A DNA stretch of 64,000 nucleotides from Candidatus Uhrbacteria bacterium. Lineage in GTDB: Bacteria > Patescibacteriota > Patescibacteriia > UBA9934. The notes below the pieces were generated by a model. The model ran no database searches, was not told the DNA's origin, and saw only the letters and a list, made by a program, of their open reading frames with translations. The translations under genes were made by a program, and so were the position numbers. The stretch covers positions 151,296 through 215,295 of the forward strand of contig CAWGHH010000001.1 of the NCBI GenBank assembly GCA_963822405.1. Reading direction: 5' to 3'. Shown in pieces: positions 1 to 64,000 of the stretch. Positions within the stretch are counted from its first letter, which is position 1. Each line of letters starts with the position of its first letter.

Positions 1-25
1 GAGAAAGAAACCATTTGCTTCGCGT

Positions 26-769
26 TTAGTAAGCGAAGCCGTAACCCGCATGCTCGCAACCGAGCTCGCGGGTGGCCACGTGCCAGAGCGTGGTCATGGC
101 GCTACAATGGCCATCGCTGAAGCGCGACGACTCCTCGTAGACGAAGATTTTCTTCAGGGCAGCGGAGTAGCTGCCGAAGAACTTCGCCTCGCTAGGTTCA
201 CCCGTGGCGATAATCGCCAGGATGTCTTCGGCGGCTTGGTCGGGGTTAAACCCGGTGACCAGACGCTCGCGGCCGCCGTCCGTGGCCACCTTCCAGGCAA
301 GCGCGGTTCGGAGATCTGGAGCCGCCTCGTGGTGGAAACCGCCGTCGGAATCGACGAACCCGATGGCCCGTCCCTCGGTGGCGATTTCGATCGAGAACCC
401 GACCTTCTCCGGGTCGAGACCGATCTCCCGCGCGATGCCGCGATAGCGCAGCGCGCACAGCTGCGCGAGCGGGGTCGGGGACGTGGTCCCCAGGATTGCG
501 GTACCGTTGCGATCACGCAACGTGCCGACCACCATCGGGTCGGCCAGCCCGAACTGGGTCAGATTCGCCCGGATCGGGTGCGCGGTCAGGGCATCCGCCT
601 CCCAGTAGAGGCGCGACGACTCTTCCGCGAGGGCCTTGTACTCGGGGTCGTTTTGGGCCTCGGCCAGCCCAATTTTTTTCTCCTTGGAGATCCGGTCGCG
701 AGCCGTGTAGGCCCGGTCGGAGGCGGTCTTGTACGCCGCGTGCGCGACGAGATATGTATCAATGGACAT
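26..769 (-). CDS. hypothetical protein (247 aa) in GC-rich island
   Basis: Long ORF; ATG at 769 preceded by AAAGGAGAG RBS; no recognisable motif; GC visibly higher than the rest of the window. Confidence 0.5.
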   Translation of the reverse strand: MSIDTYLVAHAAYKTASDRAYTARDRISKEKKIGLAEAQNDPEYKALAEESSRLYWEADALTAHPIRANLTQFGLADPMVVGTLRDRNGTAILGTTSPTPLAQLCALRYRGIAREIGLDPEKVGFSIEIATEGRAIGFVDSDGGFHHEAAPDLRTALAWKVATDGGRERLVTGFNPDQAAEDILAIIATGEPSEAKFFGSYSAALKKIFVYEESSRFSDGHCSAMTTLWHVATRELGCEHAGYGFAY

Positions 770-823
770 TTTCTCTCCTTTCCCGCAATTGTAACCGGCG
801 GGTTCGGGTGATTTTACAGCAGC

Positions 824-878
824 ATCCTCAACGAACGTCTTAAAAAGAATGTAAGTTTTTAAGCAGTTGGTTGAGGAT
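824..878. promoter_or_regulatory. 9-bp inverted repeat (ATCCTCAAC / GTTGAGGAT) around a 37-nt spacer, upstream of the 26..769 gene
   Basis: Perfect IR seen directly at 824-832 and 870-878; sits in the promoter region of a minus-strand gene. Confidence 0.3.
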
Positions 879-929
879 CCCGGCCAGACAATGGTGCATT
901 GTCAGCCGAGATCTTGGGTGCGGTTCCTG

Positions 930-1040
930 CTACCGTTTGGTCAGCAGGAACCAGACAATCTGGGCGTAGGCGAGTGCGATCAAGCACCCGCTTCCGCCGA
1001 AACAGCAGAGGACAAAGATGTCCCCGACCTGGTGGGCCAT
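930..1040 (-). CDS. 36-aa hydrophobic peptide (MAHQVGDIFVLCCFGGSGCLIALAYAQIVWFLLTKR)
   Basis: ATG at 1040 with GGAGG 6 nt upstream; single TM-like hydrophobic stretch; the longer 930..1220 ORF is probably an over-extension. Confidence 0.3.
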   Translation of the reverse strand: MAHQVGDIFVLCCFGGSGCLIALAYAQIVWFLLTKR

Positions 1041-1129
1041 AGCGGCCTCCGTGGTTGTTGTCGAGTGAACGCTCGACGCGTGTTTTGGACTCCGTCGGTT
1101 AATTCCAGACGGCATCCAGCCCGATTTTT

Positions 1130-1495
1130 TTAGCTCTCCAGGGCGGAGAGGAAGAGCGGGAGGAATTCCTCCCACCCTTTTGGGGCGTTCGCCCGCGGTT
1201 CCCGCAGGCACTTGGCCCATGTCTCCGCCGGCGCGGGCCAGTACGGCGCGCGCCCATCACCCAGCACCTGCCGCAACCGGCGGGCGACTTCCTCGTGGAA
1301 GCGCGCCTCTCCGGCCATGTAGACGCCGTGATCCCAGCCGAATTCCGGGCTCGCGGACCAGGAAAAGGCCTCGCCTACGCGAGCGGTTTGCGCCGCCTGC
1401 TGGTGCCGGGTGGCGGCCTCGGCGACCGTCATGAGGCCGTGGTTAACCACGGCCCTCGCCACTGCGGCGGCGATTTCTTTTTCAGTGCGGGCCAT
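1130..1495 (-). CDS. hypothetical protein (121 aa)
   Basis: ATG at 1495 preceded by GGAGG (ttGGAGGccatcATG); the ORF extends to a TTG at 1507. Confidence 0.5.
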   Translation of the reverse strand: MARTEKEIAAAVARAVVNHGLMTVAEAATRHQQAAQTARVGEAFSWSASPEFGWDHGVYMAGEARFHEEVARRLRQVLGDGRAPYWPAPAETWAKCLREPRANAPKGWEEFLPLFLSALES

Positions 1496-1541
1496 GATGG
1501 CCTCCAATCAAGGAACTCGATCGCGCATGAGCTGCGCAGTG

Positions 1542-1594
1542 ATCGGTCCTCATCTGATCACTCAAGGGAGAGAGTCCTTAAGTGATCGGATGAG
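1542..1594. promoter_or_regulatory. Conserved long hairpin in 5' leader, copy A (conserved stem arms, variable apex)
   Basis: Left arm ATCGGTCCTCATCTGATCACTC pairs with AGTGATCGGATGAG (14 bp, one G.U); apex forms an AAGG/CCTT mini-stem; copy B at 2652-2703. Confidence 0.45.
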
Positions 1595-1673
1595 AATCCC
1601 TGAAGTGGTCGAGTGTCGACGAGACTTCAGGGATTTAGAGTGACGTAGTTGCGGAGCGTTAGCCCCACACCCG

Positions 1674-1964
1674 TCACCCACGTTGGTACCAACCCCCGTT
1701 GTTGGTTCGGTGTCCCTCCTTATGGATGGACATGATTTCCTTCCGGAGCTCTTTTCGAGCCACTCCTGGGGTCATGCCTGCTGGCGGAGCGAGTACGAAA
1801 AATTCGTACACCGCTCCGCGGTGGCAGTCCCCGCAGTATCCGTCATCCCAACAGCAGCACATTGTGCCGCCGTGGTTCAGACGGCGCGTTTCCGCGCCTG
1901 TCTGGACGAACCCCTGCGCGAGCAACCGCGCGAGGATAAGGTGGGATCGGGTTTTAATGGACAT
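1674..1964 (-). CDS. Cys-rich small protein (96 aa; CCCWDDGYCGDCH cluster)
   Basis: ATG at 1964 with AGGAGG RBS; dense Cys/His cluster suggests metal binding. Confidence 0.5.
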   Translation of the reverse strand: MSIKTRSHLILARLLAQGFVQTGAETRRLNHGGTMCCCWDDGYCGDCHRGAVYEFFVLAPPAGMTPGVARKELRKEIMSIHKEGHRTNNGGWYQRG

Positions 1965-2150
1965 TTTTCCTCCTTAAGAGGTTGATCGGTATGTCATACC
2001 GAAGCGTATTGATACGATCTCAACGCTCTCAAAATCCACAACCTCCATCATGAATTTTGAGAACGCGCCCTGGTACCGCTGTGTGCGTGGGTACCAGAGC
2101 GAGCGAAATTTTTTGGCAGACTATTCCTGGTCTGCCGGCAGGTACCGCCT

Positions 2151-2378
2151 TTACCAGGCGGTGTTGTTGAAGAAGGACTCCATGTCCTCCTTCGACGCTG
2201 CCCCCATGGGGCAGTCGTGGCTGTCGAGCGCTTCTTTGCGCTCGGCTAAGAGGGACATTCCGTCCCTCTGGAGATTCACCACGGCATACGTGCCGTGGAA
2301 CCCGCGCCACCCACCCGTGAGGGCGAGGAGGACGGGGACGAGCTGGGCGCTCATTCCCCCGTTCGCCACCAGGATCAT
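2151..2378 (-). CDS. hypothetical small protein (75 aa)
   Basis: ATG at 2378, 10 nt downstream of the preceding gene stop (operon-like); contains a CPMG motif. Confidence 0.4.
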   Translation of the reverse strand: MILVANGGMSAQLVPVLLALTGGWRGFHGTYAVVNLQRDGMSLLAERKEALDSHDCPMGAASKEDMESFFNNTAW

Positions 2379-2388
2379 ATGATCCTGG

Positions 2389-2577
2389 TCAGTGGTCTCG
2401 GCCCGGAGGCGCCTTGACCGCCTCGGAGACGGTGGCCGTGGCCACCCCCTCCGGCGGGGCGATGCGGTCGTCGTCCATGACGACGACCGTCGGGGTTGTT
2501 TTTGGGAATTCACGGAGGGCATCCGCGAGGATGCCCTCCACGTTCCGACCATTGAACACCAACAGCTTGGTCGACAT
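2389..2577 (-). CDS. hypothetical small protein (62 aa)
   Basis: ATG at 2577 with GGAGG 5 nt upstream; the listed ORF start at 2643 is a GTG inside the leader hairpin. Confidence 0.4.
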   Translation of the reverse strand: MSTKLLVFNGRNVEGILADALREFPKTTPTVVVMDDDRIAPPEGVATATVSEAVKAPPGRDH

Positions 2578-2651
2578 GGCGACCTCCAATTGAGTGACTC
2601 GATTTTTCCTCATGACTTCCGGCAAACATTTGCCAGCGGTCACGGAATAAC

Positions 2652-2703
2652 ATCGGTCCTCATCTGATCACTCGAACGGAGGATGTTCGAGTAGTCGGAT
2701 GAG
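2652..2703. promoter_or_regulatory. Conserved long hairpin in 5' leader, copy B
   Basis: Same 22-nt left arm as copy A; right arm GAGTAGTCGGATGAGG; apex forms a CGAAC/GTTCG mini-stem. Confidence 0.45.
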
Positions 2704-2806
2704 GAGAGGGGACCAGGCGAAGTGTTCGCTATGTCCCCTCACACGTCACTTTTCTTTTTAGGCTTGCCGGTAGGTTGTGCCAAAGGAAAAGAAAGTGAGA
2801 AAGAAC

Positions 2807-3052
2807 CTAATTGGGACTACCAGTCCCCGCACTCATTGGCGGGGACTTCGAGCCAGCGAGCGTATAGCCCGCCGAGGTTTCCTTTCGTCCCTTCTCGCCG
2901 GTATCCGGCGACGGCCACGTACCAGCGGCCGTCCTGCTGGACGACCGCCCCTGCCTCGGGGCTCTGAGCCAACCGGGCTCAGGGCCATGCCCCGAGGGTC
3001 CGTTTTCGGATCCTTCCTGGGCGGCAAGTTTCATGATTTCGGTTTTTTCCAT
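2807..3052 (-). CDS. Gly/Ser/Pro-rich small ORF (81 aa) behind the shared 67-nt leader; frame uncertain
   Basis: ATG at 3052 immediately after the AGGAGGAAAAA RBS that ends the conserved leader; low-complexity product. Confidence 0.3.
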   Translation of the reverse strand: MEKTEIMKLAAQEGSENGPSGHGPEPGWLRAPRQGRSSSRTAAGTWPSPDTGEKGRKETSAGYTLAGSKSPPMSAGTGSPN

Positions 3053-3055
3053 TTT

Positions 3056-3122
3056 TTCCTCCTTGCACTTTTAGATGCAGGTAATCGGCCCCCGTGTGAT
3101 GGGGTATGGTGTGCCGACCGTC
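3056..3122. promoter_or_regulatory. 67-nt conserved 5' leader element, copy 1 (about 5 mismatches against copy 2)
   Basis: ttcctccttgcacttttagatgcaggtaatcggcccccgtgtgatggggtatggtgtgccgaccgtc; carries the RBS and a CCTTGCA...TGCAGG stem adjacent to it. Confidence 0.5.
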
Positions 3123-3336
3123 TCTGATGAGACGGGTTTAACAAATTCGGAGCAAAGTTGCCTCCGACATAAACTCTCCATCATGAAGAATTTGTGTCGA
3201 AGGACGAGGAAGAGCGGTGCATGTGCTCAATTCCTCGCCTACGGGTGCTAATCATGTCCTTGTTGGACTTCACCGCGCAGATGGGGCACGTGTCAGTTTC
3301 TATAGGAGCTGTAGCCCCAGAAACTGACAAAGAAGG

Positions 3337-3561
3337 CTATTCCTGCGTATTGCCGCAGGAAGGGCAGACGCCGACCTTGTCGGCGTTGCCGAAGGCGCCC
3401 AGATGGGCGCCGCAACTCCAGCACGAAACGTCGTGCTGGATGGTCAAAGGGGGGGCGACTATCACCCCCCCACACTCTGGGCACAAGAGAGCCCCTGAGC
3501 CGTGCCTTATCGGCACGACTCCTGCATTGTGCGTGCAGACCGGGCACTGGATGTGATCCAT
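3337..3561 (-). CDS. double zinc-ribbon small protein (74 aa; four CxxC pairs)
   Basis: ATG at 3561 with AGGAGG RBS inside leader copy 2; CPVC, CPEC, CWSC and CPSC motifs. Confidence 0.5.
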   Translation of the reverse strand: MDHIQCPVCTHNAGVVPIRHGSGALLCPECGGVIVAPPLTIQHDVSCWSCGAHLGAFGNADKVGVCPSCGNTQE

Positions 3562-3563
3562 TG

Positions 3564-3630
3564 TTCCTCCTTGCACTTTTAGGTGCAGGTAATCGGCTCC
3601 CGTATGATGGGGTATGGTTTGCCGACCGTC
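3564..3630. promoter_or_regulatory. 67-nt conserved 5' leader element, copy 2
   Basis: Near-identical to 3056-3122; sits immediately upstream of the zinc-ribbon ORF. Confidence 0.5.
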
Positions 3631-4107
3631 CCGGAAGGGGCGGATTTAGGAAATGGTCGAGCGCATCGGTCACACCGACAGCGTAGTGTCCGCGTCGATG
3701 TCGTTGATTAGGACCTCCGTGTCCTGATCCACTACCAGGCCGAGCCTGATGGCGAGTGCAACCTGTTGACAGGTCGCCAACGTCACGAGCCGGGTGCAGC
3801 CGGCGTGGTGATCGAACGAGAATCGACGCCCGGAGGCATCGACCTGGGGCCCTGCACGGCCCCATCGAGCGCGATCGAGTTCACACAGAGGTTCTCGAAG
3901 GAGACGACCTGGCCGAACACGAAGTTGATACGCATGGTGTCCTCACTCCCGGTTTCCGCCGGGTCGGGATTGTCACGGCTTATAACCAGCTTCGAACTTC
4001 CAGGTGTTGACGATCTCTCGTCAGGGGCTGCGGCAGGTCGAGAAACTCGACTAAACCGACTAACGCCTGAACACCTTTCCGTCCAAACTGGCTACTCGCC
4101 AATCAGC

Positions 4108-4401
4108 TCAGCATTCCAGAACATCCGGTTTGCTGATAATGATTGCTCTCTCTAGAGCTTCGAAGATTTCAAGTGGAGGCTTGAAAACTTTGAAGTACCA
4201 GTGAGATTTGAGGTTAGGCTCGCCGTAGTTTCTGCATTCAGAAACCTCATCAGCAAGCCTGTACGTTTTCGTCAAAAACTTTCGTTTGTGACGCTCTCTA
4301 TGGGTACATTGCGGATGGAGGCCGGAATGTACGCATGGAGAGTTTCTCCGGAACCTCATGCTTGTGCACTTGGCCCGATAAGAATCAAGAAAAGGATCCA
4401 A
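4108..4401 (-). CDS. hypothetical Cys/His-rich basic protein (97 aa) at the GC-shift boundary
   Basis: ORF only; C...C...H...CTH pattern is loosely HNH-like but not diagnostic. Confidence 0.25.
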   Translation of the reverse strand: MDPFLDSYRAKCTSMRFRRNSPCVHSGLHPQCTHRERHKRKFLTKTYRLADEVSECRNYGEPNLKSHWYFKVFKPPLEIFEALERAIIISKPDVLEC

Positions 4402-5051
4402 GGTGTCCTACTGCTTAAGGTCGAGTGATCACAATCGGCACTGAGTGTCGTGTGAGTTCGATGATCTTAAGACCGGACAGCTAAAGATTTAGCTTTTCTT
4501 CTCTCGTTATTTAATTGTGAATGATCTTCCTCTCTCCTTGATGGTCGGCATTTGTGCTTGCAAGTCCATCTGTCTTGGTAAGGAATGCAGGAGGCTCGAC
4601 TGCTTTTTACAGCGTTCAAGCTCCCGCGCACTCATTACCACTTACATTCTGCTAGGGATGTAAGGGGGAGCCGCGTGGTAGCCACTCGTCCTAAGACAAG
4701 TGCAGGTATTCCGGATGCGGTTCCAACGTGATCAGTATCGACTGATCAATCTAGCGAACTGATCTCACTTTCGAGCAATGCCCTCTCTTGGGCACGCGTT
4801 GCTCAAACGGATATCAGTATGTGAAGGTCTTCTTCTTTCGCCCTCTCTCGGGCAATTAAAGAAAGACAGGTTTACAGTTCTTTCGTAGAGAGATCTGCAA
4901 ACCTGTCCTCAGGAGCTTCTACCCTCCATATAATGGTGGGGAACTTCTGCGTCCCATTTTTTACAGTTGGGCTTCTGCTCTCTCTGGTTGTTAAAGGTTC
5001 GGTTTGGTCTAGATCTCTGTGCTTGGTCTGTCGTCCCTTCCTCACCTGACC

Positions 5052-5080
5052 ATCGTACCATAAATTCTAACTTCTGTCAA
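5052..5080 (-). promoter_or_regulatory. Outward-facing promoter TTGACA-N17-TGGTACGAT directed into the ORF-poor region 4440-5040
   Basis: -35 at 5075-5080 and extended -10 at 5052-5060, read on the minus strand. Confidence 0.35.
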
Positions 5081-5146
5081 GCAAGTCCTGGCAATGCACA
5101 TAAAAAAAGGCCAAGGTTAGCAAAGAAAGATATCCCCATTCTGCCA

Positions 5147-5161
5147 TTGCCAATTTGGCAA
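5147..5161. promoter_or_regulatory. Perfect 15-bp palindrome TTGCCAATTTGGCAA over the putative -35 of the TrmB-family gene (candidate operator)
   Basis: Palindrome seen directly; TAAAGT -10-like hexamer downstream; 23 nt before the ATG at 5184. Confidence 0.4.
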
Positions 5162-5183
5162 AGTGTGGTAAAGTGGTCTGTAT

Positions 5184-6032
5184 ATGTACACTGAACTACT
5201 TCAGAAGCTTGGGCTTTCGGAAAACGAGGCCAAAATGTATGAGCTACTCCTTATAAAGGGGGAGTCAAAGGCCGTGGATTTGGTGCCAGAGTCCGGTTTA
5301 GGCCGGGGAAATGTGTATAACGTGTTAACAACGCTGGTTTCTAAGGGGTTAGTGACGGTTACTGCTGGGACTAAGCAGATATATAGAGCGGCGGAACCTA
5401 CAAAGCTTGTTTCTTTGGTTGAAGCCCGAAAACGCGAAGCCGATCGGCTCGATGCCGAATTCAAGGAAGAATTGCCCAAATTAAACTCGACTTTCAATTT
5501 GACCACAGGAAGACCGGCAATCCAGGTATTTGAAGGGTATGAGGGGGCAGAGGAAGTGATTATGGATTCGTTGAACGCGCCGGACGGCATTCTTACTTAC
5601 CTTGATGTTTCAGCTTTAACTGGCGAGTTTGCGGAGATTAACAAGCGCTATCTTAAGAAGCGCATTACAGCAAAAATTCCGAAGTGTATTTTGGCGGCTG
5701 ATACACCGGAGGCACATGCCTTTTTTGCCAATCAAAATACGCCCTTTACTTATATAACGTATTTGAAGGATTACCCAAGTAATTTCAAGACGGCGATGGA
5801 AGTGTACGGAAACAAAGTAACCTATCTAACTCTTTCGGACGAAAAACAGATTTCAGTCATGATCGAGGACGTAAATATCGCTAAAATGCATCGGGCGCAG
5901 TTTCATTATCTGTGGAAGGCAGCCGGGGGAGAGCCTACGCAGCTTCTTTCAGCTGTTTCGCCAACTCCACTCGTGGCTCAAAGACCAGCGTCCGCAGATT
6001 CGGATTCTTTGGATCGGCGTAATAACGCGTAA
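5184..6032 (+). CDS. TrmB-family transcriptional regulator (N-terminal wHTH plus sugar-binding-like C-terminal domain)
   Basis: N-terminal LLQKLGLSENEAKMYELLL...GRGNVYNVLTTLVSKGLV matches the TrmB HTH; C-terminal tail overlaps the convergent gene by 98 nt. Confidence 0.7.
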   Translation: MYTELLQKLGLSENEAKMYELLLIKGESKAVDLVPESGLGRGNVYNVLTTLVSKGLVTVTAGTKQIYRAAEPTKLVSLVEARKREADRLDAEFKEELPKLNSTFNLTTGRPAIQVFEGYEGAEEVIMDSLNAPDGILTYLDVSALTGEFAEINKRYLKKRITAKIPKCILAADTPEAHAFFANQNTPFTYITYLKDYPSNFKTAMEVYGNKVTYLTLSDEKQISVMIEDVNIAKMHRAQFHYLWKAAGGEPTQLLSAVSPTPLVAQRPASADSDSLDRRNNA

Positions 6033-8493
6033 CTACATTGCCGTTGTTAGTTTCCTGCTCTACGGTCGCCAGCATGTTTGCGGTCTCTTTGTTTGTATCA
6101 AAACTGAATGTTAGATCGTTCTTGTTGGGCCTTCCATACCCAACATTTTCCTTGTCGTCTCGTTTTAATGTAAAACGCTTAGCTGTTTTTCCTTGGTCGA
6201 GCATCACTTCTTCTATTCCTGTTATTACACAGCCCAAATCCTCAACATATTTTGTGCCGACCATTAGATCTGGGAATACGTCAGCATAAATAACATTGTC
6301 TTTGGCGGTGGTATCGATGGTGGCTCGCATCATCGCTTCGCCAACCGCAGATCCGCGCATGGCTGGGTCAACATTGAGCGATCCGCCATAAACAGCATTT
6401 TTTCCGAGATCTGACCTAGTATCGAACCGTACGAAGGCAATGACTCGACCATCTTTTTCCAGGATATGGAACTGGGTCGAGTTACCATTATCGTTGAGTT
6501 TAGCCAGGAATCCCTTTCGTAGACCCTCGATCAATTCTGGTTTTTGTCCTTGCCAGTTTGCCTCGAAAATTGAAAGCATTTGTTCTTTCGTCTGCTCATT
6601 AATTTCTGATGGAGCGCGAATTTCTGTTTCTACGCCCTTCATATCCTCAAAGCTCATCTCTTGTGTTCCTTTGAATGAATCCTTGAAGATAGTAGTAAAC
6701 AGCACCAGCTCGTGTCCTTGTTCGGCGAGTTTGGCAGTGGCATTTGCTTGTTCGTTTTCACTTCGGCTTTCACGTACTTTGCCGGCATCCTCTGCCGCGG
6801 TCAGCAGAGAAGTGAGTCTGCGGTTGATTTCAAATATCATTTTTCTGTAGTCGAGATCTTTTATTTTTCCGGCAGTTTTCGCCCCATCAAGCGACTGTAA
6901 AGCATCTCGTCGAGCGAGTGAGGCTTCACGCAATAGCGGTAGGACAGTTGATCGTTCCTGTGCGGGGAGTGCGAGTGCGGTGTTTACTACGCGCTCGCAG
7001 ATCTCAGCGTTGTCTAGGAGCGCGCCAATGATTTCGAGTCCATCTTTGCCCGCCAAACCAATCAGTGACGCAAATGGCTCTCGGTTTTTTTTGATTAACT
7101 CAGGCGCAGACATGAATGGTTGTCTTTGATCCTCTGACAGTTCGAACAGCGTATTGTCCGTTTCTTGGCGGAGCTTATTATCAAAATCAAGAAATGCTTT
7201 ATAGCCTTCTAAGCCTGTTTCTGGCATTCCACGGACATTCGTGAGCTTGCCACCAGCTTCAAAGAAAGAACTAGTGTTGGTTTTGCTCTCTTTAAGATTA
7301 GAATTGCCGCGTTCAAGAACGTTCATGATTGAACGGGGGGTTCCGACTCCGTTCTCGTCCAGCTCGACAATAGCTGCTTGTCCATTCCCAAGTTTATCAA
7401 TCCGGATATTGCGATTTTTAAACTGACGGCCGATGTAGTGTCGAATTGAGTCAATTTGGACGGTACCACTGGAGGACACGCGGACGGTCTCGGCCGTTTG
7501 TCGTCCTTGAGCCTCTTTGCCAAAGTCCGTTTCTGTCAGCAGTCCTTTTTTGAGAATTTCCGGTGCATATTGCGAAATGATCTCAATAGCTCTTGAATCC
7601 ATGGCGTTCGGCGTTCCTTTATGTGAGAATTTTAATCCTCCAACTTCGTTTAACCACTTGCGGGATAGTGGATGATATTCGCCGTTTGTTTTTACAAGTA
7701 ACCTGCCGTTTTTGTCCCGTTTTGCGTCGCCGTAATTTGGGTGATAGAGGAGAGCGGGAATACTGGCTTCAAGAAAACCAAGATCAGTGACGCTGGCTGG
7801 TTGACGAGTGGCTGCGGCGGTTTCTGTACCAAGCGTGCCTGCCGGAACTTCCCATAAACCAAAGTGAAACTCGGACTGTCTGATTTGTTCAATATTTAAA
7901 GCATCTTCACGATATTCAGGTAGATAAAAAAACGCTTTTGGTTTGGTACCGGGATTTTGTTCAAATTCACTTTTTAAAATCGTTTTCTTCCCGGCGAAGG
8001 TATTGCCGAGTCTTTCGAGGCGGGATTGGCCAAGATAATTTATTGCGGGTGTCACGTCTTTGCCAAGTTCACGGATGCTGGCCTGGTTGAACTCTGTGAA
8101 CAGCTTGGCGTCATCTACAATCAATACGCCATCTGTTCTTCGTTCAATAATACCGGCAGTCTCTAGGATACCGAGCACTTCTTTTTGTGCCTCAGACCTT
8201 GGCGTTTTGTGTTCAATGGGTTCAAGAAGTTCTACGGCCGTTACTGACCGGCCTTCATCAAGCGCTTTTTGCATTGAGGTAAGCATCGTTCGGAGTGCCT
8301 CTGGACCGTATTGACGAGCTACGTCTGCGCATTGTTCGGCGATAGTTGCGGGACTTGTCTCTCGTCTCTCGGGCGTAGGTCGCGAAAACTCCCTTGAGTC
8401 GCGATGTCTAAGTCCCGGCGCAAATTCATTCATACCCCCGTATTCTATCCTGCTTTCAGGTGCTCGCCAATAATTGTTACGGCGTTGTCTCAA
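5935..8493 (-). CDS. large hypothetical protein (852 aa) with GNAT acetyltransferase-like fold in the C-terminal third
   Basis: VDPAMRGSAVGEAMM resembles GNAT motif A (R/Q-x-x-G-x-G/A); the rest has no recognisable domain. Confidence 0.6.
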   Translation of the reverse strand: MRQRRNNYWRAPESRIEYGGMNEFAPGLRHRDSREFSRPTPERRETSPATIAEQCADVARQYGPEALRTMLTSMQKALDEGRSVTAVELLEPIEHKTPRSEAQKEVLGILETAGIIERRTDGVLIVDDAKLFTEFNQASIRELGKDVTPAINYLGQSRLERLGNTFAGKKTILKSEFEQNPGTKPKAFFYLPEYREDALNIEQIRQSEFHFGLWEVPAGTLGTETAAATRQPASVTDLGFLEASIPALLYHPNYGDAKRDKNGRLLVKTNGEYHPLSRKWLNEVGGLKFSHKGTPNAMDSRAIEIISQYAPEILKKGLLTETDFGKEAQGRQTAETVRVSSSGTVQIDSIRHYIGRQFKNRNIRIDKLGNGQAAIVELDENGVGTPRSIMNVLERGNSNLKESKTNTSSFFEAGGKLTNVRGMPETGLEGYKAFLDFDNKLRQETDNTLFELSEDQRQPFMSAPELIKKNREPFASLIGLAGKDGLEIIGALLDNAEICERVVNTALALPAQERSTVLPLLREASLARRDALQSLDGAKTAGKIKDLDYRKMIFEINRRLTSLLTAAEDAGKVRESRSENEQANATAKLAEQGHELVLFTTIFKDSFKGTQEMSFEDMKGVETEIRAPSEINEQTKEQMLSIFEANWQGQKPELIEGLRKGFLAKLNDNGNSTQFHILEKDGRVIAFVRFDTRSDLGKNAVYGGSLNVDPAMRGSAVGEAMMRATIDTTAKDNVIYADVFPDLMVGTKYVEDLGCVITGIEEVMLDQGKTAKRFTLKRDDKENVGYGRPNKNDLTFSFDTNKETANMLATVEQETNNGNVVTRYYADPKNPNLRTLVFEPRVELAKQLKEAA

Positions 8494-9205
8494 CCGGTGT
8501 ACCTACGCTCACAAAGTGATATACCCAATCGGCCTCGCTTACTCGCATGTTGATGCAGCCGTGGCTTACTGGTTTGCCGAAGCTGTTATGCCAGTAGGCG
8601 GTGTGAATGTAGATGTGCGGGAAGACGCGCATGTTCCATTTTACGTTGGGTAGATTGTAGTTGCGCGGATCATTCGGTCCGTAGTTCCAGGCGTAAGTCA
8701 TGACCGGATATTTGGCCATGATTGTAGTTTTGCCAACTGGCGTGTGGTAGCCGGGTTTAGCTGTTGAAACAAGAAATGTCTTAACTTGAACGCCGTTTAC
8801 ATAGGCGTAAAGGCGTTGCTCGCTGATATCAACTTTTATATATTGGTCGAGTGGATTCACCGGAACGGTATTCCTGGTACCGAGGGCGACGATGTTGCCG
8901 GTCTCAGGAATGACCGAAATAGTCGGGGCTATTTCCGGTGCATCTGGAAAGGGAACAAAGGATTTTCCGGTAGTACCGTTTGTGATTTGAATTTGTTTTG
9001 CGTATGCGCCGTTAGCCGAAATAACCGTCTTCAGATCGGTCGCTACTGACAGGCCGTAGCTTGATGAGGTTTGGTTAAGCGCTTTGGTCGAGTGTGTAAA
9101 TCCGTTCCAGGAATGGTCGAGGACTGTTAGATCGAACGCGCCGTTATTCATTGGTGCGGCCATGATTTCGTCCTCCGAGTCCTGGTCGAGGTTGCCAACG
9201 AACAC
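8477..9205 (-). CDS. L,D-transpeptidase (YkuD) catalytic domain; probably the C-terminal part of one gene split by a frameshift
   Basis: HGCINMRVSEADWVY catalytic His-Gly-Cys motif; the upstream frame continues into the FG-GAP ORF. Confidence 0.65.
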   Translation of the reverse strand: MFVGNLDQDSEDEIMAAPMNNGAFDLTVLDHSWNGFTHSTKALNQTSSSYGLSVATDLKTVISANGAYAKQIQITNGTTGKSFVPFPDAPEIAPTISVIPETGNIVALGTRNTVPVNPLDQYIKVDISEQRLYAYVNGVQVKTFLVSTAKPGYHTPVGKTTIMAKYPVMTYAWNYGPNDPRNYNLPNVKWNMRVFPHIYIHTAYWHNSFGKPVSHGCINMRVSEADWVYHFVSVGTPVETTP

Positions 9206-9849
9206 ATATACGCCAGATTTTTCTGGAATATTGGCGAGCGTTTCGGTTGCCTTAAGTGTGCCGTCAGCAGCAAAAATTTTAATATCAGCCGGGCCTCCGG
9301 GCCGGCGCCGGTAATTATTTCGGCCTTGCCGTCACCGTCTACATCGCCACAGGCAACGTTAACCCCTGTTCGAAGTTTTTCGTCATAAGCAAAAAAGTGC
9401 ACTTTGAGATATGTCCCATCGGCGGAGAACTCGCGCACTTGCGGACCACCGCCGTACATTGCGCCGGTGACGATGTCATTTGTACCGTCACCATTAAGAT
9501 CGCAAATTGCTACATTGACCCCGCTTTTCATACCGGTTGCGTACGAAGAAAATTCTTTGATAAGTGAGCCGTCGAGCCGCATAACTCGAACAAGCGGTTT
9601 GTTTCCTGAGCCAGCGCCAACGACGATTTCGCTTGTGCCATCAGCGCCAAGATCGCCTACGGCTACGCTACCGGCGGCGTCCCCGGCTTTATCAAACGGC
9701 CTGAACGAAGAGACCAGATCTCCGTTGGGTGAAAAGATTTTCAGCTCAGTGCCAGTTGGTGGAACTGGAGTTTTAGTTGTAGCCGCGAGTGAAGTTAGCG
9801 GTGAAAAGGCGGTACTTACAAGGACTGCGAGCACGATTGTGCGGTTCAT
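9148..9849 (-). CDS. FG-GAP/VCBS repeat protein with signal peptide; N-terminal part of a frameshifted FG-GAP plus L,D-transpeptidase gene
   Basis: Repeats GDLNGDGTNDIV and GDVDGDGKAEIITGAG; product turns to junk after ITGAGP at about 9290-9310, in a ccgggcctccgggccggcgccgg tract. Confidence 0.6.
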   Translation of the reverse strand: MNRTIVLAVLVSTAFSPLTSLAATTKTPVPPTGTELKIFSPNGDLVSSFRPFDKAGDAAGSVAVGDLGADGTSEIVVGAGSGNKPLVRVMRLDGSLIKEFSSYATGMKSGVNVAICDLNGDGTNDIVTGAMYGGGPQVREFSADGTYLKVHFFAYDEKLRTGVNVACGDVDGDGKAEIITGAGPEARLILKFLLLTAHLRQPKRSPIFQKNLAYMCSLATSTRTRRTKSWPHQ

Positions 9850-9919
9850 ATAGGCTGAGTATAGCCTGCGCTTGCCTTGCTGGTCGAGTTCTTGTATTCT
9901 ACTCGCGTTAACAGGTTAT

Positions 9920-9995
9920 GGGCTGATAGCTCAGTTGGTAGAGCATCTGCTTTGCAAGCAGAGGGTCCGGGGTTCGAGTCCCCGTCAGTCCACCA
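9920..9995 (+). tRNA. tRNA-Ala (anticodon TGC), CCA encoded
   Basis: Cloverleaf folded by hand: GGGCUGA acceptor, anticodon loop CUUUGCAAG, T-arm GGTTCGAGTCC. Confidence 0.9.
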
Positions 9996-10027
9996 AAAAA
10001 CCCACTAAAATCCGCCCTGGCGTTGTC

Positions 10028-10102
10028 GCCGGTCTGCGTTTCTCCTCGACGTACCACAAGTACGTCTCGTCGAAGCCTTGCCGGCTCCTAGCCAGGACGA
10101 AT
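10028..10102 (+). other. GC-rich structured element directly after tRNA-Ala (CCTGGC...GCCAGG outer stem, inner GACGTAC/GTACGTC hairpin) followed by a T-run
   Basis: Stems seen directly; followed by gaattttagagggttttttgtttgtg; could terminate the tRNA transcript or be a small RNA. Confidence 0.25.
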
Positions 10103-10225
10103 TTTAGAGGGTTTTTTGTTTGTGCGGCTTTGCCTCGATTAATCCTGAGATTGACCCTGAGAACGTTGACTTTTTGCTAAATTGGTGCTATTATTTTTGG
10201 TCTTAGCTAAACGACTGGAGGCTGT

Positions 10226-10768
10226 ATGCAAGACAAGGAAATCGCGAAACATAAGCGTGAAGAAATCGCGGAGCGCCATGAGCTGCTCGACAGCTTCCTG
10301 GCTTGGACGAAGACCGCGTCTGCTTGGTCTCTCGCTGGTCTGGGTACGATCGCGGTGGTGTTTGGAGCGGTGCAGGACGTATTGGCTCCGCTTTTGGCTT
10401 GGCTAGACGCGATCATGGGACCGCTCGACGAAATCCTCGTCGGAGCTACGCCCGAGATCATCATCCTTGAGTTTGTGCGTCGGTATACCGGCCACAACTT
10501 GATCGAACAGCTTCGGCTGAAGATCTCGGGGGCGCCTACATGGGTCTTGGCCGCTGTGGCGACCGGTACTGTGGGCGTAATGACTGGCACTGATCTGTCG
10601 GTCTACGTTCCAGTTATCGGGCTCGTTTCCATCCCGTTCCAGTTCATCGATCAGTACATCGTCGGTCTGCCAACGATCCTGATCGGGTTTGAACTTTACG
10701 AACGATGGAAGGCGAACCCCACCGAAATCAAACGTCTCGAAGACTCTACTTCCCGTTCGGGGGAGTAG
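10226..10768 (+). CDS. hypothetical membrane protein (180 aa), GC-rich relative to its flanks
   Basis: TTGACT-N17-TATTAT promoter at about 10172-10200; GGAGG RBS; several hydrophobic helices. Confidence 0.5.
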   Translation: MQDKEIAKHKREEIAERHELLDSFLAWTKTASAWSLAGLGTIAVVFGAVQDVLAPLLAWLDAIMGPLDEILVGATPEIIILEFVRRYTGHNLIEQLRLKISGAPTWVLAAVATGTVGVMTGTDLSVYVPVIGLVSIPFQFIDQYIVGLPTILIGFELYERWKANPTEIKRLEDSTSRSGE

Positions 10769-10786
10769 GGTCGTTGTTTTTATGTA

Positions 10787-10808
10787 GGGCCGACATCGAA
10801 GTCGGCCC
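10787..10808. repeat. REP palindrome copy 1 (GGGCCGAC-ATCGAA-GTCGGCCC); a half-copy at 10833-10848
   Basis: Perfect 8-bp stem with a 6-nt loop, TTACTA tail. Confidence 0.7.
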
Positions 10809-10844
10809 TTACTATGGGGATCGAAGAGTAGCAGTCGGCCCTTA

Positions 10845-11651
10845 CTACGAAAGCTGCGCGGGCGTGTACTTGGTTTCTGAGAAGTTTTTGTAGAGGTCTT
10901 CCTCGGCTATGATATTGCCAGTGCGTTTGTCGATTGTTTGCCGGCAAATAGTATTTTTTCGGAAATACTTACCGGTTTTTTCGTCTTGAATAAAGGCGTG
11001 GTCTTTTTCGAAAACGTGATAAGTCACTTTTGGTTCATGTTTAGATCGAATCTCGCCGTGCAGATATTTGCTGTCGAGCCACAAGCGCACTTCGAAAGTT
11101 TCAGCCGTGTCATTTTTGAGAGCGAAGTCGAGATAGTTGTAAAAAAGCGTCGCGCCGGTACCAAAGGGGACGACTCTGTTAGAGTCCGGGAATGCATCGA
11201 AGCTGTGATGATGTCGCTCGTGCACAGTGAGCGGCGAGTGAAGCGCTAACCAGTGAAGCATGTTGGCCACGGCGCAAAGGCCGCCACCAACTCCGCGCAT
11301 TACTTCACCATCAGATAGCATCAATCCCTCAAGGTAGCCCTTTCGCGTGGTGGGTTTCCCAACAAGTCGCCAAAACGAGTAGATCTCTCCGGGCTTAATC
11401 AGGATTTTGTCAGCCTTTTTTAGGGCGAGTGCCAGGTTTGTCACTTTGTTGTATTGCAAGGTCATGTCGACCCCCTCGAGTTTTCGCAAGAGCGTCGATT
11501 CATGGGCGTAGACCTTGTGCGGTAACGGTTTCGCCGCTTTTTTTGTGGCGAATTTTTGGGAACCGAAGTACCAAGACCATTGTCGTTTGAGTCTGAGACC
11601 GGTTACTGCGAGGGGATAGAGGAGGGGGTGAGATTTTCGAGAGATGGGCAT
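10845..11651 (-). CDS. VanW-family protein
   Basis: GVGGGLCAVANMLHW resembles the VanW GGGxCQ motif; start placed at M19 (11651) because the upstream part is REP-derived. Confidence 0.5.
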   Translation of the reverse strand: MPISRKSHPLLYPLAVTGLRLKRQWSWYFGSQKFATKKAAKPLPHKVYAHESTLLRKLEGVDMTLQYNKVTNLALALKKADKILIKPGEIYSFWRLVGKPTTRKGYLEGLMLSDGEVMRGVGGGLCAVANMLHWLALHSPLTVHERHHHSFDAFPDSNRVVPFGTGATLFYNYLDFALKNDTAETFEVRLWLDSKYLHGEIRSKHEPKVTYHVFEKDHAFIQDEKTGKYFRKNTICRQTIDKRTGNIIAEEDLYKNFSETKYTPAQLS

Positions 11652-11659
11652 AGGGGAGA

Positions 11660-11680
11660 GGGCCGACATAGAAGTCGGCG
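11660..11680. repeat. REP copy 2 (degenerate right arm)
   Basis: gggccgacatagaagtcggcg. Confidence 0.6.
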
Positions 11681-11695
11681 AGCAAAGATCTGAAG

Positions 11696-11717
11696 GGGCC
11701 GACATAGAAGTCGGCCC
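11696..11717. repeat. REP copy 3
   Basis: gggccgacatagaagtcggccc plus TTACTAC tail. Confidence 0.7.
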
Positions 11718-11723
11718 TTACTA

Positions 11724-12311
11724 CTAGGTGTCAGTATATATCACTGGGTGGCCGTCGTTCCACCATGTATTTGGGTTGTTGACGATATATTGCCGAATCC
11801 GATCGAGATCACCGTTTGCGCGGGTTATGTGTTCGTAATAATTCGTTTGCCATAATCGCCGATCGTAGTATTTGTGATTGATTTTATGCCATCGAATATA
11901 TTCATTGGTCGAAACCGATTTGAACCATTGCATCACCCGCGGTAAATCCGTCGGCGCCGGCAAATTGTTCGTCGTAGGGGCCGACTTCGATGTCGGCCCT
12001 TTCTCATCAAACATTTCCACAATCCCGTGAAAATGATCCGGCATCACCACGTATTCGTGTAAACGTACATTTGAAAATTTGTTTGGTATGGTTGCCCACC
12101 ATTCGGTGATCATTGAACCGAATGCGGTTAAACGGATGTTGACCAGAGGGCCGACATTGAAGTCGGCCCCTACGCCGCGATTGACGATTACGTCGCCGAA
12201 AATACCGTCGCGGTTGTTTGCGTTTAATGTCACGTAATACAATCCGGGTGTCGAATAATCAAATCCTGGCAATCGTGGATTCTTACGTCCAATTTCTTTC
12301 CATGAAAACAT
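11724..12311 (-). CDS. REP-associated tyrosine transposase (RAYT / TnpA_REP, IS200-like HuH Y1), carrying two in-frame REP insertions
   Basis: HuH motif MPDHFHGIV; Tyr motif RRLWQTNYYEHITRANGDLDRIRQYIVNNP, YafM-like; REP copies 4 and 5 lie inside the ORF without breaking the frame. Confidence 0.8.
   Translation of the reverse strand: MFSWKEIGRKNPRLPGFDYSTPGLYYVTLNANNRDGIFGDVIVNRGVGADFNVGPLVNIRLTAFGSMITEWWATIPNKFSNVRLHEYVVMPDHFHGIVEMFDEKGPTSKSAPTTNNLPAPTDLPRVMQWFKSVSTNEYIRWHKINHKYYDRRLWQTNYYEHITRANGDLDRIRQYIVNNPNTWWNDGHPVIYTDT
11978..11999. repeat. REP copy 4 (inverted orientation, loop TTCGAT) inside the RAYT CDS
   Basis: gggccgacttcgatgtcggccc; translates in-frame as KGPTSKSAPTT. Confidence 0.7.
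12148..12169. repeat. REP copy 5 inside the RAYT CDS
   Basis: gggccgacattgaagtcggccc; translates in-frame as RGVGADFNVGPLV. Confidence 0.7.
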
Positions 12312-12419
12312 AAAACCCCATTCGTGAGATCGATTATGCGTCGATCATTTACGCCTGGGGAGTTATGTATATTGCACCATGTTATTTGGGCGGTTCTGGG
12401 TGGTCTGTGCATAACCGCC

Positions 12420-12441
12420 GGGTCGACATAGAAGTCGACCC
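12420..12441. repeat. REP copy 6 (variant GGGTCGAC arms) abutting the stop codon of the dehydrogenase gene
   Basis: gggtcgacatagaagtcgaccc; gene stop at 12442-12444. Confidence 0.65.
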
Positions 12442-13428
12442 TTACTTCACCGCATTCGGTGGTGTCTTTCCGTCCAGGAACGCCAGAATGTTCTCGGCGG
12501 CGGCGCGGCTCATGGCCTGGCGAGCTTCGATGGATGCGCTGGCCGTGTGAGGCGTGAGGACGACGTTTGGGAGTTTGCGGAGATCGTAGGTATCTGTCGG
12601 ATCGCAGTCGATGAGTGGCTCGCACTCGTAAACGTCCAGGCCTGCGCCGGCGATGTCGCCATGGGCGAGAGCGACGACCAGCGCCTTCTCGTCGATAATT
12701 GGTCCGCGCGACGTGTTGATGATGTACGCCGTCTTTTTCATGAGCTTCAGTTCACGCTCGCCAATGAGATGGCGAGTAGACGGCAGTAGGGGAACATGCA
12801 AAGACACGAAGTCAGCATGTTTCAGGAGCTCGTCTTTTTCCATGAAGGTCGCCCCAAATGCTTGTTCGAATTTTTCGTTTGGTTTGATGTCGTTGTAGAT
12901 GATCTTGATCCCGAAACCGTCATGCATTCGTTTGGCTAATGCCTCGCCAATAGCACCTCCGCCAATAATGCCGAGTGTCTTGCCGATTACGTCGACGCCG
13001 AGGAACATCTTTGGACCCCAGCCCCTATACTTGCCGGCGCGCGTGAAATCATCAGTCTCGACTATTCTATGGGCGAGCGCAAAGATAAGCGCGATGGTGT
13101 GCTCAGCGACGGTTTCCGAAACCTCAGGAGCGCGAGCGTTTGTCACCATGATCCCGCGCTTTTTAGCAGCCTCGAGGTCAATGTTGTCGAACCCTACCGC
13201 GTAGTTCGCGATCATTTTCAATTGTTTTCCGGCTGCACGCATGATCGAATCGTCGATCTTGTCGGTCAGAAGCGAAAGGATGATGTCGACCCCTTTTACA
13301 TTCGATTTTAGAACGCCAACTGGAATATTTTTGTTTTCCTCGTACACTTTTACCTCAATATCTGGTCGAGCCCGGAGCATTTTCAATCCTTCATCTGGAA
13401 TATCACGAGTCACGAAAATCTTTATCAT
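12442..13428 (-). CDS. D-isomer-specific 2-hydroxyacid dehydrogenase (glycerate / hydroxypyruvate reductase-like)
   Basis: NAD-binding GIIGGGAIG; catalytic region ...HVPLLPSTRHLI...; C-terminal TPHTASAS motif. Confidence 0.85.
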   Translation of the reverse strand: MIKIFVTRDIPDEGLKMLRARPDIEVKVYEENKNIPVGVLKSNVKGVDIILSLLTDKIDDSIMRAAGKQLKMIANYAVGFDNIDLEAAKKRGIMVTNARAPEVSETVAEHTIALIFALAHRIVETDDFTRAGKYRGWGPKMFLGVDVIGKTLGIIGGGAIGEALAKRMHDGFGIKIIYNDIKPNEKFEQAFGATFMEKDELLKHADFVSLHVPLLPSTRHLIGERELKLMKKTAYIINTSRGPIIDEKALVVALAHGDIAGAGLDVYECEPLIDCDPTDTYDLRKLPNVVLTPHTASASIEARQAMSRAAAENILAFLDGKTPPNAVK

Positions 13429-13430
13429 AA

Positions 13431-14144
13431 TTACTCAATTTTTGAGAAGTCGAGAGACGCGCGAATAATTTTCCAACCATCTTCCACACCGGCTGGCGCA
13501 CCTTTCCAAAGATCAAATTCTACCTGGGTTACGTTTTTATCAGTCGCGTACCAGATAACTTCATTGATTTGATAATCTATAGCGCCGGAAAAAGCGCCTT
13601 TTGCTATGACTACACTCTTCCCATTGATAACTTCATCTGTGAGGGTCACTTTTTCGTCTGGTGGGTAGGCGGCTGTTACTAGATCTTTAAGTGTTTTGAC
13701 GCCCAGCTGCGGAAATTCGCTTTTTGGACGAGTGTCCATGTTGACTGCAAAAATTGGTCCACCACAGTCAACACACGAATGATCCATGAAACCCGGGCTT
13801 ACTACTACTGAATATGTTTGGATTGAATCTAGTGGAGTTAGTTTTTCTTCTCTCAGCTCGCCAACTGCAGACCAGCCGGCAGGATAGGAAAAACCAGGCC
13901 GACGAGTATTTGCTGAGACGACGATTGTCTTAGTTTTCGCGGCTTCTTCACAGGCTTTAGTAACTTTTTCTGATTCTATCTTGATTGCAGCACCGACCTC
14001 AGCCTTACAAGCCGCGGCAATTGCCACCGAGTCTGGCCTGTTAGCATTAAAGAGAACTATGAGAGCAATGGCGCCAACTGACAAGCAAAGAATTGCGCCA
14101 ATAAGCGAGAAAATTAGAAAGGGAGCTTTTGAGGAGGACGGCAT
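13431..14144 (-). CDS. membrane-anchored hypothetical protein (237 aa)
   Basis: N-terminal TM helix; no recognisable motif. Confidence 0.45.
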   Translation of the reverse strand: MPSSSKAPFLIFSLIGAILCLSVGAIALIVLFNANRPDSVAIAAACKAEVGAAIKIESEKVTKACEEAAKTKTIVVSANTRRPGFSYPAGWSAVGELREEKLTPLDSIQTYSVVVSPGFMDHSCVDCGGPIFAVNMDTRPKSEFPQLGVKTLKDLVTAAYPPDEKVTLTDEVINGKSVVIAKGAFSGAIDYQINEVIWYATDKNVTQVEFDLWKGAPAGVEDGWKIIRASLDFSKIE

Positions 14145-14333
14145 ATTATTTTATTGCAGCTACGGCTGCCTCGGCGCAGGCTTTTGCAATGGTGTTAGCG
14201 TCGACTCTTGTTTGATAAAGCTGAACTAATAATACGAGTACCGCAATAAGCAGACCAAGGTTCCATAAGAGGAACATGATGGCCCAGCCTTTGCGTTTGT
14301 TTGGTTGTTCGGGCATATGCCCCTAAGTATACG

Positions 14334-15359
14334 CTAGCGAGAGGTAAATATCCGAATCTCATCCATTAACTTCTTGTTCGGCCACTTAGTGAGGAGTCCG
14401 GCTTTTGCCCCAACGTGTTGAATAACGCTTTCGGAGTTGAGCGTGCCGATCTGCAAAGCCTCGTCTACAGTTAATCCTTTCGCTAGAGCTGAGACTACGC
14501 CGGAACCAAATGCGTCACCAGCGCCAGTGGTTGAAATTGGGTGAATGTTTCTGGTTCTGGCCGAGTATTTGATTTTTCCCATCGAGGCATACGCCCCGCG
14601 AGGTCCGTCGGTCACCACGTCGAGTGTAGCGGTCGACTTCGATGTCGACCCTTGCAAGGCCACAGCCAGTTCCTTCCCATCTTTGGTTGACAGTCCCGTC
14701 AGTGTCTGTGCTTCTTCGAGGTTCACAAACAACACGTCGACATCTTTCAGGAGTGGTCGAAGTTCAGATGCCTTTGCAAGCTCGCCTCCACCTGGGTTTA
14801 CGGAAATTTTTGCGCCGGTTTTTTTGGCGTGCGCGATAATTTTTGAAAGTAAGGCAATGTTCCCGGATAGGGAAGACACGTAATACCATTTCGCCGAAAG
14901 GGTTTTGAGTGGCACGTCGGCGAGTGAAAACTCGGCGGAGACACCGCGGTGAACAAGCGCGGTTCGTTCGCCAGTCGGTGCTGTTAGTAGCGTGCTGTAG
15001 GCGGTTTGCCCACCTTTAATGCGCTTGACCATGGTCGCGTCGATCTTGTAGCGAGCGAGATCGCGCAGAACGTCGTCTCCCGGTTCGTCATCACCAACTC
15101 GCGATACGATGCCGGTGACGAAACCGAGATTCGCAAACGTCGCGGCGGCATTCGTTGCTCCACCGCCCGTCGACAGAACCACTTGTTCGACGTCAATCTT
15201 TGTTCCGAGGGCGACACACTCGCCAACGCCAGTAGAAAATTTGTCGGATTTGAGGAGTTGGAATTCTTTCGAAAGTAAAAAGACGTCCCGAACAGCGGAA
15301 CCGATGGTGATGATGTCGTACATATGCCCCCATTCTACACCGCGGCATTTCTTTTCCAA
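14334..15359 (-). CDS. PfkB-family carbohydrate kinase (ribokinase-like) with an in-frame REP insertion
   Basis: TTGAGDAFGSGVVSALAKG signature; REP copy 7 encodes GSTSKSTAT in a loop. Confidence 0.8.
   Translation of the reverse strand: MEKKCRGVEWGHMYDIITIGSAVRDVFLLSKEFQLLKSDKFSTGVGECVALGTKIDVEQVVLSTGGGATNAAATFANLGFVTGIVSRVGDDEPGDDVLRDLARYKIDATMVKRIKGGQTAYSTLLTAPTGERTALVHRGVSAEFSLADVPLKTLSAKWYYVSSLSGNIALLSKIIAHAKKTGAKISVNPGGGELAKASELRPLLKDVDVLFVNLEEAQTLTGLSTKDGKELAVALQGSTSKSTATLDVVTDGPRGAYASMGKIKYSARTRNIHPISTTGAGDAFGSGVVSALAKGLTVDEALQIGTLNSESVIQHVGAKAGLLTKWPNKKLMDEIRIFTSR
14630..14651. repeat. REP copy 7 (GGTCGAC variant, inverted) inside the PfkB CDS
   Basis: cggtcgacttcgatgtcgaccc. Confidence 0.65.
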
Positions 15360-15483
15360 ACATCTATGAAATGAAGGTAGTTTTTGGCGATTTCTTTGAC
15401 GGCTGCTTCGCGGGAAATTTCTTCGTTGTGATATTTCTTGAGAGCGTCAAGGAAAATGGTTCGGCCAATAGCAAACCCGCTGA

Positions 15484-16164
15484 CTACGCCACTTTGCGCG
15501 GCGGCCTGGCCCAAGATTCGACGGCGCTGGCCGATTCACCTCGACCAAGCATGACAACGGGAATGCTCGTCGCTTCTGCTAATTTATGCCAGGACTCGAC
15601 GGACGAGAATCCCTCCAGTTTCCAAATAGCTGGCACAATTTTATGGCCGAGCAACTCTTTGACTGCTTCGATGACCGGTTCAGGATCAGTCGGTGTTGCT
15701 TTTGTCAGCACTTCGAGCATGAGTGGAATGTTATTTTCTATACAGAAGTCGGCCAGTCGCTTCATCTTCTCGCGTTGCGGAGCATTCACTTCTTCTTCAC
15801 CAACGTTATAGTGTACGAGAACTTTGGCATATGTCGGTTTCACTTCGAGCAATGCTTCGCCGAACTTGTCGCCATGAATAAACTCAAGGGCAGCACCGCT
15901 ATTTTCCGTCGAAACAATGTGAACGACGTTCTTAGTTTTTGCCTCGGCGATAATTTGCGATCCGAATTCTTCGTCGACTAAAATGCCTGGCGTTCCAGCC
16001 TCGCTCGCCTCGTCAAAAGCTAGCTGAACGGCTTCCCAAATAATCATTTTCAAAGCCTTAGCCTCGACAATATCCTTGCCCTTCAATGGATATGTTTTGC
16101 CGAATATTGCTTTTGCAAATCCAGAACGGTGATCAAAGGGAAGAATGAAAAGGGGATAATGCAT
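15484..16164 (-). CDS. aldolase-like protein (DUF2090 / IolC C-terminal-domain-like); C-terminus possibly frameshifted
   Basis: N-terminal MHYPLFILPFDHRSGF resembles the DUF2090 aldolase-like fold; the last ~15 residues are low-complexity and 120 nt before the next gene are uncovered. Confidence 0.4.
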   Translation of the reverse strand: MHYPLFILPFDHRSGFAKAIFGKTYPLKGKDIVEAKALKMIIWEAVQLAFDEASEAGTPGILVDEEFGSQIIAEAKTKNVVHIVSTENSGAALEFIHGDKFGEALLEVKPTYAKVLVHYNVGEEEVNAPQREKMKRLADFCIENNIPLMLEVLTKATPTDPEPVIEAVKELLGHKIVPAIWKLEGFSSVESWHKLAEATSIPVVMLGRGESASAVESWARPPRKVA

Positions 16165-16167
16165 AAT

Positions 16168-17139
16168 TTATAACTCTTTCGTTTGGTAACTAGGATGTGC
16201 TTTCAGCAATTTATTGATTTCTGTATGTGAAAGCAAGCCACGTGTAGGACCAACCTGCTCAATGACAGACGCAGAATTAACTGAGCCCCATCGAAGAGCC
16301 TCGTTATGCGTCTTGCCTTTCATTAATGCCCCAAGGAAGCCGGCAGCGAAGGCATCACCAGCACCAGTTGCCTCAACCATTGTGGCTGGGAAAGCTGGAA
16401 CGACGTCTAGTTGCTTGCCGTCATACGCGTAAGCACCCCGAGGGCCATCAGTGACAACCACATATTTAGGTCCCATGGCTTTTAGTCTGGCCATAATGCC
16501 ATGGATGGCATCGTTATTCTCTTTGCCAACTAGTTGTCTGGCCTCGACCATGTTTACAAAGAGTACTTCGCAGACAGCGATGAGTTCTTTGAGTTCTGTC
16601 TTGTCTTCTTTGATCTGAATAGAACCTGGGTTGAGGCTAATTTTTGTACCCCTTGCGGCATGTTTGAGAGCATCCGTGTAAAGATGCTCGTAACCGTCGC
16701 CAAGTTCGCAAATGTGAATGAAATTTGTGGTTGGGAGTTTAACTGGGAGGTGATATTCCTGCGGGACAAAGTCTACGAGTTGGGTCGATTCGCCCTTAAA
16801 GTTAAGAACAACGGCGGCGCTTGAACGAATCCCTTTTTTGGTTTTTATTAATGAGGAGTCGACTCGATGTTTCGAGAGAAAACTCAACGCTTGGGCATAT
16901 ACGTCATCCTCGCCCATGTGGCTCATGACGCTGGTCGATAAACCCATTTTTGCTAGGCCAATAGCGACATTTGGCGCGCTGCCCGCAATCTGGGTGACAA
17001 AGGCTTCGACCGAAATCTTTTCGCCGTAAGCCAAACACAGTTTGCAATCCGGCATCTTGAGCTCACATTTCACGCTAGCGTCATGGATAACAATGAACGT
17101 ATCAAGCTTTACGTCACCAACCGAGATTAGGTCGAGCAT
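16168..17139 (-). CDS. PfkB-family carbohydrate kinase
   Basis: ATGAGDAFAAGFLGALMKG signature. Confidence 0.8.
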   Translation of the reverse strand: MLDLISVGDVKLDTFIVIHDASVKCELKMPDCKLCLAYGEKISVEAFVTQIAGSAPNVAIGLAKMGLSTSVMSHMGEDDVYAQALSFLSKHRVDSSLIKTKKGIRSSAAVVLNFKGESTQLVDFVPQEYHLPVKLPTTNFIHICELGDGYEHLYTDALKHAARGTKISLNPGSIQIKEDKTELKELIAVCEVLFVNMVEARQLVGKENNDAIHGIMARLKAMGPKYVVVTDGPRGAYAYDGKQLDVVPAFPATMVEATGAGDAFAAGFLGALMKGKTHNEALRWGSVNSASVIEQVGPTRGLLSHTEINKLLKAHPSYQTKEL

Positions 17140-17146
17140 ATTGCTC

Positions 17147-17683
17147 TCATTCTACATGACGCAAAGACTTCCCGGTATAGATAAATATGGATAACAGTTT
17201 TTCTTCTTTCAGCGTTTCAATGGGCGAAGTATTCGGGAGCGGCCAGGCTTCGACTATGACTTTCGCCTCATCTTTGAGATCACGTTTTAGTAGCTCGACC
17301 AGCTTGGGATAGCTTTTTGGCAGCAAAAATATGAAAACTAGATTTGCGTCAGCAACTGACTGCTTAAAGAGATTGCCGAAGCGAATATGCACCTTTTTAT
17401 ACTTGTTGAAGTATAGAATTTTTCTTGCCCAGCCAAAAAAGAGGGGGAGAAGTGAAATATCATAGCCAACGCATTCAACACCCGGGAATTTTCGAGCGAC
17501 TGCAAAGAGCATTGAACCGTCCCCGCAGCCGAGATCAACTACTTTTTGACCAGGTTCGAGCTTGAGCTTATCAAGCAAATGACGCCTGTCGCTTGGTTTT
17601 GTAGGTAGCCATGGAGCCGCAGACGCGCCAGCAATAGCCGCTGAGATAATTACGAGCAATCCAAACGCCTCCAGTAACCACAT
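17147..17683 (-). CDS. class I SAM-dependent methyltransferase
   Basis: Motif I VVDLGCGDGSM. Confidence 0.6.
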   Translation of the reverse strand: MWLLEAFGLLVIISAAIAGASAAPWLPTKPSDRRHLLDKLKLEPGQKVVDLGCGDGSMLFAVARKFPGVECVGYDISLLPLFFGWARKILYFNKYKKVHIRFGNLFKQSVADANLVFIFLLPKSYPKLVELLKRDLKDEAKVIVEAWPLPNTSPIETLKEEKLLSIFIYTGKSLRHVE

Positions 17684-17684
17684 A

Positions 17685-18434
17685 TTAGACTTTATCTTTA
17701 CCTATTTCCTCCAAGCTTTTCCAAAGAATTGTTTCTTCGTCTTTTGTTAAATGTCTCCATTCTCCTGGCTGAAGGTCACCAAGCTTGATGTGCATGATGC
17801 GGACGCGGGTGAGCCCAATGACCTGGTAGCCAAGCGCTTCACACATGCGGCGGATTTGGCGATTTCTGCCCTCCACGATGGTGATGGCGAAGGTCGTCTC
17901 AGAACGTTCATCTAGCTGCGCGGGCAAAGTCCGACCATCCTCAAGAAGAACGCCTTTTTTCATTTTTTGGATGAAATCGGGGGTGATTTCTTTGTCTACG
18001 GTGACAATATATTCTTTTTCGTGTTCACCCTCGGCGCGAAGAATTTTGTTGACGATTGAGCCGTCGTTAGTGAGCAGAATCAAGCCGGAGGAAGCAACGT
18101 CGAGTCGGCCAATATGAAAAATTCGCTCTGGATAGTGAACCGCCTCGACAATGTTATCTTGTGCCTTTGGGTCAGCAGTACAGATAATTCCGACTGGTTT
18201 GTTATAGGCCAAGTACACCTTTTCTTTGGGCGATGTATCAACTTTCTTGCCGTTTACAACTATTTCTTCGGTTCCCTCAACTTTTTCGCCCATGATGGCA
18301 TTACGGCCATTAACCGTAATTTTCTTGGCCTCGATTAGTCTGTCGGCTTCGCGTCTTGAGCAGACGCCTTGTTCAACCAGGAACTTGTTTAGTCTTACAG
18401 GCATATTGTCTCGATAGTAGCATGCGGCGGTCAA
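17685..18434 (-). CDS. rRNA pseudouridine synthase (RsuA/RluB/RluF family), S4 domain plus catalytic domain
   Basis: S4-like N-terminus; HIGRLDVASSGLILLTNDG catalytic motif. Confidence 0.8.
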   Translation of the reverse strand: MTAACYYRDNMPVRLNKFLVEQGVCSRREADRLIEAKKITVNGRNAIMGEKVEGTEEIVVNGKKVDTSPKEKVYLAYNKPVGIICTADPKAQDNIVEAVHYPERIFHIGRLDVASSGLILLTNDGSIVNKILRAEGEHEKEYIVTVDKEITPDFIQKMKKGVLLEDGRTLPAQLDERSETTFAITIVEGRNRQIRRMCEALGYQVIGLTRVRIMHIKLGDLQPGEWRHLTKDEETILWKSLEEIGKDKV

Positions 18435-18467
18435 AGGTCAAAATAGCTAAATGTAGCTTGTGATACC

Positions 18468-18950
18468 ATGATGGCACATATGAAAAAATTACTTATTGGT
18501 TTGTGCGCGGTGACGCTTCTTGGGGCTGGGTGCGCTAGCTCTGATTTAAGCGACGCTACGCATAATAGTGACGGCTCACCATTTGTTCCGGTAGCCCAAG
18601 AACCGGCTAAGCTTGGTCCTCAACCTGGATATCCAGGGGATAATCCAGATGTGACCGTGCAGGGCGAGTGGGCAGGTTTTGTGCTGGCTGTAGCTGACAA
18701 CAAGTCTTGTGACGAAGCTAAACTGTACTTAACCGCGGCTGTCCAACCGGCATTTACGGCTGAGGCATGTAAACAGATGAACGATTACATCATGACCGTG
18801 CCAAGTGTTGATTGGTCGAAAACTGTCACCGCGGCCGATAATAAGAAAGTTACGCTCTACAGCTATAAGGGCGAGTTATTTGCTGAGTACTTACTCGGTG
18901 TAGACGGAGCTTGGTATTTGAACACTCCGGTTTGGGTAGCGAAGTTGTAG
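18468..18950 (+). CDS. putative lipoprotein (160 aa)
   Basis: Signal peptide with lipobox LLGAGCASS. Confidence 0.5.
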   Translation: MMAHMKKLLIGLCAVTLLGAGCASSDLSDATHNSDGSPFVPVAQEPAKLGPQPGYPGDNPDVTVQGEWAGFVLAVADNKSCDEAKLYLTAAVQPAFTAEACKQMNDYIMTVPSVDWSKTVTAADNKKVTLYSYKGELFAEYLLGVDGAWYLNTPVWVAKL

Positions 18951-19031
18951 AAAATAAAAACAGACTAGTCGTCGAAATTTGAGTCGGATTACCTCCTAAA
19001 AATTTCTCTCAACTAGTCTGTTTTTATTTTC
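18950..19031. repeat. Nested-hairpin element copy 1: perfect 20-bp inverted repeat around a 42-nt core, spanning exactly stop to stop of convergent genes
   Basis: Arms gaaaataaaaacagactagt / actagtctgtttttattttc; core contains GAAATTT-gagtcggattacctcctaa-AAATTTC; a 37-nt stretch of this core recurs identically at the second copy (61525-61611). Confidence 0.7.
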
Positions 19032-20038
19032 TACTTTTTGGCGACTGCGTGCTTTTTTAGTTTCATCACTTGACGAACAGCCTTCACGATCCAAGGTGCG
19101 GTTAGCTTGTAGTGTTCTAGTAGCTCGCGCGGTTCGCCGGATTGGCCAAAGGTGTCTTCCATGCCAACGCGTTCGACTGGCACTGGATACGTCTTCGCGA
19201 GGAGCTCGCATACAGCACCGCCAAGTCCACCGGCGGCTTGGGCTTCTTCGACGGTAACAATTGCGCCACACTCTTGAGCTGCGGCAATGACGGTGGCCTC
19301 GTCCATTGGCTTGATACTGACCATGTTGATAACGCGCGCTTCGATTCCTTTCGTTTCGAGCTCTTTAGCCGCGAGCATCGCCTCGTACAATAGGGGGCCA
19401 CAGGCGAGTATGGCAACGTCTGTGCCGGTTTTGTAAACTTCAGCTTTGCCAATGGCGAACGGCGTTTTTTCGGTTGTGAAAACCGGCGTTTTCTCGCGTG
19501 CGAACCGAATGTAGACTGGGCCTTCATGTTTGGCGGCGGCCACAATGGCTTTGCGTGTTTCAATTGCGTCGCACGGTACGAGCACGGTCATGTTAGGCAG
19601 CACGCGCATGATAGCAATGTCTTCTACCATTTGGTGCGTCGCCCCGTCTGGACCAACGGATACACCGGCGTGCGCTCCGGCAATTTTCATGTTTGTATTT
19701 TGAAGACAGGCGGTTGTTCTAATCTGTTCCCAGTTTCTACCGGGGGAGAAGCAGGCATAGCTGACAATAAACGGAACTTTTCCCTGTAGAGCCATGCCAG
19801 CGGCGATAGCGGCGAGTGATTGTTCTGATACGCCCATCTGGACGAACCTTTCTGGGAAAGCGAGTTTGAAAGACTCTACTCTAGTTGACTCAGTTAAGTC
19901 TGCGCACAGAACCATGACATTTGGATCAGCCTGCCCGGCCAGCACTAAGCCCTGCCCAAACCCATCACGGGTTGGAGCCTGGGCAATATCAGCATCAAAG
20001 AGTTTTTTTGTTAGGGCTGCCGAGCGGGGAATAGACAT
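19031..20038 (-). CDS. tkt: transketolase, C-terminal (pyrimidine-binding) subunit
   Basis: Recognisable transketolase C-terminal-half sequence across the whole ORF. Confidence 0.85.
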   Translation of the reverse strand: MSIPRSAALTKKLFDADIAQAPTRDGFGQGLVLAGQADPNVMVLCADLTESTRVESFKLAFPERFVQMGVSEQSLAAIAAGMALQGKVPFIVSYACFSPGRNWEQIRTTACLQNTNMKIAGAHAGVSVGPDGATHQMVEDIAIMRVLPNMTVLVPCDAIETRKAIVAAAKHEGPVYIRFAREKTPVFTTEKTPFAIGKAEVYKTGTDVAILACGPLLYEAMLAAKELETKGIEARVINMVSIKPMDEATVIAAAQECGAIVTVEEAQAAGGLGGAVCELLAKTYPVPVERVGMEDTFGQSGEPRELLEHYKLTAPWIVKAVRQVMKLKKHAVAKK

Positions 20039-20043
20039 AAGAA

Positions 20044-21033
20044 CTACACCTTTAACATTTTCTTCACTAACTTATAGATCAAGAAGATAATAATCGCTGC
20101 TGGGATGGCAATTGCTCCGCCAATGATAATGAACCAGACGGCAAAGGTGATGAAGGCTTGAGCTAGGAGAATTACTGCTTGTCCGGCTTGCTTCATATCT
20201 CGCATCAGATCAAACTTTCCAGCTGGTAGGTTCAGGTTTGCTTGTTCAGTCAGTACTACAGAGATGGTCGAGTATGTAGTCTGGTTGCTGAGTGACTTGA
20301 TCTGTCCCTGGTATGACTCGATTTCATAACGAACCTGGGAGAGATACTGTTGAACTGCAAGAATGTCAGTTACTGTGTTGGCTTTCTTCAGGATGTCGAG
20401 GTATTGAGCTTCTTGCGCTTGGGCATTTGTTAGGCGAGCCTGGAGGTCAGTGTATTGCTCGGTTACATCTTGGCCGTTTACGCTTTCTGAGGAAACTCTA
20501 AGGGCGAGTCCGCGCAGTGAGGCGAGGGTAGCCTCGAACTTTGTTTCTGGTACGCGAATAGTGGCGTAGGCGGATACTGTTCCGTCATTGTTTTCAACAA
20601 CGTTTGAAGACTCGACAAAGCCTCCTTGCGCAACGGCAATGTCTGAAACTTTCTGGGCACTTTCACGGGAGGACTTTACTTCGAGCGTCAGCGAACCAGT
20701 TTTAATGATTCGAGGAGTTGCCGTAGCCGCAGTATCGCCACCCATCATTGGAGGAATGGGGGAGGGAACCGGGTAGGCCGAACCATCAGCGTAGGTCTTT
20801 GTATAGTAGGCATCCATCATTGGAGCGCTAGCGGAGACTGATCCGCCGGCTGATCCTGTTTCAAAACTACCCATCATAGTTCGTACTGTGCCACCGTCGC
20901 TACCAAGATCATCAAACGACATCATTCGTCCTCCAGTTTGGAACAAGGTAAACGAACCAACCAAGAGAATGAAGAGTCCGCTGCCAATTAGTATCGCCCA
21001 GAATCCAGTAGACGATGCATTTTTTGTGGCCAT
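20044..21033 (-). CDS. DUF4349-like membrane-anchored protein
   Basis: N-terminal TM, coiled-coil-like middle, C-terminal TM; wedged between the transketolase subunits. Confidence 0.45.
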   Translation of the reverse strand: MATKNASSTGFWAILIGSGLFILLVGSFTLFQTGGRMMSFDDLGSDGGTVRTMMGSFETGSAGGSVSASAPMMDAYYTKTYADGSAYPVPSPIPPMMGGDTAATATPRIIKTGSLTLEVKSSRESAQKVSDIAVAQGGFVESSNVVENNDGTVSAYATIRVPETKFEATLASLRGLALRVSSESVNGQDVTEQYTDLQARLTNAQAQEAQYLDILKKANTVTDILAVQQYLSQVRYEIESYQGQIKSLSNQTTYSTISVVLTEQANLNLPAGKFDLMRDMKQAGQAVILLAQAFITFAVWFIIIGGAIAIPAAIIIFLIYKLVKKMLKV

Positions 21034-21040
21034 AATATAT

Positions 21041-21559
21041 TTATTCCATTTCTGACTTAATAGTACCGTTTAATGTGCGAAGTTCTTTCAGGGCAGACTT
21101 TAGTTCGTCGCCAGCTTTTGGCGGTTTGCCGTGCCAGGAAGGCTCAAACTCCATGAAGCTAACGCCTTTTCCTGGGATAGTGTGAGCAATGATCACCGTC
21201 GGCGTCTCCCAGGTAGCCTTTGCTCGGTCGGTTGCTTCGACAAATTCACGAATGTTGTGACCGTCGATCTCGAGCACTGTGAAGTTAAAGGCTTCAAACT
21301 TATCACGGAGCGATTCAAGAGGCATGATGTCTTCCGTGTAGCCGTCGATCTGAATGTTGTTGCGGTCAATGATCCAAGTCAGGTTATGCAGTTTATTTTT
21401 TCCCGCGAATAATGCGGCTTCCCAAGTAATTCCGGCTGCCAGCTCGCCATCACTCATGATGCAGTAGGTGTGCCAGGGAAGTTTTTCGAGCTTGGCCACA
21501 TAAGCCGCGCCAGCTGACTGCGGAGACCCGTCACCGAGAAAGGCCGGAAGTATTCTCAA
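21041..21559 (-). CDS. tkt: transketolase N-terminal (TPP-binding) subunit, 3' part of a frameshifted gene
   Basis: Overlaps the upstream fragment by 29 nt in another frame. Confidence 0.65.
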   Translation of the reverse strand: MRILPAFLGDGSPQSAGAAYVAKLEKLPWHTYCIMSDGELAAGITWEAALFAGKNKLHNLTWIIDRNNIQIDGYTEDIMPLESLRDKFEAFNFTVLEIDGHNIREFVEATDRAKATWETPTVIIAHTIPGKGVSFMEFEPSWHGKPPKAGDELKSALKELRTLNGTIKSEME

Positions 21560-21935
21560 GCCCCGGGAGGAACCGGTGTTCCGGGTGTCCCTGGAGACGT
21601 GAACCGAATTTTCTAAGTGTTGCTAGTTCGGCTTTTGGAAAATATCCCGCGTGGGCCATGCTGGCATATCTAATCGGAACAATGTGTCCGTTGCTCAGAA
21701 AGAGTCGGTCGCGATCTTCCCAGTTGGGCAGCTTGGGGTTGTGATGAAGAACATGAAAATATAGCGCGGTAAAAATATCCGCCATGCCAAGCGGTCCAGC
21801 TGAGTGTCCGCTACCAGCAGTTGTTAGCATTTTCAAGACGTCTTCGCGAATAGAATTCGCTTGAAGCTCAAGTTCGCGAAGCTTGTTATCTGTTAACGGC
21901 GCGGCAGTTTGGCGGACAATCGGCATAGTTGTCAC
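21531..21935 (-). CDS. tkt: transketolase N-terminal (TPP-binding) subunit, 5' part of a frameshifted gene
   Basis: TPP-site motif GHSAGPLGMADIF...GHP; the frame ends 21531-21559, where the other fragment begins. Confidence 0.65.
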   Translation of the reverse strand: MTTMPIVRQTAAPLTDNKLRELELQANSIREDVLKMLTTAGSGHSAGPLGMADIFTALYFHVLHHNPKLPNWEDRDRLFLSNGHIVPIRYASMAHAGYFPKAELATLRKFGSRLQGHPEHRFLPGLENTSGLSR

Positions 21936-21994
21936 CAGTATATAACAAAAGACCGAAGCCTTCGCTCCGATCTCTTGTAGTTCACGTATTAACT

Positions 21995-22792
21995 TTATTG
22001 TACGTACACGGCTCCAGTAATCTGGCTGTTATAGCTATCAAAGAAAGTGAATGTTCCGGCTTTCTTGAAAGTTTGGATGAAGCTGTCGCCAACGTTCAGC
22101 GTACCAGTACCCCAGGTGAGGTCATCACCAGTAGCGGTGTGCTTTGTGCCACCCGTGTTAGTGAAACGTACTCCCTGGCCAACAGTGACGTGAACATCAA
22201 GTGGGGAAGCGCCGGCGTCCGTCAGGTTGATAGTCGAAGGAGCTTTGAGGTTCTTATCAAGGTTGATGTTAGTAGCAGCTGTAGTTACTGCGCTTGGGAT
22301 GAAGTCAGCAGCGCCAGTGATCTCTGCGCCCTTTTTGTAGTTTCCAAAGAAACCATCTGGGATATCATCAATCTGCTTGTTCCAAGTTCCGCCGTAGAGA
22401 GCTGAGGCAACGGATTCGCCACCTACGTGTCGGAGGGTTCCGCCAGCGTCAACTGCGTAAACGTTTGGATCAGAGTCAATCTTGATCATGCGAACACCTG
22501 GGCGGTACGTAACGTTTCCACCAATCTGGATCTTGGCGAGTTCTGCATCTGAAATGAACTTAACGGTGTCAAAGTTTGCGTACCATGTGCCGTAAGTTTT
22601 CTGGTTCGGGAAAACGTAGCGGAAGCCGTCTGTGCCCATGTAATATACGGCCGAGAAGGATGTGCCACGGATTAAATCACCGGAAGAAACAGTAGCGGCA
22701 AACGCGTGTTGGCGTGAAAGGCCAAATGAAGTTACGCCCAGGGAAGCAATGACTGCTGCTGCGAAGAGTGAGCGAGTTAATTTCATACCCAA
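21995..22792 (-). CDS. secreted hypothetical protein (signal peptide; cupredoxin-like C-terminal region without the copper ligands)
   Basis: Signal peptide MGMKLTRSLFAAAVIASLGVTSFG. Confidence 0.45.
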   Translation of the reverse strand: MGMKLTRSLFAAAVIASLGVTSFGLSRQHAFAATVSSGDLIRGTSFSAVYYMGTDGFRYVFPNQKTYGTWYANFDTVKFISDAELAKIQIGGNVTYRPGVRMIKIDSDPNVYAVDAGGTLRHVGGESVASALYGGTWNKQIDDIPDGFFGNYKKGAEITGAADFIPSAVTTAATNINLDKNLKAPSTINLTDAGASPLDVHVTVGQGVRFTNTGGTKHTATGDDLTWGTGTLNVGDSFIQTFKKAGTFTFFDSYNSQITGAVYVQ

Positions 22793-22809
22793 AAATAAAT
22801 TGAAAAGGG

Positions 22810-23463
22810 TTATGGACTAATAGTAGCACAGTTGAGAAGCTCTTCAAATGCTTCCTCTGGAGAAGGGGATGACCAGAGTGCTGAAGACGCAATAATCCTT
22901 GTAGCGCCGGCCTCCACAATGCCATGAATACTCTTAGTGTTCACTCCGCCATCAACGGCAATTCTAATTTCTGGGAACATTGCTCGCGCCCGACGAATCT
23001 TGGCAAGTGTTAATTCTTTCATTAATTCTTGCCCTGAAGCGCCCGGGTGGACGCCCATGATGAGTAACTCGCTCGGGCAGGCGGGGATATCATGCCAAGC
23101 TTCAATTGGCGTCTCTGGATTCACGGCGAGCGTTACGCCAACTTTCATGAGCTCGAGCTGGATACAGATATTTGGATTCCTAATAGCCTCAGTATGAATG
23201 ATGACATTCGCGAGTGTCGGCACTTTGGTCGACCACTCGACAATGTGACGCATTGGGTCAGTCGTCATGAGATGAATTTCGATCTCCGGTAAATCCGCCC
23301 ATTTGCCAATAACATTAGGATCAGCCCAACAGCTTTTGGGCACTAAAGTATCGTTGAGCACGTCTATATGAAAACGTTTAGCGATTTTGCGTAACCCAGG
23401 ATGAAATAGTTTAGCCTTCATGTCAGCTTCGTCATGGGCGAGTATTGCGGGAGTGATTTCCAT
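22810..23463 (-). CDS. rpe: ribulose-phosphate 3-epimerase
   Basis: Rpe motifs (HLMTTDP, DGGV); start overlaps the rpiB stop; the longer ORF to 23613 is an extension. Confidence 0.8.
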   Translation of the reverse strand: MEITPAILAHDEADMKAKLFHPGLRKIAKRFHIDVLNDTLVPKSCWADPNVIGKWADLPEIEIHLMTTDPMRHIVEWSTKVPTLANVIIHTEAIRNPNICIQLELMKVGVTLAVNPETPIEAWHDIPACPSELLIMGVHPGASGQELMKELTLAKIRRARAMFPEIRIAVDGGVNTKSIHGIVEAGATRIIASSALWSSPSPEEAFEELLNCATISP

Positions 23464-23464
23464 A

Positions 23465-32447: not shown

Positions 32448-32490
32448 AGTATAGCAAAAAAACGCCCTTTTGTCAATGTTTTGGGGCTAA
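32448..32490 (-). promoter_or_regulatory. Near-consensus promoter of cassette 2 (TTGACA-N17-TGCTATACT plus conserved upstream TTAGCCCCAAAACA)
   Basis: Minus strand reads TTAGCCCCAAAACATTGACAAAAGGGCGTTTTTTTGCTATACT. Confidence 0.6.
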
Positions 32491-32573
32491 GATTAGTAAA
32501 AAAGTTTCCGGCATAGCCGGACCCGGCTCTGCCGGGAAAAAAGGCTGAAAAAGCTGTAAAGTTGAAAAAGTAA

Positions 32574-33026
32574 TTAGCGCATCTCTTTCTGCGCCCAGTG
32601 TTTTGGCAGTTTGGTGGTTTTCAGGAGCTGTGCGGTTCGTTCGATATCAGCGAGGGGTACATTGTGGATATTGCGAGAGGCGCCGACGTTATTATCACAG
32701 GCGAAGTTCAGGATTTCTACGGTATACCCAAAGTTTCGACCAAGCATGATATACGGCGCAATTTCCCAAGCTTGGGCGTTCATGTTGTCGATGATGATTG
32801 TCGAGTCGCCGTTATGAAGTGCGTCATGGCATTTTTTGAAGCAGGCATCATGGGCGAGCTGGATTTTGGACTTGTCGTAGACGTATGTTCCGTCAGTTTG
32901 TAAGAAAAAATCATCTGCGGAGCAGATAACAGCGTCAGTTTGGGATTTCGCGTAAGTAGATTTGCCTGAGCCAGGAATACCGCGGAGAATTTGGAGAGAT
33001 TTCATATGGGGTAGGGGTCGACCCAT
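32574..33026 (-). CDS. P-loop kinase-like small protein (AAA_33 / zeta-toxin-like NTPase fold)
   Basis: Walker A GIPGSGKST; about 150 aa; start is 33026 or 33005. Confidence 0.55.
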   Translation of the reverse strand: MGRPLPHMKSLQILRGIPGSGKSTYAKSQTDAVICSADDFFLQTDGTYVYDKSKIQLAHDACFKKCHDALHNGDSTIIIDNMNAQAWEIAPYIMLGRNFGYTVEILNFACDNNVGASRNIHNVPLADIERTAQLLKTTKLPKHWAQKEMR

Positions 33027-33066
33027 GCGTCGACCCTTTCCGGAATTTTATGTAAGATGTGTTTGT

Positions 33067-33909
33067 ATGATAATCGATCTCGCAAAAGTCGTCCTTCTCT
33101 GCCCAAAGAACGACGAAGAATCCGTGCTCATTTTGAAAATCGCCATAGCCGCGGGTATCCCAACCGTTATTTCGCCTCAGGCGCACGGTTCGCGACTTGA
33201 ACTCGAGGAAAAACTCGAAGAACGGTTGAAAACTGCGAATCCGAATGCCTCGACTATCGTTATTGTCGAAACTCCCGGTTCTGCGCGTGAAGCCGAACTC
33301 GAAAAAGCGGGGTACGAAGTGATCATCATCGACCATCACCGTTACGAGGGACTGAATCGCATGAAGCAGGAGAGTTCACTCGACCAGTTTTTGGCTTTGT
33401 TCGAACTCGACGATAAGAAATTAATCGAACTCGGCTTTGATCCGTTCCTCGTAAAGGGCGTTGCGATGCTTGATAGAGGTTGGGTGTGGGAATTATCGCG
33501 CGAGGGGATTGAGAAAGAAGACCGAAAGCGGATCGTGGAATATTATTTGTCTTTTGCCGATGAACTAGGCGGCTCTCGAAAGGATGGGATGGCTGAAGCG
33601 CGAAAAGTGTGGGAAATTAGAGAAGAACGTGACGGAGTAATTATTGTTCGAACACCGACTGAAACTAGAATTCGCGAAGCATTATCGATAATCCTTGCGG
33701 AGAACTATGATGAGCCGCCAGTTACGTTGATCGTCGAGGGCGCTCATCGAATTACCGTTCAAGACACTGACAAGGCAACAAAATTACACGAAACTTTTGG
33801 TGGTTATGTCTTTGGCAAAGATCGTTGCTGGGGCTATCCGAGTACTCCTGAGAAGAAGGGGCCGAGTGAAGATGAGATAATGGAGGTGCTATGTTCTCAA
33901 AACCTCTAA
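33067..33909 (+). CDS. hypothetical protein with DHH-like motif (IIIDHH)
   Basis: Start set at the ATG at 33067 because upstream ORF sequence overlaps the convergent gene; no RBS seen, so the start is uncertain. Confidence 0.4.
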   Translation: MIIDLAKVVLLCPKNDEESVLILKIAIAAGIPTVISPQAHGSRLELEEKLEERLKTANPNASTIVIVETPGSAREAELEKAGYEVIIIDHHRYEGLNRMKQESSLDQFLALFELDDKKLIELGFDPFLVKGVAMLDRGWVWELSREGIEKEDRKRIVEYYLSFADELGGSRKDGMAEARKVWEIREERDGVIIVRTPTETRIREALSIILAENYDEPPVTLIVEGAHRITVQDTDKATKLHETFGGYVFGKDRCWGYPSTPEKKGPSEDEIMEVLCSQNL

Positions 33910-34967
33910 CAACTCCTCCCGACCGCAAATTTCTCCTCGACTGGATCGAGCAGGATGTTTTGTTATCGAAAGCGGGAGTGCGGGCGAGAAATGTGGTTGC
34001 GGAACTTGTCGGAAAGATTCCTGAGGTGAAGAAGCTGGTCGAAACCCCCCAAACTTCGCCCCATCACGCCGAGGGTCCAACCGTTGAGGCGCATTTGGTA
34101 CGAATTCTTTCGGTTCTTTTTGCTGTTACAGGGTCAATTACTCCCTGGTCCCCGAGCGTAGGCGAGGGGCCTAGAGGCTCGCCCGTAGGGGCTACGCCCG
34201 AGGGTGGGTTATTGGATATTGAGGAATTTGTTCGAGAGAAAATTCTTTTTGCCGAATGGAAATCGCTTTTCTCAACTATTACTCAGAATGAGAAATTTCT
34301 CTCTGCCTACGCTTTCGCTCATGACCTCGGTAAGGCTGAGTGTGTGAAGATCGACGACGCGGGTCGCGTGCACTATCTTGGTCATGACCGCGCGGGTGCG
34401 TCGTCCTCGTATGCGTACGCACGCGAAGCAATTCTCAAGTACTTTGGCCTGCCGTCGTCGAGCGCGAAACTATTGACTGAGTTGATTCGGTTGCACATGG
34501 ATATAATTACGACATTCCAGAGTTCCGCGAACATAGCTGAGTTTAGGGCATTTGTCGCACTAGCCGGTCGCGCTGGACTGAACAAAGAATTATTCCTCGA
34601 TCTTGCGCCGGCTTGTCTGTTCTTGGACGCGGTAGCTGGAAGTTTGGAGGAGGTGGACGGTCGACGGTTCCACGACATGACGCCTTTGATAAACTGGCAT
34701 CGAGCGGAACGTGAGGCTATGCCAGAGAGGCACGAGGCCAGAGAAGCGGGGGAGAAAAAAGCGTCAAAGATGGCTGTTAAAAAAGCGTATGCTGACGCTA
34801 ACTTATCGCCAGAAGAAGTGTTCGAGTTGCTCGGCACGCCAATCGGTCCAGTTCGGGGTGAGGTCATGAAGAAGATTGATGAGCTTGTGAAAAATCATGA
34901 AGCAAAGATTGATTTCGGCGAGCAGACGGAGGAGATTCGAAAGAGAGCGAAGAATGTAAAACTATGA
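33891..34967 (+). CDS. HD-domain phosphohydrolase-like protein carrying a GC-rich palindromic in-frame insertion
   Basis: H...HD...H...D pattern (SPHHAEG, AHDLGK, YLGHDRAG); insertion at 34142-34209. Confidence 0.55.
   Translation: MFSKPLTTPPDRKFLLDWIEQDVLLSKAGVRARNVVAELVGKIPEVKKLVETPQTSPHHAEGPTVEAHLVRILSVLFAVTGSITPWSPSVGEGPRGSPVGATPEGGLLDIEEFVREKILFAEWKSLFSTITQNEKFLSAYAFAHDLGKAECVKIDDAGRVHYLGHDRAGASSSYAYAREAILKYFGLPSSSAKLLTELIRLHMDIITTFQSSANIAEFRAFVALAGRAGLNKELFLDLAPACLFLDAVAGSLEEVDGRRFHDMTPLINWHRAEREAMPERHEAREAGEKKASKMAVKKAYADANLSPEEVFELLGTPIGPVRGEVMKKIDELVKNHEAKIDFGEQTEEIRKRAKNVKL
34142..34209. repeat. GC-rich palindromic segment (GCGTAGGCGAGGGG ... CCCGTAGGGGCTACGC) inserted in-frame in the HD-domain CDS
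   Basis: Local GC far above the flanking gene; dyad symmetry; encodes SPSVGEGPRGSPVGATPEGG. Confidence 0.5.
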
Positions 34968-35512
34968 TCGCATTTATTGAAGGAATTTTGGCCGAACATG
35001 AGTCTGATGCTGTCGTTGTTAACGTCTGCGGCGTTGGGTATCGGATCATGGTTACTCGAACAAAGAGTGAAGTAGGGGACAAGGTAAAATTCTATGTGGC
35101 CGAGGTCATTCGCGAAGATAAGCATGATTTGTACGGGTTTGAGACCAAGGATGAGCGCGAGCTTTTCTATATTTTTACAGACGTTCAAGGAGTCGGACCA
35201 AAGATGGGACAGAAGATTCTTTCGGCTGCACCCGCCGACGCACTTCGTAAGCATATTCAGCAAGATGACGTATCATTTTTCACCTCTATTTCTGGCGTCG
35301 GCAAGAAAACTGCACAAAAAATTATCCTCGACCTCAAGGGCGTGCTTGTCGACACGGACGCAACCGGTAAGACCGCACAATCGGACGACGTGACCGAGGC
35401 ACTTGAGAGTTTAGGCTATTCAATGGACGACATTCGTAAGATTGCTAAGTACATCACTGGAGAGACGGTCGAAAGTAAGGTAAAATCAGCACTGAAACTT
35501 CTGAGCAGATAA
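34964..35512 (+). CDS. ruvA: Holliday junction DNA helicase RuvA
   Basis: RuvA domain I/II sequence with tandem HhH motifs (GVGPKMGQKIL, GVGKKTAQKII). Confidence 0.85.
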   Translation: MIAFIEGILAEHESDAVVVNVCGVGYRIMVTRTKSEVGDKVKFYVAEVIREDKHDLYGFETKDERELFYIFTDVQGVGPKMGQKILSAAPADALRKHIQQDDVSFFTSISGVGKKTAQKIILDLKGVLVDTDATGKTAQSDDVTEALESLGYSMDDIRKIAKYITGETVESKVKSALKLLSR

Positions 35513-35606
35513 GAGAGTCACTAGTCGGCAGTCGTTAGTCTCTAGTCTGGGAACCATGCATTGGAGCATTAGACTAATGAATAGTGACTAAAGACTAACG
35601 ACTCTC
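35513..35606. repeat. Long imperfect inverted repeat (GAGAGTC...GTCGTTAGTCT / AGACTAACGACTCTC) filling the ruvA-femAB intergenic region
   Basis: Arms seen directly; ends 5 nt before the femAB ATG. Confidence 0.35.
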
Positions 35607-35610
35607 AGAT

Positions 35611-36561
35611 ATGACTGCTTCTCAAGATTGGAATAGTAAAGTCAGAGCCCATCTCCCGCCTTTTGGCGGATTTTTGCAGTCGTATGAGTGGGGGGAGTTT
35701 CAGGAGTCGATCGGCTTCAAGGTAAAGCGGATTTTTGAGCAAACAAAAAAAGGCGTAGTCATTGCCCAGGCAGTCGAGCAGCCCTTAAAATTCGGCAAAA
35801 AGTATTATTTGATCCCAAAAGGTCCGCTTGGTGATGCATCGCCAAAGACCATGGTCGACATACTTAAAAATGAACTCGGCGACGGGGCATTCTTGAAGAT
35901 CGAGCCAGTGAAGAAGTTGAACGGGTCAACGCTTGTTCATGAGCGACACCCATTTACGACCGCGATTATTCCGCTCGGTGGTTCGGCAGAGAAAATTCTC
36001 GACCGGATGAAACAGAAGACTCGTTACAACATCAAACTTGCGGAAAAGAAGGGCGTGACTATCCGGATTGCTCGGGAGGAGGCGTTCGACGAGTTCATGG
36101 AGATCATGAAAGATACGGCTAAGCGTGACGGCTTTCATCTGCACCAGCCAGATAGATATTTGAACATGCTAAAGGTTTTGAAGGGCGGGGAGTGTAAGGC
36201 CTATCTTGCGTTTGCAGATTTTGAGGGCAAAGCCCTGGCCGTAAACTTAATGATTGATAGTTTTGGCCAGCGAACATATTTGCACGGCGCGTCCTCCAGC
36301 GAAAATCGCAACATCATGGCACCGTATGCTTTGCATTGGTTCCTGATCAAGGATGCGATCGAAAAGGGTATGTCGATGTACGACTTCTGGGGTATTGCTC
36401 CTGTTGGTGCCGGCGACGAACATCCTTGGGCGGGAATTACTCGTTTCAAACTCGGCTTCGGGGCTGAGATTGTCGAAATGCCAGGCACGTTCGACGTGCC
36501 TGTTTCAAAACTTTGGTACGGCTTTTATAAATTCGCGAGAAAAATAAGCGGTTTGAAATAA
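35611..36561 (+). CDS. FemAB-family peptidoglycan interpeptide-bridge aminoacyltransferase
   Basis: FemAB/MurM family similarity over the full length. Confidence 0.7.
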   Translation: MTASQDWNSKVRAHLPPFGGFLQSYEWGEFQESIGFKVKRIFEQTKKGVVIAQAVEQPLKFGKKYYLIPKGPLGDASPKTMVDILKNELGDGAFLKIEPVKKLNGSTLVHERHPFTTAIIPLGGSAEKILDRMKQKTRYNIKLAEKKGVTIRIAREEAFDEFMEIMKDTAKRDGFHLHQPDRYLNMLKVLKGGECKAYLAFADFEGKALAVNLMIDSFGQRTYLHGASSSENRNIMAPYALHWFLIKDAIEKGMSMYDFWGIAPVGAGDEHPWAGITRFKLGFGAEIVEMPGTFDVPVSKLWYGFYKFARKISGLK

Positions 36562-36980
36562 AAAAAACACCCCGCTGTTGAGATGTTCGCCGGTATAAGG
36601 CGTCTTTCTCTAACTTGCGGGGTGGACACGGTTACGGTCGGTCGCGAATTCGATTGGTCATCGAGGACTCCTTATAGGGTGAAGTCGACAGATGCGCGCG
36701 TTGGCCAACATGCCGGACGCCGCGGGTGGTGCATGGCACCGTGGGGGAGCCTATTAGGCGCGTCGCGAATGCAGTTCGTCATCGTGAACTCCGGTGGAAA
36801 GGATGTGGCACATCCGCGGGAGTATTCCCACGAATGCACCGGCTGGTGTCGCCGTCGTCGAGCCGATCAGACGTTGAAACGATTGGTGGAAGAGTCGGAA
36901 CTTCGCATCTAACCTCCTTTTTTTTCGTTCTGAGCGTTTCGGCTTCGAGGTCTTCGAGTGCCGGACGCTATCAATTGACG
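36561..36980 (-). ncRNA. Orphan GC-rich transcription unit (about 420 nt): strong promoter, intrinsic terminator, no ORF >=60 aa; candidate ncRNA and/or tandem small ORFs
   Basis: Promoter TTGACA-N17-TGCTATACT at 36987-37015; terminator CACCCCGC...GCGGGGTG (36568-36624) with a U8 run; sORFs of 13, 36 and 9 aa with good RBS; direct repeats 36641-36667 and 36762-36787. Confidence 0.35.
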
Positions 36981-36986
36981 AGAATT

Positions 36987-37015
36987 AGTATAGCAAAAAA
37001 TCTGACTTCTGTCAA
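36987..37015 (-). promoter_or_regulatory. Near-consensus promoter for the orphan transcript
   Basis: Minus strand reads TTGACAGAAGTCAGATTTTTTGCTATACT. Confidence 0.55.
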
Positions 37016-37109
37016 GTGCGAATAGCTGAAACAAAGCGAATATTAGCTAAAAAAGAAGCACCCCCCGGACTACGGTCCGAGGGGCGTTTTGTTCCGCATG
37101 CGAGCGGGG

Positions 37110-37343
37110 CTAGGGGATCTTTTTGCAGGACTTCTTCCAGGCTGATAGCACCTTTTCCTGCACCTCAATCTCAGTTGTTTGTTCAGTGACCATCTGCCGT
37201 AGTCCGTTGATTGTCTGTTGTTGTGAATAACAGACCGTCCCAATAAAACAGGTGGAGAGAACAAATAATCCGAGCACGAGTATATTGAGATGTGAACCGT
37301 GATGCTCAGGAGGAGGCTCTACGTACGTATTGTTGTCAGTCAT
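37110..37343 (-). CDS. small membrane protein (77 aa)
   Basis: ATG at 37343 with GGAGATAAA RBS; hydrophobic helix; bidirectional hairpin terminator at 37060-37100. Confidence 0.4.
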   Translation of the reverse strand: MTDNNTYVEPPPEHHGSHLNILVLGLFVLSTCFIGTVCYSQQQTINGLRQMVTEQTTEIEVQEKVLSAWKKSCKKIP

Positions 37344-37558
37344 TTTATCTCCAAAACAGAAAATTATATTAGCGTTGTTCCGCATCTTGGTCAATGTTCA
37401 CAACCCTTGAGATAGCTGTAAAGTTGAAAAAGCCAAGAAAGTTAAAAAAGTAAAATACAATAACCGGATCTCGGAATGGACGTTACAGCTTTTTCAGCTT
37501 TTTTAACCTTTTCAACTGGTGAACACATTTTGTGTACAGGGGGTGATATAATTCACGC

Positions 37559-38695
37559 ATGCGAATAGGAATTGACGCACGATTTTTCGGTTCACGTATC
37601 GGGGGCGGCGGGATAGGCCGTTATGTTTCGGAATTGGTGAATCATTTGCAGGAGATTGATCATACAAATGAGTACGTTATTTTCTTGAAGCGGGAGAACT
37701 TCCATGAGTTCGTAGTTACCCGCGGAAATTTCTCGAAAAAGATGGTTGATGTGCCGTGGTATTCAGTGGCTGAGCAGATAGTTATGCCTCGGGAGATTGC
37801 CCAGTCGAGAGTCGATTTCATGCACTATCCGCACTGGAATGTTCCAATATTTTCAAGGGTTCCGTTCATTGTGACCATCCACGATTTAATCTTGCTTGAA
37901 GATCCGTCGAGTGCTAGGGCAACTACTCGCGGTCCGCTTGTCCATGCGGCAAAAACTATTGGATACAGGGCAGTGCTTGAGCGCGCTGTTCACGGTTCGC
38001 GTCACATCATCACGGTATCAGAGGCCAGCCGTCGATCAATTCTTCAACATTTCAAGATTCGACCAGCTAAAGTTACGGTTGTTCATAATGGAGTTAACAC
38101 GCCAGTAGAGGGAAAGAATGTTTCGCTTAGAGATTTGGGTGTGGTCGAGCCGTTCATTCTCTACGTTGGCAACATGTACCCGCATAAGAACCTAGATGTG
38201 TTGCTCGATGCGTTCGCTGGCGCGCAGGCTCAACATCCAGGAATTCAGTTGGTGATCGCTGGGAAGTTCGACGAGTTTGGCCGGCGCCTTCAAGAGCATG
38301 CCATCGAGCTTGGATTCGGGAACGGGGAAGTGCGCTTTCTAAACTTGCCAACGGACGAAGAACTCGGCGCGCTTTATCACCACGCCGCTTTGCTCGCCTA
38401 TCCCTCGAGGATTGAAGGGTTCGGCATCCCGCCAGTTGAGGCTTTGCTTGCCGGCACGAAGGTTATGGCTAGTAACGCGTCGAGCATGCCAGAAATTCTG
38501 GGCGAGTATGTGAGGTACGTTGATCCTGACGATAGCGATGACATGGCGAAGGTGATGTTGGATGCAGTCGAACGCCCAGAAAAATGGGCGGGGATGAAAG
38601 AGAAGGGCGCAGATTTCGCTAAAAGATATAGCTGGGCGAAGGCCGCTAAACAAACGCTCGAAACTTATCTCATGTACGGTCCAAAAAGAATATAA
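37559..38695 (+). CDS. glycosyltransferase family 4
   Basis: GT4 C-terminal E-x7-E region and overall GT-B layout. Confidence 0.8.
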   Translation: MRIGIDARFFGSRIGGGGIGRYVSELVNHLQEIDHTNEYVIFLKRENFHEFVVTRGNFSKKMVDVPWYSVAEQIVMPREIAQSRVDFMHYPHWNVPIFSRVPFIVTIHDLILLEDPSSARATTRGPLVHAAKTIGYRAVLERAVHGSRHIITVSEASRRSILQHFKIRPAKVTVVHNGVNTPVEGKNVSLRDLGVVEPFILYVGNMYPHKNLDVLLDAFAGAQAQHPGIQLVIAGKFDEFGRRLQEHAIELGFGNGEVRFLNLPTDEELGALYHHAALLAYPSRIEGFGIPPVEALLAGTKVMASNASSMPEILGEYVRYVDPDDSDDMAKVMLDAVERPEKWAGMKEKGADFAKRYSWAKAAKQTLETYLMYGPKRI

Positions 38696-38698
38696 AAT

Positions 38699-40003
38699 GT
38701 GATTAACCAGGACGGAAAGAAAATAATCAGAATAACAAAAGGAGGCTATTCTAAAGCTTCGCCTTTTATTGTTCGTCTTTCCCGTCCCGGCGAGCCAGTA
38801 GCTCAGATTGTTGACCCGCTTGCCGATCTTCGCGAGAGCTTGGTGATCGATGGTGACGATGAAGGTGATGAGGCGCCGTTAGTTGAGGCCTATGATGGGG
38901 GAGTAGCCATTGCTATTTCTTTTGACGAATTCCGCGACCAGTTAATGGAAGACGTGGAGGCAGTTGAGAAAATAGACAATCGTCCGCCCATAGTCATTGG
39001 TCCAATTGTCCGTATTATCTCGACATCGAACATCAGACAACAGACATCGAACATCCCCTCAGATCCAATCACAACAGAGGATATAGAGGTCGCTGAAGTC
39101 TTTGCGTCAGATGCTCCGCTGGCTGATTTTACGGCGCGTATTGCTCAGGTCTTTTCTTCAAAACGTGCCGTTGCGTCATTTATTTTACTCGCTCTTCTTG
39201 TTTCAGCTCCGCTACACGCCGCGCAGGTTTTTGCCAATGTAAAATCAACTACTGATTCCGTGAAGGCAAATGGTTCTACGGCACTTAGCTCATTTTTACG
39301 TGGGGCTACTAGTTTGTCTGGAAAAGATTTTGATTCTGCGGGTAAAGATTTTTCTAAAGCAGCTGAAGATTTTGCAAATGCTGAGGATTCATTGAATAGC
39401 ATGCACGCCGTAGTGACCGCGGCTGCCAGCATGATTCCGCAGACTGAGCGGACTATGAGTTCGGTTCGCCATCTAGCCGTTGCCGGGGAAGAGTTGGCGA
39501 ATACCGCCGAGATCCTTGCGCTGGCTGGTCAGGATATTGCCGGCAAGAAGTCTTTAACGGTAGTAGATAAGATTGATTTGCTTTCAACTTATGTTGGCAG
39601 TGCTGGCCCTCACGTGGATGCGGCCGCTGAAGCCATGCAGAAGATTGACGAGAATTCATTACCAGCTGAATACGCAAGCAAGATTCATGAACTAAAGACG
39701 GCGGTTCCGGCTCTCGCTAGTACGCTCAAGGAGTTCACTGAATTTACTCACGCTTTGACCATTATTCTAGGCGGTGAGGGCGAGGTTAAATATCTAGCAG
39801 CTTTCCAAAATAATACAGAGATCCGCGCTACTGGTGGCTTCGTAGGCAGTTTTGCCGAATTGAATGTTAAGAATGGCGCCATTGAGAGTCTTTCTGTCCC
39901 TGGCGGAGGTTCATACTCTTCTCAAGGTCAGTTGACTGAGTATGTGGCAGCTTCCAGGCCCTGTTCAGTTGTTGCGTTCACGTTGGGAGTTCCAGGACGC
40001 TAA
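38699..40003 (+). CDS. DUF4012-domain protein, N-terminal part (frameshifted relative to the next ORF)
   Basis: ATGGFVGSFAEL DUF4012 motif; the frame ends where the 39942 ORF takes over in another frame. Confidence 0.6.
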   Translation: MINQDGKKIIRITKGGYSKASPFIVRLSRPGEPVAQIVDPLADLRESLVIDGDDEGDEAPLVEAYDGGVAIAISFDEFRDQLMEDVEAVEKIDNRPPIVIGPIVRIISTSNIRQQTSNIPSDPITTEDIEVAEVFASDAPLADFTARIAQVFSSKRAVASFILLALLVSAPLHAAQVFANVKSTTDSVKANGSTALSSFLRGATSLSGKDFDSAGKDFSKAAEDFANAEDSLNSMHAVVTAAASMIPQTERTMSSVRHLAVAGEELANTAEILALAGQDIAGKKSLTVVDKIDLLSTYVGSAGPHVDAAAEAMQKIDENSLPAEYASKIHELKTAVPALASTLKEFTEFTHALTIILGGEGEVKYLAAFQNNTEIRATGGFVGSFAELNVKNGAIESLSVPGGGSYSSQGQLTEYVAASRPCSVVAFTLGVPGR

Positions 40004-41105
40004 TTGGTTTCCGGATTTCCCAACCTCGGCTAAAAAAATGCTGTGGTTCCAGGAGCATTCCGGCGGTCCAACTATGGACGGGGTGATTGCGGTTAACGCA
40101 ACGTTTATTGTCGATCTCTTGAAGGTTCTTGGTCCGGTCGATATGCCAGCATATGGCAGAACTATCACTGCTGATAACTTTTTAATTGAAACTCAGAAGA
40201 TAGTCGAGCTTGAATATGACAAGACCGCAAACAAACCAAAGGCGTTTATTGGTGACCTTGCGCCTTTGCTTTTGAAGCGGGTGACTGATGCAGATTTCCC
40301 AACTTTGACTAAAATATTGAGTTTGGTTGGCAAGGGTCTTCAAGAAAAGAATATCCAAGTGTATTTTTCGCAGAACGATCTTGAAGCGCAGATGGAGAAA
40401 CTTGGATTCACTGGAAGTCTCAAGCAGACAGCCGGAGATTCGCTCATGATTGTTGATACTAACCTTGGCGGGGGAAAGACGGACGGTGTGATTGACGAGC
40501 AAGTAAACACTGACGTTGAAATTGCTGAAGATGGTTCGGTTACAAACACAGTGACTGTTACTCGAACACACCGTGGAATGAAGAGCGAGCTATTCCGTGG
40601 GGTAAATAACGTAGATTACATGCGCCTTTACGTTCCCGAGGGGAGCAAACTCATGAACGCTTCCGGTTTTACGCCTCCAGCTGACACGCTCTTTAAGAAG
40701 AGTGACGTTCCACTTAGTGTAGATGAAGATTTGGCGCTTAACATGCAGGACATTACTAAGGACGAGGGTACGGACACGGACGTTTGGATTGAAAACGGTA
40801 AAACGGTTTTTGGTAATTGGGTGCAGACTGTGCCAGGCACGAGTTCGGTCGCTACTTTTACTTACCGTCTGCCGTTTAAAGTGTCATTGGCTAAGACGGG
40901 CAATTTCTTCTCTTCTTCTAATCCAGTTCCTTACTCCCTGTTTATCCAGAAGCAGTCTGGCGTAGAGAACAGGCGGACGGATGTTAGAGTTTCCTTGCCA
41001 CACGCGGTAGAGGTTATCTGGACGAGCTCCGATGCTAATCCGAACGTTACCGGTGTATCGACAAACGAACGGGATGCTTTCTTTGGTTGGCTATTCCAGC
41101 CATAG
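39942..41105 (+). CDS. DUF4012-domain protein, C-terminal part
   Basis: Continues DUF4012-like sequence (FQDANWFPDFP, LGGGKTDGV). Confidence 0.6.
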   Translation: MWQLPGPVQLLRSRWEFQDANWFPDFPTSAKKMLWFQEHSGGPTMDGVIAVNATFIVDLLKVLGPVDMPAYGRTITADNFLIETQKIVELEYDKTANKPKAFIGDLAPLLLKRVTDADFPTLTKILSLVGKGLQEKNIQVYFSQNDLEAQMEKLGFTGSLKQTAGDSLMIVDTNLGGGKTDGVIDEQVNTDVEIAEDGSVTNTVTVTRTHRGMKSELFRGVNNVDYMRLYVPEGSKLMNASGFTPPADTLFKKSDVPLSVDEDLALNMQDITKDEGTDTDVWIENGKTVFGNWVQTVPGTSSVATFTYRLPFKVSLAKTGNFFSSSNPVPYSLFIQKQSGVENRRTDVRVSLPHAVEVIWTSSDANPNVTGVSTNERDAFFGWLFQP

Positions 41106-41108
41106 AAT

Positions 41109-42617
41109 ATGGTAAAAAAACTAAAACGCATCCATCCCATAGAAAAAACTACCCCAGAACCGGAGGTGGAGCGTGTTCGAACCAAAAAAGAAAAAGAAAC
41201 AGAGATGGATGAGGGGTTGCGGGCGATTTACGGCGATACCCCGGAGGATCTGTCGATTGTTAATCAAAGTGGCTCAAGACTGACTTTTTGGTTATCTAGA
41301 ATAGTAGGTTTTTTGGCTTTTGCGGCCATTATAATTTTTGCCGTTAGTCTTTTGGCCTCCAGGGGGTGGTTCATGAATCAAAACTTCTCACCTTTGACGT
41401 TAGCCGTAGAAGCACCAACTGAAGTGAAGAGTGGGGAAGCGGTGACGATTAAGATTCCGTATGAGAATCCAGAGAAGGTTCCGCTGGCCTCGCTTTTGAT
41501 TGACGTAAATCTCCCACCATCGTTTTTGATTACTAAGATGAGTCCTCTCCCAACTGACGCCGATCGATTGATCTTTACTGTGGGTAGTGTCGGCTCACAC
41601 GCAAAGGGCTCGATTATTATCGAGGGAACATGGATTGTGACTACGCCGTCTACTAACACTATCCAGGCCATTGCTAACTATAAACCGGCTAATTTTAGTT
41701 CGGATTTTTCTCAAATTGCTACCGCCTCAGTTAGTACAAAGGCGAGTGTTCTGGCTTTGGCCATTACTGGCCCTGACAAAGCAACTCCAGGTGCGGATGT
41801 TGCTTACACGTTAAAAGTAACAAACACGGGTACTTTGCCGGTTAGAGGAGCTGTAGTTTCTCTTACACCTCCTACCGGTTTCAGCCTTTCAAAAAGCGTT
41901 CCTGCTTCTACCCCTGGCGAGCGACCAAAGTGGAAATTCGATAATATAGATGCTGGAAAAGACGTGACCATTAAAGTAAACGGTTCTTTTGCTTCTGACG
42001 TTACGGATGTCCAGCAGATGTCCGCCGACGTTTCATTCCCATCGGGATCAGGTATAGACGCAAAGACGCTTGTTCAAGCTACGGGTATAGTTCCAACGGA
42101 TGTAACCGGCGGAGCTCTGCGGTTGACGCTTGTTGGCAACGGACTTTCTGGCGATACCTCAGTTGCGCCAGGGGAAGCGCTTAGTCTTGGCTACCGGCTT
42201 GAAAATACCGGCAAAACGCCTCTGACTGATACGGTTGTTACCTTAGATTTTCAACCAGCTACAGGCATTCCGCTTACTTGGTCTAAAGCAAATCTTGACG
42301 GAGGAGTGATGACAAAAGATGGCGTAGTTTTCGACGCGAAAAAAATTGGGATCATTAACCCCGCGGAGAAAAAGAGTTTCAACTTGTCGTTCCCAGTCAA
42401 GGCCGAGTTAGCCGTAACAGACGTTGATTCATTTATTGTGACAGCTCGAGCAGTTGTGGGTGGCTCGACTATTCAATCATCGCCACTGACAGTTCATGTG
42501 AACGCTTTAGTGGCTTTTGCCGCCTCGGCTCACTACTTCTCAACCGACGGCGCGCCAATTGGTGAAGGCCCACTACCGCCAGTAGTTGGCACTAGCACCA
42601 CGTTTGAAGTGATGTGA
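41109..42617 (+). CDS. secreted surface protein with DUF11/CARDB-like repeats, interrupted by an in-frame TGA at 42615
   Basis: N-terminal TM/signal; repeats such as LKVTNTGTLPV and LENTGKTPLTD; the same frame resumes at 42669. Confidence 0.55.
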   Translation: MVKKLKRIHPIEKTTPEPEVERVRTKKEKETEMDEGLRAIYGDTPEDLSIVNQSGSRLTFWLSRIVGFLAFAAIIIFAVSLLASRGWFMNQNFSPLTLAVEAPTEVKSGEAVTIKIPYENPEKVPLASLLIDVNLPPSFLITKMSPLPTDADRLIFTVGSVGSHAKGSIIIEGTWIVTTPSTNTIQAIANYKPANFSSDFSQIATASVSTKASVLALAITGPDKATPGADVAYTLKVTNTGTLPVRGAVVSLTPPTGFSLSKSVPASTPGERPKWKFDNIDAGKDVTIKVNGSFASDVTDVQQMSADVSFPSGSGIDAKTLVQATGIVPTDVTGGALRLTLVGNGLSGDTSVAPGEALSLGYRLENTGKTPLTDTVVTLDFQPATGIPLTWSKANLDGGVMTKDGVVFDAKKIGIINPAEKKSFNLSFPVKAELAVTDVDSFIVTARAVVGGSTIQSSPLTVHVNALVAFAASAHYFSTDGAPIGEGPLPPVVGTSTTFEVM

Positions 42618-42668
42618 ACCATTAAGCACGCCCTTCATCCGCTTGAGGATTTAGTCGTTACCGCCACG

Positions 42669-42983
42669 TTGCCACCGGGCGTTACGTTTGCGGACGGGGG
42701 AGCCTCAGACCTTGGTAAAGTGACCTATGACGCTAGCGCGAACATAGTTAGATTTGACGCTACTGGCATTACTAAAGATGCCACCACTATTCACGCCAAG
42801 TTTTACGTTAAAGCCACGCCGTCATCAGCTGATGTAGGCAAAGCTATGAAGTTGCTCTCAGGCAGCGCGCTTCGAGTGACGGATTCGACCACCACAAACC
42901 GTATAGAAAAAGAAGCAGACATTATTACCACCGCACTTCCGGATGATACTTACGCCTTAGGAAAAGGGATCGTGACGCAATAA
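42669..42983 (+). CDS. C-terminal continuation of the DUF11-like surface protein after the in-frame stop
   Basis: Same frame as 41109..42617. Confidence 0.45.
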   Translation: MPPGVTFADGGASDLGKVTYDASANIVRFDATGITKDATTIHAKFYVKATPSSADVGKAMKLLSGSALRVTDSTTTNRIEKEADIITTALPDDTYALGKGIVTQ

Positions 42984-44116
42984 AGAGCTTCGAGTGTTTT
43001 CTTTGCAGTTTTTTCCCAGGTAAACATTTTGGCGCGTTCTATTCCTTGTTTTCGCATTGTTTCGCGAATGGTTTGTCCGTCTATTTTGTCGAAAAGTATT
43101 TGAAGTGCGCGGGCTAGGTCTTCGACGTTAAAAGGATCGACGTAAATAGCGGCCTCACCGGCGATTTCCGGGAGGGAGCTCGTAAATGATGTTACGACGG
43201 GCACGCCCGAAGCCATGGCCTCGAGTACTGGTAAGCCGAAACCTTCGTAGAACGACGGGAATAGAAAAGCTGAGGCACCGCGGAAAAGTGCTGGCTTATG
43301 TTTTTCGGGCACGAAGCCGAGAAACCGAATGTCATCTGCAAACATGGCCGTCTTTGCGGTTTTTTTGACGCGGTCATAACCAAATCCAGGTTTGCCCATG
43401 ATGACGAGCGGGAGTGCTTCGCCACCACGTGACCGAAATAGATCGTAGGCCTCTATAGCTGTTTCAAAGTTTTTGCGTGATTCAATCGTGGCCGCGGCTA
43501 GAATATACGGCCGATTAAGATCGTAGGCGGCGCGGAAGGTGCGGTCAGACGGCTGTTCTCGTGGGGCGAATTTATCGTGGTCTATGCCAAGTGGAGTAAC
43601 CGCTATTTGATCAGTCGCAATCTTGAAGGCCGACTCCACGTCATTTGCCGTAGCGCTTGATGGAGAGAGAATTCGTTCGGCGTTACTAGCAAGCGATGGA
43701 ATATTCTGCAGCCGACGAACCATTTTATCTTTTAGAGAGAAAAACTTTGGGAGATGCAAAAAGCTAAGGTCGTGGATTGTAAAAATGTAGGGCCGACGAG
43801 TTAAAATTGCGTTATGGTTCGGAAAAAACCAAGCATCTATATGCTCAGGTAGAAACATGTCGAGCGAAATTGGTGTTAAGGGGAGGATGAGGAGTAGCGA
43901 GAGAAGCCTGTTTGGAAGTTTTGCCTCAAATATTTTAATATTATTTGCTTTGAAAATTGGCGCTCGATTTCTGGCGTTTAACGAGCCACTCAAGAATACT
44001 AAAAATTCATCTTGCGGTGAGGCTTCCGCTAGGGCATTAATTAATTGAAGTGTGTAAATGCCAACTCCAGTGAGCCGTTCATCCGTTAAGGATCGGCCAT
44101 CAATGGCGATCTTCAT
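42950..44116 (-). CDS. glycosyltransferase family 4
   Basis: GT4 signature sequence. Confidence 0.8.
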   Translation of the reverse strand: MKIAIDGRSLTDERLTGVGIYTLQLINALAEASPQDEFLVFLSGSLNARNRAPIFKANNIKIFEAKLPNRLLSLLLILPLTPISLDMFLPEHIDAWFFPNHNAILTRRPYIFTIHDLSFLHLPKFFSLKDKMVRRLQNIPSLASNAERILSPSSATANDVESAFKIATDQIAVTPLGIDHDKFAPREQPSDRTFRAAYDLNRPYILAAATIESRKNFETAIEAYDLFRSRGGEALPLVIMGKPGFGYDRVKKTAKTAMFADDIRFLGFVPEKHKPALFRGASAFLFPSFYEGFGLPVLEAMASGVPVVTSFTSSLPEIAGEAAIYVDPFNVEDLARALQILFDKIDGQTIRETMRKQGIERAKMFTWEKTAKKTLEALYCVTIPFPKA

Positions 44117-45206
44117 ATGACTTCCGGTGCGCGTTTTCTACAAAGGCGAGCAATTGCTTGCGGAAGCGTTCGGTGGAAAAAGTTTCGGCGTGAGCGCGGA
44201 TTTTTGCTGGCTCAAACTTATTGGCGTCGAAGTTGTTAATGGTTTCGACCAGTGCGTCGACGGTTTGCTCGACAATGAACGTTCCCGTTACGCCCTCGAC
44301 TACCGTTTCTGTTGCTCCACCTTTCTTATAGGCAATAACCGGCCGACCTGCCGCCATAGCTTCTACAACTGTTAGGCCAAAATCTTCCTCTTGGGGGTTT
44401 ATGAAGGCAATTGCGTCGGCGAAAAGGCGCGCACGCTCGTCATCGGATACTCGACCAAGAAATTCAACGGTTGGTCCGGCCATTTGCCTCAAGGTTTCTT
44501 CTGCTGGACCAGAGCCAAACACTTTAAGCGGAAGACCAAGCTTGGTGAACGCCTCGACGACCAAATCAAATCGTTTATATGACACTAACCGACCACCGGC
44601 CAAGAAGTATGTTTTTGGGTTGATCGAAATATTAAACTTAGCAACATCAACTGGCGGATGGATAACCTCGCTTTCTCGTCTATAATACTTTTTGATGCGG
44701 TTCTGCACCGTTTTCGAGTTGGCAATGAACAAGTCCGTTCTGTCGGCCGCAGCTTTGTCCCACAACCGGAGAAGCGAAAGAACCGGCGGTAGAACCCACT
44801 TAACAATTTTTGGTGCGCGAAGTTCCTCGACATAGCTTTGAGCATCGCTCCAGAGGTAGCGGGTTGGCGTATGGCAGTATGAAATGTGTACGCAGTCAGT
44901 TGGGGTGACTATACCTTTTGCAAACGCACTAGCCGAAGATATGACTACGTCGAATTCTGACAAATCGTAGCTTTCAGTCGCCGATGGCATGAGGGGGAGT
45001 AAGTATCGGAAAAACCGTTTACCCATTGGTACATGCTGTAAAAATGATGGGCGAATGTCCTTATGCCCAAAATCAGCCTTCATCGCTTCTTTGTCATAGT
45101 AAAGCGTGTAGGTTGGGGCTTCAGGGAATATTGCCTGAAGAGCTGAAAGAACTCTCTCAGCGCCTCCGTGCTGGATTAGATGGTCATGTACAAGAGCAAC
45201 ACGCAT
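44100..45206 (-). CDS. glycosyltransferase family 4
   Basis: GT4 signature sequence. Confidence 0.8.
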   Translation of the reverse strand: MRVALVHDHLIQHGGAERVLSALQAIFPEAPTYTLYYDKEAMKADFGHKDIRPSFLQHVPMGKRFFRYLLPLMPSATESYDLSEFDVVISSASAFAKGIVTPTDCVHISYCHTPTRYLWSDAQSYVEELRAPKIVKWVLPPVLSLLRLWDKAAADRTDLFIANSKTVQNRIKKYYRRESEVIHPPVDVAKFNISINPKTYFLAGGRLVSYKRFDLVVEAFTKLGLPLKVFGSGPAEETLRQMAGPTVEFLGRVSDDERARLFADAIAFINPQEEDFGLTVVEAMAAGRPVIAYKKGGATETVVEGVTGTFIVEQTVDALVETINNFDANKFEPAKIRAHAETFSTERFRKQLLAFVENAHRKSYEDRH

Positions 45207-45215
45207 AAGTTTTTC

Positions 45216-46616
45216 CTAATATGCCCCTTTTCTGAAAATAACGGCCACTGGTGTTTTTATGAGGATAATGAGATCCAGGAACGGACTCCAGTTCTCAATA
45301 TAGTACATATCTAGGCGGACTTCGTCTTCAAAGTCAAGGTTTGCCCGGCCGCTAATTTGGGATAAGCCTGTAATTCCTGGTTTAATTGTTAATACGCGTC
45401 GTTCATTTGGTTGATACCTAGCTACTTCTTCTGGCAAATGTGGGCGAGGACCGACTAGACTCATTGAACCGGCGAGTACTGCATAAAACTGTGGTATCTC
45501 GTCAAGGCTCCACTTTCTGATGAATCGACCAACCCGAGTCACTCGAGGGTCGTCGGCGAGCTTGAAAAGCGGTGTTCCTTCACGTTCATTGCCGTACTTT
45601 TTAATGAAGGCTGGATCGAACCGTAGTTTGTGTGCCTCCTTAACCATCGAGCGGAACTTCATGAAGGGGAACGGCTGGCCTCGCATGCCGACCCGTTTGA
45701 TGGTGAAGAAAATCGGCCCTGGGTTTTCTATGAAGATAGCGAGTGCAATCAGGAATTGAAGGGGGAGCGAGACGATGATGAGAACTAGGGATATGATGAT
45801 ATCAAACGAACGTTTGTAGATTGCGCCCCAGCCATCAAGTGGAGTTTTCGGCACTTCGATCACCGGTTTTCCGCCAAAAGTAAAAACTATAGGACGCAGT
45901 GTGCTACCGGGAAATAAGTCGGCCGTGTACAGAAAAGACGCATGTTCAACATCTGAAAAAGTTTTAATAGCAGTGATCTCTGATCGTTCGGCGTCAGTAT
46001 TTGCCAGAAGAATAAGATCCAGTCTGTTTTCGTTTTTTAACCGCTTTAGTCTTTCTGCTGTTTCTCCACTGAAGTGCGCGGTGTGATAGCTAGTAACGTA
46101 GCCAAGGGTTGGATTTTCTTTGAAGTAGGCCACCAGTTCATGGGCATCTTTTGTCTTTCCAATAACGGCCACGTACTGAACTCCAAAGCCAAACTTTCTC
46201 AAGGTGCGTTGAATAATTCGAACGGCCAAGCGCTCGATTAGCAGGAAAACCACGGAGAATAACCAGCCAGCCAGCACAATAAAACGAGAGTCGAACAGTT
46301 CGCGCGAGAAGAAGGCGATAGCGAGGACTACGGCAATGCTAGCGGAAGACGCGACCACTACACGAACCGACTCGCTCGGTATGCTTCGCGGGCGAATGGC
46401 GTAAAGACCAGAGAGTGAGAAGACGATCACGTAAATGGCGGCGATAGGCAGGACGAGCGCCAGGAACTCGCTAAAAGTCAGCTCAAAGGTTACTGGTCTG
46501 AACGCCGTAAATACAGCCGCGAAACGTAAAGAATACGCCGCTATTCCTGCCAGGAGCAGAGTTAGATAGTCAAGCGGAACAAACAAGGCCGCGAACGCAA
46601 GATCAGCGCGTTTCAT
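45216..46616 (-). CDS. undecaprenyl-phosphate sugar phosphotransferase (WbaP/CpsE-type bacterial sugar transferase)
   Basis: Multiple N-terminal TM helices; C-terminal PGITGLSQISGRANLDFEDEVRLDMYYIENWS. Confidence 0.85.
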   Translation of the reverse strand: MKRADLAFAALFVPLDYLTLLLAGIAAYSLRFAAVFTAFRPVTFELTFSEFLALVLPIAAIYVIVFSLSGLYAIRPRSIPSESVRVVVASSASIAVVLAIAFFSRELFDSRFIVLAGWLFSVVFLLIERLAVRIIQRTLRKFGFGVQYVAVIGKTKDAHELVAYFKENPTLGYVTSYHTAHFSGETAERLKRLKNENRLDLILLANTDAERSEITAIKTFSDVEHASFLYTADLFPGSTLRPIVFTFGGKPVIEVPKTPLDGWGAIYKRSFDIIISLVLIIVSLPLQFLIALAIFIENPGPIFFTIKRVGMRGQPFPFMKFRSMVKEAHKLRFDPAFIKKYGNEREGTPLFKLADDPRVTRVGRFIRKWSLDEIPQFYAVLAGSMSLVGPRPHLPEEVARYQPNERRVLTIKPGITGLSQISGRANLDFEDEVRLDMYYIENWSPFLDLIILIKTPVAVIFRKGAY

Positions 46617-46663
46617 AGTTGAGCTTATTTTAACATGAAAAACCGCCCTTGCGGACGGTTTTT

Positions 46664-47178
46664 CTGCTTGGAGAACTAGTAAGCCGAATTCTGTCGAGCC
46701 TCTACGTGCTTTCGGACGTAAAGATTCGTGACGATCATCTCTCTAGTTCTGACATTGCTGTCAGACTCATGCGAGCTACCTAATTTGCTCTTGCACCACG
46801 ATGGGTTTGCCGCACCCGTGCGTTACCGCGCGGGTGAGAGGAGTGGGCTCCTCACTTTTCACTGTACTTCACCATAGCTTGCGCCGCAGGTGAGTATCAT
46901 AGTCTCTGTTGCGTCTTTCTTGTGGTTTCCCACAAGTCTTGACCTTTGAGATTCTTGCGTTTCCCAAAGACTTTCCCTGGGCTTCCTGAGGCCTGTGGGG
47001 GACAGCGCGAAGCCGCCATCCAGTCCCTCACCGGCATCACTTTTTCCCGGTTGCTGTTAGCAACACCGTTTCTCATTCATGCATTGCTACATGAAGGGTG
47101 TTCGGACTTTCCTCCCCCTAACGTAGCTCCGAGCGTTAGCAAGGGGCGAAGTGGGGGCGATCATCTTGTTTTCCAAGC
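46664..47178 (-). ncRNA. rnpB: RNase P RNA, bacterial type
   Basis: P4 5' strand GGAGGAAAGUCCGAAC (rc of 47101-47123); P4 3' strand GACAGAAUUCGGCUUA (rc of 46679-46696), pairing with the bulged U; P1 GCUUGGA/UCCAAGC; GGUAACGC and GGGUGCGG blocks; terminator 46638-46663. Confidence 0.7.
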
Positions 47179-47184
47179 GAGGCA

Positions 47185-47213
47185 AGTATAGCAAAAATAG
47201 GCGAATATGTAAA
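47185..47213 (-). promoter_or_regulatory. rnpB promoter, TTTACA-N17-TGCTATACT
   Basis: Minus strand reads TTTACATATTCGCCTATTTTTGCTATACT; predicted start coincides with the P1 5' end. Confidence 0.55.
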
Positions 47214-47293
47214 GAAAAAGAAAGCTCCGCGTCATCTTACCCAGAGGGGGAAAATGCCGCGGAGCGGAAGGGGGGGACGGGGCTCTCTGCCCT

Positions 47294-47726
47294 CTAATCC
47301 CGCACGATCGGGCGCGAGAAAGAGGACGGGATGCTCCGCACGTTGTGTAACGGATTGGTCGACGGCTTGGGGGTCGGATCGTCGTCGATCTTGATGTTGC
47401 AGAGCTTGTCATCGAGGTCGTGAACGAACTTCGGCACCGCCATGGCGTACTGCTTCATGTTGTCGATCTCGGGTTTGTCAGTGCCCTCGATACGATCGAG
47501 GATGCTGCGGTACGTCGCGACGTTGTGGGGCTTGCCGTCGCAGTACGCACGGACGATGCCTTTGTGCATGACCGCGATCGACTTCCGCTCCCAATTGCCG
47601 GTGTCATCGAGCCGTTCGATGGTGTCCTCGATGTCCGCGAGCAGATGGTAGAATTCGGAGTCGCCGGTTGACGGTGGTGCAATGTCTGATTTGGCGGGAG
47701 TAGCCGTGATGATCTTTTTGGTCACG
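47294..47726 (-). CDS. hypothetical protein (GC-rich island), GTG start
   Basis: GGAAGG RBS before the GTG at 47726. Confidence 0.4.
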
Positions 47727-47981
47727 GGACCTTCCTGTGGTGGGGTTCTAACCGTTGTTGGGAACAAATTCCTTCCGGGGAGGAAGAAACGCTCGTAAAC
47801 GGTATACAAAAAATGGCTAACCGTCAACGTCCAGATAGGGTCACAGGACTGACTGCGGTTACGGGTAAGGGCGGGGCTTGCCCTGCGCCTATATATGAAA
47901 GCACCCGCCCGCCTGATGAGGAGTCAGGCGGACGGGCACAGAGTACGTCGTACGCGGACGACGTGTCATGGACAAGCGGTA

Positions 47982-48520
47982 CTAGGCCGTGATGAGCGTG
48001 CTGAGCGTCTCGGTGATGGCTTCAGCGGACGTCAGGCGATAGAGCACGGCGACGTTCTTCTCGGAGCGGATCTGGCGTGCCAGCGCCTCGATCTGCTCGA
48101 TCTTGCTGTACAGATCCTTCAGCTTCATGGTGAACGGCGCACAGTGCCGAACAAAGCCGGTGGTCAGCGTAAGAATGCGCGGGATCATCTCCCGCCGGGC
48201 ATCATCAGACATCTTCTGATCAAGGAAGCTGAGGCAATCATTGATCTTGATCTTCTCGCCTTCCTTGCGCCGTTCGCGCATCTGGGCAACGATCAGCATG
48301 TCCGTTTCGAGCTCAGCGCTGGTCGCGAGCCCATGGAACTGCCGATCCTTCTGCGCCTGAATGCGCATGTTCAGGAGCGCCAGGGTGACCTTTTCCTCGA
48401 CCGTCTTGGCGAACGAGGCATCGGCCGCGATTTCCGCGGTCAACTCGTTTTGCGCTTGCCGTTTGGGGTGGCGCGCAGGCGGACGGGGAACGGAGTCAGT
48501 GGTGTCGTCATCGGACGACA
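47982..48520 (-). CDS. hypothetical alpha-helical protein (GC-rich island)
   Basis: ATG at 48520; imperfect hairpin at 47911-47945 downstream of the stop. Confidence 0.4.
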
Positions 48521-48710
48521 TAGCGGGGTGATCCAAGGCAGTACTCCGGTGGGAATCCCTTCCGTGGGACGGTTGGGAATTGTTGGTTGCGCTCAGAAAG
48601 AGCCCCCAAATACTATAACTCGCACCGGCTAATGTCAATAATTTGGCTAATAATAGAAAAACGCCCGACCCCCGAAGGAGACGAGCGTAGAGCCAAGCCC
48701 ATTTAGCGAA

Positions 48711-48977
48711 TCAGTCCTTCTTGAGGACGTACTTCGCTCGTGGTTCCTGGGCGAGCAGCATTACGCCACTCATGAGCAGAAGCCCCGTAATTAGGGCAAG
48801 TCGCCCTGGCGTTTCCACCTGCATTCCCGTGCCGGTCATATTCCAGCTGACGAGAAACGAGTAGATCGCTCCCGAAGTGACCGAGAAGACCAATCCGGAG
48901 ACGATCATGATCACGAGCCAGCTCATGGCCGACCGCACGATTAGCTGCCAGTCTTTCTGGTTCACGAAGACCTCCAA
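48711..48977 (-). CDS. small membrane protein (88 aa)
   Basis: Two hydrophobic helices. Confidence 0.4.
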   Translation of the reverse strand: MEVFVNQKDWQLIVRSAMSWLVIMIVSGLVFSVTSGAIYSFLVSWNMTGTGMQVETPGRLALITGLLLMSGVMLLAQEPRAKYVLKKD

Positions 48978-48980
48978 GGT

Positions 48981-49157
48981 TTAGATGTCGAGTTTTACTC
49001 GGATAGCTTCGCAGGTCGGAACAATCGGCATTGCGAGTGCAAGACAGATCGTCTGACCGTCAATCTCGACGCCCCACAAGGAGTGGAGTCCGAAGAGACC
49101 GAGGAGACCGGAGATACCGGCCAATGCGAGTACACCGAGAATCTGGAAAATGGACAT
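48981..49157 (-). CDS. small membrane protein (58 aa)
   Basis: ATG at 49157 with GAGGG RBS. Confidence 0.35.
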   Translation of the reverse strand: MSIFQILGVLALAGISGLLGLFGLHSLWGVEIDGQTICLALAMPIVPTCEAIRVKLDI

Positions 49158-49303
49158 TTTTCCCTCAAGAAGAGGTTTGATTTGGAAGGGCAGGCGTAAT
49201 GCCTGCAGGGCAGAAAGAGGACTGTATCTCACGTAGGCACAATAACAATAATAGCACTTTTTGACCCTTTTGTCAAGGGAAAAAGTGCTATTTGTGGCTA
49301 GAG

Positions 49304-50287
49304 TTAGACTAATTTTAGGCCCAGTTTTTCTTTTACTTTTTCAATGTTTACGCCTGCAATCATGCTCGCTCGAGCACTGCCTTCTTTGATCACTTTTTCT
49401 AGCTCGTCGCGATGCTTCAGGTATCCTGCGATCTCGGCCTGAAGAGGGGTCAAGTGAAGAACTAGAGCCTCAGCGACGTCATCTTTTAGATCCTTCATGC
49501 CTTTATTTATGTATTCGTCAGCAACCGCGAAAACAGTCCGTTTCTCGACTAGCGACAAAATCGACAATAGGTTCGCGACTCCTGGTCGAGCTTCGTCATA
49601 TCTGACTGTCGGTTCAGAATCAGTGACAGCTGAGCGAACCTTTTTGCGAATTACATCTGCGTCATCCATAAGCGAGATATAGCTCTTTGGAGCGGGGGAG
49701 CTCTTGCTCATTTTCTTCTCTGGGTTGTCGAGCGCCAGAATCTTCGCGCCATGTTCGGCAATTATCGGTTTTGGGATTACGAACGTCTCGCCAAAGTCGC
49801 GGTTGAATCGTTCGGCCAAGTCTCGAGCTAGTTCGATATGTTGCTTCTGATCAACACCAACCGGTACGGCGTCAGTGTTGTACAGGAGAATGTCGGCCGC
49901 CATTAAAACTGGATAAGTGAAAAGACCAACAGATACATTCTGTCCTTTGCCGGTCGCTTTGTCTTTGAACTGGGTCATTCTTTCTAGTTCGCCCATTCTC
50001 GCCACACATTGCAACAACCAGCCAAGCTCGGCATGAGCTGGAATTCTTGACTGTTGAACAATGGTCGCCTTCTTCTGGTCTATTCCAGCTGCGAGATACG
50101 CCGCTGTCGCAAATGCGATGTTGTTGCTCAGTTCGACGGGATTCTGCGGAACTGTGATTGCATGTAGATCAACAATCAGCATGGTCAGGTCATGTTCTTT
50201 CTGGAGTTCGACCGCCGGTTTCAGCGCGCCAAAGTAATTGCCGATGTGTAATATATTCGTTGGTTGAATTCCAGAAAGAATACGCAT
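49304..50287 (-). CDS. trpS: tryptophanyl-tRNA synthetase
   Basis: HIGH motif HIGNYFGAL and KMSKS. Confidence 0.9.
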   Translation of the reverse strand: MRILSGIQPTNILHIGNYFGALKPAVELQKEHDLTMLIVDLHAITVPQNPVELSNNIAFATAAYLAAGIDQKKATIVQQSRIPAHAELGWLLQCVARMGELERMTQFKDKATGKGQNVSVGLFTYPVLMAADILLYNTDAVPVGVDQKQHIELARDLAERFNRDFGETFVIPKPIIAEHGAKILALDNPEKKMSKSSPAPKSYISLMDDADVIRKKVRSAVTDSEPTVRYDEARPGVANLLSILSLVEKRTVFAVADEYINKGMKDLKDDVAEALVLHLTPLQAEIAGYLKHRDELEKVIKEGSARASMIAGVNIEKVKEKLGLKLV

Positions 50288-50368
50288 AGATATAGTCTAG
50301 TTCTCACGCAGTTTATCTCATTTACGGTATCTAAAGCAAAAGAGCCCTGTGTGGGCTCTTTTAACTTT

Positions 50369-52192
50369 TTATACTTCGACAATAACTGGCAGGATCATTG
50401 GACGACGTTCTGTTTTGGTAAACAGGAACTTGCCAAGCTCTTCACGGATGAATTCTTTGACTTCATCTGTATCAAGCGGGGCGCCGTGCTTATGAGCGCG
50501 GAGCATATCTTCAAGACTCTTTTTAGTCATGTCGATAAACTCTTTGTTGTCCTTCATGTGGAGGAAGCCACGGCTGACCATATCCGGTGTTTGCATGAGT
50601 ACACCGGCCTTTTTGTCGTACTGAGCAATGACCACTAGCATGCCGTCTTCGGCCAGGGCTTGGCGGTCACGCAACACTACCTGAGAAACATCACCCACGC
50701 CGAGACCGTCTACGAAGACGTAATCAGAGGGAACTTTCTCTGGAGTTAGCTGAGCAACATTTACGCCATCGGGCATTTTGTTCAACTGAACTATTTGACC
50801 ATTGTCGGCCACGAAGACGTTCTCTTCTTTCCAGCCCATGGAGTAGGCAACTTCCGCGTTCTCGCGAAGGAGGAAATGGTTACCTTCAATTGGCATGTAG
50901 TATTTTGGCTTGAAGAGGGAAAGCATGAGCTTAATATCCTCTTTCATAGCGTGTCCACCAGCGTGAACGTCCATCAGATCCTTGTGAATAACCCGAGCGC
51001 GCTTTCTGTAAAAAGTGTCCTTCAAGCGCTGGACTGACGCTTCGTTACCAGGAATTACAGAGCTAGAGAAGATAACGGTGTCATCTCTGTCAACTTTAAT
51101 AAAGCGATGTTCATCGTTTGCAATACGTGAGAGCGCAGCTCGTTTTTCACCTTGTGCGCCAGTACAAATGATGGTTACTTTTTCTGGCGGGAGGTTGTTT
51201 GCTTCCTCAATAGGAATAATGGACTTTTCGCTGACTTGGATGTAGCCAAGCTCTTTAGCAATTTCCACGTTAGTTTTCATTGAATATCCATCAAGTGCGA
51301 TCTTGCGACCAAGCTTTTCAGAGATTTCCATGAGTTGCTTAACGCGGGAAAGCAGGGAAGCAAAGGTACCGACAATGACGCGGCCTTTAGCTTTTTCAAG
51401 GATGCTATAGAGTTCTTCGCCAATAACTTTTTCGGACTTTTGGTGTCCAGCGCGGTCAGCGTTCGTTGAATCTCCCATGAGTAGGGTGACGCCAGCCTCG
51501 CCCAAACGAGCCATTTTATGGAAGTCAGCCGGAGGCGCGCCAACTGGGTGGAAGTCATACTTCCAGTCACCAGTGTGACAAATAACACCCGCTGGAGTTT
51601 CAATGACAATACCGGCAGAATCCGGGATATTGTGGTTGATGTGGAAGAAGTGAACTTTGAAAACACCAAGCTGTAGCTCAGTTGTGATCGCAATTGTCTT
51701 CACGTTAACCGTAGCAGTTGGGAAGTCTGTTTGGCGCTTCTTGATGATGCCAGCGGCCACAGGAAGAGCGTAGACCGTTGGATTGCCAATGTTCTGCACA
51801 ACGTGCGGAATGGCTCCAATATGGTCATAGTGACCGTGAGTGATGATGACACCACGAACATTTTTTTCCTTACCCTTAAGGTAAGTCATGTTCGGGATGA
51901 TGTAGTCAACACCGGGCATATCTTCATCAGGGAACTGAAGTCCAAGGTCAACAATGATGATGTCATCCTTGTATTCAATGAGCGTACAGTTACGTCCCAC
52001 CTCTTCAAGTCCGCCAAGTACAATAACGCGAACCTCATCTCCCGTTGGGGAGGTGAGAGTCATGGTTTTTTCCGGCTGCGTAACTACCGGGCGGGAGGTA
52101 GAGGCAGTTGGCGGAAACGGTTTTCTGGCACGTGGTGGACCGCTTTTTGCAGGCGGAGCAGCACGAAATGTGTTGGGTTTAAAATTTCCCAT
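50369..52192 (-). CDS. rnj: ribonuclease J (beta-CASP metallo-beta-lactamase) with a low-complexity N-terminal extension
   Basis: HGHYDHIGA zinc motif; beta-CASP and C-terminal domains present. Confidence 0.85.
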   Translation of the reverse strand: MGNFKPNTFRAAPPAKSGPPRARKPFPPTASTSRPVVTQPEKTMTLTSPTGDEVRVIVLGGLEEVGRNCTLIEYKDDIIIVDLGLQFPDEDMPGVDYIIPNMTYLKGKEKNVRGVIITHGHYDHIGAIPHVVQNIGNPTVYALPVAAGIIKKRQTDFPTATVNVKTIAITTELQLGVFKVHFFHINHNIPDSAGIVIETPAGVICHTGDWKYDFHPVGAPPADFHKMARLGEAGVTLLMGDSTNADRAGHQKSEKVIGEELYSILEKAKGRVIVGTFASLLSRVKQLMEISEKLGRKIALDGYSMKTNVEIAKELGYIQVSEKSIIPIEEANNLPPEKVTIICTGAQGEKRAALSRIANDEHRFIKVDRDDTVIFSSSVIPGNEASVQRLKDTFYRKRARVIHKDLMDVHAGGHAMKEDIKLMLSLFKPKYYMPIEGNHFLLRENAEVAYSMGWKEENVFVADNGQIVQLNKMPDGVNVAQLTPEKVPSDYVFVDGLGVGDVSQVVLRDRQALAEDGMLVVIAQYDKKAGVLMQTPDMVSRGFLHMKDNKEFIDMTKKSLEDMLRAHKHGAPLDTDEVKEFIREELGKFLFTKTERRPMILPVIVEV

Positions 52193-52324
52193 AAATCAAA
52201 CTGTCGAATGAAAAATAAAGAATAAATGCTTCACTCCTGACAGTCGGCTATCGTCGAGCATATCTCGACAATAATCGACTAGCAGTAATTGTCCCTAACC
52301 TGAAACCTGCAACCTAATTTTCTC

Positions 52325-52411
52325 ATGGTGCGGGCGGAGAGACTCGAACTCTCAAGCCATTGCTGGCACAGGCTTCTGAGACCTGCGCGTATACCAATTC
52401 CGCCACGCCCG
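52325..52411 (-). tRNA. tRNA-Leu (anticodon CAG), type II with long variable arm, CCA encoded
   Basis: Hand-folded: acceptor GCGGGCG/CGCCCGC, anticodon loop CUCAGAA, variable arm UGCCAGCAAUGGCUU, T-arm GAGAG-UUCGAGU-CUCUC. Confidence 0.85.
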
Positions 52412-52468
52412 CAGACCCAAACTAGAGAGAGAACTTTACCACTTTTACCTCTTCAAGTCAATATTTAC

Positions 52469-54319
52469 TTACTTTTTGAAGACTCGTTTTGTCTTGATAT
52501 ACCACTCGTTTACATCAGCGAACCGGTCTGCTGGCAAGTTTACCACAGGTAAGCTTATGCCTTTAATGTCACTGCTCGTGATGTAGACGTAGGTTGGCTC
52601 GTAGAGGAACGCGGCTACATGCTGATCGCCTAGTATTTTGACTAGAGCGGAGTAGTTTTCAGCTCGCTTAGCTTCATCAGGGGATGACCTGATGATTCCC
52701 ATGGAGTCATCAGCAGCGCGATTAACTAACTGAGTGATATTTAGTCCCGGGTAGGCCGCTTGAGAGGAATGCCAGTATGGGTATGGGTCACGGAATGTTC
52801 CGTAAATTTCCCCGGCTAGCAGAATATCAAAGTTTCTATTCCGCAAGATGTCAGTCTGTAGTTCGTCCGTACTTTTTGGTTGGAGATTGATACTTAAACC
52901 AAGCGGCTCCCACTGTTTTTTGAGTTCATTCGCAACGGCATTAAGTTCTGCGGTGTCAGCGAAGGTGACTGATAGGACGATTGCTGCTCCGGCTTTGGCT
53001 CTTGCGCCGCCGCCTTCCGGTACTTTATAGCCAGCCGCATCAAGAGCTGCTAATGCTCCTGTAACATCCGGTTTAGGCACTGCATCCGCTGAGAGTGCGC
53101 CGGGCATCTTCATGACCAGTGGGGAAGTAAGCGGCAGTCCGTTTCCACCAAGAGAGCTTGTGATGAGCCCGTTTCTATCAAGTGCAATATCAAGTGCTTT
53201 ACGTACGTTTGCATCCCCAATCGGTCCGGTGGACTTGAGATTAAAGAAGGCTGCGGTGTATTGAGGAATATATGGACGAAGAACTGACAGGGCGCGATCG
53301 TCCGTAAATTTTGGTGCCTCAGTGAAGGGAACCGTTACCGCGCCTTCAATGTTTTTATTACGTAACAAATTAGGCAGTTCTTCTGCGGAGTTTGCAAATT
53401 TAAATTGGAGAGAGTCAATAAACGGAACACCTCTATAGAAATCCTTATTTTTTGTCAGCGTAAGACTTCTCAGCGTCCCCTTACTGTCCATGGTCAGTTT
53501 TTCGAATTTATACGGACCAGAACCAATTGGCTCAAGGTTCAGCATGGCCAAGTGAGCGTTGCTCGGGGGAATGTCTGACCACACGCCTGAGGGCAATATT
53601 CCCACCGTTAAATTACTAATGAAGGCCGCTGATGGTTCAGGCAGTGTAAAAGTGATTGTTCGACTATCTGGCGTATCAATCGTGATACCTGAGAAGGATG
53701 GGGCGAGGGGGCTCTGATAATCAGGATTTTGAATGGCTCGAAAGGTAAAGGCAACGTCATCGCTAGTTAATGGATCTCCGTTGTGAAAACGAACCCCGTC
53801 TCGGAGAATAAAAGTATAGGCTTTACCGTCAGGAGAGGTGCTGAATGAGGTGGCTAGGTCGGGGACCACTCCATCCTGCGGATCAAAACGCATTAGGCCA
53901 GAAAAGGTGAGGTGCACTAAATCATTATCAACGTCACTAGCCGTAGCATAGAGCGGATTAATACGTGATGGCATGCCAATCAGTCCTTCTGTGTAGCTTC
54001 CACCCATGGCTGGGATAGAAGTTTGATGATTTGATAAAAAACGAAGTCCAAGAGCCGTTCCAGCAAAGAGTGCTAGTACAAGCGCGCTTACGGCTACGCG
54101 TTTTTCAGTAACTGATAGAAATTTTGGTAAATGTTTCCACTGGCTGATGGTAGGTAGTCTACGAGATTTCTTCATCAGCAAAACTTCTTTTCTGGCTAGG
54201 GCTTCCGTGTTTGGACTTTCAAATGATTTGGCAGATGCCCGGGATTTGACATCCCGGTTTTTCTTGGAAAATAAATTTGAAAAGGCGATTTTTGGAATAT
54301 GAACAGATCCAAAACTCAC
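52469..54319 (-). CDS. ABC transporter substrate-binding protein, family 5 (oligopeptide/nickel type) with N-terminal membrane anchor
   Basis: Size and overall SBP_bac_5-like sequence; N-terminal TM. Confidence 0.6.
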   Translation of the reverse strand: MSFGSVHIPKIAFSNLFSKKNRDVKSRASAKSFESPNTEALARKEVLLMKKSRRLPTISQWKHLPKFLSVTEKRVAVSALVLALFAGTALGLRFLSNHQTSIPAMGGSYTEGLIGMPSRINPLYATASDVDNDLVHLTFSGLMRFDPQDGVVPDLATSFSTSPDGKAYTFILRDGVRFHNGDPLTSDDVAFTFRAIQNPDYQSPLAPSFSGITIDTPDSRTITFTLPEPSAAFISNLTVGILPSGVWSDIPPSNAHLAMLNLEPIGSGPYKFEKLTMDSKGTLRSLTLTKNKDFYRGVPFIDSLQFKFANSAEELPNLLRNKNIEGAVTVPFTEAPKFTDDRALSVLRPYIPQYTAAFFNLKSTGPIGDANVRKALDIALDRNGLITSSLGGNGLPLTSPLVMKMPGALSADAVPKPDVTGALAALDAAGYKVPEGGGARAKAGAAIVLSVTFADTAELNAVANELKKQWEPLGLSINLQPKSTDELQTDILRNRNFDILLAGEIYGTFRDPYPYWHSSQAAYPGLNITQLVNRAADDSMGIIRSSPDEAKRAENYSALVKILGDQHVAAFLYEPTYVYITSSDIKGISLPVVNLPADRFADVNEWYIKTKRVFKK

Positions 54320-54325
54320 TATATT

Positions 54326-54541
54326 TTAGAAGGTGAACAAAACGTTAGCTAGAGCTACACCAAGAAAGAGTACAACAATGATAACAGTAGCGGCGTGCAA
54401 TTTCTTTTCAACGCCACGGCGGGTGCGGTAAACGTTACCATCTCCACCAAAGGCGATACCAGCGCCACTTCCGCGTGCTTGAAGCAAAATAGCGGTTGTG
54501 AGGAGGAGAGCTAGAACTAATTGGCAGATGTTGAGAATCAT
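54326..54541 (-). CDS. secG: preprotein translocase subunit SecG
   Basis: Two TM helices plus a Gly-rich loop (GSGAGIAFGGDG). Confidence 0.7.
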   Translation of the reverse strand: MILNICQLVLALLLTTAILLQARGSGAGIAFGGDGNVYRTRRGVEKKLHAATVIIVVLFLGVALANVLFTF

Positions 54542-54582
54542 ATTACTGCCTATATTATCAAATAGAGATAAATTCGTAAAGC

Positions 54583-55332
54583 GTGGTCATGCTATCCTAT
54601 GGGGGTATGGAAGAACGGGAGAGCCGTACCGGGAGCATTATTGCGAGTCTTGGGGTGGGGATAATTCTTATCCTACTTTTTGTCTTTTCTTGGCGAGTTT
54701 TTACGTTTTATCAGCAGATTAAGCACGGAACGGTTGATCTGACTGGACTTCGCTATTCGTCTACGGCGGCCAGAACAGAGAGTTTAAAGGCCTTGGCTTC
54801 AAAGGCTCCGGGCAGTGGTGAGCTAGCCACTAAAGACGATCCAGCGCTTGGTTCTTTAAAAGCAAAGGTTACGGTGGTCGAGTTTGCCGACTTTGGTTGC
54901 CCGTTTTCGGGAGAGGAGAGCTATGTGGTTCGCGCTTTAGCTCGCGAGTTTCCAGATACTGTTAGATTTATCTTTCGAGACTTCCCACTCGACGACTTGC
55001 ATCCAGGCGCTACCTTAGCTGCCGAGGCTGGTAATTGCGCCGCTGATCAGGGTAAATTTTGGGAGTTTCATGATTCCGTCTTTGCTCATCAGGGGGAGTT
55101 CACGGTCGAGAAGCTCGTCGGTCTGGCCGAGGGCGTAGACATGAATGCGGATACATTTAAGACATGCTTAGAGAGTGGGAAGTATACTAATGAAGTTCAA
55201 GCTGACCTTGCGGATGGTGTTGCTGCCGGTGTAGTCGGCACCCCGACTTTTTTTGTAAACGGCTCTCTAATAGAAGGCGCAGCCCCTTATGCAATTTTTA
55301 AAGAAGTTATCCAGGCATTTTTACAAAATTAG
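54583..55332 (+). CDS. DsbA-like thioredoxin-fold oxidoreductase (CPFS active-site variant), membrane-anchored
   Basis: N-terminal TM; FGCPFS in a thioredoxin-fold context. Confidence 0.6.
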   Translation: MVMLSYGGMEERESRTGSIIASLGVGIILILLFVFSWRVFTFYQQIKHGTVDLTGLRYSSTAARTESLKALASKAPGSGELATKDDPALGSLKAKVTVVEFADFGCPFSGEESYVVRALAREFPDTVRFIFRDFPLDDLHPGATLAAEAGNCAADQGKFWEFHDSVFAHQGEFTVEKLVGLAEGVDMNADTFKTCLESGKYTNEVQADLADGVAAGVVGTPTFFVNGSLIEGAAPYAIFKEVIQAFLQN

Positions 55333-56713
55333 TCTTCTCGTGGCACTTTGTGTGCCCTCGTCTATTCTTGTTGTCGAGCCTGTCTTGGCGGCTGACGCAA
55401 CGTGTTCTTGTTATTGCGGCGATACTCAAAACGGAGCGGTTCAGCAGTCCGCGCCTCAGCCGAGCATGGTCGAGTGTACAGCTCTATGCAATGACAAGGG
55501 CTTAACTCCGATTGGTTGTTTTGTGGGCAATCTGGCCCTCCCGGAAAATGACGGCAAATGTTGGACAAAGGATGAGTGTGCAAAATATGCCACTGATCGT
55601 GATCAAAATCCTACTCCAGGAGTTTGGGGCGGACAGAGTGACCATTGTGTAGAAACGAAAAGTGGTCTGGCGACTGGCTATTGTTACTCGCCCTCTATTG
55701 GCGTGAATCTGAATATTCCAGTGCTCGGTCATACTACCGTCATGGGTTTTCATGAGTACTTGGCGCTCGCCTACAGGTTTCTTCTTCCAGCCATGTCGCT
55801 GATAGCCGTAGTCATGATTATGGTCGGCGGACTTGAATATGTAGTGGCTGGTGGAAGCTCGAAAAGAATTGATAAAGCAAAAACTAGAATTACCAATGCG
55901 CTTATAGGATTAGTCCTCCTCATGTCAGCGTACACAATCGTGTCGCTACTTGACCCCAGACTAGTGAATCTTTCCGTTCTAAAAATGCCACTGATGAAGA
56001 AAGCTGTGATGCTGGATCCTGGCACTTCTTGTGAGCAATTAAGCGACTATAAGTTTGATATAGATCCTCCTAAGGGGACTTGCGGTGCAACGAAAGGAAA
56101 GATTACCGGTATTGAAAATGTGGTTTCGGAGGCTCGGAACTCAAACTTTAAAGTTGGTGATCCTTGTGATTTTATAACGTGCGATAAAGCTGGTACTGCC
56201 TGTGTGACTCCTTTTCCTGGAGCAACTCCTAGATGTTACTCGTGCTCGCAAATTTCCACCTCAAAGTCAAATATAGCTGCTTCTCCAACTCTTTGCGAAC
56301 AAGTTGCCGCACGGGCAGATATCGGAGATAGGAACGAGATGAATAAATACGCTTGCGTCTTTGATGATTATGTAATCACAGCAAATGAATGTATCCAGTT
56401 TTCGAGTGGATTACTAAGTGAGGCCATAGATTGTAATAATCTAAATGATTACATAGACACGATGTCCACACTTGTTCACACAAGTGGTGACCCATGTGAT
56501 GGTTATGAGGACCTAATGATGAGTTTCGCTGCAAATCTAGACCCGACAGGGTTAATTCCGACTGCTCCTTCTGCGATGAGCATCACTACTTTTACCAGAC
56601 AAGCTCAGAAGGTATGTGAATCAGATCCCTGCGGCCTCGCACAAAAGAAGGGATATTCCGGTTGCCGATTCACTTCAAAACTTCTTAGAAGTACCTGCAC
56701 CGGGATAAAATAA
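55289..56713 (+). CDS. Cys-rich secreted protein with central VirB2/TrbC-like two-helix membrane hairpin
   Basis: Signal peptide; 35 Cys by hand count; central hydrophobic hairpin LIAVVMIMVGGLEYVVAGG...ALIGLVLLMSAYTIVSLL; overlaps the DsbA-like gene by 44 nt. Confidence 0.55.
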   Translation: MQFLKKLSRHFYKISLLVALCVPSSILVVEPVLAADATCSCYCGDTQNGAVQQSAPQPSMVECTALCNDKGLTPIGCFVGNLALPENDGKCWTKDECAKYATDRDQNPTPGVWGGQSDHCVETKSGLATGYCYSPSIGVNLNIPVLGHTTVMGFHEYLALAYRFLLPAMSLIAVVMIMVGGLEYVVAGGSSKRIDKAKTRITNALIGLVLLMSAYTIVSLLDPRLVNLSVLKMPLMKKAVMLDPGTSCEQLSDYKFDIDPPKGTCGATKGKITGIENVVSEARNSNFKVGDPCDFITCDKAGTACVTPFPGATPRCYSCSQISTSKSNIAASPTLCEQVAARADIGDRNEMNKYACVFDDYVITANECIQFSSGLLSEAIDCNNLNDYIDTMSTLVHTSGDPCDGYEDLMMSFAANLDPTGLIPTAPSAMSITTFTRQAQKVCESDPCGLAQKKGYSGCRFTSKLLRSTCTGIK

Positions 56714-56757
56714 TATACAAAACAAAAATCCCTCGAATTTACTCGAGGGATTTTTTG

Positions 56758-57105
56758 TTACTTGGCTTTTGCCGTTGCTTTAACGGTCTTCTTTGCTTCT
56801 TTGAACTTACGGCCAAAGTCTTTAACGAACTGGAGCTTGGCTCGGCGAACCTTATAGACTTTGAGCGAATCAACCTTGACGATGTTTGGGGAGGAGACCG
56901 GGAAGATCTTCTCTACTCCGAAACCGTCTGTTTCCTTGCGGATGGTAAAGGTCTTTGAAGATCCGCTTCCGCGTACTCCAAGAACCAGACCCTCAAAAAT
57001 CTGAACGCGTTCGCGTTTTTCGCCCTTTCCGTTAACGTCTTCGATCTTTTCATGGATCTTGAGGACGGCTCCGGGAACAATCATGGACATTTCTGCTTCG
57101 GTCAT
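56758..57105 (-). CDS. rplS: 50S ribosomal protein L19
   Basis: L19 signature sequence (...RVQIFEGLVLGVRG...VRRAKL...). Confidence 0.85.
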   Translation of the reverse strand: MTEAEMSMIVPGAVLKIHEKIEDVNGKGEKRERVQIFEGLVLGVRGSGSSKTFTIRKETDGFGVEKIFPVSSPNIVKVDSLKVYKVRRAKLQFVKDFGRKFKEAKKTVKATAKAK

Positions 57106-57117
57106 ACGGGCGGGAGT

Positions 57118-57672
57118 TTATCGGAGATTCTTAACCGCGTCAAGGACTTTTCCCAGTGTTTCTTTGGTTCCAATTTGGCTAGTATCTATTACTAGGTCGT
57201 ATTTGGATCGGTTCAGGAAGTCGATTCCGTACCATTTCTGGTAGCGGGCTTGGTCGCTGGCTAGCCTGGTGGCTATGGTGTTTTTTACTTCTTCGACACT
57301 TTGATACTCCGGTTCATCTGATCTATTTGGGTTTGCCTTTCGGTCGGTCAGGATTCGTTCGGCAGCGACTAGAGGATCGACATCCAGGAAGACCTTGAAG
57401 CTTTTTGGGATGAAGTACCAGGATAGTCTCCCGTCAATCACAAAGTCTTCTTCAGTCTCTCCAAGCTTTCTTTGATACTCGTCAACGTCTTTATCGGTAA
57501 ACGCTTCAGTTTCGCCAAGTTTATTCAATTCGTCTATAGTCATCCCTCTGTCCTCCGCCATTTTTCCTCTCAAGTCACCCATCGAATATTTCTTCAAGCC
57601 AAGACGTTCGGCCAGAAGATTCTTGAGGGTCGATTTTCCGGCACCAGGAAGACCAGACAGAGTGATGATCAT
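57118..57672 (-). CDS. cmk: cytidylate kinase, archaeal-type (CMP kinase 2)
   Basis: MIITLSGLPGAGKST P-loop and overall similarity to archaeal-type Cmk. Confidence 0.7.
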   Translation of the reverse strand: MIITLSGLPGAGKSTLKNLLAERLGLKKYSMGDLRGKMAEDRGMTIDELNKLGETEAFTDKDVDEYQRKLGETEEDFVIDGRLSWYFIPKSFKVFLDVDPLVAAERILTDRKANPNRSDEPEYQSVEEVKNTIATRLASDQARYQKWYGIDFLNRSKYDLVIDTSQIGTKETLGKVLDAVKNLR

Positions 57673-57680
57673 ATCTTGCT

Positions 57681-58583
57681 CTACGCCTTCTTTAGGTTAG
57701 CGAGTGATTCTTCGAGTTCTTTTGGCAGGGGAGCCTCAAAAGTTTTTCTCTCACCATCCGGGAGATCAACGGTTAACGTGCGAGCGTGCAGGAATAGTCT
57801 AGGAAGAGCAATCGGCTTGATATCCTTTCTGCGATACAGCGTATCTCCAGCAACTGGATGACCAATAGCGAACATGTGGGCGCGAATCTGGTGCGTACGA
57901 CCAGTTTCAATTTTGACATCCAGTAGTGTGCCCACCGTGTAGCGACCAACTACCGTGTAGTGAGTGATTGCTTCCTTACCTTCTTGGCTTAATGGTCGGG
58001 CGGCCATTCGGGCGCGGGTGGTTGAGCGGGCAATAGGGAAGTTGATCGTTCCTAGCTCGTCTCGCACTTTGCCCATAACAAACACTGTGTAGTGTTTTTC
58101 GGTTAGTCTTTCTTTGAATTGTTTTTTGAGGAAGGCAAAGGCCTTTGGAGTTTTGGCAGCAATCAAGACGCCGGAAGCTTCTTTATCTAGACGATGAACA
58201 ATGCCTGAGCGCTTTTCTTCGGCGCCGGCTTTCTTCATTTTAGGCGCGTGCTTAAGGAGGGAATCAAGGAGAGCTGCGCCATCCTGGCCTTCGGCTCTAT
58301 GCACAAGAACTCCAGACGGCTTATTAACAACGATAACATCGTCATCTTCAAAGATGATGTCTAGTTTTGCGGCTGCTTTCTTTCTTGGTTTGGCTGGTGC
58401 TGCCTCTACTTCGATATGGCTGTTTTCCGATACTTCCAAATGAGGGCTAGCTTTTTTCCCGGTAACAGAAACTCTGCCCGATTGGACAAGTTTTTGGGCT
58501 TGGGAACGGCTAATACCGAGGGATTCGGCTAATGCAACATCCAGTCTGCCGGGAGTTGTTATCTCTACTACTGTTGATTTCAT
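57681..58583 (-). CDS. RluA/RluD-family pseudouridine synthase with S4 domain
   Basis: S4 domain; HRLDKEASGVLIAAKT catalytic motif. Confidence 0.8.
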   Translation of the reverse strand: MKSTVVEITTPGRLDVALAESLGISRSQAQKLVQSGRVSVTGKKASPHLEVSENSHIEVEAAPAKPRKKAAAKLDIIFEDDDVIVVNKPSGVLVHRAEGQDGAALLDSLLKHAPKMKKAGAEEKRSGIVHRLDKEASGVLIAAKTPKAFAFLKKQFKERLTEKHYTVFVMGKVRDELGTINFPIARSTTRARMAARPLSQEGKEAITHYTVVGRYTVGTLLDVKIETGRTHQIRAHMFAIGHPVAGDTLYRRKDIKPIALPRLFLHARTLTVDLPDGERKTFEAPLPKELEESLANLKKA

Positions 58584-58656
58584 GGGAAAATGCTACCATG
58601 CTATTGGGTTCCTTGCCAGGAAAGGCAAAATGAAGTAAGGTTAGCCCAATAAACGT

Positions 58657-58733
58657 GGATCCGTAGCTCAGTTGGTTAGAGCGCCGAGCTTATACCTCGG
58701 TGGTCCCTGGTTCAAGTCCAGGCGGATCCACCA
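58657..58733 (+). tRNA. tRNA-Ile (anticodon TAT), CCA encoded
   Basis: Canonical cloverleaf: GGATCCG acceptor, D-stem GCTC/GAGC, anticodon stem CCGAG/CTCGG, loop CTTATAC with U33 and A37, T-arm CCTGG-TTCAAGT-CCAGG. Confidence 0.85.
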
Positions 58734-58910
58734 AAAAACCTTCTTAATATGATATTCATTCCTTTTCTTCTGTTATTCCTGTCGGTCTTCATGGCTATTG
58801 TTGGTTCTCAGCGTAATGTACCGCTCTTCAAGACTTTAGCTATCGTGTTCGCTATAGCGGCTATTGGTTCTTGCATTGTAGTTTATCTAGCTCTCGGCGT
58901 TGTTTAATGT

Positions 58911-59315
58911 ATGCCAAATGAACCGATCGGTTTTTTATTAATCCTCGCCCTGCTCTGGTTTGTATTGTTTTGGACTGTTGGGGGAGTGGTTTTTGCAGTT
59001 ATCGGTTTAATGCGGTTTCTTCGTTTAAACAAGAATCGTTTTAGCTGTTTTTTTACTATCCTTTCTGCCGGTACAGCCCTTGGTGCCGCTTGGATGGGGT
59101 TGCTCGCTGCTCATACGGACGCCCCAAGTGCTTGTTTGGCTCAGACAAAAACTTCTACTATCACTAGTTTTATCCCGAGTTTATTCACTTGTGCATCAGA
59201 AGAGGTTTTATCTGCTGCCGCCCTCTGGTTTCTCTTCTTACTCGGAGCTGGCATTATTCTTCTTTTTCTTTCTCGTGCTCCTGAACGCCCCAGAGACATT
59301 CATGGGAATGATTAA
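58911..59315 (+). CDS. hypothetical multi-pass membrane protein (134 aa)
   Basis: Four hydrophobic helices. Confidence 0.45.
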   Translation: MPNEPIGFLLILALLWFVLFWTVGGVVFAVIGLMRFLRLNKNRFSCFFTILSAGTALGAAWMGLLAAHTDAPSACLAQTKTSTITSFIPSLFTCASEEVLSAAALWFLFLLGAGIILLFLSRAPERPRDIHGND

Positions 59316-59352
59316 TTGAACCTTATTCGAACCAGGCTGGCATGTAGTATAC

Positions 59353-60042
59353 TTGCAAGTATCTATGGTTCAAATATTGAAACGAGATACTGCTCGAAAA
59401 CTTAGGCAACAAGGAAAGACATATCCCGAAATATCGAAACAGCTAGATGTATCAAAATCAACGCTGAATTATTGGTTTCGGGACCTTGTTTTACCGCCAA
59501 CGGCCCGTGAGCGACTTCTCGATAAAAAAAGGAATGCGCTAGTTGGATTGCGAGTTAAGGCGGCCGCAGGAAAACACAAAGTGCGTATTGAGAATGAGTT
59601 AACGGCAGATAGCGAAACGAGGAGGCTCTTGGGCTCGCTCGATTCACAGCCTTTGCAAGCGGCCATTCTCGGAGCCTTATATCTTGGCGAGGGTTTCAAG
59701 AAGAAATCATTCATTGGTCTCGGAAATTCGAATTCTGAGATACTCAAATTGTTTGTCGGGCTATTGAGGACTCTATTCCATCCAGAAGAACAGCGATTTC
59801 GTTGTATTTTATATCTTCGATACGACCAGTCGGAAGAAGCAGAGAAGGGTTATTGGTCAGAGAAGTTGTTAATTTCTCAAGATCAGTTTAGAAAAACACA
59901 GTTTGATAAGCGCACTCTTGGCAAAAAGACATATCCCGACTACCATGGGGTCTGCGCCGTTTACTGCTACGATGCTTCTATAGAGAAGAGAGTTAGTGCT
60001 CTACAGAAGATTATCTTACAGATCACGAAGACGGGTGTATAG
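59353..60042 (+). CDS. HTH-domain protein with degenerate LAGLIDADG-like motif (possible homing-endonuclease-like protein)
   Basis: N-terminal HTH GKTYPEISKQLDVSKSTLNYWF; ILGALYLGEGF resembles LAGLIDADG with Glu replacing Asp; stop overlaps tRNA-Val by 10 nt. Confidence 0.4.
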   Translation: MQVSMVQILKRDTARKLRQQGKTYPEISKQLDVSKSTLNYWFRDLVLPPTARERLLDKKRNALVGLRVKAAAGKHKVRIENELTADSETRRLLGSLDSQPLQAAILGALYLGEGFKKKSFIGLGNSNSEILKLFVGLLRTLFHPEEQRFRCILYLRYDQSEEAEKGYWSEKLLISQDQFRKTQFDKRTLGKKTYPDYHGVCAVYCYDASIEKRVSALQKIILQITKTGV

Positions 60043-60109
60043 CGCAGTTGGTTAGCGCGTCTCCATGACATGGAGAAGGTCGGAGGTTCGAGCCCTCCTA
60101 CACCCACCA
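60033..60109 (+). tRNA. tRNA-Val (anticodon GAC), CCA encoded
   Basis: Acceptor GGGTGTA/TACACCC; anticodon stem TCTCC/GGAGA; loop ATGACAT; T-arm GGAGG-TTCGAGC-CCTCC. Confidence 0.85.
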
Positions 60110-60176
60110 AAGAGTCCCATCTAAACGGTGGGGTTTTTTGTTTTGTAAGAAACCGTATTTTCTGGTGTAGTATTAG

Positions 60177-64000: not shown

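Follow-up and report, generated by a model that had tools for sequence, protein, structure and literature searches.

Insertion sequences of the IS200/IS605 family (IS608, ISDra2) move by single-strand 'peel and paste' transposition, with hairpin-based recognition by a Y1/HUH transposase, and they insert beside a short specific target with no fixed-length duplication. Rickettsia palindromic elements (RPE) were reportedly described by Ogata et al. in 2000. Classical REPs bear a conserved tetranucleotide tag, GTAG (or CGTC), on one side of the palindrome. Di Nocera et al. 2013 (PMC3733652) describe intragenic REPs; RPE work is cited there and in PMC1779305. Repeats inside genes are already documented, so far mainly from Rickettsia and a few other lineages, and the locus described here is a further case, in Patescibacteria (CPR).

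The window (the whole 64-kb stretch of DNA that was analysed) holds, within a single gene, a composite of two tiny hairpin-forming repeat elements, unit B being nested in unit A. The gene and the parts of the insert are as follows.

33891..34967, + strand: host gene, encoding a conserved, HD-like Patescibacteria protein of 358 aa; it overlaps the start of ruvA, and the insert forms residues 85-109
34131..34143, + strand: left flank of the insert, ACAGGGTCAATTA; L003, the closest orthologue, has a REP there (ACATTGGGTCGAC...)
34144..34177, + strand: hairpin part of unit A, CCTGG-T-CCCC-GA-GC-GTAG-GC-GA-GGGG-C-CTAG-AGG, encoding (W)SPSVGEGPRG
34178..34204, + strand: unit B, a palindrome of 27 nt (CTCGCCCGTAGGGGCTACGCCCGAGGG) within unit A, encoding SPVGATPEG
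34205..34217, + strand: 3' tail of unit A, TGGGTTATTGGAT, encoding GLLD; the counterpart of the conserved family tail GGTGGnnnATTGGAT

The composite (34144-34217, 74 nt) is 69% GC against 50% in the remainder of the host gene, which bears out the far higher GC content of the original prediction. GC reaches 0.73 in the 60-nt window 34140-34199 and 0.76 in the top 50-nt window, compared with a mean of 0.49 (sd 0.085) for the window as a whole. The predicted limits, 34142-34209, enclosed a real GC-rich stretch but are better drawn at 34144-34217. The insert is indeed read in frame within the open reading frame 33891..34967, as ...WSPSVGEGPRGSPVGATPEGGLLD...; the length it adds is divisible by three, and the single stop-free frame among the three forward frames is the one in use. 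The prediction of a single dyad of about 68 nt did not survive: the symmetry of the full segment is at chance level, and there are two units rather than one palindrome. A single 68-nt palindrome was rejected because the 81-nt region 34135-34215 folds no better than its shuffles, either as DNA (z = 0.08) or as RNA (z = -1.66). The outer GCGTAG/CTACGC arms each belong to a different unit, and the hairpin signal is confined to the individual units, not the composite. The segment GCGTAGGCGAGGGGCCTAGAGGCTCGCCCGTAGGGGCTACGC (34156-34197) occurs once within the 64-kb window. A search of the whole window with Rfam at gathering thresholds returned only tRNAs, with no match for the insert, and with permissive settings the region 33900-34500 gave nothing above chance.

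Unit A, about 47-54 nt long, consists of a hairpin of about 26-30 nt with the pattern CCCC-GA-GC-GNAG-GC-GA-GGGG, followed by CTAGAGG-TGGG-TATTGGAT. The window's copy scores 51.1 bits (E = 4.3e-10) with the covariance model R1 and can be aligned with 10 other copies from other loci. In these 11-copy alignments 81-88% of the cells can pair, sliding the partners leaves no more than 56%, and compensatory C-G to T-A changes are seen at two positions of the stem. Unit A also resembles its own reverse complement (p ~0.01), as does unit B (p = 0.0125); both thus contain the short (~20-40 nt) stem-loop palindrome of a REP. Unit A differs from a REP in other respects: an internal loop of tandem G·A lies in the stem, and a non-palindromic 3' tail (CTAGAGGTGG...ATTGGAT) follows the hairpin, both strongly conserved. 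The copies start with (C)CAGTCCCC or CCGGTCCCC and lack a GTAG/CGTC tag at the end, and the two ends are unlike each other (CCAGTCCCC... versus ...ATTGGAT). GTAG does form the hairpin loop in some copies, with GAAG, GCAG, GTTA, GCCA or GTGA in others. The tail follows CCTAGAGG in the IleRS gene of L005 (TGGGCTATTGGAT), in L016 (TGGGTTATTAGAC) and at position 4791 of L025, and likewise in the HD-like gene of L005, L004 and L001 (TGGnGGATTGGAT).

The remaining full copies of unit A, at least eight, run from CCTAGAGG directly into TGGG, without unit B. In the window, and likewise in L003, GAGG lies on each side of unit B, so that its junction may shift by up to 4 nt; unit B measures 27-30 nt. The only other known copy of unit B (L003, 3427-3465) is identical at 31 of 34 positions and sits inside a different palindromic element of about 75 nt, the B-free form of which is found in L028 (1-90). 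Local alignment of A with B, judged against shuffles, gave no significant similarity. By these alignments unit B is a separate nested module, known from two copies.

Searches of the 64-kb window, among them one with the covariance model R1, found no second copy of the insert. The check for copies elsewhere was positive in related Patescibacteria, where near-identical copies of unit A lie in genes and in spacers. Two, near-identical across the hairpin core, are in frame: one in the IleRS gene of L005, the other in L012, in a ValRS-like gene. Others lie 3' of dnaK (L016), in the grpE-dnaK spacer (L022), where the unit is present as an inverted doublet, the only clear one found, and 5' of metG (L025). 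L025 has two further unit A sites besides the metG copy, one of them at 4791, so that this 8.7-kb locus has three copies, the highest number seen. In what is a small sample, roughly half of the sites known are extragenic (dnaK 3', grpE-dnaK, metG 5' and L025 4791). Since copies also lie outside genes, the unit A family is not specialised in coding loops. The near-identical DNA common to unrelated genes and spacers of other genomes is 30-47 nt long. Across 185,579 species representatives the exact core of unit A was found in only three Patescibacteria genomes; one of them (L014) matches in the core only and has different flanks. Just four relevant metagenome contigs matched. The copy number is low, with one copy in the 64-kb window and seemingly one to a few per genome in the loci scanned, compared with tens to hundreds for REPs. 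High-GC 22-mer matches in Acidobacteria, Sphingomonas, Frigoribacterium, Planctomycetaceae, Chloroflexota and others were dismissed as chance because their flanks are unrelated and their count is close to that estimated from base composition.

The window itself provides an unoccupied counterpart of one of these sites.

29433..29453, + strand: empty site in the IleRS gene; the window reads ...DLGQKDSV..., where L005 has a 54-nt unit A insertion (...DLMDGRSQSPSEGEGPRGGLLDGDSV...)

A direct repeat of 8 bp brackets the inserted IleRS copy (p = 0.007). Among the other copies, three have flanking repeats of 6 bp and six have none, or none beyond chance. The idea that unit A generally duplicates its target site was rejected, the IleRS copy being the sole convincing case.

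Comparison of orthologues of the host gene showed that the segment does not belong to the conserved coding sequence: in some the loop is unoccupied, and in others its content differs. The insert is absent from P0004 and P0007 (335 aa), and across orthologues of 335-349 aa it is either missing or replaced by other content in the corresponding loop, the length of which varies in nearly every orthologue. Three orthologues (L001, L004 and L005) carry unit A here in the reversed orientation, encoding TSRPLLASGTG as against SPSVGEGPRGG forward, and two have the window's REP family at the loop (L003 and, in collapsed form, L002). The content of the loop is out of step with the neighbour-joining tree of the host gene. 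As far as sequence comparison goes, it is the DNA and not the peptide that unit A copies have in common. The left flank ACAGGGTCAATTA may be the remnant of a REP, as suggested by its positional match in a codon-level comparison only. An AlphaFold2 model of the host protein (mean pLDDT 87.4) places the insert in a floppy surface loop; residues 83-105 are the only internal segment predicted below pLDDT 50 and lie between helices 65-80 and 111-115.

The window also has a REP family of its own, with a GTAG tag, and a gene for a transposase of the type associated with such repeats.

33011..33038, no strand assigned: nearest REP copy, GTAGGGGTCGAC-N6-GTCGACCCTT, in the spacer between an AAA_33 gene and a DHH-like gene
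11724..12311, - strand: RAYT gene, encoding a Y1/HUH tyrosine transposase (Pfam Y1_Tnp, E = 3e-9; NCBIfam REP_Tyr_transpos, E = 1.1e-14)

The REP in the AAA_33/DHH-like spacer is also found in L001 (2112-2134) and L005 (2113-2135). Local alignment against shuffles gave p > 0.2 for unit A with the window's REP, and unit B is marginal, with one common 9-mer (CGTAGGGGC) and p ~0.05; neither is significantly similar, as the original prediction had it when it called the segment unrelated to the REP family. Its wider suggestion, that more than one family of small palindromic elements colonises coding loops, is also supported, with the qualification that the unit A family is found outside genes as well. 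The window's RAYT gene is flanked and interrupted by copies of the REP, not by A or B, and two REPs lie in frame at conserved positions inside RAYT genes. A second RAYT lineage (P0055 in L026 and P0056 in L030) has, in two genomes, an A-like hairpin over the stop codon. As this is one orthologous locus, it counts as a single observation. L026 is the contig of L012, which carries a unit A copy, and L030 shares its metagenome sample with L022 and L025. The 5' and 3' end hairpins of this RAYT-2 locus differ, and TTAC lies beside the 5' hairpin. The window's RAYT is a candidate trans-acting enzyme for the small palindromic elements of the genome.

Taken against the known systems, the units are most similar to REPs and REPINs. 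They are small, GC-rich, imperfect palindromes, dispersed and mostly near gene ends; unit A is sometimes an inverted doublet and sometimes in frame in genes; and the same genomes encode RAYTs, one lineage of which ends in an A-like hairpin. Like RPEs, they are palindromic repeats that keep the reading frame of the conserved and presumably functional genes in which they lie, in a bacterium with a small genome; the peptide is at the protein surface, and one element family is found both within and between genes. In-frame insertion of this kind is seen in the HD-like gene, the IleRS gene and the ValRS-like gene, the insert in the first coinciding with the only internal segment predicted as disordered by AlphaFold2. 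Length and host set them apart, RPEs measuring about 100-150 nt, against 47-54 nt for A and 27-30 nt for B, and belonging to an alphaproteobacterium rather than to Patescibacteria. The Y1/HUH transposase family, the differing end hairpins of the RAYT-2 locus and its TTAC recall IS200/IS605, but neither A nor B carries a transposase, and the resemblance is a lead only. As non-autonomous short insertions, one of them with an 8-bp direct repeat, the units also recall MITEs; they are, however, far below the typical 70-300 bp, their ends are not inverted repeats of the kind that would match a known insertion sequence, and flanking repeats are inconsistent.

We regard it as very likely that the insert is what its anatomy indicates, a composite of repeats with copies elsewhere, empty and filled sites, a hairpin and a loop that is predicted to be disordered. 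The fuller reading, in which these are REP-like, non-autonomous hairpin repeats mobilised by a RAYT, blends description with mechanism and is probable on balance. Unit A would have been inserted into a surface loop of the HD-like protein, and unit B would have entered A later, at a GAGG site. A RAYT (Y1/HUH) acting in trans would copy the elements as single-stranded DNA hairpins, and in related lineages the same loop would have been filled repeatedly, by a REP or by unit A in either orientation. The encoded peptide would be a by-product and not the object of selection; A and B would be tolerated because of the disorder of the loop, an insert length divisible by three and the use of the single stop-free forward frame. 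RAYT-driven mobilisation appears the likeliest route since the window encodes a RAYT and a second RAYT lineage ends in an A-like hairpin, but for units A and B in particular the assignment is tentative. A bolder extension seems quite improbable: that in this Patescibacteria clade Y1 (RAYT-type) transposases actively shuttle nested mini-hairpins of 27-54 nt, which would settle preferentially in a small number of permissive surface loops in essential genes and take each other's place there, as a natural generator of loop diversity, with the in-frame REPs of RAYT genes forming a self-regulating or self-targeting circuit.

Several other origins are conceivable for a GC-rich loop of this kind. The sequence might have arisen in situ in a hypervariable loop, by slippage, duplication and drift, with no mobile or repeated element involved; loop length does differ in almost all orthologues, SPSVGEGPRG and SPVGATPEG loosely resemble a tandem duplication, and the window has no second copy. 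This is largely refuted by the 30-47 nt of near-identical DNA at unrelated genes and spacers of other genomes, and the empty IleRS site, the reversed copies in the corresponding loop and the lack of significant likeness between A and B add to making it very improbable. Selection for a protein feature, such as a Pro/Gly/Ser-rich linker or interaction motif of the HD-like protein, has equally little probability. An in-frame, stop-free, flexible peptide would suit it, as would the recurrence of SPS[VE]GEGPRGG in two aminoacyl-tRNA synthetases, but the reversed copies at the corresponding loop encode an unrelated peptide, close orthologues lack the insert, the segment is predicted to be disordered (pLDDT < 50) and extragenic copies have the DNA in common. 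A concatenated peptide query (SPS[VE]GEGPRGG, TSRPLL[AT]SGTG and the B peptide) gave no match and thus no protein family at E <= 10 among 5.8 billion sequences, a search in which such short motifs cannot reach significance.

The stem kept by compensatory changes, the strongly conserved G·A loop and tail, and extragenic copies at the usual sites of REP action (3' of dnaK, grpE-dnaK and 5' of metG) would also be expected of an RNA hairpin that stabilises mRNA, serves as a processing site or pauses translation, the in-gene copies then being selected and not just tolerated; many REPs are argued to work as RNA (Di Nocera et al. 2013, PMC3733652). Against this, copies lie in both orientations relative to transcription; a transcript of the reversed form has C·T where the forward one has G·A, and it carries the complement of the conserved tail. 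Orthologues manage without the element, no Rfam match was found, and a DNA hairpin recognised by a transposase accounts for the covariation equally well; an RNA function is therefore unlikely to be the explanation. Somewhat unlikely, too, is the spread of real repeats by homologous recombination or gene conversion between palindromic copies, also across genomes, without a transposase. Such exchange would fit elements that swap at exactly one loop, in disagreement with the gene tree, a unit B that lies only inside other palindromic elements, and inconsistent target duplications. Recombination alone does not, however, make a new site such as that in IleRS, empty in one genome and filled in another with an 8-bp flanking repeat, and RAYT genes are present, one of them adjoining an A-like hairpin in relatives.

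On the reading of A and B as REP-like mobile repeats, several families of REP-like mini-elements persist in the very small, streamlined genomes of Patescibacteria and are tolerated even within essential genes, as in IleRS and the ValRS-like gene. Such inserts account for odd GC-rich, low-confidence loops in CPR proteins and may mislead orthology assignment, alignment and structure prediction, and their presence or absence is a usable strain marker. If the link to the enzyme is true, a module of 27-30 nt together with one loop reused by three element types would be a compact system for the study of target choice by Y1 transposases.

The original prediction had named the host an HD-domain gene, a label that is weakly supported. 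A Pfam search of the protein gave no match and a profile search against PDB sequences found no relevant relatives; NCBIfam matched it weakly to the HD region of a CCA enzyme (E = 0.005), and the top Foldseek matches, to HD-superfamily proteins (CCA-type tRNA enzyme, PDE, YhaM and SAMHD1), all had E >= 0.3. What does stand is a conserved H...HD...H...D pattern, in which H68, H144-D145, H161, H165 and D204 show little or no variation. The 50 homologues of the protein are all from Patescibacteria or metagenome sources.

The original prediction described a GC-rich palindrome of roughly 68 nt (34142-34209) lying in frame within an HD-domain gene. GCGTAGGCGAGGGGCCTAGAGGCTCGCCCGTAGGGGCTACGC is indeed found at 34156-34197, its single occurrence within the window, and GC content reaches 0.73 in the 60-nt window 34140-34199 and 0.76 in the richest 50-nt window, ~3 standard deviations over the mean (window overall 49%). 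Across the 74 nt of the element (34144-34217) it is 69%, against 50% in the remainder of the host gene. ORF 33891..34967, which overlaps the start of ruvA, reads the element as ...ITPWSPSVGEGPRGSPVGATPEGGLLDIEE..., and of the element's three forward frames only the one actually used lacks stop codons. Dyad symmetry across the whole 68 nt, on the other hand, proved to be at chance level when the 81-nt region was folded against dinucleotide shuffles (z = 0.08 for DNA and -1.66 for RNA).

A k-mer comparison with fetched loci (L numbers denote loci from related or matching genomes) gave two matches outside the host gene. Within IleRS of L005 (1090-1136), TCCCAGTCCCCGAGCGAAGGCGAGGGGCCTAGAGGTGGGCTATTGGAT corresponds to the window's stretch without its middle 27 nt and leaves the frame unchanged (SPSEGEGPRGGLLD); GAGGCTCGCCCGTAGGGCGGTCTACGCCCGAGGGGTCGG, located between the HD-like gene and ruvA in a spacer of L003 (3427-3465), corresponds to the middle part. 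As one copy lacks the middle and the other consists of the middle alone, the stretch is a unit A with a unit B nested in it. The single element originally proposed is therefore real but is made up of two:

33891-34967, forward strand: host gene, 358-aa HD-like protein, insert at residues 85-109
34144-34177: hairpin of unit A
34178-34204: unit B
34205-34217: tail of unit A

The IleRS gene of the window has the empty site (IWQDLGQKDSVHL, vs IWQDLMDGRSQSPSEGEGPRGGLLDGDSVHL in L005), giving a gain of 54 nt in L005 with an 8-bp direct repeat, TGGATGGT, on either side; among the A copies examined, convincing flanking direct repeats were seen at this copy only. Elsewhere in IleRS (window 29478-29506), PTPHTLHPTPS is encoded by short tandem repeats of CACCC type (CCCCACACCCTACACCCCACACCCT), and the equivalent position in L005 holds an unrelated sequence of similar length (AGNVNAKA), another in-frame replacement in this gene.

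Homologues of the host protein (n = 50) all came from Patescibacteria (CPR) or unnamed metagenome sources. In their alignment the insert occupies a variable-length loop flanked by a conserved helix, HLVRILSVLF, and a conserved IEEFAREK motif, and the segment is wholly absent from 335-aa orthologues. An AlphaFold2 model built from an 18-sequence alignment (mean pLDDT 87.4) has a sole internal low-confidence segment, residues 83-105, between helices 65-80 and 111-115, and this segment is the insert. The insert is probably tolerated because it coincides with this low-confidence, predicted disordered loop. The HD-domain label is plausible but unproven: H...HD...H...D residues are conserved in the alignment, but a Pfam search of the protein gave no hit, NCBIfam gave a weak match to the HD portion of a CCA enzyme, and every Foldseek match of the model to an HD-superfamily structure had E >= 0.3.

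The loop was compared codon by codon in the DNA of seven orthologues, where REP denotes the window's GTAG-tagged palindromic repeat family.

Loop contents in orthologues of the host gene
L007: no recognisable insert
L003: complete REP copy, GGGTCGAC-GCAAAG-GTCGACCCCTAC
L002: collapsed REP, GGGTCGACCCCTAC
L001, L004, L005: CCTCTAGGCCCCTC...CGTCGGGGACC, the reverse complement of the window's GGTCCCCGAGCGTAGGCGAGGGGCCTAGAGG, peptide TSRPLLASGTG
L006: degenerate forward copy

Because the loop may be empty, hold a REP or carry the element reversed, the segment is not conserved coding sequence, and since the same DNA occurs in both orientations with unrelated peptides, the shared entity is the DNA and not the peptide. 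When the loop was removed and a neighbour-joining tree built from the rest of the host protein, loop content did not follow that tree. In one clade (100% bootstrap), the window (A forward plus B) pairs with L003 (REP) at 82%, with L004 (A reversed) as sister; a second clade (69% support) combines A reversed, A forward, an insert-free loop and the collapsed REP. The loop has thus gained and exchanged occupants several times, and this turnover may have involved fresh insertion, inversion in place or conversion between elements.

Other copies were sought with an exact 22-mer core in species-representative genomes, a collection that excludes the window's own genome, and 13 stretches were returned; the ones with flanks that match as well (IleRS, L016 and L012) are from Patescibacteria only. 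Apart from a core-only match in topA of L014, the other matches were rejected, being in high-GC genomes with unrelated flanks and about as numerous as an estimate from base composition predicts. A gapped pattern run against metagenomes hit five contigs, of which three were relevant and new; L023 duplicates L012.

Unit A copies found by these scans
L016: directly 3' of dnaK, same assembly as the IleRS copy
L012: in frame in a ValRS-like gene, peptide SPSVGEGPRGG
L022: grpE-dnaK spacer, two inverted copies separated by 30 nt
L025: one copy directly 5' of metG

A covariance model built from 11 copies matched two further copies in L025 and one A-like copy in L026, along with a wider group of related hairpins (YCCYGA...GARGGR), densely present in L028, and found one copy only in the 64-kb window. 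Colonisation of coding loops, as originally suggested, is borne out by the in-frame copies, but the family also lies outside genes and its copy number is low in the sequences scanned. In the Candidatus Taylorbacteria match (L014, 5279-5300), topA contains the unit A core without the family tail (CCCCGAGCGCAGGCGAGGGG, reverse strand), in frame in topoisomerase I (…GTGPSPALGA…) and in a frame different from that of other reverse copies.

Three subtypes can be distinguished among the copies:

A1: CCCCGAGCG[A/T]AGGCGAGGGG
A2: CCCCGACGnnAGGAGGGG
A3: CCCTGAGCGTAGGCGAAGGG

All three share a fold of stem, tandem G·A, short stem and tetraloop. Pairing covers 81-88% of cells in the 11-copy alignments, compared with <=56% when the 3' partners are slid, and two stem positions change jointly from C-G to T-A; because the sequences are few and related, this evidence favours pairing without proving it. 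Conservation of the non-palindromic tail, CTAGAGG-TGG...ATTGGAT, equals that of the stem. Unit A matched no Rfam family and showed no significant similarity to B. In line with the prediction that the element is unrelated to the REP, similarity of A to REP is not significant, and B shares only one 9-mer with it (p ~0.05).

In all other full A copies CCTAGAGG|TGGG is unbroken, without B. The sole other B copy lies in L003 within another palindromic element of ~75 nt, whose B-free form is seen in L028 1-90 (CCGGTGAGG|GTCGGATCC, vs CCGGTGAGG|CTCGCCCGTAGGGCGGTCTACGCCCGAGGG|GTCGGATCC in L003). GAGG stands on each side of B at both filled sites. B has a length of 27 nt in the coding copy; its spacer copy has 30 nt. 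This is what one would expect were genes to retain in-frame versions alone. Judged from these junctions, unit B appears to be an independent insertion nested in A. Further nested insertions, in or near the loop, were seen in the A copy of L001 (3244-3318; ~40 nt, containing GACCCT...AGGGTC) and the A-like hairpin of L030 (4117-4193; ~41 nt), so nesting seems a habit of these elements and not a one-off. The ~75-nt element itself (L028 1-90 and 650-735; L003 3404-3500) reads CTGAGC-CTTGCGAAG-AGTCCGAC...GTCGGAT-CCTTCGC-...GCTCAG and has a hairpin of the same kind as unit A's. The HD-like gene and ruvA, overlapping in the other genomes, are separated in L003 by a 100-nt spacer that this element has opened, and around PfkB genes L028 carries at least seven related hairpins in a span of 3 kb.

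The original finding stands, and its reading is essentially correct. In descriptive terms, it is very probable that the stretch combines two dispersed mini-elements within a disordered loop. The likeliest mechanism, which we advance tentatively, is that a Y1 transposase would mobilise A and B as single-stranded hairpins. The window encodes a REP-associated Y1/HUH tyrosine transposase (RAYT) at 11724-12311 on the reverse strand (Pfam Y1_Tnp, E = 3e-9; NCBIfam REP_Tyr_transpos, E = 1.1e-14), surrounded by the GTAG-tagged REP family and present at the syntenic position in related genomes (P0052, L028). Related genomes also encode a second, 43% identical RAYT (P0055 in L026, P0056 in L030). Its 5' side carries a REP with TTAC in both L026 and L030, and its stop codon is overlapped by an A-like hairpin (CCACCTCTAGATCCCTCCTCACGTCGGGATGA). 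This hairpin is the sole link between unit A and an enzyme, at one orthologous locus; L026 is the same contig as the ValRS-like copy, and L030, L022 and L025 share one sample.

Intragenic REPs, frequently in frame, are known from several species, with Rickettsia RPEs as the classic example of palindromic repeats within functional genes (PMC3733652). A and B resemble these in behaviour. They differ from classical REPs in having no GTAG or CGTC tag and a low copy number, from RPEs in being too short, and from MITEs in having no terminal inverted repeats. A full-text literature search found no paper tying RAYT or REP elements to Patescibacteria.

The window's REP family showed further features. 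The RAYT gene holds two in-frame REPs (11970-12005 and 12147-12177; …RGVGADFNVGPL…, …EKGPTSKSAPT…), an inverted pair ~150 nt apart. REPs occupy the matching two positions in the 43%-identical paralogue (L026 10115-10159 and 10312-10356; L030 ~3615-3650 and ~3840-3875), which points to an arrangement that is old or has a function, possibly autoregulation. A gene for a PfkB-like sugar kinase (ORF 14334..15359, reverse strand) contains another REP in frame (14626-14657; …GSTSKSTATL…), so this family too enters coding sequence. In the AAA_33/DHH-like spacer, GGGTCGAC-N6-GTCGACCC is kept in the window (33011-33038), L001 (2112-2134) and L005 (2113-2135), although proteins of these genomes are only ~75% identical.

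Three other features of the window were recorded. Positions 1-4000 contain many 50-nt windows of 70-82% GC, compared with 49% elsewhere, and a 94-nt repeat (3053-3146 and 3561-3654, 86% identical); foreign DNA or a join made during assembly could account for this GC-rich first ~4 kb. An AT-rich motif (…TATAGCAAAAAAACGCCnTTTTGTCAA…) at four non-ORF sites (31107-31175, 32436-32504, 36984-37015 and 47182-47213) may represent a signal common to these sites, either promoter or terminator. Finally, a perfect 37-nt inverted repeat, TCGAAATTTGAGTCGGATTACCTCCTAAAAATTTCTC, lies at 18972-19008 and 61550-61586, a separation of 42.5 kb, with each arm adjoining a local 34-nt palindrome (18936-19045, 61525-61611).

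Follow-up and report, generated by a model that had tools for sequence, protein, structure and literature searches.

The minus-strand feature of ~420 nt that runs from ~36980 to ~36560 of the window (the whole 64,000-nucleotide stretch of DNA that was analyzed) is, by its signals, a real and self-contained transcription unit. We tentatively favor, as the best reading of this unit, a free-standing regulatory or sensor RNA that is read by pausing ribosomes. Its functional core would be two SD-led mini-ORFs, ancestrally 9-10 codons long and of the form M-x(1-3)-[C/R]-I-R-D-x-P, followed directly by the stop codon in mini-ORF 2. After initiating on the mini-ORFs, ribosomes would pause or arrest, either at R-D-x-P or at Pro-stop, much as they do on the 'RAPP-like' arrest modules of SecM and ApdP or in Pro-stop termination stalls. 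The purpose of the RNA would then be ribosome occupancy itself, and not service as a leader for a downstream gene; candidate outputs of the stall are the fold or stability of the RNA, termination (with read-through antisense to FemAB) and sequestration of tRNA or ribosomes. We infer that the unit is transcribed and that its mini-ORFs are translated, the latter from translation signals and the substitution pattern, and the analogy with known arrest peptides suggests that the mini-ORF peptide may stall the ribosome.

Signals and setting of the unit

The unit is one cargo of a hypervariable slot, the FemAB-family gene/GT4 glycosyltransferase gene slot of a Patescibacteria genome. The FemAB gene (35611-36561, plus strand) is convergent with the unit, the terminator of which ends 0-6 nt from the FemAB stop codon, and the ORF listing of the window contains no same-strand gene downstream of the unit. 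A gene neighboring the unit in the window carries a probable frameshift. Homologous units were found in the same slot in three sister species, represented by the loci L082 (nhmmer E = 7.6e-51; FemAB 89% identical), L083 (FemAB 79% identical) and L088 (FemAB 81% identical). Related 'type B' units lie in other slots of L002, L083 and L085, and the feature common to the two unit types is the SD-led mini-ORFs. No such unit was found at L095 (FemAB 64% identical) or at ~80 other Patescibacteria and Chloroflexota FemAB loci. According to a preliminary description of this DNA, a normal protein-coding gene in the homologous region of relatives would imply that the unit is a decayed pseudogene. Ordinary protein genes do occupy the slot in L002, L085 and L086, yet they do not refute the interpretation because they are unrelated to the unit and to each other.

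Table 1. Features of the unit and of the strand opposite to it, with positions in the window.
Feature	Position	Strand	Description
Whole unit	~36980-36560	-	~420 nt between promoter and terminator
Sigma-70-type promoter	36987..37015	-	TTGACA-17 nt (T-tract, TG-extended)-TATACT, near-consensus
5' leader	36913..36986	-	predicted stem-loop AGCGU.CCGG...CCGG..ACGCU; A8 tract ending in SD AAGGAGG
ORF1	36867..36908	-	13 codons, MRSSDSSTNRFNV-stop; ATG at 36908; perfect SD AAGGAGG upstream (36919-36913)
Hairpin A	36807..36840	-	15-bp stem, -24.2 kcal/mol, immediately 5' of mini-ORF 1 SD
Mini-ORF 1 core	36756..36792	-	SD GGAG 36792-36789, ATG 36782, codons MTNCIRDAP
Hairpin B	36694..36726	-	between the two mini-ORFs; stem conserved, loop variable
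Mini-ORF 2	36632..36673	-	SD AAGGAG 36673-36668, ATG 36661, MTNRIRDRP, TAA 36634-36632
Intrinsic terminator	36560..36624	-	stem 36624-36568 (outer stem CACCCCGC/GCGGGGUG around inner hairpin), then U8 at 36567-36560
Antisense ORF, 109 aa	36583-36912	antisense to unit	ORF listing
Antisense ORF, 99 aa	36726-37025	antisense to unit	ORF listing

The consensus promoter and the clean terminator that had been described at the two ends of the unit were both borne out (Table 1). The promoter agrees with the consensus at 11/12 positions, and transcription probably starts near 36980. It is identical at 30/30 positions in L082, and the L083 and L088 units have the same promoter architecture. The promoter was dropped as a marker of the unit family, however, because the identical architecture drives unrelated genes and RNase P RNA; it belongs to a promoter family within the source genome. 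The 5' leader is 94% identical to that of L082, whereas the remaining transcribed segments reach 41-88%. It contains the first copy (36968-36959) of a 10-nt motif, GCGUCCGGCA, the second copy of which lies in hairpin B (36720-36711). ORF1, already described as a 13-codon ORF with a perfect RBS, has a counterpart in L082 that keeps the SD, the start, the 13-codon length and the stop; its peptide is MRSHNSSPENCAL-stop, and 8/13 residues differ in a pairwise alignment.

The sense strand of the unit folds better than shuffled sequences (z = -3.8), compared with z = -1.55 for the antisense strand. At the position equivalent to hairpin A, L082 has a hairpin of other sequence (-20.3 kcal/mol), with both sides changed in three pairs. 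Hairpin B is 88% identical in L082, and every difference falls within the loop. The terminator has a predicted energy of -28.5 kcal/mol (z = -4.9 versus shuffles), and a homologous long terminator hairpin is found in L083 and L088, with both sides changed in 4 pairs. We found no SD-sequestering or antiterminator structure common to the window and L082. A candidate antiterminator, in which the SD of mini-ORF 2 pairs with an anti-SD in the terminator interior (11-nt complementarity), was set aside because the pairing is not conserved in L082.

The GC content of ~60% that had been estimated for the stretch was measured at 0.60-0.615 across 36600-36899, but the genome around it is not AT-rich as supposed: it is ~48% GC and contains several islands of 57-65% GC. 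Likewise, the reported absence of ORFs of at least 60 aa holds for the sense strand, where the longest is 55 aa, and fails on the antisense strand, where ORFs of 109 and 99 aa are present. On the near-identical contig L001, the sole gene called across the unit by a gene caller is an antisense ORF of 147 aa. An antisense protein gene was rejected as a candidate, as this ORF matched itself alone among 5.8 billion protein clusters. A small protein encoded by the 55-aa sense ORF was also rejected: a search of 1.84 billion representatives gave two results judged to be artefacts, a weak summed match to a protein with 23 repeats and a single further match at E = 4e-4. No protein family was matched by the ~420-nt stretch. 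A pseudogene of a slot gene was tested by tblastn of the 270-, 163-, 563- and 101-aa slot proteins against the unit (best E 0.17), and since the cargoes that other relatives carry in the slot are unrelated, we conclude that the unit is not a pseudogene.

The view that the unit belongs to no known RNA family was upheld, in that Rfam gave no match at the gathering score, nothing at E≤10 beyond two chance matches of 15-18 bits, and ARAGORN found no tmRNA. The same search returned nothing for the L083 unit (gathering score and E≤10) or for five related loci (gathering score). A phage or plasmid origin was also rejected, since blastn gave no match in phages or plasmids and two pattern scans of viral contigs were empty. 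A metagenome scan with the promoter pattern gave 0 matches in a collection that is incomplete, because the JGI contig of L082 has the exact promoter pattern. A metagenome scan for degenerate N-R-I-R-D-R-P-stop sequences gave 6 matches; each is located within a gene and has neither an SD nor a start codon, and we therefore attribute them to chance.

Mini-ORFs and the constraint on their peptides

The preliminary description had reported two ORFs beginning MTN-IRD, and we recovered both, with 36 aa (36782-36672) and 9 aa (36661-36632), together with the overlap that places the TAA of the first within the UAAGGAG of the second. The accompanying direct repeat is real, although it is 31 nt long rather than 26 nt, with 81% identity between its copies (36641-36671 and 36762-36792), and the degenerate repeat motif occurs nowhere else within the 64 kb. 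In the window the frame of mini-ORF 1 continues to 36672, whereas L001, which differs from the window by a frame-changing variant inside the unit, ends it after 9 codons. Because L001 reads MTNCIRDSA-stop and L082 reads MNCIRDGPE-stop, the conserved element is, on comparison of the copies, a mini-ORF of 9-10 codons and not the 36-aa frame. In mini-ORF 2, a run of 24 nt (AATCGAATTCGCGACCGACCGTAA) is identical in L082, the start codon of which is GTG. The unit contains 2 SD-led ORFs with R[DG].P among their first 12 residues, compared with a mean of 0.002 in 1000 dinucleotide-preserving shuffles. The long ORFs of the window (12.9 k codons) contain a single RD.P and no R[AG]PP.

The mini-ORFs were compared across 7 units with 14 mini-ORF copies, all from one narrow clade. 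Orthologues of mini-ORF 1 include, besides that of L082, MANRTRDGPE-stop in L088 and MANNPRDGP-stop in L083; counterparts of mini-ORF 2 in L083 read MIRARDRP-stop and MIRARDQP-stop. The peptides found across unit types also include those beginning MVRNRDPP and MVRNRGPP, and the L085 mini-ORF encodes MVRNRGPPFNANPA. The MTN-IRD frames thus recur in relatives as peptides with translation signals and not as a nucleotide motif, and a regular expression for the motif, run over the window and 808 kb of related loci, matched these units alone. The Arg is present in 14/14 copies and is followed by Asp in 13 and by Gly in 1. In 10 of the 14, both window copies included, the second residue beyond this Asp or Gly is Pro. 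RDGP is found in 3 copies and RD[RQ]P-stop in 4, and RDPP and RGPP are also present; RDGP, RDPP and RGPP occur in the relatives. A Pro codon directly precedes the stop in mini-ORF 2 (CCG TAA), L082_2, L083_0, L083_1 and L083_2, but not in mini-ORF 1 of the window, and two copies end in P-E-stop.

All 14 copies have an SD (GGAG or GAGG, beginning 7-16 nt before the start codon) and an ATG or GTG start, within flanks that are divergent. The invariant Arg is encoded by five codons (CGC, CGA, CGG, CGT and AGA), the Asp by GAC and GAT, and the Pro by CCT, CCC and CCG. Minority bases were found at 13/38 third codon positions compared with 2/76 first and second positions (Fisher p = 8e-6, calculated from copies that are non-independent); the likeness of copies within one genome suggests gene conversion, which would inflate such statistics. 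When codon rows were compared, indels between copies were 3 or 6 nt and in frame. At the level of sequence, the third-position variation, the in-frame indels and the SD and start codon in all 14 copies show that constraint acts on the peptide, and not on the nucleotides, of the mini-ORFs. Of the two possibilities first raised for this locus, a structured ncRNA and a set of tandem small ORFs, the comparative data therefore favor the second. The structured-RNA half was not wrong, because some RNA structure is conserved or re-created in relatives, namely the terminator hairpin, the hairpin before the first mini-ORF and the hairpin at 36726-36694. The unit gave no evidence of a large ribozyme-like fold.

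Alternative explanations and implications

The coding-type conservation and the SD and start signals would also fit a small polycistronic mRNA, the 8-10-residue products of which (MTNRIRDRP and its relatives) act in trans without any stalling. The strong promoter and the lack of a cis target downstream agree with this idea, and leader peptides with a function in trans are known, for example peTrpL (PMC7298713). However, we consider such micro-peptide genes unlikely, since the products would be extremely short, charged and devoid of an export signal, conservation is limited to a core of 3-4 residues (R-D-x-P) around which residues vary freely, and ORF length and C-terminus differ even among near-identical strains. 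Moreover, the conserved residues are those that count at the peptidyl-transferase center in arrest peptides.

A purely non-coding RNA, in which the 31-nt repeat is a protein-binding site or its two self-complementary UCGCGA boxes pair and the ORFs are incidental, would account for the pairing by RNAalifold of CGCGA in repeat copy 1 with UCGCG in copy 2, for the better-than-shuffled sense fold and for the conserved or re-created hairpins A, B and terminator. The identity of the 5' leader to that of L082 also exceeds what coding-type constraint gives. We judge this explanation to be similarly unlikely, because the UCGCGA palindrome is absent from L088_1 (CGCACTCGGGAC), L083_0 (CCCAGAGATGGT) and the type B copies (CGTAACCGTGAC), in which R-D-x-P is kept. 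The third-position variation, the in-frame indels and the universal SD and start codon likewise argue against it, as does the lack of an Rfam match.

FemAB-family enzymes use aminoacyl-tRNA, which counts for a ribosome-dependent attenuator that senses the supply of charged Arg- or Pro-tRNA or the activity of EF-P. The speed of mini-ORF translation would set terminator formation, with read-through running antisense into the convergent FemAB gene or, in some relatives, into a downstream gene. A short ORF and a terminator are indeed present, and the stop of the last mini-ORF lies 7 nt from the terminator stem. In type B units the ORF overlaps the 5' arm of the terminator. Arg and Pro codons are abundant in the ORFs, and short ORFs with Pro codons in leader RNAs, such as mgtL and mgtP, provide a precedent (PMC6460261). 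Nevertheless, this mechanism is rather improbable, given that the mini-ORFs are ~300 nt away from the terminator in L083 and L088, that no alternative pairing is conserved between the window and L082, that the unit has no downstream gene and that the downstream context differs from unit to unit. In addition, the single invariant Arg does not amount to a run of regulatory codons.

Strongly expressed short ORFs could also act as a 'minigene' that causes peptidyl-tRNA drop-off and titrates tRNA or ribosomes, serving as a growth brake or conflict element. ORFs of 8-10 codons with strong SDs and a strong promoter, in a hypervariable accessory slot, would suit such a role, and drop-off is frequent for short nascent chains, with minigenes of 3-8 codons sequestering tRNA (PMC2490762 and PMC10192219). 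We regard this as quite improbable, however, because the specific conservation of R-D-x-P is unnecessary for generic toxicity, nothing points to toxicity, and the searches gave no phage or plasmid relatives of the unit. Finally, a decayed remnant of a protein gene, or an assembly or annotation artefact without function, might be read from the ordinary genes in the slot of other relatives, the frame-changing variant relative to L001 and the probable frameshift in the neighboring gene, but it is very improbable because tblastn shows no similarity to slot proteins, the antisense and sense ORFs lack real homologues, and promoter, mini-ORFs and terminator are retained in three other species with FemAB 79-89% identical.

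If the unit is indeed an RNA read by pausing ribosomes, it may represent a class of 'ribosome-trap' RNA genes that work through minimal arrest ORFs, with 2-3 tandem R-D/G-x-P mini-ORFs of 8-10 codons and no cis-regulated gene, by which Patescibacteria sense or modulate the state of the translation machinery, be it arrest-relief factors, the supply of tRNA or the availability of ribosomes. We consider such a class conceivable but doubtful; it would also show that ~8 residues suffice for an arrest module in Patescibacteria ribosomes. Ribosome pausing on this RNA would bring the Candidate Phyla Radiation into arrest-peptide biology, would suggest that stalling can be the output of a stand-alone RNA gene, and would offer a very small natural system in which to examine what Arg-x-x-Pro arrest minimally requires. 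Whether or not stalling occurs, standard annotation miscalls such units, as illustrated by the spurious 147-aa antisense ORF in L001.

Comparison with arrest peptides and other known systems

In sequence, the core [C/R]-I-R-D/G-x-P resembles the arrest modules of SecM (GIRAGP) and ApdP (KCIRAPP). With the RAPP-like or SecM-type group, which also includes ApdA, ApcA (RAPG) and the 'RQH' family, the mini-ORFs share an Arg three residues before a Pro, an Ile, often after Cys, immediately before the Arg, and placement of the motif at the very C-terminus of the ORF. The second motif position is Asp or Gly in the mini-ORFs, residues that are partly or fully permissive in mutagenesis, and copies in relatives are literally RDGP, RDPP and RGPP. 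The critical residues of ApdP are QSKCI and then RAPP (PMC10951233), and known RAPP peptides need the adjacent N-terminal region, a short one being enough in ApdP. In modules of the SecM/ApdP type, where the SecM motif ends in GIRAGP (PMC12992588), the Arg is irreplaceable, an Ala-to-Gly change raises arrest and Ala-to-Asp is partly permissive. RAPP-like arrest more generally has Ala or Gly at the second position, with Asp, Ser and Pro partly permissive; Asp there leaves arrest at an intermediate level in ApdA and ApdP (PMC12992588). The strongest motif is RGPP, and proteomes are depleted in RDPP. One RAPP-like motif used as a query was RDGP, and stalling at termination is described for xxP-stop peptides (PMC10987492).

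The third motif position sets the window apart. [quoted passage not shown] The window has Ala in RDAP and Arg in RDRP, and the Pro-less RDSA-stop of L001 has Ser. By the tested rules, RDAP and RDRP of the window would not be expected to arrest as RAPP modules. The mini-ORFs also differ from the RAPP-like group in having 8-10 codons and a nascent chain of 8-9 residues with neither signal peptide nor TM segment, which would make force-dependent release impossible. Bacterial arrest peptides nearly all exceed 20 residues and have a targeting signal, and to our knowledge every characterized one is a cis-acting leader of a downstream gene. In contrast, the mini-ORFs stand as two to three tandem copies on an orphan transcript with no regulated same-strand gene downstream. 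Mini-ORF 2, which ends in RDRP-UAA, has the terminal Pro-stop in common with the Pro-stop termination-stall peptides (TnaC-like, xxP-stop), but those have at least 24 residues and act on a downstream gene by way of Rho or SD exposure; neither a ligand nor a downstream gene is evident for the unit.

Other small RNAs with short ORFs resemble the unit in architecture. The mgtA leader with mgtL, the mgtCBR leader with mgtM and mgtP, and rnTrpL/peTrpL are likewise structured RNAs of 0.3-0.4 kb, in which short SD-led ORFs with many Pro or Arg codons lie near an intrinsic terminator. These are 5' leaders of operons, whereas the unit has its own promoter and terminator with nothing after it. The bar-type minigenes of phage lambda are very short SD-led ORFs, the effect of which comes from translation rather than from the product, and the length of the mini-ORFs (8-10 codons) and their SD are compatible with this type. 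The bar ORFs have 2-3 codons and no peptide conservation, in contrast to the specific core of the unit, which is chromosomal in a CPR bacterium. A search of the window for trans targets complementary to the unit gave chance-level 10-13-mers only, whereas the dual-function sRNAs (SgrS/SgrT, RNAIII/hld and SR1/SR1P) have a known base-pairing seed and ORFs that encode proteins of 26-43 aa. Like the unit, they are independent small structured transcripts with a small ORF, and rnTrpL/peTrpL shows that an RNA and a peptide of this kind are able to act in trans.

Organization and setting of the unit

By homologues of the genes neighbouring the unit (RuvA, FemAB, GT4 glycosyltransferases and DUF4012), the window is from Patescibacteria (CPR). 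The promoter, terminator, 13-codon ORF with its perfect Shine-Dalgarno (SD) sequence and two SD-led MTN-IRD frames noted in the preliminary description were all found in the minus-strand unit, and its estimate of ~60% GC agrees with the 0.60-0.615 measured in the core. The direct repeat recorded as 26 nt is present and measures 31 nt (81% identical); it holds the starts of both MTN-IRD frames, and its degenerate form is unique within the 64-kb window. The genome is not AT-rich, as had been stated, having ~48% GC with several GC-rich islands (57-65% GC; window 1-4000, 30000-30800 and 47200-49200).

Features of the mini-ORF unit and of the gene directly upstream
Feature	Position	Strand	Remarks
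Promoter TTGACA-17-TATACT, TG-extended	37015-36987	minus	11/12 matches
Leader, ~70 nt	3' of promoter	minus	sequence reading
A8 tract and perfect SD AAGGAGG	between leader and ORF1	minus	sequence reading
ORF1, 13 codons	36908-36867	minus	SD-led
Hairpin A, 15-bp stem	36840-36807	minus	-24.2 kcal/mol
Mini-ORF 1, MTNCIRDAP..	start 36782	minus	SD-led; sequence reading
Hairpin B	36726-36694	minus	predicted
Mini-ORF 2, MTNRIRDRP-stop	36661-36632	minus	SD-led; sequence reading
Terminator stem, followed by U8	36624-36568	minus	-28.5 kcal/mol, z = -4.9
10-nt motif GCGUCCGGCA	36968-36959 (leader); 36720-36711 (hairpin B)	minus	both kept in L082
Small predicted membrane protein	37113-37343	minus	77 aa from internal Met
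Terminator of membrane protein gene	37086-37059

Mini-ORF 2 ends 7 nt from the terminator, and the stop codon of the convergent FemAB-family gene (35611-36561) lies a few bases from the terminator end; no same-strand gene follows the unit. The UCCGG core of GCGUCCGGCA and the SD region of mini-ORF 1 (CCGGAG; CUGGAGG in the relative L082) are complementary, and the motif may be an anti-SD. The membrane protein encoded upstream, which matches no Pfam family, is 51% identical in L083, weaker in L088 and absent from L082.

The earlier statement that no ORF reaches 60 aa holds for the sense strand (longest 55 aa) and fails for the antisense strand (109 and 99 aa). In L001, a near-identical Logan contig (99.95% identity), a 147-aa Arg-rich antisense gene is called, whose product has no homologue except itself among 5.8 billion clusters; a search of 1.84 billion representatives with the 55-aa sense ORF yielded nothing beyond a weak, summed match to a protein of 23 repeats. 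The absence of a known RNA family was borne out, with no tmRNA and no Rfam family in the unit even at a permissive E<=10. The permissive scan was worthwhile because the default scan had missed the bacterial class A RNase P RNA of the window (46664-47031, minus, possibly to ~47170; 83.9 bits, E = 7e-26), which scores below the Rfam gathering score of 100. A GGAGGAAAGUCCG box lies upstream of that match, and the RNase P RNA promoter (47185-47213, minus) is of the same type as that of the unit. Both belong to a set of near-identical strong minus-strand promoters (31119-31147, 32448-32476, 36987-37015 and 47185-47213; TTGACA, T-rich spacer, TGCTATAMT; 4 matches versus 0.06 expected) that precede GC-rich accessory genes, RNase P RNA and the mini-ORF unit.

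Two further observations concern the window at large. An extra T at 39952 relative to L001 in the DUF4012 gene (38699-40003, plus), probably a frameshift error or recent pseudogenisation in the window's assembly, cuts the protein to 434 aa; its length in L001 and all the relatives is 801-837 aa. Two genes for tRNA-Ile (31338-31411 and 58657-58733, plus; ARAGORN and Rfam) carry the anticodon UAU, suggesting that AUA codons are read by a UAU tRNA and not by a lysidine-modified CAU tRNA.

Homologous units in relatives

The FemAB-GT4 interval is a hypervariable slot, with contents differing among relatives. An ordinary protein gene at this place, which the preliminary description would have read as the mark of a decayed pseudogene, does occur on the minus strand in four contigs: L002 (270 aa; FemAB 86% identical), L085 (163 aa), L086 (a 563-aa Big_5 protein) and L095 (101 aa; FemAB 64%), the four genes having no kinship with one another or with the unit. 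A pseudogene is nevertheless not indicated, because L082 (FemAB 89%; nhmmer E = 7.6e-51), L083 (79%) and L088 (81%) carry homologous units at exactly the same place.

Identity between the window and L082 is 100% in the promoter, 94% in the 5' leader, 88% in hairpin B, 83% in the mini-ORF 2 segment, 67% in ORF1, 42% in the terminator and 41% in the tail of mini-ORF 1. Leader and ORF1 are not conserved across all four species, and in L088 a 38-nt leader runs straight into the first mini-ORF. L083 (10970-11250, minus) and L088 (1625-1875, minus) have an extra 3' segment of ~300 nt, absent from the window and without an Rfam match. Two hairpins in it are conserved, one (CAGACYCGGGUAAAACCGRGACCAA) showing a compensatory change and the other being CCUCC..GAGG.

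Units of a second kind (type B) occupy other variable slots in L002 (1140-1444, minus), L083 (5690-6039, minus) and L085 (6650-6970, minus). Each has a near-identical promoter, a 5' hairpin whose stem sequence varies between species, a first ORF of 34-36 aa with a conserved (R/K)SDH motif (the 35-aa version is called as a gene in L085) and, at its end, a motif ORF of the form M-V/C-R-x-R-D/G-P-P/T, reading MCRIRDPTPNLP.., MVRNRDPPFNPATPAYP-stop or MVRNRGPPFNANPA-stop. This ORF runs with its last codons into the 5' arm of the terminator. The slot downstream of IleRS, which holds a type B unit in L002, is filled in the window by a GC-rich island (30048-31139, minus) coding for a very acidic 363-aa protein.

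Units were seen only in relatives with FemAB at least 76% identical. None was found in L095, in ~80 more distant FemAB loci or in phage, plasmid and viral collections, and pattern scans of a demonstrably incomplete metagenome collection yielded no further unit.

Conservation of the mini-ORFs

Common to every unit is a set of SD-led mini-ORFs: MTNCIRDAP.. (MTNCIRDSA-stop in L001) and MTNRIRDRP-stop in the window; MNCIRDGPE-stop and (GTG)NRIRDRP-stop in L082; (GTG)ANNPRDGP-stop, MIRARDRP-stop and MIRARDQP-stop in L083; and (GTG)ANRTRDGPE-stop, (GTG)ANRIRDQT.. and MLFRKARDD..TP-stop in L088. GGAG or GAGG, scanned for as beginning 7-16 nt before the start codon, precedes ATG or GTG in 14/14 copies despite differing flanks. 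Five different codons encode the invariant Arg, among them a CGG/AGA pair in orthologous L088 and L083 frames, and Asp (GAC, GAT) and Pro (CCT, CCC, CCG) codons vary as well. Minority bases fall at 13 of 38 third positions and 2 of 76 first and second positions, giving a Fisher p of ~8e-6; since the copies share ancestry, this value is indicative only. Codon rows show that copies differ in length by 3 or 6 nt. A palindrome, UCGCGA, could pair the two window copies with each other, but several copies keep the peptide without it. Finally, the motif had no match elsewhere in 808 kb of related loci, and two SD-led motif ORFs were observed in the unit versus 0.002 expected from its shuffles. From this retention of SD and start, codon variation, third-position bias, stepwise length, palindrome loss and motif specificity, we conclude that selection acts on the peptide of the mini-ORFs and on the signals for its translation.

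The 36-aa extension of mini-ORF 1, which overlaps hairpin B (stems conserved, loop variable), is probably not the selected product, since it is absent from L001 and L082. A 1-nt indel and a substitution inside mini-ORF 1 (window 36759-36761, L001 2609-2611) turn MTNCIRDAPNRLP.. (36 aa) into a 9-aa frame in L001; the C-terminal change is due either to microheterogeneity between strains or to a difference in assembly. ORF1 shows another pattern: its SD, start codon, length and stop codon are shared with L082, but 8 of 13 aligned residues differ.

Resemblance to arrest peptides

The conserved core is [C/R]-I-R-D-x-P, in its wider form R-[D/G]-x-P, and lies at or beside the stop codon. RDGP occurs in three copies, RDPP and RGPP are also represented, and four frames end in R-D-[R/Q]-P-stop. 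The best explanation of these features is that ribosomes would load on the mini-ORFs and pause or arrest there, ribosome occupancy being the putative purpose of the RNA. The stall could, for example, act through RNA stability or fold, through termination, with antisense read-through into FemAB, or by titrating tRNA or ribosomes in the manner of minigenes. The arrest reading carries important caveats: the third-position residues and short chain depart from known arrest peptides, the unit has no cis target gene, and no structural switch common to the window and L082 was found; the outputs named are therefore candidates.

In the literature searched, we found no description of orphan tandem mini-ORF RNAs. 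The core has the same form as the arrest module of SecM, whose motif finishes with GIRAGP (PMC12992588), and of ApdP, in which the critical residues are QSKCI and then RAPP (PMC10951233). In systems of this type Arg is irreplaceable, Gly in place of Ala raises arrest and Asp in its place is partly tolerated (PMC12992588); no motif is stronger than RGPP, and proteomes are depleted of RDPP. RDGP was one RAPP-like query motif, and xxP-stop peptides stall at termination (PMC10987492). However, ApdA and ApdP are non-permissive for the window's third-position Ala and Arg (Ser in L001), and the nascent chain of the mini-ORFs has only 8-9 residues. Provisionally, the unit may be placed with elements of the arrest/leader-peptide kind, here without a leader function.

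Follow-up and report, generated by a model that had tools for sequence, protein, structure and literature searches.

An expanded class A RNase P RNA gene and a hypervariable GC3-rich gene slot lie side by side in a patescibacterial genome

The 64-kb stretch of Candidatus Uhrbacteria DNA analysed here, which we call the window, contains an unannotated minus-strand RNA gene and, directly upstream of it, a GC-rich block of orphan genes, raising the question of what the RNA is and whether the block was inserted beside it. We found that the gene encodes a genuine class A RNase P RNA (rnpB) with lineage-specific expansions, and we consider it highly probable that gene and block are two independent neighbours, the block being a vertically inherited, hypervariable slot between trpS and rnpB.

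The rnpB gene (46664–47178, minus strand) measures 515 nt from its predicted start at ~47178 to the foot of its terminator, in agreement with the ~515 nt of the initial annotation, which had recognized the gene by both strands of helix P4 and by its P1 pairing. Both P4 motifs indeed lie on the minus strand, and P1 pairs 47178–47168 with 46676–46666. The RNaseP_bact_a scan that had been proposed as a check returned, in a sensitive Rfam search only, a match to RF00010 of 83.9 bits (E = 9.2e-26), and class A emerged as the best match in Rfam clan competition. As this score falls below the RF00010 gathering score of 100 bits, an operational threshold rather than a biological feature, a default Rfam scan stays silent and the gene goes unannotated. 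The model additionally misaligned the 5′ half of the RNA and misplaced its 5′ end, and both this and the low score can be attributed to extra helices and a missing P16/P17/P6 module. Orthologues at the same locus scored 116.2 (L129), 115.5 (L125) and 105 bits (L128), all above the cut-off, whereas those of L122 and L124 likewise fell below it; RNase P RNA serves as a marker of genome completeness, and a clade that straddles the Rfam cut-off in this way (84–116 bits) will be annotated inconsistently. The gene has a sigma-70-like promoter (TTTACA-17-TATACT with the TG extension of an extended −10, 47185–47213), whose CTTTACA…TAnnnT layout is kept in all relatives, and an intrinsic terminator (46632–46664), also kept in relatives, in which a hairpin at 46664–46637 (inverted repeat I4) is followed by a U run.

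To describe the RNA helix by helix, we built a fold by hand on six orthologues from related Patescibacteria, adopting in part the class A register of the covariance model (CM) alignment in place of an RNAalifold consensus for the position of P9, P10 and P11 and for the P5 and P15 pairings. In this fold 95.1% of cells are paired and 69 of 149 pairs show compensatory (double) changes, compared with 14–18 such pairs in slid controls, and none of 500 shuffles reached the observed values. The class A core is readily traced. The 5′ strand of P4, GGAGGAAAGTCCGAAC (GGAGGAAAGUCCGAAC), contains the bulged U and is invariant in the six orthologues (47101–47116), while the 3′ strand, GACAGAATTCGGCTTA (GACAGAAUUCGGCUUA), lies at 46681–46696, and all eight P4 pairs form in six of six sequences. 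The conserved strands GAGGAAAGUCC…ACAGAA..CGGCUUA of the class A pseudoknot are thus present, with AA/UU where the class A consensus has GG/CC but with pairing kept. Since P4, P5, P10 and P11 are invariant across the six sequences, these helices are supported by their resemblance to the class A consensus, not by covariation in this set. The other catalytic-domain helices, P1, P2, P3, P15 and P18, are all present, the last with a GCAA loop and five of seven pairs covarying. The specificity domain P7–P12 is likewise complete, with four of five P7 pairs covarying, a UAAC-type P8 loop, and invariant joining segments J11/12 (AACAGAGA) and J12/13 (GUGAAAAG). P13 and P14, hallmarks of class A, were placed at 46813–46853 by both the CM and the six-orthologue fold (three of six and five of ten pairs covarying, respectively), where L14 reads GGUAAC in the window and GGUAAC or GGUGAC among the orthologues. 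P15 (46773–46790), supported in the same two ways, is closed by an 11-nt loop, AAAUUAGGUAG, which carries GGU; P16, P17 and the P6 pseudoknot are absent, with 34 model positions reduced to 0 nt. The loop GGU fits the tRNA genes, four of five of which encode CCA, and it could pair with the encoded 3′-CCA of those tRNAs.

The extra length of the RNA lies in additional helices, which we located by CM alignment of the L125 orthologue and which bear out the initial attribution of the extra length to lineage-specific insertions, as each could be mapped and is supported by covariation. A hairpin between P5 and P7, in a P5.1-like position and capped by a GCAA tetraloop (47074–47096), corresponds to an 18-nt insertion in L125 and shows compensatory changes in eight of nine pairs. 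P9 is expanded to 73 nt with a UUCG tip (46977–47049); the CM places 65 nt where the class A model has a 6-nt loop, and 8 of 22 pairs covary, with 83–100% of cells paired. Two further hairpins lie between P10 and P11. Helix X (46944–46969), with compensatory changes in seven of eight pairs, displays the conserved loop AACGCAAGAA, and helix Y (46913–46943), in a P10.1-like position, has a GAAA tetraloop, covariation in all seven inner pairs, and a change from G-C to U-A at pair 255:285. Finally, P2 is separated from the 3′ strand of P4 by a P19-like hairpin (46695–46728), which accounts for a 19-nt CM insertion and covaries in eight of ten pairs. These peripheral helices presumably brace the fold. 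For comparison, we scanned a genome collection with the P4 motif plus two nucleotides and recovered 120 rnpB loci from many phyla, with no close relative among them; the distance from P4 to P4 had a median of 328 and was at least 415 in 8 of 99 loci, and it measures 331 nt in the Uhrbacteria outgroup. The helix X loop motif was absent from these 120 loci, as were the other motifs specific to the clade.

The closest described class is therefore class A, the best-scoring Rfam family, with which the window RNA shares P1–P5 including the P4 pseudoknot with its bulged U, P7–P12, P13/P14, P15 with GGU and P18 with a GNRA loop. It differs from class A in its length (~515 nt against a 367-position model), in lacking P16, P17 and P6, and in adding the post-P5 hairpin, the 73-nt P9, the two P10/P11 hairpins and P19. 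Class B RNase P RNAs lack P13 and P14. This Firmicutes type, which Haas et al. are said to have characterized in 1996, reportedly has P5.1 and P10.1 helices and a closed hairpin loop at L15, and lacks P6, P16 and P17. The window RNA resembles it in having hairpins at the P5.1 and P10.1 positions, a closed L15 and no P6, P16 or P17, but differs in keeping P13/P14 and in having no P15.1. The resemblance is positional and probably convergent. With its class A core, closed L15 and helices at positions typical of class B, the RNA is one more instance of a ribozyme exchanging peripheral elements around a fixed core.

Diverged, expanded RNase P RNAs that fall below threshold are already known from CPR bacteria (PMC8172020; Lui, Nielsen and Arkin 2021). 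Those RNAs share with ours the host group, being missed at standard Infernal thresholds, large helix extensions, the absence of P16/P17 and the need for manual refolding, and the same study calls P16/P17 loss ‘not unusual’ among RNase P RNAs, so that the absence of P16, P17 and P6 is no bar to class A membership. Across its 35 genomes, P12, P13/P14 or P18 could be lost, P15 was extended, and the CCA-binding motif was lost in two-thirds (PMC8172020); the window RNA, by comparison, keeps P12–P14, P18 and GGU, and is expanded in P9 and at two junctions, P5/P7 and P10/P11. This precedent also bears on whether a sub-threshold match might instead be a decayed or non-functional copy, with tRNA processing carried out by another gene or by a protein-only RNase P. 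The score below the Rfam cut-off, the misaligned 5′ half and the missing P16, P17 and P6 could be taken that way, yet the universally conserved modules are all intact and invariant across orthologues, the helices change by compensation, which is the signature of purifying selection on structure, and the gene retains its own conserved promoter and terminator. The Rfam scan found no second RNase P match elsewhere in the 64-kb window, and other CPR genomes present the same situation, all of which makes a decayed copy very improbable. As judged from its sequence and fold, the gene would supply RNase P, the enzyme that trims 5′ leaders off pre-tRNAs, with its catalytic RNA. The covariation-checked alignment of six sequences could seed a clade-specific model.

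The GC-rich block upstream of rnpB had been described in the initial annotation as spanning 47220–48640 with two hypothetical minus-strand genes. The block and both ORFs are real, but the block is larger and holds four genes. Specifically, DNA similarity to relatives ends at 49232 and returns at 47230–47249, and this loss of alignability together with composition delimits a slot at 47250–49231 in which 100-nt windows reach a GC content of 0.58–0.66 against ~0.48 in the surroundings. The four genes, designated A to D, all lie on the minus strand and have a third-position GC content (GC3) of up to 0.81, compared with 0.49 for the neighbours. In this region the public annotation of the contig has plus-strand genes, and GC-rich DNA yields long ORFs in several frames, so we considered whether the minus-strand ORFs are unreal or the true genes are the plus-strand ORFs at 47895–48632 and 47420–47671. 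The order GC3 > GC1 > GC2 fits only the minus-strand frames, with GC1/2/3 of 0.54/0.40/0.81 for ORF A and 0.59/0.41/0.80 for ORF B, whereas the plus-strand frames have 0.75–0.85 at position 1, and we rejected the plus-strand ORFs on this ground. Promoters, ribosome-binding sites and terminators also lie on the minus strand, the gene caller chose the strand parallel to trpS in relatives, and the motifs of the ORF B family are kept across 11 clusters, with ORF B itself folding confidently in an AF2 model (pLDDT 86, pTM 0.79). Both alternatives are thus scarcely credible, and the slot exposes a case in which the public caller took the antisense strand.

In the order of transcription, the first slot gene is ORF D (48981–49157), a small membrane protein whose gene is annotated on the public contig with the same length of 58 aa and which shares 38–42% identity with the gene that opens the slot in L122 and L125. 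Its promoter (TTGACA-17-TATTAT, 49248–49292) lies between the arms of a perfect 13-nt inverted repeat (I3) and is kept in relatives. ORF C (48711–48965; GC3 ~0.76), which follows D after 12 nt and is probably co-transcribed with it, encodes a small membrane protein of 84 aa from a GTG start after GGAGG and is 28% identical to L124:8642–8947. ORF B (47982–48521; GC3 0.80) encodes 179 aa, with a basic disordered N-terminus followed by an all-helical domain, and is preceded by a promoter (TTGACA-17-TAGTAT) and 5′ leader (48522–48638), for which 199 nt align to L124 at 74% identity; its intrinsic terminator (47901–47939) consists of a 16-pair stem with a T run. The protein matches a profile of the syntenic genes with an hhalign probability of 93.8% (E = 1.7e-7) and is 39% identical to P0125, upstream of which we found the same arrangement of promoter and leader. 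It belongs to a lineage-specific family with 11 clusters among 1.84 billion proteins; a word-indexed homology search with ORF B alone was empty, the family profile retrieved two proteins only, and the predicted fold had no match in PDB or BFVD. ORF A (47294–47725; GC3 0.81) is an orphan of 143 aa that starts at GTG 47725 after an AGGAAGG ribosome-binding site (the mechanical ORF start is TTG 47827). It shares 33% identity with its syntenic counterpart L127:12846–13238 (E = 6e-17), has no relative among viral contigs, and gave an unusable single-sequence AF2 model (pLDDT 44.7). The ORF A promoter (TTGACG-17-TATACC) and leader (47726–47826) include a CUUCC-UCCC-GGAAG hairpin whose stem covaries in L122 and L125, and 116 nt of this region match L124 at 78% identity, despite the unrelated ORFs that follow in the two genomes. 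A terminator-like hairpin after ORF A (GCUCCGCG/CGCGGAGC, 47224–47265), with a short-loop version in L122, ends in a U run that overlaps the −35 element of rnpB. The slot contains three recognizable promoters (for D, B and A) and three terminators. PDB profile sequence searches with ORFs A and B were empty, and none of the four proteins matched Pfam, PHROG, NCBIfam or PADLOC, including any integrase, recombinase, phage or defence family.

We compared the slot in seven relatives with available DNA, whose tryptophanyl-tRNA synthetases (TrpRS) range from 92% down to 66% identity. The gene order RNase J, trpS, GC3-rich orphan genes, rnpB and sugar transferase is kept in all seven, and an eighth relative, seen as a gene map only, likewise has small unannotated genes between trpS and rnpB. 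Slot genes have a GC3 of 0.61–0.98, always above that of the housekeeping genes in the same genome. The neighbouring genes are 62–95% identical to those of the closest relatives, whereas ORFs A–D are at most 42% identical or undetectable, and relatives share conserved promoters, leaders and terminators, in contrast to the fast-diverging coding parts between them. At the A position, one type of leader precedes at least three ORF families that show no profile–profile similarity. Family 1 occurs in the window and L127 and family 2 in L124 and L125/L126, a distribution incongruent with the housekeeping phylogeny, so that replacement or differential loss must also take place. A Logan assembly of the same organism differs from the window at five positions in 21 kb, one of them in the slot, a count uninformative about hypermutation.

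These comparisons bear directly on the initial suggestion that a foreign island had integrated beside rnpB, stable-RNA genes being hotspots of integration. The suggestion is a tempting one: the composition is far from that of the host (GC3 0.8 against 0.49), the slot genes are orphans, the block adjoins a stable-RNA gene as integrase-mediated islands at tRNA, tmRNA and other stable-RNA genes do, and another GC3-rich orphan in the window adjoins a tRNA gene. The relatives, however, hold the same genes natively in this position. Comparing the rnpB flanks, as had been proposed, we observed a slot filled with GC3-rich genes, homologous or analogous to those of the window, in seven of seven, down to 66% TrpRS identity and with no empty site, and ORFs B and A have syntenic homologues as described above. 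Unlike an integrase-mediated island, the slot encodes no integrase or recombinase among its four proteins in the databases searched, and a repeat search of 46600–49400 returned short, chance-like matches with none at the borders and no att sites. Instead, the block borders coincide with conserved promoters and terminators, and regulatory DNA is conserved inside the block. Islands classically integrate at the 3′ end of a stable-RNA gene, whereas the block lies on the 5′ (promoter) side of rnpB. A recent insertion is thus largely refuted, and a single ancient one, though conceivable, would presumably have shed its foreign composition in the meantime. Altogether we regard an island as improbable, and the comparison corrects a reading that the juxtaposition of orphan block and stable-RNA gene readily invites; what survives is the view of the trpS–rnpB position as a long-lived hotspot of gene turnover.

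In the vertically inherited slot that we favour, four small genes are oriented like their neighbours and have conserved promoters, leaders and terminators; their coding parts would diverge at an approximately neutral rate or be replaced, yet they stay open, retain a GC3 well above the genome level and, in ORF B, keep a foldable protein. Variable genes with conserved upstream regions are found in the variable lipoprotein loci of Mycoplasma and the upstream-homology-box families of Borrelia. The slot is similar to these, and to replacement-type flexible islands, in occupying a fixed position between conserved genes and in having coding parts diverged or replaced behind conserved 5′ regulatory sequence. 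It differs from all of these in that we saw no repeats, invertible promoters or silent cassettes in it, and in that proteins A and B have no visible signal peptide. A steady GC3 excess is not known from such variable loci or from replacement islands. Vertical inheritance with rapid divergence leaves the sustained high GC3 unexplained, and it is puzzling that in every genome GC3 peaks in those genes of the region that evolve fastest and stand behind conserved leaders. In the literature on GC3-rich, fast-evolving orphans in Patescibacteria we found nothing relevant.

One way to account for the composition is that the slot consists of units of a conserved leader and a variable ORF, that homologous recombination at the conserved leaders, terminators and flanks swaps ORFs among relatives, or between them and an unseen mobile pool, and that GC-biased gene conversion raises GC3. 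Such an exchange would explain why leaders are conserved while ORFs are unalignable, why a single leader type stands before at least three unrelated ORF families whose distribution is at odds with housekeeping similarity, and why GC3 is raised in every genome whatever its base composition; paralogous leaders in another GC3-rich block of the window point the same way. Nevertheless, no near-identical cassette recurs in two genomes with different flanks, and no donor element was found, given that viral contigs contain no relative of A and that the B family is confined to its few clusters. Differential loss from a larger ancestral array, such as the 11-gene slot array of L184, explains the incongruence equally well, and we consider cassette exchange possible but on balance unlikely. 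If it does occur, it would bear on how genome-reduced episymbionts generate variability. Other GC3-rich blocks are present at 26–3576 and 30048–31139. A broader and more doubtful proposal is that these blocks and the trpS–rnpB slot are all cassette arrays renewed by recombination at leaders and terminators, with GC-biased gene conversion holding GC3 high; were it correct, they would form an undescribed variable-gene system of ultra-small Patescibacteria, comparable to antigenic-variation or replacement-island loci.

As to what the slot encodes, the vertically inherited genes are most likely lineage-specific, rapidly evolving accessory proteins, an assignment that we make with low confidence. 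With equally low confidence, we speculate that they may be related to the envelope or to host interaction, given the two small membrane proteins and lipoprotein-like N-termini in an Uhrbacteria slot. The resemblance of the latter to lipoprotein signal peptides was noted by eye in slot proteins of an Uhrbacteria genome.

The initial annotation had recognized an unannotated RNase P RNA gene (rnpB) in the window, and a sensitive Rfam scan of 46500–47400 showed this call to be correct, matching the class A model RNaseP_bact_a (RF00010) at 83.9 bits (E = 9.2e-26). Both P4 strands are present on the minus strand exactly as quoted there, GGAGGAAAGTCCGAAC at 47116–47101 and GACAGAATTCGGCTTA at 46696–46681, and its length of 515 nt is reproduced when one counts from the predicted start (~47178) to the base of the terminator hairpin (46664–46637, minus strand). 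Its promoter, at 47213–47185 (minus strand), is of the sigma-70 type (TTTACA-17-TATACT with TG). The Rfam gathering score for this model is 100 bits, and the default scan of the whole window returned five tRNAs only and no RNase P. The covariance model alignment begins at 47031 and takes a fortuitous GGGAAAGU as ‘P4’, and thus misses the true 5′ 150 nt of the RNA.

Relatives were obtained via the neighboring tryptophanyl-tRNA synthetase (TrpRS, encoded by trpS), which is 92% identical to that of the window in locus L124, 89% in L122 and L127, 87% in L125/L126, 73% in L128, 71% in L129, and 66% in L184, the Uhrbacteria genome used as outgroup. All fetched relatives carry rnpB in this same position, upstream of a Bac_transf sugar transferase gene, and its promoter and terminator are arranged identically. 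The 5′ and 3′ P4 strands are 421 nt apart in the window and 415–442 nt apart in the group with 71–92% TrpRS identity, a range covering contigs that reach both strands, as those of L127 and L126 end inside rnpB. This distance is a normal 331 nt in L184. Its median is 328 nt across 99 further bacterial rnpB genes that share this P4 variant, 8 of which reach 415 or more. Three orthologues score above the Rfam threshold (L129, 116.2; L125, 115.5; L128, 105 bits) and those of L122 and L124 below it, so the family straddles the cut-off. In L124, a public gene caller placed a 98-aa ORF across rnpB itself (10566–10862).

The window rnpB encodes a class A RNase P RNA without the P16/P17/P6 module. In a full-length covariance model alignment, the L125 orthologue has 18 added nt immediately 3′ of P5, a P9 of 65 nt vs 6 in class A, 0 nt at P16/P17/P6 vs 34, and ~19 added nt ahead of the 3′ strand of P4. 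We then counted pairs on six aligned orthologues in a fold that combines the RNAalifold consensus with the class A register: standard pairs make up 95.1% of cells, and in 69 of the 149 pairs both partners have changed, values matched by none of 500 shuffles, whereas sliding the partners by 1–3 columns left 36–41% paired cells and 14–18 such pairs. Judged by compensatory changes, the lineage-specific helices (all minus strand) rank among the best supported: a P5.1-like hairpin with a GCAA loop (47096–47074; 8 of 9 pairs), two extra hairpins between P10 and P11, namely X with the conserved loop AACGCAAGAA (46969–46944; 7 of 8 pairs) and Y with a GAAA loop (46943–46913; all 7 inner pairs), a P19-like hairpin (46728–46695; 8 of 10 pairs), and the extended P9 (47049–46977; 8 of 22 pairs). 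Helices P4, P5, P10 and P11 are invariant across the six orthologues and are supported by agreement with the class A consensus, from which P4 departs by a double change, GG/CC to AA/UU, without loss of pairing. The RNA retains P13/P14; the loop AAAUUAGGUAG closes P15, and its GGU fits the CCA encoded by four of the window's five tRNA genes. Class B RNAs carry helices P5.1 and P10.1, and the RNA has added helices at these positions; the fold and the model differences together thus describe a class A RNA minus P16/P17/P6, plus helices at class B positions. We infer that these helices compensate for the lost module in stabilizing the fold.

Diverged, sub-threshold RNase P RNA is already known as a phenomenon in CPR bacteria: 10 of 35 circularized genomes seemed to lack it until thresholds were lowered, most copies required manual refolding owing to large helix extensions or missing helices, and it is not unusual for P13, P14, P16 and P17 to be missing (Lui, Nielsen and Arkin, PMC8172020). 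The architecture described here was not found in 120 other rnpB loci sampled and is absent from the outgroup L184, making it a clade-specific expanded variant of this known diverged RNA.

The GC-rich block upstream of rnpB is an old hypervariable slot, a vertically inherited position for small transcription units, rather than an island integrated beside rnpB. The block itself is real, but its first delineation (47220–48640, two genes) was too small: composition and codon-position GC extend it from about 47220 to about 49230, with four minus-strand genes. These are A (47725–47294; 143 aa, GTG start after AGGAAGG; GC1/2/3 0.54/0.40/0.81), B (48521–47982; 179 aa; 0.59/0.41/0.80), and the membrane proteins C (48965–48711; 84 aa; GC3 about 0.76) and D (49157–48981; 58 aa; GC3 0.61), next to housekeeping genes with GC3 of 0.49–0.50. 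Recognizable promoters precede D, B and A; none was seen for C, which starts 12 nt after D, behind GGAGG. Terminators follow C, B and A, and the U run of the last overlaps the rnpB −35. A perfect 13-nt inverted repeat, AATAGCACTTTTT / AAAAAGTGCTATT (49250–49292), conserved in relatives, brackets the −35 box of the D promoter and is possibly an operator. On a window-matching Logan contig (99.98% identical), a public gene caller chose plus-strand ORFs opposite A and B (47895–48632 and 47420–47671), against which the GC maximum at their codon position 1 argues. None of the four proteins matches Pfam, PHROGs, NCBIfam or PADLOC.

Insertion beside rnpB, as initially proposed, is contradicted by the relatives, which natively hold the same two genes at this position, the finding that the proposal itself had named as counting against it. 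The slot is filled in every sequenced relative, and no integrase or att-like repeat was found there. B matches a profile of the syntenic L122, L124, L126 and L127 genes (hhalign probability 93.8%, E 1.7e-7, 151 columns), A shares 33% identity with its syntenic L127 counterpart (E 6e-17), and for C and D the syntenic matches are weak. A further B homologue on a short contig is 39% identical, with the same leader and downstream promoter; the B family is very small, with 11 clusters (50% identity) found among 1.84 billion representatives. Its confident AF2 model (pLDDT 86, pTM 0.79), with eight helices after a disordered basic N-terminus, has no match in PDB or BFVD. In every relative with sequence, the slot genes lie on the trpS-parallel strand and exceed the housekeeping genes of the same genome in GC3 (0.71–0.81 vs 0.51–0.55 in L124, 0.73–0.83 vs 0.57–0.63 in L122, 0.73–0.91 vs 0.58–0.63 in L125, 0.89–0.98 vs 0.82–0.88 in L184).

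DNA similarity with relatives extends to 49232 and restarts at 47230–47249, and between these points alignment with L124, the closest relative, is limited to regulatory pieces: the C end, C terminator and B promoter/leader (48731–48534; 74% identical) and the A promoter and leader (47830–47719; 78%). Every neighboring gene's protein, including a surface T4SS-pilin-like one, is 62–95% identical to its closest relative; for A–D, identity does not exceed 42% where a counterpart is detectable at all. The conserved leader hairpin at the A position, GCGUUUCUUCCUCCCGGAAGG, with a CCUCCC loop region (window 47726–47797; L122 12465, L124 9803, L125 12376, L127 12778), occurs once per genome, always within the slot, and its stem covaries (UACC/GGUA in L122, GCGUCC/GGACGC in L125). 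The 5′ arm of the hairpin looks like an anti-Shine-Dalgarno sequence, and an AGGAAGG ribosome-binding site follows downstream. The hairpin could control translation as an anti-Shine-Dalgarno element. This leader stands ahead of at least three ORF families without profile-profile similarity to one another (probabilities below 1%), whose distribution is incongruent with housekeeping similarity.

Between the window and L124, trpS is 79% identical as DNA and 92% as protein, so most DNA differences are silent; silent sites are probably near saturation, and near-neutral divergence alone would make ORFs unalignable at this distance. However, the high slot GC3 in every genome runs opposite to the expectation under relaxed constraint, and together with one leader serving several ORF families it goes beyond simple fast divergence. 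The slot's regulatory DNA is under purifying selection, and its coding DNA diverges at a roughly neutral rate or is replaced. Three processes may contribute: differential loss from a bigger ancestral array (the L184 slot holds 11 genes), cassette exchange at the conserved leaders, and GC-biased gene conversion. Our best guess, with low confidence, is that the products are fast-evolving accessory proteins related to the envelope or to interactions. Conserved leaders, hyper-divergent ORFs and lasting high GC3 form a puzzle that could repay more work.

The L184 slot measures 6.8 kb (9236–15244), and its genes are orphans with GC3 of 0.89–0.98 in a genome of 64% GC; several of their proteins share a similar N-terminus (MTLxLLFAC...) resembling a lipoprotein signal peptide, with Asp/Thr-rich regions after it. 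In L128 (GCA_943359345.1), a diversity-generating retroelement with reverse transcriptase and bAvd (500–1955) is located 8 kb from trpS, and a 23S_rRNA_IVP-family gene comes immediately after trpS (11015–11371). In both L124 and L128 a PDDEXK_3 gene is inserted between RNase J and trpS.

The slot pattern of conserved leaders, divergent ORFs and high GC3 seems to recur in a second GC-rich block at 26–3576, where the minus strand has at least five orphan ORFs of high GC3 (26–769, 1130–1507, 1674–1964, 2389–2643, and 3337–3576, the last with a zinc ribbon). Two pairs of upstream leaders there are paralogous, one sharing a 94-nt repeat (3053–3146 and 3561–3654; 86% identical) and the other an exact 22-mer (1542–1563 and 2652–2673). 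It may also recur at 30048–31139 (minus strand), where a 363-aa GC3-rich orphan is flanked by a 956-aa gene on one side and a weak tRNA-Ile(UAU) copy on the other. The equivalent position varies among relatives: L130 (neighbor 90% identical) has a different 136-aa GC3-rich ORF and L131 (neighbor 88% identical) has no adjacent GC3-rich ORF; both lack a tRNA at this site. The weak tRNA copy (31338–31411; 40.5 bits) lacks an encoded CCA, and a stronger tRNA-Ile(UAU) is located at 58657.
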